Made by a program: the position numbers and the translations under genes. The notes beneath the pieces were generated by a model that did not search any database, was not told the origin of the DNA, and worked only from the letters and a program-made list of their open reading frames with translations. Positions 1 to 64,000 of a stretch of DNA of 64,000 nt are shown piece by piece. Within the stretch, counting starts at the first letter, position 1; every line of letters starts with the position of its first letter. The DNA comes from Geosiphon pyriformis uo1 (taxonomy: Eukaryota > Fungi > Glomeromycota), in the NCBI GenBank assembly GCA_016748015.1, contig JAAOMT010000009.1, positions 700,459 to 764,458 of the forward strand, read 5' to 3'.

Positions 1-155
1 ATTAGTATTTATAAAATTATTTTTATTTTTATTTTTTTTTATTTTTTAATGAATCAAATACTGTCTAGTACAATACATCAAATAATTGATCTAAACTAGG
101 TATGAATCATGTATTTTTTACATATGACCAGCCACTTAAGCCAATCAGAACAACA

Positions 156-3100
156 CTATACACCTATATAAACTAAGACTGAATTTCTAATACCTAAAGA
201 AAACAAACAAGATTTATAAAAACCAAAACTAGCACCAAATGCCTCAGCAATACTAAGCAATTTAGTCATATCATCAAAGAACTTTGACAACAATCCAGAA
301 ACTAAAACTGGAGCCGAATCATTACATAATATAAGCCTATTCTTTTCCATGAATACATGATGTCTAGCACAGACCAACCAAACCTTATTCTTAAAAGCAA
401 AACAGAAGTCATGCACAAAATTTACAATTTTTTAACCCACAATCTTAGAAATCCCAAAGACAAATACAGCCTTCTGAATCCAATCATTAAAGACAAAGCC
501 TTTACAAAAAGCTGTGCATATCACAATATTTAGAGCACAAAAGAACAACAACTGAAACATACATGAAAAAAAATAAAAAAGACCAGAGAGTGTATTCCAA
601 GCAACTACATAAGCATTCAACAAATGACAACAAACAGAATTATCAACCATGCAAAAAAAAGCATGGTCTAAAATCTCAATATTACCATAATACAGATACA
701 ATACACTGGAATAATATTTGTCATATAAGCACTTCTAAACAGCAATTAATAGCTAATAGTGCAAAGCTTTTATAAAGTATGTACAAACACCAGCAGTAGG
801 CCCACTAGTAAAACCAGCAGCCATGTACAAATTGAAATGTCACACTAAAGATAAGCTAAACCAATCAATGTCTGAGAACAAACTATTATTCAAAACCCTA
901 GAACCAGAACCAACTTTTTAATGTGCACAATAAACAGACTGAAAGATTTCACAAACAAAATATTTAGAATTACCAGAAACTACACTACCTTTAACCAAAA
1001 TATAATGTTCCTCCAATTGGGAGAGGGAAAAAAGGTACCAGGAAAAAAAAAGTGGTATCAGCAAGAGCATCAGCACATACATTACCCAAAACACCCAAAT
1101 GACCTTTTACTTTGTACCAGCTAATATCTAATTTTTTTTTTGAACAATATTCACAATATGTTGACACTTAACTCAACAATGATTCCTAAAATCTGAATAC
1201 ACTAAACCCAATTTTGATTTACACACATCCAAAGCAGCTTAACTGTTTATAAAAAGGTGAACCAAACTATAAGATGAAATACACTCAAGAGCCAACACTA
1301 TAACTTACAATTCTGTCAAAGTAAAAAACATCAAACTAGAAATCTTAACACCTAAACCCAAGTTAATGTCCTCAAAAAAAACCACTGCACCAGCTCTTAT
1401 GCTAGGTTTTTCCAAGTTTTTTAAAGATTCATCTGTATAGACAGAAAAATCACTAACATCAACATCTAACAAACAATTACAAATCATCTCAAATTTACAA
1501 AACTTAAGAACATCCAAAGGTCCAAGAACATTCAAAGAAGATATACATATGAGAGAAGAATTCACACCATTGAAAAAATTGATAGAAAGCTTAAACCAAT
1601 TAAAAATTAGACTACATAAGTCCAGTTTTTTTCAATGCTTAAAAGTCTTCTAATTAAAAATAGCTCTATTTTTGCCATAAAGCTGGTCCACAAAAGCAAT
1701 TTTATACCACCAAAGTAAAGAGAAAAACTTAAAAAATCTGGTTTTGCCAAGAATAGTTGACATGGGGGTTCCATTATGAAGACAGAAAGCATTGTTCATA
1801 TAACCACTTAAGAACAAATTGTACTTAAAAAAAATATAAACTACACCTGCCAAAAAATTATTAGAAGTACTGACCCTAATACAAGTTAGAAACACCAAAG
1901 AGTAAAGTGAACACCAAGACAGAACTTGCAAGTTATAAGACCTGTGTGAAAACAAACAACCCAAAATTCCAATAGAGTTTGCAAAACACATAATAGAAGC
2001 AACTTTACTCTTAGTTTGAACTTGCTTAAAAGTTTTTAAACCATATAGTAAAAGATGATAAAGTGCATCATTGGAAAAATTGAGAGACTGATCAAACTTT
2101 GACTTCAAGCCCTTACAAATCAAAGCATTCCACTTATTACACACATCAATAGGAACAAAACTGAATTACATTTTATAGCTTATTATAGGATAGAAAACTG
2201 CCAACACCAAATATGAAAACTGCTTATCAAAAATAGCCTTCTTTAGAACAAAGTTGGCAAAAAACCAGACATCTAAATACGTTTTAGTTAAGCTAGACTT
2301 TGACAAATCCTTAGTAGATAAAAAGATCCTCAAGTAGTAATAAGACTCTCCTTTTTTGGCAATAGAAATAGACAAACCACTGATTGATAAAAAAGAGCAC
2401 TTAACTCTGCAATTAATAAGAATAGCCACCATTTTGTCATTATTAATAGAAATGTTATTGATTCAAAAAAATTTACTAACAATATTAAGAATATGTTGGG
2501 TAGTAATTTGGCTGCTACCAATTCAAATAGTATTATTGACAAAAGCACTAACAACAAGAAAAAACATTAATCTAGTCTAAGATTCTGAATAACCAGTCCT
2601 AACAACAAAATAAGAATTCAATCTATACCCACACACATTTTTCTGTCTTTTGACTTTACACAGAAGAGAATCATAAAATATGCACCAAAGAAGGAGTAAA
2701 AACACCTTTCCCTAATCCAAACCATCATGTATCTGGTATTTATTTGTTAACCCAAAGTTAATTATTACTTTGTTAACACAGCCATTATAAATGCTGCCAA
2801 AAAACTTAATAAACTTGTTACACATTTTTATTCTGACCAGGCTCTTTCTTAGATGTTTTCATCCAACAGAATCATAAGCCTTCTACATGTTCTACAAAAC
2901 TCAGTCAAAGTTTGCAGTTTTTCTTCAAAATATCTTCAATTACCAAACCAATGGCAAAAATAGAAGATTGTGTTATTGTATTCTTTAAAACTGAAAAATT
3001 GTCCTTATAAAGAACATTAAAAGCATCACATGCCAAAAAGATTCTGTCAGAGAGAATTTTGGAGAGTATCTTATAGGCAGTTTCAATTAAAGCAATAGGT

Positions 3101-4846
3101 TAAGTGTTTGTAAGAATGCCTTTCTATTCATAAAGTTTAGGAATTATTAAGACTCAAGCCTCTTTTCAAGCATTAGACACTAATTTACAAAACAGACAAA
3201 AGTTCAAAAGCACCAAAAGCATATCCAAAACAGATTTGTCACAATGTTTTTAGAGCTTATTTAAGATACCAGAAAGACCAGCAGTCTTGTTATTAAGCAA
3301 ATTAGAAACCACATTGAGCAATTTATTAAAACTAATTAAACTTATCATGTTTAAGAAAACATTATTAAAAACATACTCTAATAAATAATACTTACAAGAC
3401 CAATTACCAGAAAAATCCATAATTACTTCATGTTTTCTAGTCCAGCCTTCTATAATCATATTTACTTGGACTTGACCAGATCAGACTTCAGAACCAATTC
3501 ATCATCAACAACCAAATAGTCCAACACCATTTTGTGAAAGGAACATTTCAACACACTTTTAATAATATGATCTTTATTTATTTCAAAATCTTCTATTCTC
3601 TTATTAATTGCTGCTTTAATCTGAGATTTCTTAGCATGTCTCGACTTTAACATCTTAGAAGAGCAATAAAACTTCCTAACCCTAGCCAAAACTAACCTAA
3701 TAGCATCAAAATAAGATTCCAAAAAGAAAAATGATTTTACTTCAGAGGCATAAACAGCATTAAAATGGCCCCACATATTCAGCAATAAAACAAACTCATC
3801 CTGAGAAACCAGACAAGAAACCTTAACAATCTTAGACACCAAAAGTTTTAGTTTGTGAAATCTGGATAACTTCTTAATAAAAATACTGTTATAGCTCTTG
3901 AACTATTTTTTTCTAAAAATCTCTTTAACTAACAAACACATAGTCTTGCAAATAGCATTTTACATTGAGTCCAAATCTGAAAACTTTGTAGTCACAAAAA
4001 ACTTATCAAAAAACATTGCAGCATTCACTACTGTAGCTTTCTTAAACTTGGCTTATTTAACAATATCAATGCTCTTAAAATTAAACTTCCAATGATTCCT
4101 ATTTGCATGTTTGCAAAGGAAGCCTAATTGCACATCCAAAAGTTCACCAGATCTACTAATATAGTAATTGCATAGTGATTAGTATCAAAGTGTTCATTGA
4201 CATTTATAATATTATAATACACTATTGTATTAATCAAATTTGAAGAGACAAATATATAGTTAATTGTTCTTTCAACATCCCTTGAATTTTTTTATGTAAA
4301 ATTCTTAGTGACTAAACTATCTGATAAAAAATTGACCAACTCCAAATCAAGGCACTTTCTGAAACTCACATTCTTCTTAAACTCATTCTTATTAAAATTT
4401 TCATCCAAAACCACAAAACTGCTAGAGTTGATTATCTTAGCTATAAGAAAATTGACCTCTAAAGCCAAATCAAACCTAATCTCAGCAAAAGTGCCAACAT
4501 ATAAATCCAAAATTGTAACTAAAAGCTTGCCTTTAAAGAAAAGCTAAACTGAAATAAGATAACTAAGAATCTCCTTAATTTTAGAAACATAATGAGCCAA
4601 AGAACTGTTTATAATGATAACTACTTCAGCTCTGAAAAAACTCTTATCCAAACCAGAGATAAAAATTTGCATTTCATCAAACTTATTTGTGATTTATGGC
4701 CTAATGCTAAACTTTAACTTTGTTTCTATTAAAATTGAAATCATATTATCAGAATCAAGATACCAGTATACAATATTCTCCTATTTGGCAGAGATGTTAA
4801 TATCACAAACATTATATGTAGCTATCTTCTAGATCAAATCACTTAT
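156..4846 (-). pseudogene. LINE ORF2 pseudogene (AP endonuclease, reverse transcriptase, RNase H, C-terminal Cys/His motif)
   Basis: Fragments FVVLDENFNKN (APE), NKTAGLSGILNKL and RT-region motifs, VYTDESLK (RNase H), EILDHAFFC. Many in-frame stops. Homologous to 56038-60716. Confidence 0.88.
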
Positions 4847-6474
4847 TGAGAAAAGAGGTTTATTAGAAAAACTAAGCCAGCATACAACTAATTCAATTTT
4901 GCCAAAACTGAATTGACTGAAATTTCAAGAACAACTATATTTGACTCCAAACTGTCTACTTTGGTGGTTAGAACTTTAGAACTGCTTGAACTCAATTTTA
5001 TAGTATCAATACTTATAACTAAGGAAAGAAGAATAAGAGAAACTTGTAAACCACTCAAAGCCATATTTATATCCAAATCCATGTTCAAAAATACAACCAC
5101 AGTAGATAAGAGAGATTGTAAAACAGATACCAGAAGCACCAGATCAATCATACTTAACTTTTTCACAATGCTTGAAACCTGATTGGTCAAAAGCTTTAAG
5201 AAATGTTCCAGAGAAGCCAAATAATTACCAATTGACAAAACATTATTAAAAACCAACACTTTTTTTTTTATTTGAAACACCAAAAACAGAAGAATAAAGA
5301 TCAGATTTAAAACCAATATTATTAGGGGATGTAGTAAATAAAACTATCTAAACTCATGTTTTGTTACCAAAAAAAACTGGGCAAGTTACTGAAGTCTGCT
5401 TTTTTTATATATGTTTACCAAACAAACACAATTCTGAAAACTGAAAGTTTTCTTTTCATGGTCACTTAAATTTTTACCAGTTGAACATTTATTAAAAACA
5501 TGACCAAATTGTTAACATTTGACATAATGGGTTAGAGAAAGACCAGCCCAGTACAGATTCACACTCTTAAAAACCAGCAAAAAACCAATGGCACTATTTC
5601 TTGACTCCTTACTATCAAAACAAATGACTGCACATCTATTATAAACATACATAACCAGATTGTAACCAATAATGCAAGTTTTCCCACCATAGAATGCCAA
5701 AAGATCAGAAAGATTATGAGCAGTAATTCTAACTAGCAAAGTATACAACAAAGTCCAATGTTGATTTTTAGATATTCATGTTTGTTTATTATCAACAGCT
5801 TTCATTACATGAACTAAATCTTTTTTCATAAAAACTGACCATTTAGAAACAATTAAATTGGCAACATCCACTGACTCAAATTCTATCAGGGTCTTTTGCC
5901 AAAGACCAATCAGTTGCATCTTAATTAAAGTAATCTTGCCAAAATTGAAAAAAACTGATTCTACAGCCGATTTAGAAAGATCAACTGAAATTGCTTTGAC
6001 AATTACTTTCTGATCTGATTGGCTGTTTACTTTTCTTACCTTATTATTGACCAAAATTTTCTTACCAACAGCCAAATCTCTTGTTTTATTTAAACTAGAT
6101 TCTAAAGTAAAAGATGATCTAATAATTCCTAGAAATTTTGAGAAAGTTGAAGCTCTCCCAAAACCATCAATGCAATAGAAAATTTTTTTCAAATTCAATA
6201 ATTTATCAATATTGGTTTTGCCAGATACAGCAAAAAGCTCAATATTCAATGTAAAAAATTTCATCAAATTAAAACTTTGTTTCTTTGAAACACATAATTC
6301 AGCCAAATAGATATGTTAGAAACTGTCAAACTTAGCCAATAAGAACATTAGAATGTCATTATTATCACTTAAATCCACAAAAGACAGAGCTTTCAGTAAG
6401 TAATCCAAAATGTAAGTCTAAGTATGAGTTTTTTGTGACATCAATTATTAAAGCATTTGAATCTGCATAGCTGG

Positions 6475-7297
6475 TATTACAGATGATTATTTGGGATCTT
6501 AAAGCAAATAACAAATCCATAACTTGGTGCTTAAGTAGTACTCTGGCATAGATATCTAAAAGTTTTATTGATCTGAAGATTTGTTATAGAGTCTTTTATA
6601 TAATAGACAAAGATTTAACAATTGTTTTCAGTAGTCTCCCAGAATTGCAATTCCGTCAAATTTCTTTTTCAGCATAGTGACCAATAATCTTTCTGGTAAA
6701 CTATCCTCAAATCTATAAGTGTTTTACCCTTGTTTTACAGGTTTTTTACCAGTCTCTATGATGTCTGTATCTTAACACTTAATCCTTAATCAATTTTAGT
6801 AAAACAAAAAAATAAAAAAAAAATAAACAAAATTTAAACAAAAGCAATTACAAGTTAATATCTCGTTAATAGCCATGATCAAGAGCTATTGTTCTAGTAT
6901 AGTTAAGTATCAATTACTATCAACATGAAGTATTGATAGTGAGAATAGATTTGAGATAGAGAATAATTATTTATTGATATTTGTAGATAGAAAGGTCATT
7001 TAAATAAAATCTAAACTAAAAGGTCTGTCTTTTTTACTTCTAATGCTACCACTATATATACATAATTTGGGTTCTATGAGATCACTTATATTCTCGAGCA
7101 ATGTACTATAATTTCTCAAGCAATGCTTCCATTGCTTAGCAATGTGCCATATTTTTTTGACATTGCTCCACATTGCTAAGCAATATGCCATAATTTTTGA
7201 TATTGCTCCATATTGTTGAGCAATATGCTCACATGCTAACTACTACTTTCTTATTGGCCTACTATTTTCTATATCTGCTTTCTTTTTATGAGTAATA
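6475..7297 (-). mobile_element. Solo LTR, family A
   Basis: Decayed ends tattaca...gagtaata; 4-bp TSD CTGG on both sides; R/U5 homologous to 10346-11210, 15799-16166 and the reverse complement of 24990-25814. Confidence 0.92.
7092..7232. repeat. U3 array of palindromic ATTGC(N3-4)GCAAT motifs within the solo LTR
   Basis: cattgcttagcaatg, cattgctaagcaata, tattgttgagcaata, plus half-sites ctcgagcaat and ctcaagcaat, lying 5' (minus strand) of the TATA at ~7053-7062. Confidence 0.8.
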
Positions 7298-7739
7298 CTG
7301 GTTTCTTTGGCCATTATATTCTTCATATTTTCAACATTTAATAAGCCACTAATACTACTAACTTTACTGTCAACTTTGCTTCCCAAGACACTACAAGCTT
7401 CTTATCAAATAAACTCATATTCTTAGGCTTTAATGAACCAGCAGATAAGTCAACCACACTAGTATTTGCACCAAGTATTTTTGGTTTCTTATGAGATATA
7501 CTTTAAGAGTATATATTATTTACACATTTCTTTTTAGTATTTAAGCAGATTCCCAAACCAGCCAAGCCTATATCAAAACTATCAACAAAGAAGCCTACTG
7601 GTTTTATCACAATAAAAATAGGTGTATCAGAAGAAATAACTAAAAAATAACAAAAAAGAAAGAAAAAAAGAAGTGCTATTCTTATGATAAAAAAATTTTT
7701 GTTCTTGTTATGGCCAAGAAATTGACAAGAGAAAGATTC

Positions 7740-8448
7740 ACTAGTTTTTTTTAATTTTAATTAGAGATTATTTTTCCAAAAATATAGAAAGTTTGTTTTA
7801 GATTTTTAAGTTAACTGTTGATTTTGGCCAAGGTATTACAAGTATTTTTTAGGTAATTTCATGTATTTAATATTTTTTTAATGTGTTTTCAATCTTATTA
7901 AGCTTGAGCTTTATTTATGCTTTTGTTGGCATATTAGATGTTTTCATTATTATTTTTTTTTAATGAAAAGATAATAGTGGAAGAGAAGTAGTGGTTCTTT
8001 TAATTATTTGTAAAAGACCAAATTATAAAAGTAGAAAGTTTTTAATTCTACTGATCTTAATATTAATAAATATTATAATATAAAGCTTAAATAATCCAAT
8101 TTTTTTACATTTTTTTCATTTTTATTTCATTTAATTAACTTTTTGTTATTTATTATTTTTTTATCTTTGTCTGTCTTTTTTTTAATTAGAAATTTATTGT
8201 ATATATACATATTTTAAGTTATATATAATTGTATTTATTCTAACTGATTAGTAAGTAATTGCTAAACTATTAGGTCTTTTATTTAATTGTAAGTATCTTT
8301 TGGCTTATTTGTTTGTAATCACATTAAATTGAATACGTTTGTGCACATTTTGTACACTATTGTGTGCACATTATGTTTTCTAATTTTATTTATTAATTTG
8401 TGTTATTTATACTATTATTTAATAATTAATTAATATATTATAATAATA
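7740..8448 (-). mobile_element. Probable partial LTR of another family
   Basis: TATA-like tatatatac at ~8200, repeated gtgcaca motifs at 8341-8370, ends in ...taataata like the other decayed LTR ends. No partner copy in the window. Confidence 0.35.
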
Positions 8449-8479
8449 TTATTTTTGATTTTTGTTAATTTCTATCAAG

Positions 8480-9704
8480 TAATATTGTCAAAAAAACTCT
8501 TTTTTAATACATTGAAAATTAAATCAATGATTATCTTTTTAAAAACTACAATATTACAGAAGTTAAAAAAAATTTACTTAAAAACTTAATTTATTATTCA
8601 AATAAAAATTCAGAAACTATTAGTGCTAATGTTTATACTATTTATTTTAAAAAACTTGATTACAACATTATCAAGTTTTGTGAAAAAAAATATCTTGCCA
8701 ATTTACAATTTGTTTTTAAATTCAAGTCTAAATCTAAAATTAATAACAAAAGCAAAAAAATACTGGACCAATTTACACAACTTTTAATATATTAAAAACA
8801 ATATTTAAATACTTATAAATACTTAAACAAAAAACAAATATTAAATTATTACTTTTAATTGCATCTTTTTAGCTTTATTTGTTTAAGCACAGATACCAAA
8901 TTTATTACTTAATTGATTTTCAAAACCAGAAAATTTTACTAAAAGTTTTATTTAATAGCCAAAACTAATTTATATTAATACTAATTTTTTTAATTATTTT
9001 AGCAGAAAACCAAAATATACATTTAAAAACTTTAACCAATAAAAAAACATTTTTAAATTTATTAAAAAAGAAAAAAAACTATAAACAACAAAAAAAATAG
9101 CTACTGTTTACATCATAAAAATTCTTAATATTTTTAAAAAAAACATTAAAACTAATTCTCAAAAGTAATTTAACCAAGTTACCAAAACAAAAAATACAAA
9201 TAAATAGAATACAATAAAAATATTATGAGCAATTCTTTATTTTCTTAAAAAAACTACAAATAAATAATTTGAAAACTTGGCCAACTCTTTGCAGATTGGC
9301 AAGCTTTCAAAACTGTTTTTTTTTAAATAGTTTACAAACAACAATACTTCAATTATTCTCTAAAACTAATTTCAAAATATTAAATAAAAACTATCTAAGT
9401 TTTATATGATTTATATTGAAAAATTCAACAAACTTTTTAGAAAAATTTGTTAATTAAAAACAAATGTTTATTATTTTAATGTTTAAATATTAGATTAATT
9501 TATTATTGAACTCAGAACAAATTTGTCAAGAAAGTTTGACCACATATCTTAACAGATTTAGATATTATTATTTAATATATTAAGAACTATAAAATAACTA
9601 TAAAAGAAGCAAACTGCACAAAATTTGTTAATCTTGTAATTAAAAAAACTAGTTTAACAACAAAAGAGAAAATTAATCAACTTATTAAGAAAATTAAAAC
9701 ATAT
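8480..9704 (+). pseudogene. Gypsy E (family C) gag remnant, heavily AT-shifted
   Basis: Aligns by eye to element C gag: N-terminal domain IVKRTLYQYIENCINNY, capsid start MTTAYIAKIPEF (~9098), and EEANHTKLVNLAI..KEKINQLTKK ending at 9704. Confidence 0.78.
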
Positions 9705-10345
9705 TGTTATGAATTGAAATAACAAGCTAAAAGATAACAAAAAAACAAAATTATATAATAATAAAATTAATCAAAAAGAATTCAACTTTAAGAAGTGAAT
9801 TGAATAAATATAAATTTAATATATAAGATCAGTTTTATAAAATATCTTAGTCTTTAATCTTTCTAAAAAATAACCAAAGAATTTAAAAATAAAAAGATAG
9901 TCTATATTGTTAACAAATAATAACACACTAATATAATTTTATGTTTTATATAACATTTTTAAAATTCAATATTAGATATTAAATATATTTTTTAATTATG
10001 TTTATTTAATAATCTTCAAATATTACAATTATACAGATCAAAAAAGAGTAAGTAAATATTAACAAGTAATTTTTTATCTTAAAATATTTAAATACTTAAA
10101 GATAAGAAATAAAAAAAGAGAAATAAGCAATAAGAAAAAAATCAAGTTAATAGATATTGTTTTATTTTTTTGATTTTTTATATATATTCTTACATACTTT
10201 TTTACAGTTAAAAAACTTATTGTTTATATAGCTATTGAAAGTAGTTAATAATTAAATTAATAATCAAATCAATAATCAGGTCAATAATTAGGTTAATGTT
10301 TAAGTTATTAATTAGATCAATGATCATTATCTAAAAATAAAATAA
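9705..10345 (-). repeat. 3' LTR of B2 (last ~60 bp replaced by element A)
   Basis: Starts tgttatgaattgaaataacaagct as at 24200; breaks at ctaaaaataaa. Confidence 0.88.
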
Positions 10346-11210
10346 TATTACAAATAATTATTTGAGATGTTAAAACAAATAACAAACTTATAATTTAGTG
10401 CTCAATAGTTGTTAATATTGGTAGTTTCTGAAAATTTCAAAGTTTGAAGGTTTTGATTGAGTCTTTTGTATAATGAACAGAAATTTAATTAATGGTTTTC
10501 CTCTATGAATTTTTTTTTTCAGTGTGATAACCAGTTTATTTTGGTAGTTATGCTTTTTTAATAAGCTATTTTTAAATTTTTTACTCTTGTTTTTTGGGTT
10601 TTTTACCAAACTATCCTTGATGTCAATTACTTAATACTTAATTTCTTTAATCAATTAGTAAAACAACAAAAAAAAAATAAAATAAAATAAAATAAAATAA
10701 AATAAAATAAAAAAATAAAAAATAAAAAATAAAAAAATAAATTAGTATTTTGTTAATAGTCATAATTAAGAACTATTAGTCTAATGTAATTAAGTCTCAG
10801 TTTCTATTAACATAGATTGTTAATAGTACAGAAGTAATTAATATTTTTTTAATTAAGTAATTATAATATGAATTGAATAATAATAAATAATTTTATTGAT
10901 ATTGATATGATTTTATTTCAAGTTATAGAAAACTATCTTTTAAAAAGAGGTGTATTAGATAATTACTTATCTCAGACTATAGTTTTGTCTTTTGTTGTGA
11001 ATATTTTTTCTGCTTTTACTACTCTTGCTATATATATATAATTCATGTTATACAAAATTCCTTAAAATTTTTTAATTTTTTTGAAAAGAATTCTGGAATT
11101 TTGGAATTCTGTAATTCTTCAAGAAAAATCCTAAAATTTTTTTTTCTATTATACCTTTTTTTTATTAATTATTTTTCTACTTATTATAATTTTTATTTTT
11201 ATAAATAATA
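10346..11210 (-). repeat. 3' LTR of element A
   Basis: tattaca...aaataata ends; adjacent purine tract (rc aaaaagagagaataa). Confidence 0.88.
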
Positions 11211-11229
11211 TTATTCTCTCTTTTTAATA

Positions 11230-11750
11230 TTGAACTCTCTTTTAAATTAATTCTATCACTTTTTTTTCTAAAATTACTTGAACAATTTTGGTCTGTAATT
11301 TTTCAAATTAGACATTGGTAATTTTTCCTAATTAATTAATAGTTACTGTGTTTATTGTAATATTGTTATGTCAAATATTTATCTTGTTTTATTAATATAC
11401 AAGTTTTAAATATTAAGCTTTTGTTCTAAGTAATAATAGCAAAAGTTTCTAAAAAATTGTTGTGTTTATTATTTTCAATTTTTTTCTATTAACTTCTTAT
11501 ATAATACTATTATGTTTGATGTTTTTAATAACATCTTTATTTTTATTATCACATTATCTACTATGTTTTTAGGCTTTATATGTATTTTTTATTATATTTT
11601 GTATTGAAGTTTTGGTTTTTTTTTTGTGTTCTTGTATTATATAATTTATTAATTGATTATAATTTCCATATTCAGTTTTTGATGTCTAATAAATTAGAAT
11701 AATTGTTGAATTAAAAAATAAATATTGTCTGTAATTTCTATCTTTTTATT
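11230..11750 (-). pseudogene. ORF3 remnant of element A
   Basis: QFFRNFCYYYLEQKLNI*NL and LGKITNV*FEKLQTKI match D ORF3 (KFPINYCYYQLGKHLNIQTL; IG*LTNSQF*EL). Boundaries approximate. Confidence 0.65.
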
Positions 11751-11809
11751 GCTTTTATTGTGTATATTAATTTTTTATATATTGTTTTAATATTTTAATT
11801 TAATGTGTT

Positions 11810-13158
11810 TGTGTTAATAATTATGATTGGTTCTAGATTTTGTGAAATCTCATTTGGTTGAATTAATATTTATTGTACTTCTAGTTGTAAAATATTACTG
11901 ATAGATAATAATACTATATTATAATATGGTTTTAGTTAATTATCATGTATTGTTTTAACTAAGATTTTGTTGTTTTATCTCAATTTATATGTTCTATTTT
12001 TCGAAATTTCTTTAATATAAAATAGACTATTTCATTTAAAATCAAACTTTTTATTTCATTGTTTTTCTGTTTTGTTATGATATAAGAATACTTTGTCTTT
12101 AATTTTGAATTCAGGTGGTTTATCTGGTAATTGGTTATTATGTTGTTTTTTTTGTTTTTTTTATAACTTTTATATATTATTAGCTATTTTTTATCTTTTG
12201 TTCTCTAGAGTTTTTATTAAGTTATATGTTTTTCTTAGCAATGTTTCTTAAAAGTTGGCTTCTGTTATTAGTTTTATTAGATATATATTAATATCTATCT
12301 TAACTAGTAATGTTGTTGTTTTACTATAGATTAATTTAAATAGTATTGCTTATATAGTATCTTGCTTTATTGTTTAATAAGCAAATAATACTAATAATAT
12401 AAACAAATCCTATTTATTTTGGTTTTTTTGGCTGATTTTGGCTATTACTTTACATAATATTCTGTTGAACCTTTTAATTAAGCTATTTATTTGTAGATAA
12501 TATAGTAATAATAATAATCTTTTAACTTTAAATCTTTAACTTAATTCTGTCAATGTTTTGTTTACAAAATAAGTTTCTTGGTCTAATAATAATTCTTTTG
12601 GACATTTATGTTAACAAATCAAATTCTGGTATATGAATTTGGCTACAGATTCTGCATTTGCTCTTTGAATTGCTTTAGCTTTTGGCCATTTTGTAAGATA
12701 ATTTATAATTACTATTATGTATTAATTGCTTTTGCTGGTTATAGTTAGTGGTCTAACTAATTCAATTCCAATCTGATCAAATAGTTGTCCCACTTTAATT
12801 GGTTTTAGTAGCTTACTAAGTTTTGTTCCTTCTCTTTTTTTGATAAACATCACAATTTTGAACATATTAAATAATATTTGGATATATTGATGGCTAATAG
12901 TATCTTTTTCTAGTTTTTTCTATGGTTGCTTCTTTATGAAAGTATTCTGTAGTTGAATCTAAATATATGTTAAACAGTATTGTTTCTTTCTCTGCTTTTA
13001 TAATTACTTTGAGTAGTTGGTCTGAATCTTTTTTGTTTTTTTAATATAGTATATTTTAATTGTTGTTTTATGTAGTTTTGTTTTTTTTGAAATAATTTTT
13101 TCTTGAACTGTTAAGTATTAATATAATATTGAAATTGTTGATATTTTTGTGTATTCAT
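11810..13158 (-). pseudogene. Integrase ORF remnant of element A
   Basis: Starts MNTQKYQQF at ATG 13158; rve core (FDQIGIELVRPL, YLTKWPKAKAI); C-terminal QNLEPIIIIN. Confidence 0.8.
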
Positions 13159-13188
13159 TTTTTGTTATATTTTTGAGTTGAAATGTTT

Positions 13189-15770
13189 TTAGATTTGTCT
13201 TATGTGTAACAAATTGTTAACATTTTTTTTATAATGTATAGTATAATTAAATAGTAATAATTTTTTTTTTTGCATGACAATTGTCTTCAAATTTTTGTTT
13301 TTGGATTAATGTTAATTCTTTGTGATTAATGTATACATCAAATTTTTGACTCAAGTATTCATTTTATTTTATAACAACCCAATAGATAGTTAAATGTTTT
13401 AATGTTAAAGTTTTATAGTTTTTTTTAATTAGACTTAGACTTTAGCTAAAATATGCTACTAAATGTTTTTATTTATCAGATTTTTTTGTGATAGCACTGC
13501 TTTCAATGCTTAACTTAATACATCAATAGTAATAATAAATGGCTTGCTATAATCTAAATAGATTAATATTAGAACTTGAATAAGCTTTTTTTATAATATA
13601 TTAAAAGCTTTTTGTTGGTTTTCTGTTCATTTATATATAATGTGTTTTGCTTGGAGCTGGTAGAATGATTAAGCCAGTTTGGAGAAGTTTTAAATAAAGC
13701 AGCAATAGTATTTAGCAAATTTCAAAAATATTCTTAGTTCTGTTTAGTTTATTGATACTAAAAAGTTCTTAACTATTTTAATTTTGTCTGGATCTGTTTT
13801 GATGCCATTTTTGTTTATGATATATTCAAAACTTAAGTTCAGTTTTTTTAAAAAAGCATTTGATAACATTTAATTTTAATTTAGCTCTTTTTAATTTTTC
13901 AAATACTTGTTTAAGATAATAGAGATAATTATTAAATGTTTTAAAAAACATATTGGTATTGTTTAAGTAAACTACTACTGATTTTCATAGTAATTCCTTG
14001 TAGACAATTTCTATTAGTTGTTAAAAGATAACTGGAGCATTGATTAAGCCAAAAAACATAATATTGAATTCAAAGTTTTCTTCTTTGGTGATAAATGCTG
14101 TCTTTTTTTTGTCAGCTAAATTTATGACTACTTGTCAATAATTATTATTTAAGTTCAATGTTAAAAACCATTTTTTTTCTCTAAAAACATTAAATAATTC
14201 TTGGATCTGTAAAGTTGGATAGCTGTTTTTACAAGTAATACTGTTGAGTTTTCTGTAATCTACACAAAAATAAATCTTTTCATTCTTTTTTTGAATAAGT
14301 ACTATTAGTAATGACCATAAACTTATTAATAATTGAATTAATCTATTGTCTAATATATGGTTGATTTCTTGATAAATAATCTTATAACTAGTAGGTAGTA
14401 CTTAGTATGCTATTTGTTTGATTGAAATGGCATCTCCAGTTTTAATCTGGTGCTAAATAATATTAGTTTTGTCAAATTTATTTTCACTTGCAAAGATTTT
14501 GGTAAAATTGTTAAGTAATAACTTGAATTGTATATGTTGAAGTGAATTTAAGTTTTCTAAATTCATTTGCTCCAACTATTCTGGTTGTAACAAATAGTAT
14601 TCTTTATGTTTATAAATTGTTTATAATATAAGTTTACATATTTACAAAGTTGTAAAAAATCTGAAATGGTAATTAGTGTTTGGTTCTTAACTTTAGTATT
14701 TAAGTATCTAATAGTAATTTTGCTTAGTATTTCAATTGGATTTTCAATTGTATTGTGTATTAGAATTTTAATGTGTTTATAATTTTTGGCAAATATATAA
14801 AATTAGAGATAACAATCTCTTTTGATTTACAAATAATAGGTTTTATTTCAAAAATTTGGGGTTAATTTTTTATTTTCTTCTTTATAATTAATATATACTG
14901 GTTATATAATAAAATAGAAATTGATTAATTAATAAAAATAATTTCTTTCTAATTAATGGTTTTTTTTTCTATCATATTAATTGGTATTTTTATTCTACTC
15001 ATAAATCCAAATTTTTTTATCTTTTTTGTTGTGATTTTTAACTCTTTTTTTGTTTCTACTAATACTAACTAAGCTATTTTTACCAAAAGTAGAAATATTG
15101 TCTGTGTTATCTTTTTATTTGGTTTAATAATATATGTTTTTTCTAATTTATTTTGTAGTATTGTAATAATATTTTCTATATATTCTGTATTAATTATTTC
15201 TCTTCTAATATTATTTTTGCTAAACTAGATTTAAACACTAATTAGACTATTGTTGTTGCTGAAATTTCTAGTTTTATTTTCAAATTTATGCTGATACATA
15301 AATAAAGTTTCAATCTGATAGCAGTTTTTTTTGAATATCTAAAATTAAATCTTGTATTAATATTATGTACATATTTTGGCATGATACCTTTATTATTATT
15401 ACTGAACCATTTAAGTTTCTGCTTCTTTAAAAAATCTAAGAATGCAATATATTGTTTAAAATTGTAATTAGAATTTAAATTGTTATTATTGTAGTTGCTA
15501 TTGTGAATAATATTGGAATTATTGTTGTTATTATTATCAAAATCTAAATTAAAATTAATTTTTAATTCTAATTCCAAAGTACATTTACTGATTGGTTTTT
15601 TCTTTAGGAATTGAATAAATCATGCATGCTAATGAATTGTAAATAAGGTTACAATTATCACAAAATTTAAAATTGCTGGAAATTAGGCAATATTTATAGA
15701 GTTGAGTATTTAATTGTTCTAAATATTGCTCTTATTCTTCTTAAGTATAATATTAATGCTAATTTTCTGT
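13189..15770 (-). pseudogene. pol remnant of element A: end of Cys-rich domain, dUTPase (~14995-15425), RT, RNase H
   Basis: dUTPase KGIMPKYVH..INLKIKLEI..KKFGFMS; RT FCVDYRKLNSITCK; RNase H ending LLHIRQI*. Confidence 0.82.
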
Positions 15771-15780
15771 TAAATTATAT

Positions 15781-15796
15781 CTCATAGAGAGCACTA
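15781..15796 (-). promoter_or_regulatory. Primer-binding site of element A
   Basis: rc tt-T(A)GTGCTCTCTATGAG immediately 3' of the 5' LTR; tRNA not assigned. Confidence 0.6.
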
Positions 15797-16419
15797 AATA
15801 TTACAAATAATTATTTAAAGTGTTAAAGCAAATAACAAACCCATAACTTGGTGCTCAATAGCTGTTAATAATAATAGTTTTTAAAGGTTTTAGTTAAGTT
15901 TTTATATAATAAAAAGATATTTAGTTAATAGTTTTTTCCAATTTTTGTCTTTAACATGATGATTAGTTTAATTTAGTAGTTGTGCCTTTTTGATAAACTA
16001 TTCTTAAGTTTTTTACTCTTATTTTATGAGTTTTTTACCAGACTATCTTTGATATTAATTACTTAATGCTTAATCTTTTAATTAATTAGTAAATAACAAA
16101 AAATACAAAAAAAAAAAAAAATTATTATCCCATTAATAGCCATAATTAAAAGCTATTGGTCTAATATAAAGTTCTAATATTTAGTCTAATTTAGTTTAAG
16201 TTTAATTGAATTATTAAACTAAACCAAATTTAAACAAAAAATTTGGCAAAATTTTAAACTCAAACTTAAATCAGATTTAAAATTACTGAATTTAAACTGA
16301 ATCTGAACACATACAACAAATCTGGTTTAAGTTTAGTTCAAGTTTATAAACATATTTAAGTTTGACTATTAAAAATATTATATTATATTATATTATTATT
16401 TAATTTTTTTTTAATAGTT

Positions 16420-16620
16420 TTTGTATCTATAATCAAAGACACTGTGTTGCTCTTATAGTTTTAGACACTAAGCAAAACTTTATATTTGTAATCATATTTC
16501 TATTTGCAGAAAAGATGCATTTAAAAGCAATAAATAATTTTTGGATTGCCAAATAATTACAAGTCATATATATAAAATAAGGAATTTGTGTTTAATATGT
16601 CTAAATATTAAATATTTAAT
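16420..16620 (-). pseudogene. hAT transposase C-terminal dimerisation domain remnant
   Basis: MTCNYLAIQKLFIAFKCIFSANRNMITNIKFCLVSKTIRATQCL resembles the consensus MARDYLAIPATSxxSERxFS..IT..R..L..TI. Confidence 0.78.
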
Positions 16621-17245
16621 AAAATGTTAATTTAGATAAATATTTTTTTAATATATCTTTTACTATGTTATTACATCTATTTTTTATTAACTATTTTTTC
16701 AAAGATATAATAATCAATTTTATTAAGTTTTTTTTCCTTATTATTGTTAAAATCTGTCTCTAATATAGATTGTATAACTGATACTACAGTATTATTAAAA
16801 TTGTTATTCAATAAAAACTGTTATTTAATGTTGGTATAATGTCTAATATGTATTTTATTTCAAAAAAAGTACACATTTTAAAGATTTATTTATCATATAA
16901 GAGTTGGAAAATAAAATTGGTTAAATAAATTAATAATTTACAATTTTTTTATTTTATTAATATTATCATCTAAAAATTCTCTCTTTGTAAAATAATAGAA
17001 TTTTTTTCTTAGATTCAATATAGTACAAACATTATAGTTGTATTTGTTTTAAAACAATATTTAACCAACTTTCTTCTTGCTGTTTTAGCTGTTATAACAA
17101 GTAATAGATCTAATATTAAATGTGTTAAATAAATAATTAAATAAATACAATCAAAATTATAATGTTTTACTAGATTTATTATCATTAATCATGTCTTCAA
17201 TGTAATTAAAAATAATATTAAAGAGAAGAATAATTGAGAAGACAG

Positions 17246-17903
17246 TGTTATGGATTGAAGTAATAAGTTAACAAATAGCAAGAAAAAACATAATTGTAGA
17301 GTAATGAAAGAAATTAAAGAGAATTCAACTTTAAAGAGTAAATTAAATGAATATGGATTTAATGTGTGAGATCAGTCTCATAAAATATCTCAGTTACTAT
17401 GCTTTTCAAAAGATAACCAGGGAATTTGAAAATAGAAAAATAGTCTATAGTGTTAACAAATAATCACACACTGGTATAATTCTATGCCTTATGTCAGCAC
17501 TTTTAGAATTCAATATCAGATATCAGATGTATTCTTTAGTCACATTTTATTCAATAATCTTTAAATGCTGTAATTACACATTTCAGAAAAAAAGTAGGAA
17601 ATAACCAACAAGTAATCTTTTATCCCAAGATGTTCAAATACTTGAAGATAGAGAAAGGAAAATTAGCAATAAGAGAATAATTGAAATAAAAATTATTATT
17701 TTATTTCTTTAATTTTTACATACTTTTCTACAGCTAAGAGATTCATTGCTTATATAGCTATCAAAAATAATCAATGATTAGGTTAACGACTAGGTCATTA
17801 ATCAGGTCAATTATCACTATCTAAAAATAAAGTGGCTAATTATATGACATTAGTGGTTAATACATGTGATAATTAATAAGAAATATAGATTTCAACTATA
17901 ATA
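17246..17903 (-). repeat. 3' LTR of B1
   Basis: Direct repeat of 24200-24840. Confidence 0.93.
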
Positions 17904-18625
17904 TTATCCTTTCCAAAGAGATTGAGCTTTGGCAAAATCAAGCTATTCATGATGTAATTTATTTGAAAAGTTTTATCTAACTCAAAGCTAACTAATTTGT
18001 TGAAGTCTTTTGTGGATAGGATATATAATACTTGATGTAAAATGAGTTTTGTATCCAAGAGACCAAATCTTTGTATAAGGGTTTTGGTTTTTTTAATAAT
18101 AGTTAAAACTCTTGGGATATCTAACCATATAATGTCCAAAATTTCTGCCTATATCTCTGAAGTTGTTTTCTTCATGAGTTTCATATCCTCTATGATTTCT
18201 CTAAAGCAACTATAGAGTTCTAATTGTCTTCCATATGACAAGTTTTTGTTTATGGGTAAGATTTTTTGAAGTGTTTTTCTAATTATGCTAGAAGGTGGAA
18301 GTATAGCTGTTGTTATACCTTTCAACAAATATTTATCTATTTTGCTACCAATTTTTTTTCTTCTGGTAGTGGTTTTTTTTAGTCTAATAACAATATGTGT
18401 TCTATTGTTATCAGTTATAGTAATTTGTTTTCCAATAGTTAAAGTAGCATTTGAATAGTTTTTGATCCAATATTCATGAAGAGTATAGAAGGCATTTTGA
18501 ATGTTTTGATCCAGAAAATAATTGTTCATGTCAATTGAAAATATTTCTGTTTTGCAAATGATACATTTATTTATACTTGATTTTTGCTGATCATTTGGGT
18601 TAGTATTACCACAATAGACAACCAA
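17873..18625 (-). pseudogene. Extra ORF3 of B1 (CxxC near N-terminus), runs into the 3' LTR
   Basis: ORFs 18149-18625 and 17873-18139 are in one frame, separated by a single TAG; ~240 codons downstream of integrase. True start unclear. Confidence 0.65.
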
Positions 18626-19857
18626 TCAGATCATTTATAATATTTTTTGAGTCATGTATCATAAACAGAATAATTATTGAAGATTGTTCTGGATTGATCT
18701 TGAAGAATATAAGAGCCATTGTTCAAAACTTTGTTGACTAAAAAGGGTTTTTTCTATCAGCTAGAGAATTTATCATTATAAATATTGTCTCTGTCTAAAC
18801 GGTATTCCAATACCAAGTCACCAATACTTAAAAAAAGTATTTTATAGGTTTTTTTTTTCTTAAGCTTTTCTTGAAACTGTTTTATCTTTTCAAAAGCAAT
18901 TATTTATGCTTCTACCAAGGAGTTAAGAATAATACCAAGTCTTCTTTGTAAAATGTCTTTATAATTCCCTATTGTGATTTTTTCAAAAGGTATTGTTTCA
19001 ATGTTAGTTTCTATTGGTAATATTGCTATTTATTCATAGAGCAGATAAAAAATTTCATAATTTGTTATGTTATGATTTACAGTTCTATAAGCAAACAAAG
19101 CTGAAAGCAGTACTTTGTCTCATAAGTTTGTTTTTTCACTGGTTTTGGCTAAAGTTTCACATAGTGTTCTATTGAAACATTCTACTAGACTATTTGTTTG
19201 AGAGTGATAAAGAGAAGAAAGTTTATGATATATTCTCATTTTTCTACAAAGTTCTTCAACTAGTGTACTGAAAAAAGCTCTTCCTTTATCAGATAAAAGT
19301 TCTTTGGAGCAGCCATGACAGCAGATAATATCTTCATAAATAAAATTGGCTATTGAGATTGCTGTTTGGTTTGGAGTGGCTCTTGCTTCTATCCACTTTG
19401 TAAGATAGTCAGTAGTTGTGATAATGTATCTGTTGTTATTAGGAATTATTGTTAAAAGTCTAACAACATCTATACCAATTCTGTCAAATAATTGACCAAC
19501 AAAGATTGAATAAATATCTTCTTTGTGATTGAGTTTGTCTTTTTTTTGGCAAATGTTACAAGGTAGGCCAATAATAATGAGCTGAAGTTTTCTGAATTGT
19601 TTTTGTTTTTTCAAAGTATTTAGTTAATGGGTCAATGTACATGTTGTATATTACAATTTTTTTTTCTTCAAATTTGATGACTTTCTGGGGCAGTTAGGAT
19701 CTTTTCTGTTTCTTTTATATAATTGGTTCTGGTGGATCAAATAGAAATTTGATTGTTTGCGCAAATGTTCTCTTTGTTGTTAAATGTATTTTGGCAGGTA
19801 TTGTCCTTTACCCAAAAATTCTATTAAGGCAGAGTAGTTGTCCAAGTCCATTATCAT
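18570..19857 (-). pseudogene. Integrase ORF of B1
   Basis: Starts MIMDLDNY; CNICQ zinc motif; FDRIGIDVV..TDYLTKWIEARA..LLSDKG..YHSQTNSLVECFNRTL core; SH3-like tail. Confidence 0.88.
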
Positions 19858-19914
19858 GTTTGTTTATAAGAGTATTATTAATAATTAAGTTGGTTTGATT
19901 AAGAGATTGTACTA

Positions 19915-22900
19915 TTATTGGATGGTAAGTCTAGAAAGAGCATTGGCATTTTGATGATTTGCTCCTTTGTGGTATTGAATATCATAGTCAAATTCATTCA
20001 AGTAAAGTATTCAGCAAGTTATTCATTTGTGTTCCAGCTTTTTTTTATTGCACAGCCAAACCAAGGCTTGATAATCTGTTACTATTAGGAATTTCACACC
20101 AAAAAGATATTAATCCTAGTAACTAGTAGCCCAAACTACTGCTAAATATTCTTGTTTAGTAACTAAATAGTTTTTTTCTGCTAGTGTAAAGGATCTATTG
20201 GCATATGCTATAACATGTTCTTTGCCATTTTCATTTTTCTGTAAAAGGACAGCACCAAGTCCATAGCCAGATACATCAGTGTAGAAAATAAAAGATTGGT
20301 CCAGATCAAGCTGCTTAAAAATTGGTTTAATAATAAGTTTTTTCTTCAGAATTTCAAAAGCTTTTTGTTGATGAGTGTTCTAGTGATAATTAACATTTTT
20401 CTTGAGTAGCTGATTAAGAGAAAAAGCAATTTTGAAGAAATCCTTGATAAATTTGCAATAGTAAAAAGCCAAACCAAGGAAAAAGTGTAGTTTAGAAACA
20501 TTCATTGATTGTTTAATGTTTTGAACTTTTTCAAATTTAGCTGGATTAGAGAAGATTCCATCTTTTGTGATAAAATGACCAAGGAACTAAATGGATTGGT
20601 GTCCAAAGAAAAATTTGATTGAGTTGATCTTAAGGCCAGCATTTTTGAGCAGATCAAAAACCTTCTGCAAATGTTCAAGGTGTTTATCCCAGATTTTTGA
20701 GTAGATTATTATGTTGTCTAAGTAGACCAGAACAAAGTTTTTTTTTACTGATTCAAATACTTTGTCCATTAGACATTAAAAGATAGAAGGGGCATTGGTA
20801 AGACCAAAAGACATGATTGTGAATTCATAGGTGCCATACTTGGTAATAAAGACAGTTTTTTTTCTGCTTTTTGGATCTATCTCTACTTGCCAAAATCTAT
20901 CAGTTAAATCAATGATTGAAAAGAAAGCAGCACCATTGAATTTATCTAGCATTGCATCAATTTTGAAAAGTAGGTACATGTTTCATATAGTGATGACATT
21001 TAATTGGCAGTAATCAACACAGAAATGTAGAGTTCCACTTTTCTTGGATATTACTACAACTGGGAAACCCCATTGACTCTTGGTTTCTTGTATGAATTCA
21101 AAATTTTTCATTCGGTTTATCTCTTTCTTAATGAACTTATTATTGTGTTAATTGGATTAATAAAACTTCAAATAGATGGAACAAGTTTCTTTTGTGGTGA
21201 TAATGTGTTGTATTAAATAGGTTCATCCAGAGGTATCACCTTCTTTTAAGATAACTGGGCCATTTCTAGCCAATAGATTTTTAATGTCCACTTTTCTTTT
21301 TTTAGGAGAAGGTTTTTTTTGTTCTACAATTAGTGATTGAATTTCAGGTGGTTCATTCTCAAAGGACTTCTGTATTTCTTTTAGTTTTTCTTTGGGTATC
21401 AAACTAATTGGCTCCCAATCTTTGTAATAGATCAGACAGGACTTGCATTTATCACTAGGAGAATACAAAGGTTTATTGCACCAACATCTGGCACAAGAAC
21501 TATATTACTAATAGCTGTATTTGGCTTTCTTGCCAGACTTTTTATCAAAAGTTTTACTTAGAATATCATAGTAAAACCAGCAGATTAGCTTGCCATTTAC
21601 CATGATTCTTTTTTTGTTAGCTTTAATATTGTCCAGTGACTTGCCATTACTGGTAAAGATAATATAGGCAAGTTTAGTAGTTTCTTTTTGTTTTTTTTGA
21701 TCTTCTTTATCATCACTCTCATTATCATCTGATTCATCTGATTGTTCATCTTCTTGATTCTGCTTGGGTACTGAAGAGATTGTTCAATGACAGCACTTAA
21801 CCACAATGGACTTTTTACCATATCTAATGGTTAGCTTACAAAGTTCATAATTAAGTAGCACTTTGGCTTTCTTGAGTCACTTATTGCCAACAATTATGGT
21901 GTACTCTTTTGCTTCAGATACTTCCATGTTAGTTTCAATACTAATATCATTGATGTAGACAGGAATAGCTTTGGCTATACTCAGGTCTTTCTTTTTGTCA
22001 CCATGTACATTGGTTATTGGTCAAGTGGAAAACTCATCAATTTTTCTGCCAATTGCTTCAAAAAAGTGTTTGGCAATTACACTAACAGATAATCTACTGT
22101 CTAAGATCAAATTAATAAAGTAACCAGCCACTTGGGCTTTGCAAATCAGAGGAATAACATTGTTGTTGTCAGTGAGTTCAGCTTGACAAGAACATTTATT
22201 GGTTTTTGGTGTCTTCTTTTTTAGAATCAATAACTTGTGAAAATTTTTTCTGAACTGTGGATGAGTTATTAGTTGGCCAAATTTAATGTGTGCTAGAGTT
22301 TCTATAAGATCTTTAACAACAGAATAAAGACCAGATTTTTGTATTATCTCTGGGAGTTCTAACTTTGGAGGATTTTTAAAAACTAGCCTTTGATGGCTTA
22401 TTGTTATCAGCAGTTAATGTGGATGCTTTTTTTGGATCTAGAACAAAATCAACTTTGGCTTTCTTCTTCTTTTTTGTTGATTCAGAAGTGTTGATTGCTA
22501 GTTTATCCATGTTATGATCATTATTAGTTAGGTTAAAAGTGTAAAAGAAGTTTTCTTTTAGTTGGCTTGTACTCTCATCCTTTGGAGATGTACCTACCAG
22601 TTTAAAGATTAATAAACAGTAACTTCAACTAGGAGATTTTTTTTAAAGAAATTGATGTTGGCATGATTGGGTTTTTAATTAGGAACATTGTTGTTAATAG
22701 TTCTGTTGGTTTGATTGTTATTGTTTCTAGGAACTGAAAAAGGCAATGGAGAATTGTTGTAATCTCTGGAAAAATGTCCAGTTAATCCACAATGATAGCA
22801 CACAAGTGGGTTACAATTTTGTTGTCTTTGATAAGAGAGTTGCTAGAGTTGATTAAAACATGGTTTAAATCTAGGTCTTTGTAGTTGCTGGTTGTCTTTA

Positions 22901-24170
22901 ACTGCTTGGGCTAATGGTTTTAATAGTCAAGCAAAATTTGCTATAAGTCTATCTATCAACTGTTTATTTGAGTCTTGAGTTTGAGTGGCAAAAGAGGTAG
23001 TAGTCATTTGTGAAGCAGGAGCCATAACAGAAGCAGAAGCAAAAATTGGAAGTGTGGATCCCAGATGCATTCTTTGGTTATCTTCTATTTTCTGAACAAG
23101 TTCAATAGTCATATCTATTGTGGAATTATCTTTCAAGATTAGGAGGGACCAAAGAGCATATAAGAGATCAGTTCTCAATTCTTTTGTGAAGGAGTAAGTT
23201 TTTTGCTCTTCTGTCCAGTTTCTTTCAGAGTCTACCTGTTTGATTAACTTTCTGATTGCTTTGACATATTCAGTTACAACCTTACCAGAACCTTGGGTTC
23301 TTTTTTCTAATTTTATGTGCCATTTGGATATTAAAATAGAAGTTTTAAATTTCATTTCAAACTGGATAGTAAAAGAGGTGTTATCTTCTCTGGCATTTGC
23401 TAATGCTCATTTAATAATTCTTTGCTGAGCATTGGTATTGGTTTCTTGTGAGAACCAAATAGCAAGAGAGCCTTGAAAGTAGCCATCAACAATTTGGAAC
23501 TTGTATTCATTATCATATTGGTTGGCTGTGACAGTTCTTTTAAAGTCATCCAATCATTTAATTGGATCTTGTGTATTACCTCTGAATAATGATAATAAGA
23601 TATTGTTTCTTTGTCCTAAAGCAGTTTGTATGCCTTGGAGAGTAATCAAGATGTTTTGTTGCATAGAGTCTTAAGCCATTGGTTTAGGTGTAACTGTTTG
23701 TGTAGAATGTTCTGATTCACTTAAGAAGAGATTAAAAACAGGAGCAGTTTAATAGCTTTTTTCTTTTGTTTCAAAGAGTGTTTCAGTTGCTTGATGAGCA
23801 GCAATCAAAATGTGGATTTGATGATTCAGATATTTAAAATCAAGAAGTTATTGTTTAAAAGTTGTGAAGTATAAAAGCTAATTGATACTGTTGTTTTTTT
23901 CTTCAAAGTTGTCTTTAAAATAAGCTTGGTCAAAGTAATAGGTTGTATAGACTGTATAAGTTTTAGCTGAATGCTTGTTTAGAAACCAGTTCCAAAACCC
24001 TTAAAATTGTCTGCTAGATTGTTTTTCAATGAGGAAGCAAATTAAGCAGAAGGACAAAAAATTGAGTTCAATAAAGTCTAGATCATTTTTGTTGTGTGCT
24101 TCAAAGTGTTTTTCTGATTGTTGTGGCAGATATAAATAATCACCCATATAATAGGAAACAAAGTAGATTT
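19915..24170 (-). pseudogene. gag-protease-Cys domain-RT-RNase H of B1
   Basis: Knuckle CYHCGLTGHFSRD (~22790), protease LILDSRLSVSVI, RT VYLDNIIIYS, RNase H ending ALSRLTIQ*. Start approximate. Confidence 0.88.
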
Positions 24171-24199
24171 TGACAACTTCACAAGAAGCACTATTTTTA

Positions 24200-24840
24200 T
24201 GTTATGGGTTGGAATAACAAGCTAACGGATAACAAAAGAGAACAGAATTATAGGGTAATAAAAGAAATCAAAAAAAATTCAACTTTAAAGAGTGAATTAA
24301 ATGAGTATGAATTCAATGTGTGAGATTAGTCTCATAAAATATCTCAGTTACTATGCTTTTCAAAAAATAACCAGGGAATCTGAAGATAAAAAAATAGTCT
24401 ATAGTGTCAACAAATAATCACACACTGGTATAATTCTATGTCTCATGTCAGCATTTTTAGAATTCAATATCAGATATCAGATGTATTCTTTAGTCACATT
24501 TTATTTAATAATCTTCAAATGCTGTAATTACACATTTCAGGAAAAGAGTAGGGAATAACCAACAAGTAATCTTTTATTCCAAAATATTCAGATACTTAAA
24601 GGTAAGGAAAAAAAAATTAGTGATAAGAGAATAATTAAGATAAAAGTTGTTATTTTATTTCTTTTCTTTCTTTGATTTCTACATACTTTTCTAGCTAAAA
24701 GATTTATTGCTTATATAGCTATCAAAAGTGGTCAATAATTAGGTCAATGATTACTATCTAAAAATAAAGTGGCTAATGATATGACATTAATGGTTAATAT
24801 ATGTGATAATTAATAAGAAGTATAGGTTTCAATCATAACA
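24200..24840 (-). repeat. 5' LTR of B1
   Basis: Direct repeat of 17246-17903; followed on the minus strand by PBS-like T(A)GTGCTTCTTGTG. Confidence 0.93.
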
Positions 24841-24989
24841 ACAGTATTATTTAAACTGGCTAATATTTTGACTATAATATTCTTAAATAATTTAAAGAAT
24901 TTAACAATTTTATTAAAGACAATTCACAAATTATGTGAAATAATATATTAATAAAGATCAATGTGTGTATTAGTAAAAGTATTTAATGT

Positions 24990-25814
24990 TGTTACTCATA
25001 GAAATATAGGGAATATGTATTAGCATAGTTATTAACCAATCAGAAGTAAACATAGTAAAATGTGGAATTTCTCAGAAATTACAGAATTTCAGGAATTACA
25101 GGATTCTCACAAGGAATCGCAAGATTCCAGAATTCCAGGATTCCTCTCAAAGGAATTTCAGGATTCCTGTTGTGAAGAATTAAGGAATTGAGGAATCTTA
25201 ATTATGTATATATAGCAGTAAGATTAGAAGCTAAAAAGACAGACCTCTCCGTTTAGATTTCATCTAAACAACTTTTCAAACCACAAATAAATAACTATTT
25301 GTTATTTCAAACCCACTGCCACTATCAACACTTCATGTGATAGTAATTGATACTTAACCACACTGGAACAATAGCTCTTGATTATGGCTATTGACGGAAT
25401 ACTAACTTGTAAATTGTCTTGGCTTATTTCTTTTTTTTTCTTTATTTCTTGCTTTGATTTTATTGTTATTTACTAACTCTATTAAGGATTAACGCGTGGG
25501 GTACTGACATCAGAATAAACATGACTGGTAAAAGACTCAGAAATAAGGGTAGAACACTCAATTGAGGATAGCTTACTAGAAAAAATACCAGCCATCAAAC
25601 TGAGAAAAAAATTGATAAAACTGCAGTTTTGGGAAGTTATGGAAAAAACTATTACCATTGAATCTCTGTCTATTATACAAAGAACTCAACCAAACCCTTT
25701 GGATACAAACCCTTCAGACACAAATCTTTAGATCACTATCAACTGCAACTAGATTTGAGCACCAAGTTATGGGTTTGTTATCTAATCTAACACCAGAAGT
25801 AGTCACCTGTAACA
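24990..25814 (+). mobile_element. Solo LTR, family A
   Basis: Perfect TGTTAC...GTAACA termini; TSD ATGT/ATGT; TATA at ~25207. Confidence 0.94.
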
Positions 25815-26414
25815 ATGTTTATAAATTTACAATTAGAATTTTTGTATTTAAAATATATGAAATCAAAAATAAATAACTTGTTGATTTAAGAAATAACTTA
25901 TTTCTAACTATGTTGTAAGTAAAATTCTACTAGGTAAAACAATTCAGAATAAGTTTACAGTATTTAATTTGATATATATTACAAACACATTTAAGAAACT
26001 TAAAATATTGGAACAAAATATGGATTACAGAGTTAAGTTCTCTAATCTTTAGTTTATACAAAGTTTATATTAGGAAAATTTCAAATAAATATATTTGGTT
26101 TGGATTTTTAACAAATATCTTGAAAACATTATTTTTTATTTATCTAGAACTATCTGTACTGCCAAGTTTAGAATATGATCAAAGCATTAAAATCAAAAGT
26201 TTTCTAAGTTTTATTGAATGTTTTTCTTTTTTAATTTTCTTACTAACTTTCTTATGAAAGTACTATTATTTACAATATTATTGAAAATAATAGCAAAAAG
26301 CTATCAAAAAAAATCAGGTTATAATTAATAAAATTAATAATAAACTTGTATAAAAAAAGAGTAAGTATAACTTTTTCTTAAACTTCTATCTTAATCTTTT
26401 TGGCTAAAAATTTG

Positions 26415-26629
26415 GCTTGAAACAATGATGAAACCACTTAAGCTAATATTAAAAAAATACAGTTTTTGATAATATGAGCACTGTGATAATTCTAAGTTTT
26501 AGATAATGCTAATGCCACAAATTTAGCTCTGAAACAATAATAAAAACCAACTTAAATTAATATTAAGAAAACATAATTTTCAATAATATAAGCACTATAA
26601 TAATTCTAAGTTTCAGATAATACTAATGC
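26415..26629. repeat. ~114-bp tandem repeat inside the hAT element; third unit continues at 46229-46345
   Basis: ataattctaagttt(t/c)agataat recurs 114 bp apart (tctaag at 26491 and 26605) and again at ~46322 beyond element C. Confidence 0.85.
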
Positions 26630-27603
26630 TGTTATTAGAGGTTTTTGGTCTCTTTTCTTGAATGTTGTTACTGTTTGTCTGTTGCTAATTTCACGTTTTC
26701 TGGAAGCAATTAAACCTCCAATAACTGAATTTATTTTCAAATTATCTCCTATAATTTGAACCACTAGATTTATGAGTAAAATGGCCAATTTTATGCCAGT
26801 TACTTTGTGTAGTTACATTGTAGTAAACATTAACTCTTTCCCAGGAATTGCTCATCTGGAAGCTCACTAAAATTGTGTAGTTACTTTGCTGTAAAAGTCA
26901 ACTCTTCTACAGGAATCTCGTTTGTAGACTACCCTAATGATTGTAATAAGAAAATAAAAAAATAAAATAAAAGAAGTATAAAAAAAATAGAATTTTGTCA
27001 AGAGAAACGTTTTTTATCCAAGCCTGGAGTCACTAACAGATTACTGAAATTGGTAGCTAATTAATTTCAAAATGTTAGTCGGGTTTTGAGGAATTTCAAG
27101 TGTAATAATCAAAGATTTGGTTTTTGAATATTTAATTTTTATTTAAATGTGTAAAAGATGATTTGTTTCAATTAAGATATCTAAAGTAAGATACTATGTT
27201 ATAATACCATGAGAAGATACATTTTCTTGAAGAGAAAAGCTCTTCTTTTATACAACTTGTTGTAATACTAGTCTTTAAACTTGTACTTTTCTCTTTGCTA
27301 TAATTTGGGTAAACTAAAAATACATTTTGGCAAACTACAAGTTATTTCACTGAACTATTGATTATTTCGGCCAATTTTCATTAATTTCAGCGAATTTTGA
27401 CTATGTTAAATGGTTTAGGGTATTGTGTAATTTGATCCTTTTAATTTCTATGATACAAATCAAATTATTAATTGAGTAATAATATTTGATAATTTGATTA
27501 AATAATAAGTGATAATCGAAATAATAATAATATATGCTAATTAATAATAAGAATTATAAGGGTAATTTTATGCTAATTAATAGCTAAAATTCTACTGGTA
27601 ATA
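26630..27603 (-). repeat. 3' LTR of C
   Basis: Direct repeat of 45255-46228; internal ~69-bp duplication at ~26805-26920. Confidence 0.95.
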
Positions 27604-27618
27604 TAACCTCCTCCTCAA
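27604..27618 (-). promoter_or_regulatory. Polypurine tract of C
   Basis: rc gaggaggaggtta abuts the 3' LTR. Confidence 0.8.
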
Positions 27619-27637
27619 GACTGAGCTTTGTTAAAGT

Positions 27638-28291
27638 CTAAGCACTATTTGTGATGTCAAGATAGTAGTCCAATATAATTGAAGTAATTTGGTCTGAAAA
27701 TTGTTGAAATTTCAGTTTTGTGAGCTTTCCAATGTATTGAATCTTCATTAGATAGAGTATTGGATTTTGTAGGACGTTTTCACAAGTGTTGAATAAATTA
27801 TAGAGTCTAAATGCTGCTCTAAGTTTGTAGTGAGTGTTTGTTGGTCCAGCTGCTGTCTTGAATTCATTGTGGATTTGTTTTTGTATGACTTCAGAAGTAA
27901 GATTTGTTGTTTCAAGTTCCAGTTTTTGTTCATAAAGTGTTTTTCTAATATGAAAATATTTATAGATAAGGGTATGTTCATTGTTTTGTTCATTAAGAAG
28001 TAGTGGAAGTTTTTGTTGGATTGTGACATTGGATAAAATGTTAATAGGAGCAATTAAAAGATTTTTTTTCAGTGCTTGCTTCAAAAGTTCTGGTAATTGA
28101 TTTTTAGAGTGACCTCTTGTTTTTTTTCTATAAGAGTGATAATTTTGAGAATTGTTTACTACTAATGTTGTGGTTTCTTTCTGAGTGTAATTAATTTAAC
28201 TTTTATTAATCGTTATGGATAAGTCAAGAAGTGTTTTTAAGGCTAACATTAATTTTTGGAATATTTGTTGAATATTTCGGGGAATAATCAT
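27638..28291 (-). pseudogene. ORF3 of C (unknown function, ~217 aa, one internal stop)
   Basis: MIIPRNIQQIFQKLMLALK...KLRAAFRLYNLFNTCENVLQNP..IGKLTKLKFQQF; similar along its length to D ORF3. Confidence 0.8.
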
Positions 28292-28429
28292 GATAAAAAT
28301 AACTAAAAAAAATAAAAATTATTTTTGGGTATAGGTTTTTATTTGTTTTTGGGTTTGAATGTTTCTTGTAATTATTTACTATTTTTGTTTTATGTTTTGT
28401 GTATTAAAAGAATTATTGTAAAAATGTTA

Positions 28430-29816
28430 AATTAAGTGTTCAGGTTTGGCTGTTGTTCTATTATAATTATTGGTTCTAAATTTCAGGAAATATCTTTAGG
28501 ATTAATTAAAGGAGAATGTGTACCAATTTGTGAAATTAATGGTTCAGGATTATTTCTGGAATAATAGTGTTTCAGTTAATCTCCTTGTGCAACTTTTGCT
28601 AGTACTTTGTCATTAAGTCTTAACTTGTATAATCCATTGCCTAAAATTTCGTGAATATAAAATGGTCCATCCCATTTATGTTCAAATTTTCCACTTTATT
28701 GTTTTTCAGTCTTAGTTTTGTGTAAAAAAACTTTATTTCCAACTTTAAATTTGTTGGTAACTGGTAGCAGTTTGTTGTTATGTCTTTTTTTTTGTAGGGC
28801 TTGGGAGTGTTTAATATGAATGGCTGCTATGTGTCTCTTTCTTTTTAATGTACTAAGAAGAATGTAAGCTTTTTTTGGAGTGTTTCTTGAAAGTTTTTTT
28901 CATTAATTGGTTGTACTGGGTATGTTTTTACTGTGAAATTAATTGGTAATGTTGCTGTCTTTTCATAAGTAAGATCAAATGGTGTATGTTTTATAGTATC
29001 TTGTTTTAGTGTTCTGTATACTAATAACACTGATAAAATAAAGATATCCCATTCCTGCTCAAAATTTGTTGAAACTTTGGCTAAAAATTTACACAATGTT
29101 CTGTTAAAACATTCTACAAGTCTATTTGTTTAAGGGTAATAAGGGGATGATAGAAATCTTTTGACATTGAATCATTCACAAATTTCTTGTATCAAATTGT
29201 TCACAAAATGTGTTTCTTGATCAGATAAGAGTTTAATTAAGCATCCATGTCTACAAATAATGTCTTCATAAATGAAATTTGCTACTGATTTTGCATCTGC
29301 TCTTTGGATGGCTCTAGCTTCAGACCATTTGGTGAGATAATTTACTGCAACTGCAATATAATGATTTTCTTAGGTTGTGATAGGTAATGGTCTGACTAAA
29401 TCAATTTCAATTCTGTTGAAAGGTTGTTCAACTTTGATTGGATTTAAAGGTTCTGTGTGGCGAGTTCCTTTTCTTCTTTGACAGCTATTACAAAATTCTA
29501 TATATTGTCAAATGTTTTTTTGCATGTAAGACCAAAAGTAATGTTCAAGAGTTTTTTGAATTGTTCCATCTCTTTCCAAGTGTGCTGAAGAAGGATCTGT
29601 GTGCATGTTGTATAGAATTGTTTCTTTTTTATTTTCCTGTATTAATCTGAGTAATTAATTTGAGTTTTTGTGATTTTTGTAATAGATTTTGTTATGGTGT
29701 ATGAAATATTGTTTGAATTGGTGTTGTAATCGATGTTTTTCACTTAAAGACCAATTTTCTAGCATGGTAAGAGTTTCCATATAGTTTTTAATGTTGTTGT
29801 AATTTCTGAGATCCAT
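28430..29816 (-). pseudogene. Integrase ORF of C
   Basis: Starts MDLRNYNNIKNY at ATG 29816; rve core; KWDGPFYIHEILGNGLYKL SH3-like tail; LEPIIIIE. Confidence 0.88.
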
Positions 29817-29873
29817 TATTGTTTGGTTATTTTGTTGGTAGGTTGGTAAGTTGTGGTGGATTTGTTGTTGGTA

Positions 29874-32778
29874 TTAATCTTGTCTCATTCTTAAGAGGCT
29901 ATCAATATTGGTGTGTAGTTTTTCTGGTTTGTGGTATACAATATATTTGTAGTCTGCTAGAAAGTCATTCTATCAAGACTGTTTGGCACTTTGTTTGGTT
30001 TTCTTTTTATTGAGTTATTTAAAACTAATATTGTTAGTTATAATGTTAAATTCTTTTTCATTCTTCAGGTATTGTTGAAAATGTTTAATAGTCCAAATAA
30101 CTGCAGCAGCTTCTAATTTAGTTGAGTTATATTTGAGTTCTGTTGGTTTGAGTGTCCTACTGATATAGACAATGACTTGTTCTTGGCCATTTTTATCTAA
30201 TTGTGATAAGATGGCACCAAAAGCTATGTGTGATGTATTGGTGGTTAGTTGGAACCATTTGTTGAAGTCTGAGTAAACAAGAACTGAAGCTGTTGTTAAT
30301 TTTGTTTTGAAAGTTTTAAAAGCTTTTTGTTGTTTTTCAGTCTATTGATATGGCATGTTTTTGTTGATAAGATAATTAAGTGGTTTGGCAATTTTCAAGA
30401 ATTCTTTTATGAATTTTCAATAGTAAGAGGCTAATTCTACAAATCCTCATAGCTTGATAGTATTTTTGGAAGTTTGAAAGTTTTTGACAACACTGATTGT
30501 TCCTGAATTTGGTTTGACTCCATTTTTATTAACTATGTGTCCAAGAAAGATTAAGCTTGTTTTTCTAAAATGACATTTTTCAATGTTTAACTTCAATTCT
30601 GTTTTCCATAATCATTGAAAAAATTTTTGCAAATAGATAAGATGGGCTTTAAAGCTTGGTGAGTATATATTAGTGTCATCAAGATAGACAACTACTGATT
30701 GCTATAAAAGTCCTTCATATATAATATCCATAAGTTATTAGAATGTTGCTGGTGTATTACAAAGTCCAAAAGACATAAAATTGAACTCATAGTTTCCTTT
30801 TTGAGTGGTAAATGCTGTTTTAGGTTGATCTTTTGGGTTCATTTCGACTTGCCAGTATTCACTTTCCAAGTCTAAAGTTGAGAAAAACTTGGCTTTGCCT
30901 AAAGCATCTAGCATGTCATCAATTCTTGAAAGAGGATAGGCATCTCTAATTGTTATACTGTTTAGTTGGTAATAGTCAACACAAAATCTGATTTTTCTAT
31001 TTTTCTTTTTGATAAGAATTACTGGTAAGACCCATAGACTTTTTGATAGTTGAATCAATTCATTATTGAGCATTCTTTGAACTTCTTCCCTAATGAATTG
31101 GTGGCTAGCAGGTGGCACTTGATAAGCTTGTTAACATTTTGGTGAAGCATCTTCTGTATGGATCTAATGTTAAACAATATTAGTTTTTCTAAGATTATTG
31201 TTGTCTTTTGCAAATATGTTAGCGAATTCAGCTATTAGCTGTTTCAATTGTCTTTGTTGTTAAGATTCTAAGAGACCTATGTTGATTCAAAAGAGTTTTT
31301 CTTCTAAAAAGTAGTAGTTTTCAGTAGTAAGGATAATGTTTAGATTTGGAAGTAAGGTATGTCCTATAATTTCGATGAAATTAGAAACAATTTGAGGGTT
31401 TTTATCATGGAAGATATTGCTATGTATGATTCCAATTTCTAATTTATTCAATAAGACAATAGAGTAATTATTGGAGTTGTAGAATGTAACTTGAAATTTT
31501 TTCATTCTTTTGAGAATATAAACATTTGGGATTGAGATTTTATGTTTTAAACAGATTTGTTCATTGGATTCAAAGATTTGTTGGGTAGTGGTGAGTTCTG
31601 AGCAAGTGTAAATTTCGTAATATTCTCCAAAAGGTAAAATAATAATTGGTTGGGGAAGTTGAAGAATCTGGTGCAATTTATTTTGTGTATTAAGAGCTAT
31701 GTTTACTGGAACTGTAAATCGTTCAGTTGAACTAAAACCTTGAGTTTCTTTTTCACTTTTTTCCAATTGTTCTCTGTTTTTAACTGATTGTAAACCCGAA
31801 ATGTTGATTAAGGGTAGGTAAATTGCTTAAGCAATCTTTTCAGCATGTTTAATTCTGAATGGTTTTTTAGTTTCATTTTGTAGTATGACAGTGATGTCTC
31901 CAGTATATCCTACATCTATAACTCTTCCTCTGATGTTAATTCCTTTGCTTGCCAATAATGATTGGAAAGCAATTTGTACTATTGCTCCTAATGGTATTTC
32001 AAAAACAATTCTAAGGTTGATTTTGGTTAAGAATTTTGGTTAAAGAACCAAAGTGTTTTTGCCAGAATATCTGAGGTTATATCTTGTATCAATTTCATAG
32101 ACTTTTTTTGGTTTTATTCTTTGTTTATTGTTGTCAAAGTATTTGAGTTGTATAGTAGGCTGGTTTTTAGTAAGATAAATTGGTGTTGTTATAATTTCTT
32201 CTTTTGTTTCTAGTTTCCCAAATTCAATTTTCTTCTGGTCATTTTTACTGGACAGAGAAATACTAAGAGCATAGCATTCTGAATACCATTTGTCATTACA
32301 AAACATGATGTATTCTTTACACAATTAAATATTTATTTGCTCTAATTTTTGAATTTAAGCTTCTTGGATTGGGTATGTGTGGCTTGCAATTTGGTAGTAT
32401 GTCTCTATTTCATCTTTATAGTTGAATTCAGCTAATTTTATTGTGTATTCAATGTACTCAGCTTTCTTTATTTGTTAGACATTTTCTTGTGTGGCTCCAT
32501 TAATTAAAGCTATTGCTAAATCAAAAATCATTTCAGCATTATGAGAATAGTGGTAAAGTTTGTTAAAAGCACTATTGTATATTATATCAAAAGATGTTCT
32601 TTTTTTAACTTTTTTCGAAATTGATAAGACATATTGACAGGTTTGGTCACATACTTCCCCTCTTATTGCAACATCAATCCAGTTGCATTCTTCTGGTAGT
32701 ATATCTCCACATGTAAGACAAGAAGTGTTGTCCTATTTTCCACTTCTTTTGAAATATTCAAATCATTTTTTATGGCAT
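29874..32778 (-). pseudogene. C pol 3' part: Cys-rich domain, dUTPase (~31726-32150), dUTPase-like domain, RT, RNase H
   Basis: GINIRGRVIDVGYTGDITVILQN, EKIA*, QGFSST; RT IRFCVDYYQLN..YLDD; ends LLRMRQD*. Confidence 0.9.
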
Positions 32779-33653
32779 TGTTATGGGATGGTTTTCTTGT
32801 TATATTTAATTGCTGATATCCCGTTTTAATTGCAATCAGTCTTTCGTGAATTCCTCAATTCTATTTGTGTGATAATGTCACTGTTATACTGAAGACTTTC
32901 TTTTAATATTGCAATGTAAGTTATTCTTCAATTCCTGATTGTTGTGTGTGTTTATGTACTTCTTCTCAGAGGCTAAACTGAAATCTACCCACTGTCTGGG
33001 GTCTTTTCTGAGGCTATCCTTGCAATTGCCTGATGTGTTTTTCTAATCTAGAAACACAGAATGTTAATGGTCTTTAGTGCTTTTTCTAATTCTTACAATA
33101 AAGCTTTTATCAATTAGTAACAATGTGAATAATCTTGATCAAGGATTATTCTTCCAAGAGATTCAGTTGATGAATGATAGTTTCATTTAATAAATAATAC
33201 AAGTAAGTTTCTTAATACTTTGGGTTGTGATAATTCAGTTTTAAATATTTTTTTTTATTTCTTTTTGATTTAAAGATTTCTTGGGATATTTAATTTGAAA
33301 GTATGATTTAAAGTGGAGTTTGTTGAATAAAATTGGATCTATTGCTTGATAAGTTATGATTTTTATTACTTGATTGTTTTTTTCCCAATATTAAAACTAC
33401 TATATATATACATGTTTGTAGTTCTACGAGAAAACACATTGTAATACTTTTTTTTTGATATTTCAATCTGGTATTTGCTGCTATCACCAGTTGGTGTTGA
33501 CTGCTATTGTGAACTGGTGCTTGCCACTATTGCGAGATGGTGTTTGCTACTATGTTAATTATTATTTTTCTAAGATTATTACTGTGCTATATTATGATTG
33601 AATAGTTTGTATTATTTTTATGATTCTTTTTGCTAAATTCTTAAACCATAACA
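32779..33653 (-). repeat. 3' LTR of D
   Basis: Direct repeat of 41623-42497; four ~23-bp U3 units at ~33468-33555. Confidence 0.96.
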
Positions 33654-33668
33654 ATATCTCCTCTTTTC
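33654..33668 (-). promoter_or_regulatory. Polypurine tract of D
   Basis: rc gaaaagaggagatat abuts the LTR. Confidence 0.8.
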
Positions 33669-34335
33669 AAAATTGAGCTCCGTCAAAATTGAAGTTAATT
33701 TCTTCATTAAATTCTAAATTACTATAGTGGTTCAATACTGTGTTATTAATTTGTTGTTGTAATTCTTAAAATTGCGAATTGGTAAGTCATCCAATACTGT
33801 TAATTGTTATTATGTTCATGGTTGGGTTCAACAATAATTTGTAACAGTTTTCAAATGCTTTGAAAATTCTGTAAACTGTTTTTGAATGGAATGTAGTGTT
33901 GGTTTTTCCAATGAAAGGTTCTAATAGTTGGATAGTTGTTTTGTCAAACACTCTAGTTGAGTCTTTTGAGTATAATGTTTGTATGTTTAAGTGTTTTCCT
34001 AGTTGATAATAACAGTAATTAATTGGAAATTTCGTTTTCAAGTTGCTAAATGTGTCTGGTGTTAATTCACTTATTTCTATTTCTTCCATTATTAATGTAT
34101 TGCCCAATGCTATCTCTAATTTTTTAATAACTTTGCTAATAAATTTGTTGTTATATTTGGCAATATTATATGGTTCGAAATTATGTTCTTTTCTTGTTTT
34201 TGGATTTTCTATTGTTCTTTTTATGTATGTTATCTTGGAGCTATTAACTGTGATTTCCAGATCGGATTTTAATTGTTGTAAGCTTTCAACTAATTGTTGA
34301 GTTATATTGTTGATGTTTTCTAGAATAAGTATCAT
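33667..34335 (-). pseudogene. ORF3 of D (unknown function, ~222 aa, two late stops)
   Basis: ORF 33787-34335 continues in frame as LTNSQF*ELQQQINNTVLNHY; homologous to C, A and E ORF3. Confidence 0.82.
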
Positions 34336-34419
34336 TGTTTTAATTTTGACTGCTATTTTGGAATCTTTTGCATGCGTTTTTATGGTTGTTAAATCATTTT
34401 TGCCGTGATCTAAGATTAA

Positions 34420-35799
34420 TTATCTTTTTGAATAATGTTCAATTAAAACTATTGGTTCTAAATCTTGTGGAATTTGTTCTGGTAGAATTAAAGGTAATTG
34501 TGTTCCAATTCTGGGTGTTTTTGTTGTTATTACTGGTTTACTGTAATAGAATTTCAGCTGGTTACCATGTGCTGCTTTTCTTAATATTTTATCATTTAGT
34601 CTTAGCTTGTATGCTCTATTTCCAAGTATTTTGTGAATATAAAATGGTCTATCCCACTTGTGATCAAATTTTCCATTCCACTGTTTTTCCATTTTTGTAT
34701 GATGCAACAATACTTTATCTCCAATTTTGTAGTTAATTATATTATCTGGTAACTGGTTATCATGTCTCACTTTTTGTTGTTCTTGTGATTGTTCAATATT
34801 TTGTGCTGCTTTTCTTCTTTTGTTTTCTAAAGTTCCCATTAATTTGTATGTTCTTCTAAGTAGTGTTTCCTAGAATGTTGCTTCCATGATAGTGTCACTT
34901 AGATAAGTTGGGATAGTAAGTTCAACTGGTAATGTGGCTTTTCTTTCATAAACTAGTTCAAACAGTGTGAATTGTATAGTATCTTGTTTTACTGTTCTAT
35001 ATGCTAGTAGTACTGTTGGTATGAACAAATCCCATTCTTTTTCATGTTCATTACTAATTTTTGCCAGTGATTCACATAATGTGCAATTAAATCTTTCAAC
35101 TAATTCATTTGTTTGAGGGTGGTATGGTGATGACAGTGGTCGCTTGATTTCAAATTTTTGGCTAAGTTCTTTTAAGGTGCTGTTTACAAAGTGTGTGCCT
35201 TGATCTGATAGCAATTCTTGTGGACATCTATGTTGGCAAATTAAGTCTTCATGTATGAATTGAGCTACGGAAATAGCATCAGCTGTTTTAATAGCTCTAG
35301 CTTCTGGCCATTTGGTGAGATAGTCTATGACTACTGCAATATAATGGTTGTTTCTTGTTGTTATTGATAAGGATCCAACTAAATCAATTCCAATTCTGTC
35401 AAATGGCTGTCCCATTTTTATTGGTCTTAATAATTCCATTGTTTTTGCTCCTCCTCTTCATTGGCATAGGTCACAATTTCTTATGTATTGGATTATGTCT
35501 GAACTCATTTTTGGCCAATAGTAACGGCTAGTTGCACATTGAATGGTTGCTGTTTTTCCAAAGTGGCCTGAATGAATATTTAAGTGCATGTTAAATAAGA
35601 TAGTTTCTTTTTTATCTGTAGTTATAATTCTTAATGGATTATCTGGATTTTGTCAATTCCAGTAATAAAGTATGTAATTTTGGATGAAATAGTGTTTTGC
35701 TAATTTTTGGAGCTTAATTAGCTCTTTTACTGGCATTTCTTTGTCTATTTGTAGTGTTTCCAAGTATTGGCTGAGGTTTTTGTAAAGGTGGTTGTTCAT
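34420..35799 (-). pseudogene. Integrase ORF of D (zinc-binding domain, rve core, SH3-like tail; no chromodomain)
   Basis: ATG 35799 MNNHLYKNLSQY; HSGH..CDLC; IGID..LLSDQGTHF..PYHPQTNELVERFN; in a different frame from RT-RNase H. Confidence 0.92.
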
Positions 35800-35828
35800 T
35801 GTTGTTGTGGTGGGTGGGTTGGTGATTT

Positions 35829-38800
35829 TTATGTGTATCTTATTCTTGACAAACAGTTAGCATTAGCATTTTTGGTATCTTCTTTGTATTTGATAATATA
35901 ATTGTATGGTGCTAACATTTGTGACCATCTGGCATATTTTCTTTTTAATGCTTTCTTGTTATTTAACCAGATCAGACCTCTATAATCTGTTATAATATTA
36001 AAGAGTTGGTACCGTAAATATGTGTCAAAGTAAACACAACTCCAGACTACTGCTAAGCATTCAAGTTCATATGCTGCATAGTTTTGTTCTGCCATACTGA
36101 GACTTCTGCTGGCATAAGCGATTACACGTTCTCTTCTATTATCATCTTTTTGTGACAGAATGGCTCCAAGTCCAGTTCCAGAGGCATCTGTGACCAAAAT
36201 GAATTTCTTGTTGAAATTCAGATAGATTATTATTGGTAATTTAATGAGCTTTCATCTAAGGTACTCAAAAGCTTTTTGTTGTGTTTCAGTTTATTCAAAC
36301 TTTACATTTTTAGATAGTAAGTAATTAAGGGGTTTGGTGATGTTTGAAAAGTTTTCTACAAAGTGGTGGTAGTAAGATGCAAGTCTTAAAAAGCTTCTAA
36401 CTTCTGAAATGTTTCAAGGTACTGGAAAATTTTTCACTTTGTCTATTTTTGATGGATCTGGTTTTATTCCATTTTTTCCAACTACATGTCTTAAAAATGC
36501 TAGCTCATTTTTCCCAAAGAAACATTTTTTTAGATTTAGTTTAAGTCCAGCATGTCTCAATCTCTCAAAAACTTGTTGTAAATGTTGGAGATGATCCGTG
36601 AATTTTGACGAGAAAACATTTGTATTATCCAAGTAGACAACAACGGATTGCTACAGGATTCTGAAGTAAATTACGTCCATTAGTCTTTGAAATGTCACGG
36701 GAGTGTTTGTTAATCCAAATGGCATTACATTGAACTCATAATTGCCATTTTGTGTTGTGAATGCTGTTTTATGCCTGTCCTTTGGGTCCATTTCTACTTG
36801 TCAGTACCCACTGGTCAAGTTCAGTATAGAAAACCATTTTGCTCCTCCAAAAACGTCGAAGATTTTTTCAATTAACGGTATTGGGTATGAGTCTTTGGTT
36901 GTTTTGCTGTTTAGTTTGCGATAGTTGATGCAAAATCTAATTTTTCTGTTCTTTTTCCTTACTAAAACAACTGGTGAGGACCATGGGCTCATTGATGATT
37001 GTATTATTCCTTTTTCCAACATGCTTTGGATTTCTTCTCTGATAAAATTATGTTTCATTAGTGAGACATGGTAAGCATGTTGTTTTTTAGGTCTGGCATC
37101 TCCAGTGGGGATTTGGTGTTGAACCAAGTTGGTTCTTTCAAATTCGCTATTTTATGAAAATATATCAGAGTATTTTAAAATTAATGCTTTTAATTGTTGC
37201 TTTTGGTCAGGATCCATTGTTCCAATGTTTAATTTGGCCAATTCTTCTGGCGTAAATTGATAGCATTCTAACAGTTGTTGCCAATTTATTGAAGTGAGTT
37301 CACAGTAGAGGGTGATTTCTGGGAAATTTAGAATTTCTTGTGGTGTTGACGCATTTTCTAGCTCTGTTCTGAGGTATCCAATAATGGTATCTTCCAGAAT
37401 GTAGACGGGTTCTTCTGTGGTGTTTGCGATAGGAATTTTTATCCATTGAGCTTTATCAGCTGGAATAAAAAGGTTAGTAAGTCCTATAAGAAACTGTTGG
37501 CAAGTTTTTGGGTAAGGCTCAAATATTAGGTCTTTTTTTTTAATTGTCCTTTTTATTCTTATTTCTGATTTTCCATATGGTAGGAGTGTGATGGACTGCT
37601 TATTTTTAATTACTTTACCTTTTTCCTCTATTGTTTCAGCGAAATTTGCTTCAATTCTTTTTCTTGTCAATCCGAAACCAAAAGTTCTTCTTGTTGTTTG
37701 TGACAATTCTTCATGATTTTCCACTGGCATAAATTTCCCAATTTTTACCAATGGTAGAAAAATTGCTTATGCAATTTTTTCCTTAGATTCAATGGTATAA
37801 GGCTTTTCTGAATTGTTCTGTAGCAAAACCATCAAATTTCCAGTGTATCTGGAGTCAATTACTCCTCCTTGAATGCTTATTTTTTTTTTCATGAGACTTG
37901 ATCGTGACGCTATTTGAACCATTATTCCTGGCAGAATTTCAACTGCTATTTTTAGGTCGATTTTGGTGATGCTTCTGAGTGGTAACATTGTGGATTGGTT
38001 TTCTGGATAACATAGATCGAATTCGGCATCGGTTGGATGGGCTCTTTCAGGTATTATTCCTAAGTGCCCATTGTCGAAGTATCGGATGTCGGTCACCTGT
38101 TCTAGGTCAGTATAGGCTACAAATTTTTCTGACTCAGGACCGTCAGGTGAGTCTTGTTGATTTATTAATTGATTTTGAGACTGCTGATTCTCAATTTCCA
38201 TTTTTTTTTCTAAGCCCCTTTCATCTTGACACTCTTCACAGCACTGATTTTGGCATGGGATGAGACAGTTTTCGCAGAGATAAGTGTTGATTTGGGTGAA
38301 GTATTGTTCTTGCTCTTGTCGAGTGGGGCATAGTTGTTGGTAGTAGTCCTGGAATTCGTCCACTGGATCAAACATGTTGTAGCTGGTGACTTCGTCAGCT
38401 ACTTCGGCTGACTTTTTCCAATGTCGTATTTCTTCAGCAGTTCCTTCTCTTATTTTGGCTTGTGCAGTGTTGTACAACTTGTCCTTATTGTGTGAGTAGT
38501 GCTGTAGTCTTTTTAATGCTCTGTTGAATGCTGCTTCGAATAGCATTCTTCCTCTTACCCAGTCACAGATGAGGATTGTGTATTGGCAAGTTGTGTCACA
38601 CATTCTTCCTCTGTCTGATATGTCATTCCAGTCGCACCCTCTTGGTAACGGTTCTCCACAAGCAAGGCACAGTTCCTCGTCCCATTTTCCATGTCTTTCT
38701 GGGTAACTGTATTTTTTTTTGTTACAATGGTTACAATAGTAATGGGTGGAGTTTCTTGGGTCTTTGTTTGGTGCACTGCACGCAGTCATAGACGAGAGTT

Positions 38801-41540
38801 TTTTCTTGCAAACTGAGCATTCTAGCTTTGGTCTGCGTCACTGGTGGTTTCTTTGTGAACTTACCTGGTTTCATTCGGATCTTTCTTCGCTGGTCCACAT
38901 TGGTACGGCTGGTAGTCTTGTTCTTTGGTCATCAGCCCAAGAAAACTGATAGGTTTCGATGGCTGGTAGTGCTAGATTTTTCTCAAATTTGAAGGTAGGT
39001 TTTTGGTTGGCACTGGGTTTTTGGAAGTAGTCACAGATGGCTGGAATTTTGGCCTGGTGGCTATTATAATTGATCAGAAGCTCTTGAGTAGTCCAGTCTA
39101 GAGTGGCATTGGCTTTTGTTAGCCAGTCATTCCCTACTAACGCTTAATATTGTGTAGCATCCATTACTAATATTTTTGTAGGTATTACTATGCCATTAAT
39201 TTCGAAAGGGAATGAGTCGATTTCACCATGAGACAGCTTTGTACTTCCATTGGCTGTTATGATTTGGGATGTCGCAGCACAATCAACTTTGAAACCCAGT
39301 TGGTTTACTAGTTGAAGCGTTATGATGCTTCCAGCGGATCTGCTGTCTAAGATAAGTTTGATTGGAGTATTGTTTACAGTGGCTTCCGTATACATAGCAG
39401 TGATTGGGCATTTTTCGTCCAATGCTGCTCCACTAAACATAGCCTCATTTTCCTCTAATTCAAAAGAAAAAATAGCTGCAAGGCTGCTATCTTCAGTGGC
39501 AACTGTTGGTGGTATTGTCTGGTTCAATTTGTTGGAAGAATTCTTGGTTTTGTTTATGTTTCTACTATCATTATTTCTGATGATTAGATTTTCTGGTATA
39601 TTAAGGTAAGTTTGTTGATAATTTTGGTAGTTTGAATTGGTTTGCTGATTGGTTTTGGCACAGTTTGGATTCCTCTGGACCAACGCGTTCTGGTTCTACA
39701 TGGGCTGATTTCAGGCCTTGGGATGCCAATTTGGGTTGGCTATCATGGGCTGTTGCTGGTAAGCTCCTTGATTTTAATACGTGGTGGAATATTGGTGTGG
39801 TATTGGCGTGTACTGGTTTCTAAGCATTTGGGGTGGTGTGTAGTAATTATTTTCATGTGCTTCTTGCATCATTCGCATTCGACATTGACTAATCAAATGT
39901 CCTATGCATTTGCAAAAATGGCAGGTGCGCGTTTTTGTTCTGAATTTCTGGCGTGATGAGCGATTATTTTGACTGTCACTAACTTCCTGGCTGCATCTTT
40001 GGAGTGGTTGGTATGTATTTCTTCTCGGATCCAGGATGAGGTAACTTTCTATTTTCTTAGAGAATTCCTCCCCTAATTGTATTACTCTTTTCTCTAATGT
40101 TTCTGTCTTATTTTCCTTCATTATCATGTTAACTATTTAACTATGGTTAGCTTTTTTCTCAGCTGATTCAAGGGCTCTGGCAAGTGTAATGGCTTCTAGT
40201 AAGGAATTAGGGTGGGCAGGGCGTACTCTTTCTAAAATGCTGCTTTTTAATTCTCTAATAAACTGATTTAAAACCTAAGGATCAGTGTAGTATCCTTGTT
40301 TAATCACTTCAATCTGATGGCAAATTCGATTGAATCGAGCAAGGTATTGGGTAACAGTTTCACTGGTATTTTGCTTGATAGTATTGAATTCATTTTGTAG
40401 TTAGATTATGGCGTTTGGGTCGCTAAAATACTCCAGGAGTGCATTTTTAAATTTGGTGAAGCTCGTGGATTTTGTTTCCAGGCTTTGATACCACAAGTCG
40501 GCTGTGCCTTTCAGGAAGAAAGGTAATATTTGAATTGCTCTTTGGTTGTTCCAGTTATTTGTCTGGATGGCTTTTTGTGCTTCTCTGAGCCATGTGTGCA
40601 TGTCCATTTCTTCTTTCTCTCCTGAGAAATCTGTTAGTCTTGTAATGTATGGTGTGGTCATTTCATTGCCATTTTTTGCTGGTGGGCTTATTGGTCTAAG
40701 AGGAGGTGAGATGATATTTCTTTAAGCATTCCTAAAGATGGCTTCCCTTATATCCAGTTCTTTTTCTTGATCATGAGTTTTTTGGTTTCTGGATTGGCTG
40801 CTTGTTTCAGTGACTGGTCTTGTGATTGTTTTTTCGCTGGTCTTTTTTTCAGATTCCGATTCAGACTCCTCTTCACAGTTTTCAAACCCCATTCTAAATT
40901 TTGGCTGAAAAAGAGGGTTTTGGAATAGTGATAAATATCCTCCTGTAATTGGTATGTCTCCCCAGTTATGTTGTTTAATTTTATCAGTATAATTAGAAGT
41001 TCTTGGCATTTGTGGAGTTGATGTTAATGATGATGCAGCTTCTAATAGAATTTGTATCTTATTTTCTGGTGAAAAATGGTATGATTTATCTTCTGGTGAA
41101 TAAATACGTTGTTTCTTTATTGATTAAGTGACAGTTTTCTTTGGTGTTTGAGCTAGTGTTCCTAGTTTTTGCTGGTTACTTTTCCGATTAGTTTTTAAAT
41201 TTTTTTTGGTTTTGTTGATGCATTTTTTAGTGTTTCCTGTGGATATTGGAAAATTTTCGTTGGCGTATTGCTCAATTTCTTGATGGATTTTGACAATAGT
41301 TGCGGCTATTACTGTTACTTCTTTTGTAGTGTATTGTGATAATTCTCTATACAATCCAAGTTTTGCATCATGTGGTTCTTCTTCCTTTCCTATATGATAA
41401 TTTATTCTGGCGTTGATATAATAAGTGAGGGCAGATTCTGCTGGACAACACCCTTCTGATAATCCAAGATTACTTTGATTTTGTGTGTAAATAGCACAGC
41501 AGAATTCAAGAACAGTAAGATTAGGGGTTTTTGTCATCAC
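35829..41540 (-). pseudogene. Single-frame gag-protease-Cys domain-dUTPase-RT-RNase H polyprotein of D
   Basis: ORF pieces starting at 41540, 41009, 40661, 40127, 39683, 38789, 37751, 37127, 36632 and 36197 share one frame. Knuckle CHFCKCIGHLISQC, protease LILDSRSAGS, RT YLDN, RNase H TDASGTGLGAIL. Confidence 0.93.
37665..38087 (-). pseudogene. dut: dUTPase domain within D pol
   Basis: All five trimeric dUTPase motifs recognisable: DAEFDL, IASRSS, GGVIDSRYTG, KIA*(Q), RRTFGFGLT. Confidence 0.92.
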
Positions 41541-41604
41541 TTTTGTCTCTTCCTTTTTAGCAATGAATTATTGCTAATTATTATTTCTTTTTTGATTTTC
41601 TTTT

Positions 41605-41620
41605 CTCATAGGGTTCACCA
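41605..41620 (-). promoter_or_regulatory. Primer-binding site of D (possibly tRNA-Trp)
   Basis: tt-TGGTGAACCCTATGAG next to the 5' LTR; the tRNA identity is a tentative recollection of Trp 3' ends. Confidence 0.7.
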
Positions 41621-41622
41621 AA

Positions 41623-42497
41623 TGTTACGGGATGGTTTTCTTGTTATATTTAATTGCTGATATCCCATTTTAATTACAATCAGTCTTTCGTGAGTTCCTC
41701 AATTCTATTTGTGTGATAATATTACTGTTATACTGAAGGCTTTCTTTTAATGTTGTGATATAAGTTATTTTTCAATTCCTGATTGTTGTGTGTGTTTATG
41801 TACTCCTTCTCAGAGGCTAAACTGAAATCTACCCACTGTCTGGGGTCTTTTCTGAGGCTATCCTTGCAATTGCCTGATGTGTTTCTCTAATCTAGAAACA
41901 CAGAATGTTAATGGTCTTTAGCGCTTTTTCTAATTCTTACAATAAAGCTTTTATCAATTAGTAACAACGTGAATAATCTTGATCAAGGATTATTCTTCCA
42001 AAAGATTCAGTTGATGAATGATAGTTTCATTCAATAAATAATACAAGTAAGTTTCTTAATACTCTGGGTTGTGATAATTCAGTTTTAAATATTCTTTTTT
42101 ATTTCTTTTTAATTTAAAGATTTCTTGGGATATTTAATTTGAAAGTATGATTTAAAGTGGAGTTTGTTGAATAAAATTGGATCTATTGCTTGATAAGTTA
42201 TGATTTTTATTACTTGATTGTTTTTTTCCTAATATTAAAACTACTGTATATATACATGTTTGTAGTTCTACGAGAAAACACATTGTAATATTTTCTTTTT
42301 GATATTTCAACCTGGTGTTTGCTGCTATCACCAGTTGGTGTTGGCTGCTATTGTAAACTGGTGCTTGCCACTATTACAAGATGGTGTTTGCTACTATGTT
42401 AATCATTACCTTTCTAAGATTATTACTGCGCTATATTATGATTGAATAGTTTGTATTATTTTTATGATTCTTTTTGCTAAATTCTTAAACCATAACA
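41623..42497 (-). repeat. 5' LTR of D
   Basis: tgttacgg...cataaca; direct repeat of 32779-33653. Confidence 0.96.
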
Positions 42498-42501
42498 GCA
42501 T

Positions 42502-45206
42502 GCTTTGCAAAAGTAGCAGGTGCAAGTTTCATATTCCTTTTCTGGAGAAATACATGCTCCCATTAATGAAAGTTTCTTGTTGCAATCTTTGTATTTGAGT
42601 AGAATATAAGATGGTTGTTTCCATGGTTCTAATGTGAAATATCTAACTACATTCTATCCTCTGGTTTCTTCAAAAATTTTTTGTTCTGTTTCTTTAGCCC
42701 AATTGGATGGTAATCCAAAAGCCATAAAAATTTCAGTGACTGGTAGTTCTCTCTTCTCTTCAAATTCGAATACTGAGGCTTTTTCAGATTTTTTATTAAA
42801 GATATCACAAGTGGCAGGTACTCTGGTGTATTGTCCTTGATATAAAATCTTCAATTTCTGAGTTTCTTAATCTAAATTTGCATTGGTCTTAAGAAGCTAA
42901 TCATTTCTGATAAGAGCTTAATATTGGGGTGTATTTATAACTAGAACTTTGACTGGAATGGTGATTCCATCAATGGTGAATGGGAAATTGTCAATTTCTC
43001 CTACTGGTATTTTTTTCATACCATCTGCTATAACAATTACAGTTTGGACTGGTCTGTTAACAGTTCTTTAAAGCTGTTGCATTAACTGATAGGTAATAAT
43101 ACTTCCAGCTAAAAAACTGTCTAAGATTAACTGAATTGGTTTTTCTTCTACTTTAGTTTCTGTATACATAGCTGTAATTGCTTTTTGTTCATTAACTACT
43201 GTATTGCTAAGCAAGAATGATGATTCATTTGCTTTAAATTCGAATAGAAATATATCTGAAAGGTTGGTATTTTGGGCAATTTAGATTGGTAGAATAGTAT
43301 TGTTGGAAGGGTTTGATCTTGGTGCTACAACTTCATTTCCAGAAAGTGCAGTTTGTTGAAAATTCGATCTTTTAGGCATTGTGAGATAATTGGGTTAAGT
43401 GTAATAGTGATTGGGTTTTTGCTGATCAGAATTTCGGAGAACTAACTGGTTGTTTGGATTGATTCTGTTGTTGTTATTCTGAAATTGATTTTAAGATGTG
43501 AATTGGTTTTGTTGAACTAATCTTCGAACAGGTACTTGGTATTATTGTGTAGGTGGCTGTTGATACTGTTGAATTGGTTGAGATTGTTGATATTGCTGCT
43601 GTAGAACAGGCTGATAGTAATTGTTCTGCTGTTGGAATCTTAAAAAATAATAAGCTGGTGGTAGAGGCTGGTAATAAGATTGCTGTGTTGAAGAGTAACA
43701 CTAATTACTCCTGTTTTGTTGGTCTCTTTGTAGCTTTCTGCAATCTTGTTTCCAATGTTCTGAAATCTCACAATAATAACAACTTTGATTTTAACTGTTT
43801 GATGATAATAAGTAGTTGGTTTGGTTTTATTATTATGGTGGCTAATATCTTTGTAATTGTTGCTGTTGTTGCTGGTTAATGAAATAGTTCTCAACTTTCT
43901 TTGTAAGTTGGTTAATTTTTTCTTTAGCTGCTGAGCTGGTTTCTCCAATAGCAAGATTCACAAGTTTGGTATGGTTTGCTTCTTCTATTGCCATTTCATA
44001 GTTCTTTGCATGTCTAATAGCTATTGCTAAGTTTTCTGGAACATGTGGGCGAACTTTCTTAATTAACTTGTCTTTCAATCCTGCTATAAACTGAACCAAA
44101 ATCTGGGCATTGGAATAGTATTCATTGGTTTCCAATTGTCGAATTTGTCAAAGAAATTTGTTGAATCTTCCAAAATAGGTCATAACAGTTTCTGATGTTT
44201 CTTGTTTGATATTGTGAAAGCAATTGCAGAGAGTAATAAAGGTGTTGTTGTTAGTGAATTGTTGTAAGAAAGCATTTTTGAATGCTTGCCAGTTTTCAAA
44301 TAGTTCTTCTAAGTTTTCAAACCATTTTTCTGCAGTTTTTTGGAGAAAGTATGAGATTGTTTTAAGCATTTTTGCCGCATTCCAACTATTTGCATCTCTT
44401 GCTTTTTGAACTTTGTCAAGCCATTCTTGAAGGCTAGTATTATTATCTTTACCAGTAAATTCTGGAATCTTTGCAATGTAAGCAGTTGTCATTTTTTCTT
44501 CATTTTCTGTAATTTTTTCTGGTTCTGATTCAGTTTTTTCACTTTCTAAGTTTTCTGAATAATTTCTTTCATTTTCCTGTAAGTAATCAAGAAGATTGGT
44601 GCTGGTTAATATTGGTTCTTGCTGTTGAGTAGGATTTTTAGGTGACTAAAAATTTTTTGGTCTAGAGAAACAGTTAAGTAGTGAATTTGGTGTTTGTGGT
44701 TGAGCAAGTGAAATTGGAAATAATGTAATAAAAAGTGGTAATTTGACACTGGTTTTTTGTTCAGGTGTTTATAAGTGTTTGGTAGTTGTCTTTGGTGTTT
44801 TTAGAATATTTGGGGTGGTACTTAAGTGTTGTTTTAGTTTTTGTTTGCCTTTGTTGTTTGTTTTTGTTTTTGATTCAAAGTCAATAGAGTATTTAAACTG
44901 TACTGGATATGTTTTTTTACAATACTTGATAATGTTAAAATTAAGTTCTTGGAAGTAGGTGGCAAGTGTTTTACTGTTAAGGTCTTTAGTTCCCAATTGT
45001 AAATAGTGCACTAAATTATTGTAGAAGTTGCTTCTAACTTCTGAAATGTTGTAATTTCTAAGAAGATAATTGTTGATGCAGTTTTCAATATACTGGTAAA
45101 GTGTCCTCTTAACAATTTCAATTCCATCTGGAATGTTAAATTTTTGCTTGCAATAAGTGTAAATTGACTGATAATACTCTAGAGTTGTTGTGTCTGGTGT
45201 GGTCAC
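42502..45206 (-). pseudogene. C gag-protease and start of the Cys-rich domain
   Basis: Pieces at 45206, 44492, 44135 and 42854 share a frame, and stay in frame with 32324, 31766 and 31118 once D plus its TSD is removed. Capsid IPEFTGKD..QEWLDK; protease LILDS. Confidence 0.9.
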
Positions 45207-45240
45207 TACTTTGAAGTTGTTATTACTGTGTTATTTCTAT

Positions 45241-45252
45241 AGGAAAGCACCA
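45241..45252 (-). promoter_or_regulatory. Primer-binding site of C
   Basis: tt-TGGTGCTTTCCT adjacent to the 5' LTR. Confidence 0.75.
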
Positions 45253-45254
45253 AA

Positions 45255-46228
45255 TATTACCAGAGGTTTTTGGTCTCTTTTTTTGAATGTTGTTACTGTT
45301 TGTCTGTTGCTAATTTTACGTTTTCTGAAAGCAATTAAATCTTCAATAACTGAATTTATTTTCAAATTATCTCCTATAATTTGAACTACTGGACTTATGA
45401 ATGGAATGGCCAATTCTATACCAGTTACTTTGTGTAGTTACATTGTAGTAAACATCAACTTTTTCCCAAAAATTGCTCATCTAAAAGCTTACTAAAATTG
45501 TGTAGTTACTTTGCTGTAAAAGTCAACTCTTTTACAGGAATCTTGTCTGTAGGCTACCCTAATGATTGTAATAAGAAAATAAAAGAAAAAAATAAAAGAA
45601 GTATAAAAAAAATAAAATTTTGTCAAGAGAAACGTTTTTTATCCAGGCCTGAAATCATTAACAGATTACTGAAATTGGTAGCTAATTAATTTCAAAATGT
45701 TAGTCGAGTTTTGGGGAATTTTAAGTGTAATAATCAAAGATTTGGTTTTTGAATATTTAATTTTTATTTAAATGTGTAAAAGATGATTTGTTTCAATTAA
45801 GATATCTAAAGTAAGATACTATATTATAATACCATAAGAAGATACATTTTTTTAAAGAGAGAAGCTCTTCTTTTATATAACTTGTTGTAGTACTAGTCTT
45901 TGAACTTGCACTTTTCTCTTTGTTACAATTTGGGTGAACTAAAGATACATTTTGGCAAACTACAAGTTATTTCACTGAACTATTAATTATTTCGGCCAAT
46001 TTTCATTAATTTAGGCGAATTTTGACTATGTTAAATGGTTCAGGGTATTGTGTAATTTAATCATCTTAATTTCTATAGTACAAATCGGATTATTAATTGA
46101 GTAATAATATTTGATAATTTAATTAAATAATAAGTGATAATCAAAATGATAATAATATATGCTAATTAATAATAAGAATTATAAGAGTAATTTTATGCTA
46201 ATTAATAGCTAAAATTCTATTGGTAACA
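45255..46228 (-). repeat. 5' LTR of C
   Basis: Direct repeat of 26630-27603. Confidence 0.95.
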
Positions 46229-47049
46229 ATGCCAAAAATTCAGCTCTGAAGCAATGATGAAAACCAACTTAAGCCAATATTGAAAAAATGCAATTTTTAA
46301 TAATATGAGCACTATGATAATTCTAAGTTTTAGATAATACTAATATGCTACATAATATGCCAATTTTATTATTAGTTATTGACTAATCTAAATTTATGCA
46401 AGAATATATGTACATATCTTTGATATAATTTTATAATTTTTTAATACTTTAAAAAATTTATTTGTAATATTTATTCTATTATATTATTTATTTATTAATC
46501 CAAAATTAATTATTGTTTATTAAAAATTCTAATTGTTATTAATATAATAAACAGTAATAAAAACAAAAACTTTGTTATTAAAAGATATCCAGAGATTTAA
46601 TGTAAAAAAAATTTTGGACTTAATAATACCTAAGTATGTTTATTATATTATAAGTATAAATAAAAAAAAAGAACATTTTATAATAAAAATAGTGCTTATT
46701 TTTAATTTTTGTCTATCTAAGACATAAAGTTTTATGATTTTATTCTTAATTGCATTAGCACAAACAAGTTGAGAAATAGAATTCAAATATTGAAATATTT
46801 TAATTAATTCTGGGTCTTTTATTGTAAAAAGTAGTTATTAATAATTAATAAGCCAAATAGTAATCATGTTACAAAGTTTTTTATTATCAATATTAATAAC
46901 AATTACCACAGAAGACTAGAGCAGTTTTTTAGTTAGATTAGTCAAAAAAAAAATAGCAATTTTATTTGTTGAAACATTTTTTTAATTAACTTATAATCTT
47001 TTTAGACATTTTGTTTTTTCTTATAATATTCTTTTATTGTAACATATAC

Positions 47050-47200
47050 TGTCTAGTAAAAAGTCTTTAAATAGTGCCATAAAAGTTTGGTAGTGTTCAT
47101 AGTTCTACAAAAAAATTGTTTATGTACATATTTTAAGACTGTACATTTAGCTGTTTTTTTTTGTTTACTTAAACTTATCAAAATAGTTCTATACTTTACT
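47050..47200 (-). pseudogene. BED zinc-finger remnant of the hAT transposase
   Basis: NYFDKF..KTAKCTV... and, after a frameshift, NTTKLLWHYLKT fit the W.YF...AKC..C...TT.L..HL pattern. Confidence 0.6.
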
Positions 47201-47620
47201 TTAAAAATTATATTTACCAAATATATTAATATTTAAACTATTTGGGTTATTAAATTCTATTATTTTGGATTTTAAATCTTCAATAATATTGAATAATGCC
47301 AACAATAAATTTATTTTGGTAAGTTAGAAAGTAAAATTGTTATACATGCATAGTTTTATATATCTTTTTAATTGATTATAGTAATTAAATAAAGTAATAA
47401 TTAATAAACAATTAATACAAGTTATATCTTTTTTTAATTCCATTAAACTTAAACAAGTTTGTGAATTTTGAACCAAACTCAGACTTGTTAAACAAATTTA
47501 ATGCTAAACTCAAACTAAACCTACTTTAAAAAATTGGCTTAGTTTAAGTTTGGTTTGTAATTTAAACCAAACTTGAACAACACTTAAAATTTGGTTTAGT
47601 TTGGTTTAATTAAAACTTTA

Positions 47621-48008
47621 GTCTAGTGTGATTAAATATTAGATTCTATTAACATGAATTGTTAATAATGCAGAAGTAATTAATATTTCTTAATTCAACA
47701 ATAACATAAATTAAATGATAATAAATAATTTTATTAATATAGATATAATTCTACTTTAAGTTATAGAAAACTATCTTTTAAAGAGAAAAGTATTGGATAA
47801 TTACTTATCTTTAATTCTTGTTCTGTTTTTCTGTTTTTTTTCTGCTTTTAATACTTTTGTTATATATATATAATTTATATTATATAAGATTCCACATATT
47901 TTTACTCTTTTTCTATACTACTTTCTAAAAATATGCTCATTTTTAGAAATGTGTTGTGATTTTTTAATCTGTTTTTCTATTCTAGTACTTTTTTTTCTAT
48001 AAGTAATA
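47621..48008 (-). repeat. Second half of the 5' LTR of element A
   Basis: Continues the homology with 10780-11040 exactly where 16166 stops; ends ttctataagtaata. Confidence 0.88.
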
Positions 48009-48652
48009 TTAGTATCATATTGATTAACTGTAACTGTTTTTTCAAAATCATCTAACCATTCAATTAAATCTTAAATATTACTTTTAAATAATGGTAGTAA
48101 AGTGTTGTTTTTTTATCTTAAAGCAGTTTGTATATTTAAAAAACAGCCAAAATGTTTGCTTGTATAAGGTTAGCAGTCATTGGTTTAGAAATAATTGTTT
48201 ATGTAAAATAATCTGATTTTTTTAAAAAAAAATTAAAAAACAAAAGCAGTTTGGTAGCTTTTTTTTCTGTTTTAAAAAGAGTTTTAATTAACTAATAGAT
48301 AGCAATCTAAATATAAATTTGATAATATAAATATTCAAAATTAGAAGATTATTAGTTAAAAATTATTGAATATAATAGTTAATTAATATAATTGTTTTTT
48401 TTTTGAAGGTTTTTTCAAAGTAAGCTTAATCAAAAAAATAGATTGTATAGACTGTATAAATTTTAACTGAATTGGTTTTTAACAAAAAAGCAAATCAAGC
48501 AAGAAAACAAAAGATTAAGTTTAATAAAATCTAAATTATTTCTGTTATGTATTACAAAATATTTTTCTGATTATTATAACAGATATAAATAATTATTCAT
48601 ATAATAAAAAATAAAATAAATTTTAACAATCTTACAGAAAACACTACTTTTA

Positions 48653-49409
48653 TGTTATGGATTGAAATAACAAACTAATAGATAACAAAAAAAAACAAAA
48701 TTGTAGAGTAATAAAATTAATCAAAAAGAAAATTAAAATAAAAGAGTAAATTAAATAAGTAAAAATTCAATATGTATGATTAATTTCATAAAAATTACAG
48801 TTGTAAATCTTTTCTGGAAATCTGAAGATAAAAAAATAGTCTATGATTGTCAACAAAATAACACTACTGCTATTATTCTATGTCTTAACTCAGCAATTTT
48901 TAGAATTAATAACAAATATTGTTGTGCTTTTTAATTATTTCTTTATTCAAGAAATTACAAAAGCAAGCAATTGCTTCTCAGATTAATTTTAACAATACAA
49001 ATTAAAAAAATAAAATAAAATATATAAAGACTAACAAGTAATCTTTTATTTTAAAATATTCAGATACTTAAAAATAAAAAAAAGAAAATAAGTAATATAA
49101 AAAATAATAATTAATAGTGGATTTTATTTTATTACTTTAATCATGTTTTTTTATAGCTAAAAAACTTATTACTTATATAGTTATTAAAAGTAGTCAATAA
49201 TCAGATTATTGATTAAGTCAACAATTAGATCATTGATTAAATTAATAATTAGATCAATAATCAAATCAATGATCAGGTCATTGATTAGATTAATAATTAA
49301 GTTAATAATCAAATTATTGATTATTATCTAAAATAAAGTGTCTAATTATATAATATTAATAACTAATATATGTAATCATTAATAAAAACTATGGGCTTTA
49401 ACCATAACA
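48653..49409 (-). repeat. 5' LTR of B2
   Basis: tgttatgg...cataaca; expanded 12-bp U3 array at 49190-49325. Confidence 0.9.
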
Positions 49410-51463
49410 ATATAACAACAAACTGTTATTAGTCATTAATGAATTTAAAGTTAAAAACAAAGTTTTTTTATATAAAACTAAAGCTAAAAATAATAAAATA
49501 AAAAATTTAATTATAAATAAAATATATTATTTTATATATATGAAATTTTAAAAAATAGATTATATAAATTAAAACTTAATAATAAAGTTTTGAAAAAATT
49601 GCACATAATAATAAATTTAAGTACTATTATTCCAAAACTAATCTTAAATACTTAATTCTACAACTTAATATACAATTTATTTTAGTTAATTCTAAAAATA
49701 TTTTTCAAAACTTAAAACCAATAATTGTTATTAAACAATTTTTAAATCTAAATATTTAATAATTAAATTATTTTATTTTACTTTTATATTAGTAGAAATA
49801 ATTTTATAAAAATAATTAAAAATTATACAAAAAAGTAAAACAAAAATAATTTTATTTTTTTATATTTTCATTAGTTATTATGATTATTTACTAAAATATT
49901 TAATATTTATTTCAAAAATTAATGTTAATCTTAAAAACACTATCTAAATTATTTATAATTATTACTAAAAAACATATTAATTATATTTAGATAAAATTTG
50001 TTACAATTTTAATATAAATTTACAAAATTATTTTTCTTATAAAAGAAACACAAAAAATTATTCTGGAATTTACTTACCAAAATTTTTAAAACAAGTTTAG
50101 AAAAAAATTTAATATTTATTTTTATTAATATTTTACTAAATACTACAATTCAACAAAAATTTTAATAATGTCTTAATAAACAAAACAACAAATATTTTTT
50201 AATTTATAAATATTTTTATATTAGAAAAACACTTTACAAAAGAAAACTAGAGTTTAAAACAGCAAATTTTATATTTAAAGCTATTCAAAACCAATTTTAC
50301 AATAAATTCAAAACAACAACTAAACCAATAAACACTTATTACAAACCTAGAACAGCTTTTAAACTTTATAATCTATTTTATACTTGTAAAAATGTTCTAT
50401 AAAATCTAATTTTACAAATTTTAAAGATTTAATATATTGAAAAGCTTATAGAATTAAAATTTTAATAATTTTCAGACCAAATTTCTTCAATAATTCTGAA
50501 CTATTATTTAGAAATTACAGACAATATTTAAACTTTAATAGAGCTTAGTTTTAAAAAAAAAATTATATTATTAGCCAAAATTTAAAATATTAATTAATAT
50601 ATATTATTATTTCAATTTATTACTTTTTATTTTATTAATTATTTGAATTATTATTTAATTAATAATTTAATTTATACAGAATACAAATATAACCAAATTA
50701 TAATGATCAGATTATATAATAAACTAAATTATATAACATTAAAAATTTGCTAAAATATTTAATAATTCAATAAAATAATTAACAATTTACTAAAATAATT
50801 TATAGTTTATAGAAATAACTTGTAATTTAATAAAATATTAGGAAAAAAATGTTAAATCATAGAATAGTACTATAATAAATTATATAAAAAAAGAACTTTT
50901 TATTTCAAAAAAATATATTTTAATTAGAATTACTTAAATTAAACTAGAGATATATTTTTTATAAATTAATTTAAATAAAAACTTATATTAAAAAACATAT
51001 ATTTTTTAATTAATATTATTTTAAAATTGATTAATTACTAATTTTTGTAATAGTTAATAATTTTCAAATCTGAATTTAAAACAACTTCTTTAAAACATTC
51101 TTTTATTTTTTTTCTTTAATTTATATTTTTATATTTTTTTATATTATTAAGTAGCCTATAATTAAGATTTTTTATAAAAAAATTAACTTTTACAACAAAA
51201 TAACTATACAAATTTTTGAAAAGCTTACAAACAAAATTTTTTTGTAAAAAAGTTGATTTTTACTACAAAATAACTACACAAATAATTGATATAGAATTGT
51301 TTATTTTATTATAAATTTAATAATATACATAATTTAAAGTATAGAAAAATACTTTAGAAAAAAAATTAGCTTATTAAAAATTTATCAACTTTTATTAACA
51401 GCAGAATTAACAACAAAATAATATTAAAACATCAAGAAAAAAGTAGAAAAATTTTTAATAACA
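49410..51463 (+). mobile_element. Gypsy E 3' part: integrase tail, ORF3 (~49880-50530), decayed PPT, 3' LTR (~50567-51463)
   Basis: Colinear with the reverse complement of C 28790-26630, with most G/C replaced by A/T. Confidence 0.8.
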
Positions 51464-54096
51464 ATAACTATTATAATATTAATACCTAAAAAACTTGAAT
51501 TTAATCTTAAAATAAATACTCTTATATTATTAAATCTGTTAATAATCTAAGATTTAATACTAAAATAAAGCTTAGTTTTTGTAATAATCAAAATATTATT
51601 ATTTATTTTTTATACTACTTAATAATATTATTTTGTTTAACAAAAATATTTATGTTTTTAATATTATATATAGCTATTTTTTAGATTAAACTACTTATAA
51701 AAAATAAAAATATATATTAAATTATTATTTAAGCAAAATAAATTAAATTTATTCAAAACTGTTTGACTAATTTTTCTAAAACCAACAATTTTATTTTCAG
51801 ATTACTAATTTTAGATATTAAAATCTTTGAAATATTTGTAAACAATTAAAAAAATTTTATTTTTTATTTTTAATATAATTGAAAAAATTAATAATAGTTT
51901 GTTAATAATTATATCTAAAATTGAAAGTATTAAAATTTATTTTTATATACTTTTTTAGCTATTAGTTAATAAAAAATAAAAGAAAAAAAGTTTAATTTAT
52001 AAATAATTACCAATATTTAATTTGTAAAAAGCACTAAAAAATATACAAACATAAATTCAAAATCATAGTTATAATACTATTATTCAGAATATTATTGCTA
52101 CTGCTTATTATTAAAAAGCCAAAAATAAAAACATAAAATGAAATAAAATTTGTTTTATTAATTACTAACACCCAAGTTTTATTTTTAAAAAAAACTGAAA
52201 GAAAAACTAATTTGTTTTTTAGTATATATATATACTAGATACTATTTATTAGAATTAGAAAAAAAAAATTTACTATAATTATATACTTTTTTATCAACTA
52301 TATATTTATTTAAAACATGACCAAAATATTTATACATAGAGTATTATAATAATATAAGTTCAATTTAATATAAGTTTATGTTTTTGTAAATTAGTATTAA
52401 ACAAATAATAGTATTTTTAACCAAGACTAAATTGAAACATATTATTGTACATAGAACATAAACATATATAAATATATTATATATTATAATATAAGTTTTT
52501 TTATTATATAATATTAACAAATTTAAGAGATTATAAACTATAATTCTAATAAAAATATATATAAAAAAACACAATATTAATTTTTTATATTCTATATTTG
52601 TTTATTAACATTTATTTTAACTATTTATATTAAGTCTTTTTTTAATAGAATTAATTATTTGACCACTACTAAATTAACAATAATAATGTTTTTAAACTTA
52701 ATTAGTATTTTCTGTTATAAACCAATAAATTGTATTTTAATTAATTTTACTATATTATATTTAGCTAGTACTAATTTTAATGCCAATTAAGATATTTTTA
52801 ATGATTATTTTTAATCTGTTTTGGTATTAGTGTATTTAAATCAGTATTTACTATAATTTTTATATTAGCAGTCAACTTATTAGCTTAATTAAGATTAAAT
52901 TTAAATATAAATAACAATTTTATAATTTCATAAAATTTTAAAAAAGTTGAAATAATTTTAAAACTGTCTACTTGATAAAACAATTTTTTGATAAATTTTA
53001 ACTTATTACTTAAATTTTTTTTTAAAATAACTAATATATTTACATTAAAAACAAATAATTTAATTAAATTAAAACTCTTATTTTGTTTATTATTTTTAAT
53101 ATTTACAACTAATAAAAAAAGATTTAAATCTTTATTATTATTTATATAATTAATAACAAATACAAATAATAAATTAGTCAACTTATATATAGTAATTTTA
53201 ATGTAATATAATATTACATAATTCATATTTTTATTATTTTTTAAGATATTTGAATTAATAAAATAGGTTTTTTTAATGATTAAATTATTTATATTGCTTA
53301 TTTTGTTTTTTTAAAATTAACATAGAAATCAAAGAATATAAAATAAAAAAACTGTTATAAATTTTTTATACTTATTGTAATAGAAAAATTTATGAAAAAA
53401 AATTTTTATTATTATTTTATAAGTTTTTTAACATAAATTACATGATTATTTTAACATTTATTAATTTAAATAGTTTATTAAATACTAAAATTTAATTAAT
53501 TTATAAATAAGTCAATAAAAATTATTAAAGTTTAATTTAAATAAAACTAATATATAAGTTAATAAACTAAGTTTAAAAAACTTTTTTGGTTAAAATTTTA
53601 AATATTATAATTTAGTTTAAAAATTACAAGTATAAAAAAGATTTAAATAACATATAAAATTTGTTAAAAAGTATTTTATTATAATCAAATAACAAATTTT
53701 TTTTAAAATTAAATTAAAAAATTAAATTACAATGTAAATAAAATATTTAAAAAGTTAAAATTAAATTAAAAAAACTATTTTCTATACTAATAATAAATAT
53801 ATAAATATTTTTATAATTAATAAGAATTATAATATTTATACTATTTAAAAAAAATTTAAAAAAAGTTTTAAAAATATTTGGTCATAAATAATAATATTAT
53901 TTTGAATTTTGTTAAAATTAAATTAAAAATCAATAAATTTATGATAAAATAAACATAAAAATACAAAAATTTTTTTTCTCTTGTCAATCCCCTAACCATG
54001 ACGAGAGCAAAATTTTATCAAAGTTTTAATTAGTCTTTCTTTTTTTCTCTTGTTTTTTTTCTAATTATTTCTTCTGACTTTCTTCTTTTTGTTACT

Positions 54097-56041
54097 ATGG
54101 ATCTGGTAGACGCTTCTGCTGGTGGTTCTGGTGCTAATTTGGCTGAAGTGGGAACCTGGTCTAGCAAAAAAAAAAGCTTGTGTAGATAGTGTGTACTCTT
54201 GCAATCTATTATTTAAGAAGCTGAAGATGCCTGTGATTAGTGATGTGGTTAATTTGTCTACTGGCCCTTTGAGCTTAGTAGATATTGGTAATGTTGGTTT
54301 TAAGCCTGTGGTGTCCTGGAAAAGCAAAGTTGGCAGCATTTCTAGCAGTGTGAGCAGTCTCTTGGATGTTGAAAATATGGAGAACACAGTTGCTGAAAAA
54401 ACTGGCTATGCTGAATCTAGTAGAGACAATAATATGGATAAAACTATGCTGAGAAAGACTTGTACACAGATGTATGTACTAGACAACTCACCAAAGCAGC
54501 CTTTATTTGACCATATGAGTAATGATAATACTGAGTTGGTGCTTCCAGCACCTAAATTTGTTAGATTCAATTGGCTTCTATCTGCCAAATCACATGTTTT
54601 GGAGAAACATAGCTTCGAACCAGTTAAATCATTCACTTTGGATGTTAAGTTGTCTGCTATGTCTAGAAAAACAAATAGTAATAAGTTAATTACAATCAAA
54701 AAAAATTTTTATTAAATTGATGGTTTTGAGGGGGTTTCCACTCCCTCAAAATTTTTTGGAATCATTAGATTCTTCTTTACTTCTGAATTGAGTCTAAAAA
54801 AGACTAAGGAATTGACAATTCATAAGAAAATTGTGGTAAATGATAATGTTAGACAGATAAACAAATGCACCAATTGAGAAATAATTATCAAAGAAATTCC
54901 AGTTGATCTTCCCAAATCAGCAATAGAGTTAGTTTTTTTCAAGTTTGGTGAGGTGGTTTCTGTTAAGTTGCAATTGATCAGGCTTTGGCAAAAGGCCTTA
55001 ATGGAGTTTAAGTCAGCAGATGTTGCCAGTTTGGTTGCATCTAAATGGTCTGTTTTTATGGGAAAAGATTTGGTGTGTGTGGTTCTGGCTGTAGATAATA
55101 AAGTATCATGAGTATTAAGAGACCAGCATTGGGCTTTGCTCTACACTTTTCCTATTAGTACTATTGCTCATAATTTGTCTAGTTTGTTGGAGTCATATGG
55201 TGAGAAGACTTGTTTTATTGGTCACAATCCGAGTTCATATGTTTATGACAAATGTGTAGTAGTTTGTTTTGAGAATAAGACATCCAGATTGGCTGCTTTT
55301 GATTCTGTTCTAGTCTTTAAAGATGTAAATTTGCACTGGGCTGGTTTCTTTTTGGCTGGTTGTGCCAAGTATAAACAATTTGGTCATATCTCTGATGTGT
55401 GTTCAATGGGTGGAAATTCTGGAGTTCATATCAAATGGTTGGTGACTAATTGGGATCAGGTTCATTTGGCAGGCATTTATAAAAAGAAGCAGGCTCTTAT
55501 TGTCTATCTGGTCTTGTTTGGTAAGAAAACTTGGGCCCAAATTGCTGGCAGCTTTTCTTCTAGTGTAGTTTTTTTGGTTGTTTTTGGTGCTAAGCCTAGT
55601 CCAAGTGCAAATTCTACTCCATTGACTCCCAATTCTCTTGTTGTCTCTGGTCTAAATAATTGTTTGGCATTTTTGGAACATTTTTTGGGGTTTTTGGCTA
55701 ACCAAGTCTCTGGTATTTTGAGAAAATTGAGTTTTGTCAATTTGATGCTATTGGCATCTTTCTTTATAGCTTTTCTTTTTGTTGTGTCTGCATCCTCAGC
55801 TATGGATGCAAGTTCAGATATGATTTTGGATAGTGTGTTGGTGCTCTCTGTCTCTCTTTTTCTTGCTGTTGGTAATGTTGTGCTTAGTTTCAGTTCTAAT
55901 AGCTCCAAAGTTTTAACCAACAAAGTGGGTGGTTTGGAGTCTAAGTTGGCATCTTTGGAGACTTTAATTGGATTAGTTTTGGCTAGATTGGATCATTTGT
56001 GCTTTGGCTTGGGTTTTCCACTGCCTCCTTTATCCCAATGA
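54097..56041 (+). pseudogene. LINE ORF1 (RRM-like domains, CCHC knuckle, coiled coil)
   Basis: EIIIKEIPVDLPKSAIELVFFKFGEVVSVKLQL; CAKYKQFGHISDVC; KVGGLESKLASLETLI. Confidence 0.85.
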
Positions 56042-59000
56042 GTGGTTTGATGTAAAAGTTTGCTACATGCAATGTTTGCAGTATCAATGTTTCTGCAAAG
56101 CAAATGAATGTTGTGTGATGGCATGTGGATTCTGGTAATATGGTGTCTTTTGTCACAGAAACTAAGTTGAAGTCCAGTATCAAGCCTTGTATTGCTAATA
56201 AGTTTAAGAGTATGTGTGTTTTTATATCTGGCTTGGATAAAAGTTTTCTTGGCACTGAGATTGCTGTGATTATAAACAATTCTTTGGCTCACCATGTGTC
56301 TAAAATTAAGGAGGTTCCTGGCCAAATTATTTTGATATAGCTTTTGTTTAAAGACAAGCTTTCAGTCATGGTTCTGGGTTTGTACACTGGTGTCTCTTTT
56401 GAGATGAGATTCAGTCAGGCTTTGGAGGTGAACTCTGTAATTGTGGAAGCTGTTAACTCTAGCACTTTTGTGGTTTTGAGTAGAAATTTTAATGAGAATG
56501 GATCTGGAAGAAGTGTGACTTTCAGGTTTTGTTTGAATTTGGGTTTGGTCAATTTGTTTGCCAATTATTATATGACAAAGACTTCCACATGGAGCAATTC
56601 ATAGGGAGTTGAAAAAACAATCAATTTTATTTTCATCAGTAAAAATTTTTTTTCTGCTATTGCTGGTCATTAAGTCTGCTCTGTGTCTGGTTTTTCAACA
56701 CTGATTATAATGCTGTTTTGGTTTTAATTGGCTTGGGTAGACTCTTAGATGTTAGATTGAATAGCTTGTATAAACAGACTAACAAGGATCATTGGAAGTT
56801 CAAAATTAAAGATACTAATGGTTCCAAATGGACTGGATTTAGGAATTGTCTTTCTACCAAGCTTCTGATGGTTGCTAAGAGATTTTCTGGTGCTGAAACT
56901 AATAGTGATGTGGATGCTATGTGAACAATTTTGGAGAGGGTGGTGGTAAAATCAGCTAACATAACATTTTCAAAACATTGATTTAGTGAGTTTTATTGTT
57001 CTAGGAATAGACATTCTTCTAAGTTCTTTGGTTTGGAATTGTTGGTTGCCAAAATTGTTAAAAAGTTTTGGCTTAGGTGACCTGCCTAGAGTTGATTGTC
57101 TCATAGGAACATGGTCAACTTTGGATAGTGTCAAGACTCATGCTTTTGCTAACTTAGTTGGTTTGGGTGGAAAGTTTGAGATGGTTTTTGGACATTTATT
57201 ATTGGTTCATAAAGAATACAAAAGATCTAAGATATATGAGTTAAAATTGGTTGAAGAGGCTTTTATTAGACTGGCTGTCTCGAAGCGCATAAAAAATTTC
57301 TGTTCTAACAAAAGTAGCATGATCAGAAGTGTTTTGGATCAGTCTTTTTGCAAAGTAGTTCTGAATTACTTAATGGTGGATAATGAATTAATTTTAGAGC
57401 CTGAGAAAGTAAAGCTTAATGTTGATAGAATTATGGAGGATTGAACTAGGAAACAGACAGTGCCTTTGGTGGTGCCTGACCTTTGGACTCATCAGTATGT
57501 TTCATTGAATTACATACAGGATTGTGCTTTTTCTGGTGTGATGAGTGCTGTCAGTTTGAGTGAATTGCTCTTGGTTGTTAATGATTTGCCTAATGATAAA
57601 GCTGCTGGCTTGTCTGACATCCCTAATGAACTATAGAAGCATGACAATAATAGAGTGTTGGGATATCTCTTAAGGTTGTTAAATGTGTGTTTGTTGGTCG
57701 GTAGTGTTTCTGTTTTGTGGAGAAGGACTTGGGTCTCAATAATACCTAAATCTTACAAGTGGGATAGGGTTCTTACAAATACATGGCCTATAGCTTTGAT
57801 CGAGACTACCAAAAAGATTCTCTTTAATAGGATCTCTTCAGCATACAGCAAGTTTGGTGTTCTTTGTGGTGATAACTTTTCTGTTTTGAAGGATATATCT
57901 ACCTAATCTTCTGTGTTTGTGATTGGTTCAGTTGTCGAAAACACTCTAAAAAAGAATCCTGAACTTTGGTTGGTCCTTTAGAACATATGTAAGACTTATA
58001 ATTCTGTAAGTTGGCATTACTTGGAGACTAATCCATGTTGAATCAAAATGTGTGATAGGTTCATCAGATTTTTTGGTGGCATACATGATAATAGGATTGA
58101 TAAGATTATGACTGATTTTGGTCTTATTGGTGGATACAGGATGTGTGATGGCTTGGATCAGGGTGAGATTTTTTCACCTCTTCTCTGAAGAATTTTCTAT
58201 GATTCCCTTTTATGCAAAGTTAAAAGGCATAAGTATTTGTATGATTATCAAATTGACACTAAGTTTGTAGTGAAAACTGATAGAATTGAGACTAGTGGTG
58301 AATTATCCTTCTTTTTTGCTGTAGATGTATTTGTAGATGATACAATTTGGGTTGGTGATTGTCAAGCATTAATGCAGTATGCTCTGAATATTGGTAGTGA
58401 GTTTTTTGCAATCAATGACATTTCTATCAACAATGAGAAAACTGTGGCTATTCCTATTAATTAGGGTGTTAAGGTGGCTTCTTTGAGCATAAGTGGTCAG
58501 CCGATTTTAATAGCTAAAAAGGGTGAAGCTTATAAATACTTGGGTATTTTTTTGTCTATTGAAGGTTTGTCTAAGCTGAGTGTAACCAAAGCTCATTTAG
58601 ATGTGTGCTTTTTTGTCAATATAATACTCAAGAAAGTTATTATTGACAAGCAGTTTTCTTATTTGGTTTTGGCTGTTCTGTAGCCAATTGTTAGTTACAG
58701 GACCCAGTTTAGTTTTGTTTTATTGGGGATTTGCCACAAGTGGGATACTATGGTTCGGAAAAATCTTAGATTTAAAGCACATTTGCCACATGATTTTCCA
58801 GTCAAAGCATTATATCACTCCTCATTATATGGTTTGAAGTCTTTCAAGCAAGTGCAGTTGGAGTGTAAATTAGCTGCTGTGGTTTCATTTTTTAATGCTT
58901 CTGGCATTCTCGGGCATTTATTCAATCATAGATTTTTGGATTTGCAGGTTTTGGGCTGGGCTCTGTTGAACCCCTTGCAGTTCCCTGTTAAGTTACATGT

Positions 59001-60716
59001 TAGTCCTGTAAACAATTTTCTGGCTGGTGTGGTTAAGATTTTCTTGAATAATGAGTTATCTTTAACTAACAATCTGTCAAGTGTCTTTCATAGTCCTAGT
59101 GTGTTTTTTATATTGTCTGTATTGGAAAATGCTCTTTATTTTAGCTCGGTTTATTTGTTAAAATGTTTTGGTGTTACTTTTAATGATAGGCTGGTTGATA
59201 AAAAAAGTCGCGTGATGAATTGGAAGACCTTTTGTTATTAGAAGAGATTAGATCCTAGAGGTTCTATTCTTTTCTGGTTTATGACTGTTTCAAAGTTTTT
59301 GCTGAATATGGACTCTTCAGTGGTTGCCTCTACTGGGGTGGTCTTCTTCCTGAACTGGATGTTTTGAATTCTGTAAAATTCTCTGATGTTTGGAGTGGTT
59401 TATATGAAATATGGTCTGATTTATTTGATGTCTACATAGATGGTTTGTTGAAAGATGCTGGGACTATTAATATTGTTGGCAGTATAGCTACATATTTTTT
59501 TTCTGTGAATCTGAGTGTTGGTGTTAAGGTTCGAGATCTGTTGTCTTCTACTTTATCTGAGTTGCAGGCAGTTGCTCTGGCATTGGAGTGCATCTCATCC
59601 TCTTGTGTAATAATATTGCATCTTAACAGCCAGGCTGCCATTGATGTGTGTGTATCTGAAATGTCTTTAGCTGTGCTGGATTTTTGTGTTCTGTGCTGAA
59701 TAGAGAGACATCACATTTTTAATTTGATTAGAGATAAAAATCTTAGCATAAAGTAGGTAAAGATCAAGAGCCATTCTGGAGTTGTAGGTAATGTGGAAGC
59801 TGATGCTACTGCTGGTCATGCTACATGTTTTAAGTTGTCTTTGTCTGTAGGAGTGCATGAACATTTTCTGGTGACTGAAGTCACAGCTGTGTTTGACAAT
59901 ACCTGTTATTTTGTTAGGAATGTGCTCCAGTCTATTTGTCATGCTCATTGGGAGGCTGGTCCTGGCTGAGACATTATTCCAAGTAACTTAATGGGGTGTG
60001 TAAACTGGAGTGCTATGGTTAAGATGTAACATCTTGACTTCCATATGCTTACAGGCTTTACTAATCAGGGATCTTTCAGTTTGCATAAATATCTAATGAA
60101 AACAATACACCAATGGCTGCCTGTCATGATAAAGAAGAGATTATATAATAAGAGATATTCTGGTGTGTTGTGTTTGTTGTGTAATGAGGTAGAACTGCTT
60201 AATCATGTTTTTACTTGTGCATCGGATGCTGGAATTTGGAAAGAGGTTTTGGCTGAAGTTGTTATATCTTAGACTTCTTTGTTGGGTGTCAATAGCCTGT
60301 TTTTTTCTGCTGTTTTGCAGACTCTTGGTTAGTGCTCTTTGAATATGAGCCTGTATTCTGTGTTGTGTAAAGGGTTTGTGCTTTGAGATTGGTGCGTGGA
60401 AGCTGGCAATGTTTTTAATAGAAAAAAAAAGGCTTTTTGCATAATTATTAGGTTTGTTAAGTGGTTAGCTGAACTGCATTACTCTAGAATTTGGCTGGTG
60501 AAATGTAAACATAGGACAGATATGGAGAGAATGGATTTGACTAATAATGATAGTTTGGTTTCGGGTTTGTCACATTGTATCAAATCTTCACTTTCAGAAA
60601 GTATAGTTAGAATGCTTGGTATTATCGAGTCTTTTACTGTTAGTTTTGGCTATCAACAGTCCTGTTCTTTTTTTACAGGTTTAGATTATGATTCTCATAT
60701 TGTTTTAGATGTGTAG
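56038..60716 (+). pseudogene. LINE ORF2 (APE, RT, RNase H, Cys/His finger)
   Basis: KFATCNV, FVTETKL (APE); WPIALIE, GLDQGEIFSPLL, FVDDT (RT); VYIDG, ELQAVALALE, NSQAAID, KIKSHSGVVGNVEAD (RNase H); CLLCNEVELLNHVFTC. Confidence 0.92.
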
Positions 60717-62712
60717 TGTTGTCTTGTCTGGCCTAAGTGGCTAGCCACATGTAGAAAGTACATGAGTTGTATCTAGGTTAAACCACTTAGTTTGGCTTTG
60801 TGTACTAGATAGCAATTGGGCTTCACTCATTAAAAGGTTAATAAAAAAAAAAATACAAAATACTTTTTTTATATTAAATATTTAAATATTTTAATATGTT
60901 TTTTTAATATTAAAGATAATATTTTTTGTATTATAATTAGAATTTTATTAAATGTTTTAAAAAAAATGGTTTTAACTTTTTTTAAAAACAAAACTGTTAA
61001 ATTATTTAAATTATTTAATAAGTTTTAAAAGTATTATAATTAATTTGTGTTCAATTTGTTTTAAATTTTTTAAATAAATATTTAATTTATAAAAAAATAC
61101 AGAATTTTTATGAATTTTAGTTTTTATAAATAAAAAAAATTATACAAGATTAATAACATTAATTAAGATTACAAAAAAAATTTATTAAATTAAACTTTTA
61201 TAACTTGTAAATTAAACAAATTTTTTTAAAATAATAATTTTTTAATTTTGAAAAACATCTTAATTTAAAATTTTATTTTTGTTATTGGTTTTATAATTAA
61301 GAATACTTTAAAAAAAATTAAATATTTTGGTTAATTCTCCAAAATACAAAGAAAACTTATGTATATTAATTAGAAAAAAGTTTACAAAAAATTAAAATAT
61401 GTAAAAAATTTATTAAATTTTTTGATTATATTTACAATAATAAAATTAATAAAATTATAATTGATTTTAGACTTACAAATAAGTAATTTTATAATAATTT
61501 GGATCAAAAAAAAGTATTTATTTTTTTTATAAAGAATTTTCTATAATTTTTTTTGTGTAAAATAAAAAAACTAAAAAATATTTTAAATACCAAATTAATT
61601 TTAAACTAATTACTTATATTAATAAAATAAAATTTAAATTAATGTTATATTTTATTTTTCTATTGGTATTTTTATTAATATTATTATTATTTAAATTAAT
61701 AATAATTAAATTATTATACAAAATATTTTAAATATTATAAATAATATTTTTAAATTAATATTATATTTATAAATAAAAAAAATTATGACTATTTTTATTA
61801 AGCACAAAGTTAAAAATATTTTTAAGATAAATAGACTATATATTTTAATTATAAAGCTTTAAATACTTATTATTATTTAGAAAATTTTTATAAATAAAAA
61901 AATCAAATATATTTAATTTCAAAAAACCAATTTTAATATTAAGTTTTTTATTAATAAAATATTTAAAAAAATAGTGTTTAATAAACAATTTTATTATTTG
62001 TTTGCCATAATTTTATAATCAATTATTGTATATTGTATATAAATAAATTTTGTTTTCAAAAAAATGTAAAAAATAGAATAGATTAATTAAAGAAGTTATA
62101 TTTATTAAAGATTTTTTATAATTTGACTTTTTTAAATAAATTTAGACAAAAAACAAAATAGTTATAATTTTTGAATTTTTAAATATTAATAGAATTCTTA
62201 AAAAACTTTTTGATTATAAATTTTTAAATTTTTAGATTTATTGTATTATTTTATAAAAATTTTTGATAACTTTATAAACAAAAAATATTAATAAGTATAA
62301 TAAATATTTTTTTGTTTGTAGTTTTTTTGTTAATATTTATTTAAATATTTTTTGTTTTTATAATAATATATTAATATTTATTATTATTAATAAAAAGTTT
62401 TATTTTAAAATAATTAAGTTTTTTAAAATATTTAAAATTATATTTGTAAGTTAATTGTTAAACAAAAACAGAATTTTATTTATTTGAATTATTTTTTATT
62501 ATTAAAAAAAATTAAATCCAAAAAATTCAATATTATATTAATTTAAATATATTGTTATTTATTTTAATAATTTGTATAATATTATAAATTATTAATATGT
62601 TATTTATATTAATAAAAAATATTTAAAAGTTAATTAAATTTTAATATTATTGTATTTTAATTTATGTAAATTAATTTGTTTTAAATTTATAATATATACA
62701 AATAAATTTGTA

Positions 62713-63223
62713 GGTTAGGGTTGATATTATTCTGTTTAAGAGCTTTGTTTTCAATAATTGGTATCATGAATCTGTCTCAGTTTTTAAGGACTTTAAGGTT
62801 GGGGGCTAGGGAAATTGTGAATTTTGTGCATGGGCTCTGTTTAGCATTTCGGGATGACATTTGGTTAGTCCGCACCAGACACCGAGCATTTATAGAAAAG
62901 CATGGTTTGATTCCGCATGACAGCTCCACTCCAGCTTCAGTTTCTGGTTTGCCTATGGTGTTTTCGGCTGGTGTAGTTAGATTGCTGAGTGTGGCTGAGG
63001 CTTTTGGAGTTGATTTCGGGTTTCATAAGTTTTGTCCATTTTTTTCGGGTATTGGATATTTGGTTTCTGTGCATATAGGTGTATAGTGTTGTTCTGGCTG
63101 GCCCAAATGGCTGGTCACGTGTAGAAAGCACATGATTTGCACTTAGTTTAGATTATTTATATGATGTATAGCACTAGGTTGCGTTTGGACCTCACTCGTT
63201 AAAATAAAAAAATAAAAAAATAA
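62713..63223 (+). mobile_element. 5'-truncated LINE of the same family, relatively young
   Basis: ORF2 C-terminus (FRDDIWLVRTRHRAFIEKH), 3' UTR, A-rich tail, TSD aaatttgta; retains CpGs unlike its flanks. Confidence 0.92.
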
Positions 63224-64000
63224 AAATTTGTAAAAAATTTTGGTTTTTTTGAGTTAATTAAAAAAACTATTGTCTTTTTTGTTAATTTAATTTTAAATAT
63301 AAAAATTAATATATATAATATTATATTATTTATATTAATTAAGCTTTAAATTATTGTTTTAATATTTAAATATATGTTGATATCTGTATATATAATAATA
63401 AAATTTAATAATTAAACTGTTTTAAATACATATTAATTGGATTTAATTAATATTATTCTAATTTTAAACATAAATATTAGATTAAAAAACATTAAATTAT
63501 TAATATTATAATTTAAATAAGAATTTAATATAAAAATTATAAAAAAAATATAAATAATATATTATATAAAATAATACATAATAATAAAATTTAGATAAAA
63601 TAATTAAATTTAATTTTATTAGTTTTTTAAATTTAATAAAATTATTATTAAAACTTATATTTATATGAATTAAAATTTTAAATTCTTTTATTAAAATTTA
63701 TTTACTTTTTTACATTCAAGTTAAATATAATTAACATGATACTTTAAAAATTTTTATAAATTAAATCAATATTTTTAATTATAATAATTAACAAAATATT
63801 AATTTTATTTATTTATTTTTATTTTTTTATTTTAATCTGAAAATAGCCAAAAATAACATATATAATAATTTGATAATTTAATTATTATAATAAATAATTT
63901 TATATTATAATAATTTAATAAAAAAAAAGTGTATTTTAAGAAATTAATTTTATAAAAAATTATAACTTATTAAAAAAATAAAAAAATAAAACTAAAATTT

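Follow-up and report, generated by a model that had tools for sequence, protein, structure and literature searches.

A selected, uncatalogued accessory gene between integrase and the polypurine tract in diverged LTR retrotransposon families of Geosiphon pyriformis

Introduction

LTR elements account for 41.2% of the genome of Geosiphon pyriformis (PMC11952901), and several of them appear to carry an extra open reading frame, ORF3, between the integrase and the polypurine tract (PPT), the position of env in retroviruses. What is this reading frame, and what might it do? Non-env ORF3s that follow pol are known from the LTR retrotransposons of bdelloid rotifers (PMC5408684). Among fungal Gypsy elements, a dUTPase between protease (PR) and reverse transcriptase (RT) has been described in PosPlaTy3-5, and a figure legend gives an "add. 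ORF" of unknown function for some element (PMC2864245). Our literature search found no account of the present ORF3 family; the Geosiphon genome papers lay outside that search, and the supplements to PMC2864245 could bear on priority. We examined the four copies of ORF3 in a 64-kb stretch of G. pyriformis DNA (the window) together with their relatives in sequence collections, and conclude that ORF3 is a real, selected and uncatalogued accessory gene common to diverged element families.

Results

Element architecture

The window is an AT-rich nest of Ty3/Gypsy LTR retrotransposons with close matches in G. pyriformis. Element D is complete, with LTRs, gag, protease, dUTPase, RT, RNase H (RH), integrase (IN), ORF3 and PPT (Table 1), and sits within element C, whose LTRs are 93.5% identical and flanked by the target duplication GCAT. 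The order gag-PR-RT-RH-IN, which places them in Ty3/Gypsy, is found in D, C and B, and RT-RH-IN in A and in the metagenome contig L001; D and C each possess a TG...CA LTR pair, target duplication, primer-binding site (PBS) and PPT. Pfam searches found no chromodomain at the C-terminus of the D integrase, where SH3_Tf2-1 alone was matched on 34420-34869, followed by the stop. The 4-bp target duplication GCAT/ATGC is common to D (32775-32778/42498-42501) and C (26626-26629/46229-46232) and matches 0.4% of positions in the window, which hints that integration is sequence-specific (n=2). Element A seemingly lacks gag and protease (15457-16124), its dUTPase following directly after a PBS-like site at ~15797, and its 5' LTR was matched over only ~330 nt. 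Positions 1-8000 and 54000-61000 hold two decayed copies of another element in opposite orientation, 67-72% identical; this element looks LINE-like, and similar gene models have RT and RNase H matches.

Table 1. Positions of element features in the window, of predicted segments of the ORF3 protein model, and metagenome ORF3 proteins
Feature	Position	Strand	Remarks
D 3' LTR	32779..33653	-	TG...CA; 96% identical to D 5' LTR; 4-bp target duplication ATGC
Cis motif GAGCTCAAT and D PPT	33654..33682	-	overlaps last D ORF3 codons
D ORF3	33667..34335	-	ATG, 222 codons, TGA; ends 14 nt before 3' LTR
D integrase	34420..35829	-	rve, Tf2-like SH3; own stop 84 nt ahead of ORF3
D RT and RNase H	35829..37766	-	
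D dUTPase	37767..38057	-	between protease and RT; counterparts in C and A, none in B
D gag and aspartyl protease	39144..41567	-	
D 5' LTR	41623..42497	-	PBS-like TTTGGTG next
C dUTPase	31830-32100		between protease and RT
A dUTPase	15215-15457		between protease and RT
C ORF3 (C1 subfamily)	27587..28291	-	235 codons, stops at 32 and 218; frame continues across PPT into 3' LTR
E ORF3 (C2-like subfamily)	49880..50594	+	three frames at start; 8 stops in last 183 codons
A ORF3	11230..11747	-	11 stops in 131 codons, frameshift, internal deletion
B ORF after integrase	17880..18529	-	218-aa family; possible remote ORF3 member
Segments skipped in X2/X3 contigs	38992-39156, 40198-40280, 40520-40636, 41077-41230, 41514-41612	+	not in DNA run X1
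Predicted N-terminal alpha-beta-beta module	residues 7-38		helix 7-21, strands 25-29 and 34-38
Predicted basic disordered linker	residues 40-51		then helix 52-66
Predicted core helices	residues 82-213		82-95, 100-119, 126-141, 146-160, 164-168, 177-182, 185-213; pLDDT 79-96
Metagenome protein P0275			234 aa
Metagenome protein P0279			230 aa; second member P0302
Metagenome protein P0294			partial

ORF3 copies in the window

A separate ORF3 of 220-239 codons lies between the integrase stop and the PPT in D, C, E and A, confirming the position originally proposed for it in these four elements. One boundary required correction: the end given for the C copy, 27638, is only a premature stop, and the frame reaches 27587. 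The spacer from the integrase stop to the ORF3 ATG measures 84 nt in D and 140 nt in C, and ORF3 shares the integrase frame in D, behind one TAA, but not in C or A. Because it starts after the integrase stop, and out of the integrase frame in these two elements, ORF3 is a separate gene; the stop, the spacers and the differing frames rule out a decayed extension of integrase.

Each of the four copies in the window is a pseudogene, a point that the original prediction overlooked; stop-free paralogues are numerous. The D copy has premature stops at codons 183 and 190, where the paralogues P0001 and P0011 have R and Q, and over codons 1-182 it is 96% identical to the G. pyriformis gene model P0001; all seven matches in the D search were to this species. 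An open frame of at least 182 codons arose in none of 2000 base shuffles of the D ORF3 stretch. The A copy has lost about 30 profile positions, including the R.Y..F..C..L.NP part. The shared motif of the original prediction needs correction in detail: "NP" is not general, the cysteine is kept in 6 of 10 sequences, and part of the motif is missing from A.

Homology and range of the ORF3 family

Homology between the D and C copies was evident from hhalign (97%, E 7.8e-11, 190 columns), and D and A were linked by a score of z=14 that was reached in 0 of 300 shuffles. C and A taken alone fall below significance; the A copy was recovered by a family HMM built without it (E 1e-18 and 5e-8). The claim that the four elements represent three families with unrelated LTRs holds between families, with the refinement that C and E are sister subfamilies of a single family: the ORF3s of C and E are 57% identical and their LTRs 66.6% over 935 nt, and the ORF3s of the two subfamilies (235 and 239 aa) are 66% identical. 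Across families, ORF3 retains 25-35% identity and integrase 52-65%, and the LTRs are unrelated.

A profile of C, D and E retrieved 235 clusters at E<=0.1, of which the 120 listed were all from G. pyriformis. A HMMER search of 1.84 billion representatives yielded 60 matches at E<=0.001, which bring in A-, F- and G-type groups beside D, C1 and C2, so that the family spans six or more groups in Geosiphon. Twenty of the 60 were looked up, comprising 17 G. pyriformis and three metagenome proteins, and a further seven were Geosiphon matches already known; named fungi other than Geosiphon were absent from these 27 of the 60 with identity established. L001, the contig that encodes the metagenome protein P0279, carries RT-RH-IN, a 313-nt spacer, an intact ORF3, a PPT and an LTR start TGTTAC, and its integrase core is 63-65% identical to those of D and C, its ORF3 25-30%. 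The pol region of this contig (L001:1-2139) has three in-frame stops, with the ORF3 downstream unbroken. The closest Atlas cluster consists of 98 Mucoromycota hypothetical proteins (0.94, 176/256 features). In many gene models, pieces of ORF3 are joined to parts of gag, pol or LINEs, which is what annotated transposon remains should look like. Scanning metagenome and viral contigs for patterns with alignment A3 found no match, and tblastn against phages found no ORF3 match.

Element B has a similar layout without the dUTPase and carries an ORF of its own after integrase (Table 1), which the original prediction likewise missed. In one search, 113 of 114 new matches were of this B type, all in G. 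pyriformis. The B ORF shows a collinear 27% match to P0279 (z 4-7, 0/300 shuffles in 7 of 8 tests) and no signal against P0275 or C2, and by hhalign and HMM its similarity to ORF3 did not rise above shuffles.

Selection and overlap with cis sequences

ORF3 is clearly under purifying selection as a protein. Differences between paired LTRs are nearly all transitions (35/35 and 60/63); as decay after insertion is almost entirely of this kind, transversions were counted in the nucleotide alignment of C and E, the single pair that forms the main test. Transversions affect 20 of 444 0-fold sites versus 13 of 79 4-fold sites, a ratio of 0.27 (p=4e-4) that is far from the value of 1 expected of an unselected frame and bears out the selection originally proposed. 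The constraint is stronger in codons 101-235 (0.18) than in codons 1-100 (0.38), and second positions in the core half show 0 of 135 transversions. As controls, the integrase end gave 0.21, LTR offsets gave 1.0, 2.4 and 0.9 (matching offset 1.0), and the other five frames of C versus E gave 0.8-4.5, none significant. The signal was weak for D versus C (0.65, p=0.047) and absent for D versus A (0.97), two alignments that are gappy and near saturation.

The motif GAGCTCAAT that adjoins the D PPT is also found in C, E, A, B and L001, in decayed form in E and A. The last 8-20 codons of ORF3 lie over this motif and the PPT, and read DFDGAQF/Y-stop in D, A, F and G, and ELSLEEEIML in C and the metagenome copies. 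The ORF3 tail, which overlaps cis sequences common to all elements, is conserved as DNA. This overlap in two frames, and the broken state of every window copy, might suggest that the whole ORF arises incidentally from conserved cis sequence or from AT-rich composition and is not selected as a protein. Such a reading is scarcely credible, as the frame-specific selection rules it out for codons 1-200, and the shuffles of D and the conservation of ORF3 across families and outside Geosiphon records also speak against it.

Membrane test and predicted structure

The 19-residue mean hydropathy maximum is 0.3-1.4 across representatives, and no C-terminal transmembrane anchor was detected (maximum KD19 <= 1.4). 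Examined for a signal peptide by hydropathy alone, the N-termini are amphipathic, with an 11-residue maximum of 1.4 or less in 8/8. No Pfam profile of env or fusion protein families was matched, cysteines number 0-2, and the pI is 7-9 in intact copies. Lacking a transmembrane stretch, ORF3 is therefore not an Env. AlphaFold2, run with 25 sequences and P0279 first, modelled the metagenome homologue rather than D (pLDDT 78.6, pTM 0.64). The prediction comprises an N-terminal module, a basic linker and a helical core (Table 1), and together with the hydropathy maxima it favours the soluble, mostly helical and non-Env protein that had been proposed. A degenerate Env or membrane protein is very improbable: its position, and nothing else, favours it, against the low hydropathy, the amphipathic N-termini, the scarcity of cysteines and the soluble two-module model.

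Conserved residues in the core are Y102, G108, L111, N145, A152, R155, L156, Y157, F160 and L167, and conservation clusters in Y.[YF][YF].IG..L, a G-K-T-N turn and A..RLY..F. The linker has a net charge of +3 to +6 in 6/6 proteins; that of the core is only 0 to +6, which speaks against DNA binding. The ORF3 alignment contains no conserved acidic or His/Cys set suggestive of catalysis.

Family and fold searches

No Pfam family scored over its cut-off on the ORF3 region, and PDB sequence searches with ORF3 returned zero matches and one chance match; in these two collections, then, no characterised retroelement domain was recognised in ORF3. A first model (pLDDT 45) gave no usable fold match. With the confident model, Foldseek found nothing at E<=0.001 in PDB or BFVD, and with VIA-align no chain among 48,161 or among 986 reached Z>=5, the N-terminal module being barely covered. 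The absent fold matches are evidence for neither a new nor a different fold.

Below these thresholds, Spo0J (1vz0; Z 3.9, rmsd 5.4, 93 aligned) and KorB (1r71; Z 3.6, rmsd 5.2, 94 aligned) overlap model residues 78-207, ranking 5th and 12th and tied with unrelated helical proteins. DUF1016_N (PF17761) was detected on the core in 3 of 20 proteins at E 0.04-0.12 and 12.9-14.6 bits, below the cut-off of 32.8 bits. Profile comparison of the core with DUF1016_N scored 17.5 versus a maximum of 17.2 in 30 shuffles (hhalign ~1%), and another run with ORF3 gave 18.0 versus 16.3 in 60 shuffles. The comparison with ParB HTH (PF17762) gave 11.4 versus 10.4 +/- 1.6 for shuffles (hhalign 0.2%). The alignments used, of 28 ParB HTH sequences and 38 YhcG N-termini, match one another at 91% (E 9e-7), and the best local alignments, with scores within or at the top of the shuffles, match ORF3 helix 146-160 to its counterpart in each of the two.

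In the Atlas, the best named match was Closter_coat (0.93 for the whole protein, 0.92 for the core), and neighbours of the core included a RegA-type repressor (0.90), DUF3102 (0.88), HTH_3 (0.87) and DUF6192 (range 0.87-0.92). Scans of 27 and 25 members gave no Pfam match to Closter_coat (PF01785). ORF3 can be assigned to none of the ParB, DUF1016_N, closterovirus coat, RegA, DUF3102 and HTH_3 families.

Transcript contigs

Two sequencing runs, X2 and X3, are labelled "RNA? (probably DNA)" and "DNA?", and X1 is a DNA run. We read X2 and X3 as RNA because GT..AG joints are found there and are absent from X1. Their contigs, the strand and level of which are indeterminable, cover ORF3 in D (33412-34166 and 33727-34047) and C (27611-27932) and the corresponding ORF in B (18038-18264), and they cover pieces of pol as well. 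The spliced contigs are antisense to D. On the plus strand, contigs at 38383-41748 and 32882-33696 skip five GT..AG segments with canonical donors (Table 1), and a multi-intron antisense transcript across the D dUTPase, protease, gag and PBS is likely. An X3 contig joining 33696 to 35475 reflects a deletion, present as DNA in X1, that removes ORF3 together with most of integrase.

NCBI models P0001 and P0008-P0017 splice the D ORF3 from several donors into one LTR-derived exon. We doubt these models because an X2 contig runs unspliced through the proposed donor; they are likely to be prediction artefacts, and rare forms could escape notice. No splice acceptor or TATA box common to all elements was found ahead of ORF3.

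Discussion

The ORF3 core probably binds nucleic acid, DNA and RNA taken together. The leads that point this way are concordant on the helical core and include the Spo0J/KorB folds, DUF1016_N, the ParB/DUF1016_N alignments and the Atlas neighbours RegA, DUF3102 and HTH_3, with the caveat that every homology lead is below significance. The nucleic-acid binding suggested in the original prediction is thus weakly favoured by agreement among HTH-like leads of which none reaches significance. Like ORF3, the HTH domain of ParB/Spo0J/KorB and DUF1016_N (the YhcG N-terminus) are helical and of comparable size, and they share a G-K-[ST] turn with an R-L helix after it, with a low-Z overlap over the whole ORF3 core. 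In contrast, the helix has 2-4 additional residues in ORF3, no profile or fold score is significant, and ORF3 has no attached ParB CTPase or PD-(D/E)XK domain.

A more specific role, as a family-specific DNA-binding regulator of the LTR of its own element, is the mechanism that we find likeliest, and we propose it tentatively. The helical core would bind DNA through a helix-turn-helix in which helices 126-141 and 146-160 surround the G-K-T-N turn; the protein, translated from a spliced or sub-genomic transcript, would work in trans as a family-specific activator or anti-silencing factor, with the LTR of its own element as the presumed target. Unrelated LTRs and a drifting ORF3 beside a stable integrase are what one would expect of a protein that changes in step with its binding site. 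We chose this mechanism because of its analogy with VANC of the Arabidopsis VANDAL transposons, an accessory protein that binds the non-coding sequence of its own family (PMC5735166, PMC10398659), and because transposable elements in the related fungus Rhizophagus are CG-methylated and produce small RNAs (10.1101/2021.03.30.436303). VANC is a functional analogue that differs in belonging to a DNA transposon of a plant host, in having no sequence match to ORF3 and in that its activity has been demonstrated (PMC5735166, PMC10398659). In element D, the observed/expected ratio of CG is 0.37.

Soluble accessory genes beside or overlapping the PPT and 3' LTR also include foamy virus Tas/Bel1, which activates its own LTR, and lentiviral Nef, both from vertebrate retroviruses that possess an env. 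Their placement resembles that of ORF3, and no sequence relation was found.

RNA binding is no less plausible than DNA binding, since the best named Atlas match is a coat protein and RegA is an RNA binder. Within the multinucleate hypha, ORF3 could coat or escort virus-like particles or the genomic RNA, or it could protect RNA against RNAi, in keeping with the Closter_coat and RegA translation repressor matches, the basic linker and the env position. We regard this alternative as doubtful: Closter_coat shares 150-156 of 256 features with ORF3, under the level typical of true family members, is found in one of the ten best Atlas matches, is rated probably wrong by the tool itself and, as noted above, has no Pfam counterpart among the scanned members.

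It is also conceivable, if unlikely, that ORF3 serves the element by other means, for instance as a host-protein-binding suppressor or addiction factor, and resembles HTH proteins by chance. The nucleic-acid-binding leads all lie within or at the edge of their shuffle controls and conservation falls mostly on hydrophobic positions of the core, as such a reading would have it, but four separate weak leads fall on the same helices, and no residue set hints at catalysis.

The D integrase ends without a chromodomain match, D ORF3 follows it in frame behind one TAA, and both elements with readable flanks share the target GCAT/ATGC, which raises the question of an integration-targeting factor or integrase cofactor that replaces the missing chromodomain. 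We consider this quite unlikely. The integrase stop is at an equivalent place in D, C and A; with the different frame of ORF3 in C and A and the 313-nt spacer of L001, a read-through fusion is therefore not general. The target evidence is limited to n=2, and target preference in Ty3/Gypsy elements is usually determined by integrase itself.

Among the closest parallels in overall organization are the bdelloid elements, which likewise have an extra ORF after pol, a dUTPase in pol and family-specific ORF3s, some of 210-230 aa (PMC5408684). Unlike ORF3, the bdelloid proteins described there include a GDSL esterase, a DEDDy exonuclease, coiled-coil and transmembrane proteins and a paramyxovirus-type env, and none of these matched the Geosiphon ORF3. 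The fungal elements of PMC2864245 belong to a description of chromodomain elements from asco-, basidio- and chytridiomycetes.

Conclusions

Taken at its fullest, the proposal would have ORF3 supply a helical domain distantly related to the bacterial ParB/DUF1016 HTH that co-evolves with the LTR against silencing, mark an undescribed "complex" lineage of fungal LTR retrotransposons, and explain in part the ~41% LTR content of Geosiphon; we put this combination forward with considerable doubt. ORF3 has been annotated hundreds of times merely as a host "hypothetical protein", often fused to pol fragments, and it draws attention to a class of spurious host genes in the annotation. It is also carried by elements from organisms beyond Geosiphon, as the metagenome copies show. 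As an expressible protein of 230 residues, ORF3 is a candidate for a silencing counter-measure or for movement in multinucleate mycorrhizal-type fungi.

Follow-up and report, generated by a model that had tools for sequence, protein, structure and literature searches.

Integrase encoded as a gene of its own behind the Gag-Pol stop codon: sequence evidence from a Ty3/Gypsy lineage of arbuscular mycorrhizal fungi

As listed in Table 1, the window, i.e. the whole stretch of 64,000 nucleotides of Geosiphon pyriformis DNA that was analyzed, contains the elements D, C, B1 and A. Element D is complete, LTR-bounded and 9.7 kb long and sits inserted within element C, between the protease and the dUTPase of the latter. 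Its LTRs are 96% identical across 875 nt, and the termini (TG..CA) together with the 4-bp target duplication ATGC agree with a Ty3/Gypsy-type LTR element. Pfam analysis unveiled a Ty3-type capsid followed by protease, dUTPase, RT, RNase H and rve, corresponding to the order Gag-PR-RT-RH-IN, and every domain except the integrase lies in one common frame in both D and C (in C across the insertion of D), which bears out an earlier note on this DNA that had described Gag through RNase H as free of frameshifts in these two elements. No chromodomain match was obtained in P0001, P0013 and P0017 and PF00385 was found in none of 120 integrase relatives, so that the elements do not qualify as chromoviruses. 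Between protease and dUTPase of D, a Cys-rich stretch without Pfam match was observed at 38100-38840 (minus strand). At 49412-51474 (plus strand) the 3' part of a C-type element, with its LTR and ORF3, recurs as a decayed inverted copy, and the regions 54000-61000 (plus strand) and 1-7800 (minus strand) carry related decayed elements which appear LINE-like by eye, with endonuclease-, RT- and RNase H-like motifs; their frames, read through stops as X, gave no Pfam match. For the genome of G. pyriformis an LTR content of 41.2% is given in the available excerpt of PMC11952901.

Table 1. Positions of the features of the window elements and of the hairpin found in related loci.
Feature	Position	Strand	Remarks
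D 5' LTR	41623..42497	-	starts TG; target duplication ATGC at 42498-42501
D ORF1, Gag-PR-Cys-rich-dUTPase-RT-RNase H	35829..41567	-	Pfam matches; single frame; 18 decay stops; start uncertain
D ORF1 terminator TAA	35829..35831	-	4 residues past LSR
D spacer	35800..35828	-	29 nt; ATG-free, unstructured, frame-shifting
D integrase ORF	34420..35799	-	459 codons; zinc-binding H2C2, rve core, SH3-like end; 3 decay stops
D ORF3	33667..34335	-	small helical protein family; decayed close to the end; among the profile's own sequences
D 3' LTR	32779..33653	-	ends CA; target duplication ATGC at 32775-32778
C 5' LTR	45262..46226	-	93.5% identical to 26637-27601
C junction	29817..29876	-	TAA 29876-29874 and 57-nt spacer, in frame, open
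C integrase ORF	28432..29816	-	decayed; one frameshift near 28860
C ORF3, longest open part	27638..28195	-	
C 3' LTR	26637..27601	-	pairs with the LTR at 45262-46226
B1 junction	19852..19917	-	TAA TAG; further stops in spacer; Met at 19857, homologous Met at 19851
B1 integrase, aligned part	18715..19857	-	decayed
A junction	13159..13191	-	TAA and 30-nt in-frame spacer
A integrase, aligned part	11924..13158	-	heavily decayed
Hairpin	L003:4462-4503		directly 5' of the integrase ATG; also in L006, L010, L012, L013, L015, L019, L023, L025

In all four elements the RT-RNase H frame terminates at the identical codon, a TAA four residues past the LSR-equivalent (35831-35829 in D, 29876-29874 in C, 19917-19915 in B1 and 13191-13189 in A), exactly as had been reported. 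Decay has put 18 stops into the 1912 codons of ORF1 of D; that the four elements nevertheless share the codon at which they terminate goes beyond chance. The integrase ATGs at 35799, 29816, 19857 and 13158 are present, and the spacers preceding them hold as counted before (29, 57, 57 and 30 nt), except that the homologous start of B1 is the second Met at 19851, by which its spacer grows to 63 nt. It was likewise verified that the integrase of D lies in a frame different from ORF1, that the B1 spacer contains three additional in-frame stops and that the spacers of A, C and D, having zero G, offer no GT donor. Freedom from G, which the earlier note had singled out, is nothing special in these elements, with 13 G-free runs of at least 29 nt on the coding strand of D and five of at least 40 nt in C.

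Among proteins, the 120 best similar-length matches are 41-50% identical to the D integrase. In 105 of them the homologous first position is a Met, after which only D, N or E occurs; the remaining 15 begin later. A Geosiphon pyriformis protein matches the start of the D integrase with 91% identity over 19% of its length. Long proteins, which the similar-length search had left out, were searched separately with the D integrase and yielded 84 matches; five of these reach at least 41% identity, all of them NCBI gene models (Cetraspora, Rhizophagus clarus or Geosiphon), and the others stay at or below 38%. An RT tree was calculated from 111 of the 120 best long matches, nine with too short an alignment being left out; like the integrase tree it is quick, based on a plain model and unrooted. 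Therein D belongs to a clade of 75 rows (SH-aLRT 91) together with 71 proteins without integrase and three R. clarus gene models, i.e. 71 of the 74 proteins are integrase-free Gag-Pol, and 33 of the 37 rows outside the clade are fused to integrase. The nearest fused relatives are Gypsy-type Pol proteins of up to ~50% identity, in a tree built without named reference lineages or outgroups. With respect to LSR, 31 of the 71 Gag-Pol proteins end within 6 residues and six within 7-30 residues, 33 carry a longer tail and one is truncated; an R. irregularis Gag-Pol of 1742 residues stops two residues past LSR. The longer tails (P0225 and 32 others, likewise ORF1 of L003) extend ~60-400 residues past RNase H, frequently bearing a Cys/His-rich motif close to their end, and the tail of P0225 has no Pfam match. 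Intact copies are present in R. irregularis, where 96 members make up a Gag-Pol cluster and 42 an integrase cluster.

At the DNA level, the integrase clade (42 rows, SH-aLRT 95) takes in 34 of 80 metagenome loci, the elements of the window and four proteins from R. irregularis. All 24 loci scored as fused lie outside this clade, and the 45 labelled rows of the integrase tree contain two changes between the fused and the split state; as the trees are unrooted, the direction of the change is deduced from fusion being the rule elsewhere. Seventeen junctions were readable, namely those of 16 clade loci and of L030, located outside the clade on a long branch; the remaining clade loci have too little upstream DNA or were unscored. 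RT-RH is seen upstream in 11 of the 17, L011 retains the LSR tail only and five have a long C-terminal tail frame. In each of these readable non-fused junctions the ATG adjoins the stop, at spacer lengths between -8 and 727 nt and in all three frames (three in frame, six at +1 and eight at +2). The start context, scored for the 17 loci and the four window elements, shows a purine at -3 in 19 of 21 and G at +4 in 16 of 21. Start and stop overlap in the form ATGnnTAA between RH and IN of L022 (ATGGATAA) and as ATGA between IN and ORF3 of L012. The spacers range from A-rich to T-rich among the loci, those of the window being A/C-rich and unstructured. The final 75 nt of RH showed no conserved GT donor, and the short junctions no conserved splice donor or acceptor.

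Several loci deviate in further details. Long spacers occur at L008:2490-2854, at L020:6706-7432 and upstream of the integrase in L024, L045 and L061; that of L008 contains a 67-codon ORF, and in the group of L024 a small conserved ORF enters the integrase start, possibly as a further cistron. The Gag and Pol frames of L016 differ (2898-2916) and one in-frame stop separates them in L020 (3357-3361), so that both loci may also recode at Gag/Pol. In L075, L078 and L079 integrase precedes RT within one frame, an order which we take to be Gmr1-like. Viral contigs contributed three weak loci only.

In nine loci of one sub-clade, which includes R. irregularis P0064, a two-stem hairpin of ~40 nt, interrupted by a purine-rich bulge of 11 nt and by a single bulged A, ends within ~15 nt of the integrase ATG. 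For its 13 pairs 93% of the cells are paired and nine pairs have double changes; none of 500 shuffles scored as high and slid windows gave 23-45%, controls which are tilted in favour of the hairpin because its structure was derived from the same nine related sequences. Wherever the upstream frame is visible (six of nine loci), it has a long tail past RNase H. An Rfam analysis of 14 loci gave no match near the gathering score, and across 81 sources the hairpin model recovered only its nine training loci, the best other hit (E 0.17) lying in the window, from which the hairpin is absent.

ORF3, mostly 120-180 residues long, follows the integrase in 11 loci as well as in C and D. As all of these were in the profile, its independent matches are two gene models and the inverted C-type copy. 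No ORF3 was found 3' of the integrase in L017, L018, L022, L026 and L028, with 0.6-1.5 kb of downstream DNA each; consequently, the split does not depend on ORF3. The design of Gag-PR-(dUT)-RT-RH, IN and ORF3 with separate initiation, which had been proposed for the window elements, is supported in its core, and ORF3 is a conserved family but not clade-wide. An all-helical bundle is confidently predicted for ORF3 (pLDDT 92). Comparison with Pfam revealed no shared family and comparison with BFVD no match; the best VIA score (Z 5.0) lay inside the background, and the Atlas gave nothing for the ORF3 of D and leads only for that of L002 (0.91-0.94, fewer than 170 shared features).

With respect to translation, reinitiation on one polycistronic RNA fits these sequences best, and we assign it a probability of about 0.6. 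Ribosomes would finish Gag-Pol, scan the short ATG-free spacer and restart at the integrase ATG of the same genomic RNA. The 13 spacers of 5-190 nt, i.e. omitting the overlap of L022 and three long spacers, contain one ATG in 1084 nt compared to 10.5 expected (as few in none of 1000 dinucleotide shuffles). Within the final 180 nt of ORF1, 1.8-2.7 ATG occur per 100 nt; thus the onset of the ATG-poor zone coincides with the stop, for short-tail and long-tail types alike. Together with the overlaps and the strong start context this corresponds to the needs of a ribosome resuming after termination, and the varying frame offsets exclude a single readthrough or frameshift rule. The three long spacers (278, 365 and 727 nt) contain 22 ATGs, which makes simple scanning impossible there; with these included the depletion amounts to 23 versus 31.7 expected (P 0.023). 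Ten of 11 IN/ORF3 spacers are ATG-free and the pooled count, which leaves out in-frame ATGs by the choice of start, is 6 versus 9.3 expected (P 0.086, non-significant).

ORF3 would probably be made by the same restart process. A low restart efficiency would put integrase below Gag and RT, which come 1:1 from one frame, and free integrase may bind its own template RNA, in analogy to foamy virus Pol, or catch cDNA outside the particle. In the hairpin sub-clade the structure directly 5' of the ATG is a likely cis-acting aid; in this position it could also hinder scanning. TURBS, the rRNA-complementary motif UGGGA upstream of the stop, did not occur within the 160 nt preceding LSR in any of 12 sequences, and a fungal motif could differ. 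An excess of synonymous conservation before the stop was not observed either in a weak test (0.52 at six late sites versus 0.59 at 39 earlier ones). According to the accessible part of PMC10275272, reinitiation after long ORFs occurs in SART1 as well as in two viruses of fungi, CHV1 and HvV190S, and TURBS reinitiation declines past about 30 nt; the stop-start distance here is at most ~20-30 nt in five of 21 junctions (-8, 5, 29, 30 and 30 nt) and longer in 16. In the literature examined, part of which was accessible as excerpts, no report of reinitiation in an LTR element was found. It is doubtful that the lineage represents a polycistronic LTR retroelement with a reinitiation system of its own, in which either ORF3 would serve as a TAV-like factor or ribosomes would be tethered by the hairpin, a fungal ribosome would restart after up to ~1,900 codons and free integrase would join its substrate with no need to be fused to Gag or released by the protease.

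The main rival is a subgenomic mRNA for the integrase, arising from an internal promoter near the stop or by splicing from the 5' LTR, which we regard as possible but unlikely. It accounts better for the long spacers, whose ATGs need a non-scanning route, and a strong start context behind an ATG-poor leader would suit a 5' UTR equally well; furthermore, an AG is located 5-13 nt upstream of the ATG in all five scored hairpin loci, and foamy viruses own an internal promoter (available excerpt of PMC12789967). However, the 5' end of such an RNA would have to follow the stop codon whether ORF1 has a short or a long tail, an acceptor adjoining the ATG gives no need for an ATG-free spacer upstream, and in short-spacer elements the nearest AG lies 17-114 nt upstream, often within RH. 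L006 carries the hairpin without AG, and the start/stop overlaps suggest coupling. Internal ribosome entry at an A-rich unstructured spacer or at the hairpin, for which upstream translation would not be needed, appears improbable: the unstructured A/C-rich window spacers and the hairpin kept by covariation would suit it, but spacers of 5 and -8 nt leave no room, and the composition swings from A-rich to T-rich.

That a fused RT-RH-IN protein is still produced, be it via readthrough, via a frameshift or via splicing over the junction, is very improbable. In A, C and L005 the junction is open and in frame, and five gene models of Rhizophagus clarus and Cetraspora link RH with IN; these models, however, use three different joints and lack the end of RNase H including the D of DxxSR, as is to be expected of predicted joins across a stop. 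Readthrough, raised in the earlier note as a way around the stop, fails as a general route, since 14 of the 17 junctions change frame, to either of the two offsets, and L005 alone among them is in frame and open. The RH end without a conserved donor argues against splicing, and a fused protein would make the invariant Met1 of the integrase superfluous. Mutational decay of CAA to TAA in dead copies is a practically negligible explanation, already refuted by the intact relatives. The window elements are indeed decayed, with stops at Gln and Trp codons, as the caveat on TAA arising from CAA had implied; the window is depleted in CpG (observed/expected at most 0.5 in 31 of 32 2-kb bins) and not in CpA. 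When 823 contig records of one DNA run, possibly from the source sample, were aligned to D, 29 junction sites varied at 5% or more, several of them adjoining the stop, without indels, but no variant of the stop or the integrase ATG reached 5%. None of the 40 best-supported variants listed for the C junction (2402 records) affects the stop, but at position 29814 roughly half of the aligned depth has ATA in place of the integrase ATG, indicating decay or a sub-family. Copies with CAA and an open linker into integrase, previously named as the outcome that would speak against the split, did not appear: the D family keeps TAA and intact relatives keep the split.

Judged from these sequences, a large Ty3/Gypsy lineage of arbuscular mycorrhizal fungi carries integrase as its own gene after the Gag-Pol stop. 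We are almost certain that this layout is real, conserved and apparently undescribed within Ty3/Gypsy-type elements; no published description of an RH stop with separate integrase was found in full-text literature searches, with subscription papers and Repbase being beyond reach. A lineage abundant in Glomeromycota dispenses with the Gag-Pol fusion of integrase, which opens testable questions on how fungal ribosomes resume translation behind very long frames and on the need for integrase inside the particle. For annotation it means that gene callers invent joins across the junction and that intact elements can score as broken.

By the textbook rule, the integrase of an LTR element is cut out of the Gag-Pol polyprotein, and the fusion sets both its dose and its packaging. 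The elements resemble Ty3/Gypsy members such as Ty3 and Tf1 in their TG..CA LTRs, 4-bp duplication, Ty3-type capsid and PR-RT-RH-IN order, but differ in that the integrase lies outside Pol, contrary to the usual trait of a Pol-encoded integrase, and in having no chromodomain match, a dUTPase in some and an additional ORF3. In the accessible parts of PMC3248453 and PMC12440569 IN is a domain of Pol. Troyka, defined by CG..CG ends and a 3-bp duplication (excerpt of PMC12440569), was ruled out for D by its TG..CA ends and 4 bp, and lokiretroviruses, considered as a precedent for a separate integrase, proved wrong according to the available text of PMC7947760.

Caulimoviruses are similar in that their reverse-transcribed RNA carries successive ORFs, set apart by short spacers or overlapping at start and stop, and a separate last ORF; they are not known to use an integrase. 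Their polycistronic RNA is translated by TAV-activated reinitiation (excerpt of PMC5902531), whereas ORF3 has no TAV-like match and is missing in some split elements. With caliciviruses, influenza B, CHV1, HvV190S and SART1 the elements share overlapping or close stops and starts, and SART1 has a downstream RNA structure (PMC10275272, accessible part); in contrast to the calicivirus type, no TURBS motif was seen here and most spacers exceed 30 nt.

Ginger elements likewise possess a stand-alone Gypsy-like integrase ORF. They are DNA transposons with terminal inverted repeats and are not known to carry an RT, whereas the present integrases reside inside LTR elements with Gag and RT; membership of the window elements was ruled out by their LTRs and RT. 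The idea of the split as a step toward Ginger is unsupported, with TG..CA LTRs and a 4-bp duplication in D and trees containing no Ginger sequences. Since rve is taken as a Ginger marker in the available portion of PMC5751038, separate Gypsy integrases have possibly been counted as Ginger, and rve-only ORFs may be miscounted in this way. Foamy viruses, finally, share with the present elements an enzyme gene unfused to Gag that needs another packaging route (PMC12789967, excerpt), but there the entire Pol is separate, whereas here RT stays on Gag and only the integrase is free.

Follow-up and report, generated by a model that had tools for sequence, protein, structure and literature searches.

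A dUTPase lying between protease and reverse transcriptase is already known from several Ty3/Gypsy elements. Main-text passages describe this arrangement for PosPlaTy3-5 of Postia placenta (PMC2864245), and the corresponding passages for the bdelloid elements Juno, Vesta and TelKA (PMC5408684) and for the planarian element Burro (PMC6431247) place a dUTPase in the same slot. PHD fingers are described, again in main-text passages, as accessory domains in transposons (PMC8557442), and an expansion of LTR elements is reported in the passages on Geosiphonaceae and Ambisporaceae (PMC11952901).

The window analysed here, a stretch of 64,000 nucleotides from Geosiphon pyriformis, holds decayed LTR retrotransposons nested one in another. 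One of these, element D, carries a large cysteine-rich domain between its protease and its dUTPase. This domain is real, selected, narrow in range, and uncatalogued in the libraries searched.

Element D and its cysteine-rich domain

Element D (32779–42497), a Ty3/Gypsy LTR retrotransposon, is full-length but decayed and lies inserted in element C; it and all the features of elements A to C described below lie on the minus strand. It has the TG...CA ends and 4-bp target duplication of a Ty3/Gypsy LTR element, and is bounded by a 5' LTR (41623–42497) and a 3' LTR (32779–33653), each of 875 bp and 96% identical to one another. The 35 differences between the LTRs are all transitions (35/35) with mixed neighbours (CA 14, CT 10, CG 7, CC 4), which suggests that cytosines were deaminated with no strict context. 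The order of the coding regions is gag with a CCHC knuckle, protease, cysteine-rich domain, dUTPase, spacer, reverse transcriptase (RT), RNase H and integrase, and gag followed by protease, RT, RNase H and integrase is the Ty3/Gypsy order. The pol region has 10 stops in its 1183 codons, and all copies of the domain in the window, including that of D, are dead.

The Gag knuckle of D (39882–39923), its own nucleocapsid finger, has the motif C-x2-C-x4-H-x4-C, read directly. Upstream of the capsid part there is an unrecognised extension of about 180 residues (41001–41540), which is 63–87% identical in other gene models of family D; in element C, Pfam identifies Retrotrans_gag and Ty3_capsid. The aspartic protease of D (39050–39425) matches Asp_protease_2 (PF13650, E 5.5e-8), and its DSG motif is present in every family majority. 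The dUTPase (37660–38117; PF00692, E 1.6e-15) shares a frame with the cysteine-rich domain. It is followed by RT and RNase H (35955–37139) and by the integrase (34450–35780; Pfam rve, E 5.5e-11) in a frame different from that of RT and RNase H. The integrase is split from RT-RNase H in D by this change of frame (35780–35900) and in C by a stop (about 29880), followed in each case by a Met. Among the listed RT relatives, most of those without a species name likewise have no integrase domain listed, and a separate integrase reading frame may be a trait of the clade.

Beyond the integrase there are sense reading frames in D (33787–34419, 210 aa) and in C (27638–28195, 185 aa), which have no Pfam match and no similarity to each other; that of C is found again at 50043–50525. 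Long related reading frames of another repeat family occur in at least three copies (54110–56041 on the plus strand; 4888–6441 and 52200–53300 on the minus strand), and the two that were scanned have no Pfam match.

The cysteine-rich domain of D (38229–38837, about 203 residues) is contained in a stop-free frame (38837–37767), with the protease upstream and the dUTPase downstream. The initial annotation, made from the sequence alone, had proposed about 210 residues at 38200–38830; the domain is real, slightly shorter than proposed, and begins a few codons above 38830. Its cysteines are at residues 7, 10, 20, 35, 38, 57, 60, 68, 80, 84, 91, 170, 188, 191, 195, 199, 200 and 203. They form the motifs CSVC (residues 7–10, at 38819), CNHC (35–38), CLAC (57–60) and CDTTC (80–84), followed by a helical part and the terminal cysteines, all in the places originally described. 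At least four CxxC motifs are found in only 3 of the 6342 read-through 205-residue windows in six frames, and since all three are at the domain site, the clustering is not due to chance.

In the predicted fold, a helical bundle separates the first two zinc fingers from the third. Site 1 (38724–38819) would comprise C7-x2-C10 and C35-x2-C38, followed by a helix. Site 2 (38586–38669) would comprise C57-x2-C60 and C80-x3-C84, a pairing that we infer in a region where model confidence is low (residues 41–80), and which contains the conserved GKWD, W70 and D72. The predicted bundle and acidic helices (38280–38585) are confident for residues 81–130. Site 3 (38229–38276) would use four of the cysteines in C188-x2-C191-x3-C195-x4-C200-x2-C203, all five of which are common to four families. 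Overall, the two structure models are middling (pLDDT 70.6 with pTM 0.39, and pLDDT 69.2 with pTM 0.57). In all three family majorities fingers 1 and 2 are neutral, the helices have a net charge of -7 to -10, and finger 3 of -3 to -5.

Element C contains the same domain in two parts, the initial annotation having recognised that D is inserted into it; D sits within its CKAC motif, flanked by the target duplication. The first part, up to the split CKAC (42498–42620), scores 33 bits, and the rest (32193–32777) scores 291 bits and is 40% identical to D over 200 codons. The motifs CKAC, CLTC and CDQTC are those previously noted, but in the window decay has cost C several cysteines of the first and last fingers, and conservation in C is clear only across the family. 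Element A still has the end of the domain (15588–15761, 27 bits), again as noted. Element B has between protease and RT a small, unrelated zinc module (21358–21630) with the pattern C-x-C-x9-C-x2-C.

Conservation and distribution

Of 152 proteins fetched, 131 cover enough of the domain to be aligned with the window copy. With that copy they fall into three families, of types C, D and A (89, 33 and 10 rows), which are 28–34% identical. Three-way identity between the family majorities, for which A supplies only 10 gapped gene models, is 36% for finger 1, 42% for finger 2, 28% for the helices and 44% for the last finger. For the same majorities it is 42% for the protease and 37% for the dUTPase, whereas the two flanking linkers stand at 19% and 3%. 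Conservation of the cysteines had been set as a test of the original proposal, and 14 of the 18 are kept across the three families, compared with 57 of 186 other residues; Cys199 is limited to family D. Cys accounts for 1256 of the 1426 residues in the 14 shared columns and Tyr for 81, the latter fitting decay by transitions. The suggested comparison of substitution rates gave dN 0.60 and dS 1.9 for the domain between C and D, and dN 0.56 and dS 1.33 for the dUTPase, values that are only indicative because synonymous sites are near saturation. As judged from the alignments, the domain is conserved about as much as the dUTPase, unlike the linkers. The conserved cysteines support the multi-zinc module originally suggested, and we consider it very probable that this is a selected zinc-binding domain.

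Its distribution, a further check that had been suggested, is narrow. All 40 named matches of the first search are from Geosiphon pyriformis, as are the 120 listed of the 210 matches in a profile search. Searched with HMMER, 1.84 billion representatives yielded 348 matches at E up to 0.001; of the 150 that were listed, 127 are new. Twenty, mostly the most divergent, were looked up: 19 are from G. pyriformis and one, the clearest outlier among the 127, is the ENA record here called P0298. It is an uninterrupted frame of 1064 residues with protease, domain, dUTPase and RT, its domain being 41–48% identical to the others, and it represents a fourth family. P0298 keeps 13 core cysteines and has lost C20, H/C32 and H116 together, which defines the core and favours tandem zinc sites. 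The 13 cysteines common to the four families fit an arrangement of three zinc sites about a bundle of helices.

The domain is absent from the best 120 of 5516 RT relatives (best score 3.8 bits), 84 of which span protease to RT, and from 80 metagenome loci (of 302) gathered for this dUTPase. In the protease-RT slot, 28 of these 120 relatives have a small module C-x-[CH]-x(6-13)-C-x2-C, a count that is partly circular, as 27 of them went into the profile. It is laid out as a hairpin, a helix, W-x-G-P, the cysteine motif and a second helix, and stands before the dUTPase, after it, or in elements with no dUTPase. Carriers include element B, P0202 of Rhizophagus clarus, P0189, P0219 and others, and the metagenome loci L002–L005. 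Homology between the small module and the large domain was undetected (best 2.6 bits; hhalign probability 0.1%). A NUDIX domain (PF00293), a further cargo that sanitises nucleotides, is precomputed for one RT relative, P0264.

When the window copies were placed in an RT tree with 118 of the 120 relatives, A, C and D formed a group (0.84) that B joins at 0.88. In a tree from a shorter alignment with P0298 the five group at 0.90 with their order unresolved. Decayed long branches may attract each other. The simplest reading is a single gain of the domain between protease and dUTPase in this lineage. Sister elements replicate without it, and the domain is therefore not essential to the clade.

Identity and possible role

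Searches of Pfam, PHROGs, NCBIfam, the PDB and fold libraries gave no confident match to the domain, an outcome that would have refuted the initial proposal, and this is in keeping with the initial view that it is not a standard Pol domain. The phage dUTPase profile phrog_135 reaches upstream into its second half in one protein (P0055, 161–435) and not in another (P0049), which is probably an alignment overrun. The pattern sought in residues 1–45 was the treble clef, in which a knuckle CxxC is followed by a loop and a second CxxC that starts a helix. In the models these residues superpose on small zinc fingers, namely the KDM6 zinc domain, Ada2, the ClpX ZBD, LIM and RING halves, with rmsd 2.0–3.8 over about 37–47 residues, a loose likeness. 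We take these fingers to be of treble-clef type.

The chromatin reader suggested by the initial annotation does not hold for the PHD type. A PHD finger is C4HC3, with histidine as the fifth ligand; position 35 of the domain is Cys in 88 of 97 sequences, and the extended PHD profile zf-HC5HC2H reaches 10.1 bits against a Pfam cut-off of 29.1 (3 of 56 members, best E 0.0019). The nucleocapsid motif C-x2-C-x4-H-x4-C is also absent. With a charge between neutral and acidic, and with a CCHC knuckle already present in Gag, the domain is not a nucleocapsid substitute; its charge also makes protein binding likelier than RNA chaperoning.

On this basis we hypothesise, with a probability of roughly 0.4, that the domain is released and works as a module that binds a host protein of silencing or chromatin. 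It would be made with Gag-Pol, packaged, and cut out of Pol by the protease of the element. The freed domain would then bind a host factor, most plausibly a silencing or chromatin protein, and this binding would help the element to replicate or integrate. Release by the protease, which had been proposed at the outset, is plausible, because on either side motifs are conserved and linkers poorly so. Cleavage sites in retroviral polyproteins are described by the F|P rule. Here, motifs of the type F-E-[FL]-E are found at the start of the protease and past its end (39/68 and 53/79 in family C), and with the divergent linkers these fit cleavage sites. A host-protein-binding or counter-defence role, also raised in the initial annotation, is possible.

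The motif ahead of the dUTPase differs between families, which makes a cut there less clear and means that the domain may stay fused to the dUTPase. It could then tether or organise the trimer in the particle, in the manner of the betaretroviral NC-dUTPase transframe protein (main-text passages of PMC4531489). The lack of a shared motif, and the position of the domain directly before the dUTPase in four of four families, are in favour of such a fusion. Against it, the dUTPases of L001–L003, close relatives at 46–51% identity, adjoin the protease directly, the second linker is acidic, 3% conserved and very different in length, and the domain is not basic like a nucleocapsid; we regard it as possible, but unlikely. 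A finger beside a helix-turn-helix-like bundle might instead bind DNA or RNA and act on the LTR, cDNA or integration sites, and DNA-binding helix-turn-helix domains are among the best matches to the helical part, all of which are at background level. We consider this a rather doubtful reading.

The ubiquitin ligase or adaptor envisaged in the initial annotation would need residues 1–60 to form a RING-like cross-brace (C7, C10, C20, H/C32, C35, C38, C57, C60). The ligands of families C and D do come in C3HC4 order, an extra C21 alternates with position 32 (4 and 77 of 81), and RING rows are many. However, they are weak (E above 0.1, the VIA rows covering residues 1–48 only), and no RING match is found in Pfam. 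In the C3HC4 consensus 1–3 residues separate ligands 3 and 4; here C20 and H/C32 are separated by 11. The eight-ligand rule is broken as well, these two being missing in P0298 and variable in family A, and among 103 anchored copies there is W20 in 3 and C20 without either partner in 2. A RING therefore appears improbable. Still less credible is a degenerate His-Me (endonuclease VII-like) nuclease formed by finger 2 and the helices, even though the motif order of finger 2 resembles, as we understand it, that of such a nuclease, and weak HNH, NinG and EndoVII rows were obtained (E 0.14 or worse). His-Me nucleases have a catalytic histidine beside a metal-binding residue and an Asn on the helix; the domain has no histidine beside D72, has Q85 (K in P0298) in place of Asn, and has no Pfam match to this fold, and both models put a helix rather than a hairpin before C80, in their low-confidence region. 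It is just as hard to believe that the domain is a spacer of no selective importance, or junk captured recently. Its narrow distribution and the dead copies in the window would agree with this, but the cysteine pattern and the dUTPase-level conservation, seen in four families of 28–48% identity, contradict it.

Returning to a released module that binds a host factor, a bolder version is that a new three-zinc fold, set free from Pol by a fungal Gypsy lineage, serves as a dedicated counter-silencing or chromatin-targeting protein, whose gain helped to drive the LTR expansion of an early-branching, mycorrhizal-type host. We put this forward as speculation, and think it unlikely as a whole.

Comparison with known systems

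Few proteins are as well catalogued as Pol polyproteins, and a Pol domain of 200 residues, unmatched in the searched libraries and under selection through the history of four diverged families, is a real addition. In this Gypsy clade the protease-RT interval is an exchangeable cargo slot, holding an acidic linker, a small zinc module, a dUTPase, NUDIX (in one relative) or the cysteine-rich domain. Should silencing or chromatin prove to be its target, the domain would rank as a Pol-encoded counter-defence protein of a kind rare in fungi, and could be tested as a cause of the LTR expansion that main-text passages report for Geosiphonaceae (PMC11952901). The uninterrupted P0298 is a natural sequence suited to expression. 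No description of the domain is found in the main-text passages of the literature searched (PMC11952901, PMC2774666, 10.1101/2023.09.13.557621, PMC5408684, PMC6431247, PMC4531489, PMC2864245, PMC3248453 and PMC8557442).

PosPlaTy3-5, Juno, Vesta, TelKA and Burro agree with D in element class and in the position of the dUTPase, but their main-text passages name no large multi-cysteine domain in the interval from protease to dUTPase; the sole addition given for Juno is a further zinc knuckle, past the dUTPase (PMC5408684). This knuckle and the PHD fingers of transposons (PMC8557442), as the passages describe them, are precedents for accessory zinc fingers. PHD fingers resemble the domain of D in being zinc-finger accessories within a retroelement reading frame, and differ from it in their histidine ligand. 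The small zinc module of R. clarus P0202 and element B shares with the large domain its slot, its RT clade and its use of cysteines, but has about 90 residues and one site, against a predicted three. In the betaretroviral NC-dUTPase, according to its main-text passages (PMC4531489), a zinc part also stands directly before the dUTPase, but it is the basic CCHC nucleocapsid of Gag, whereas in D it is a separate, non-basic, all-cysteine domain placed after the protease.
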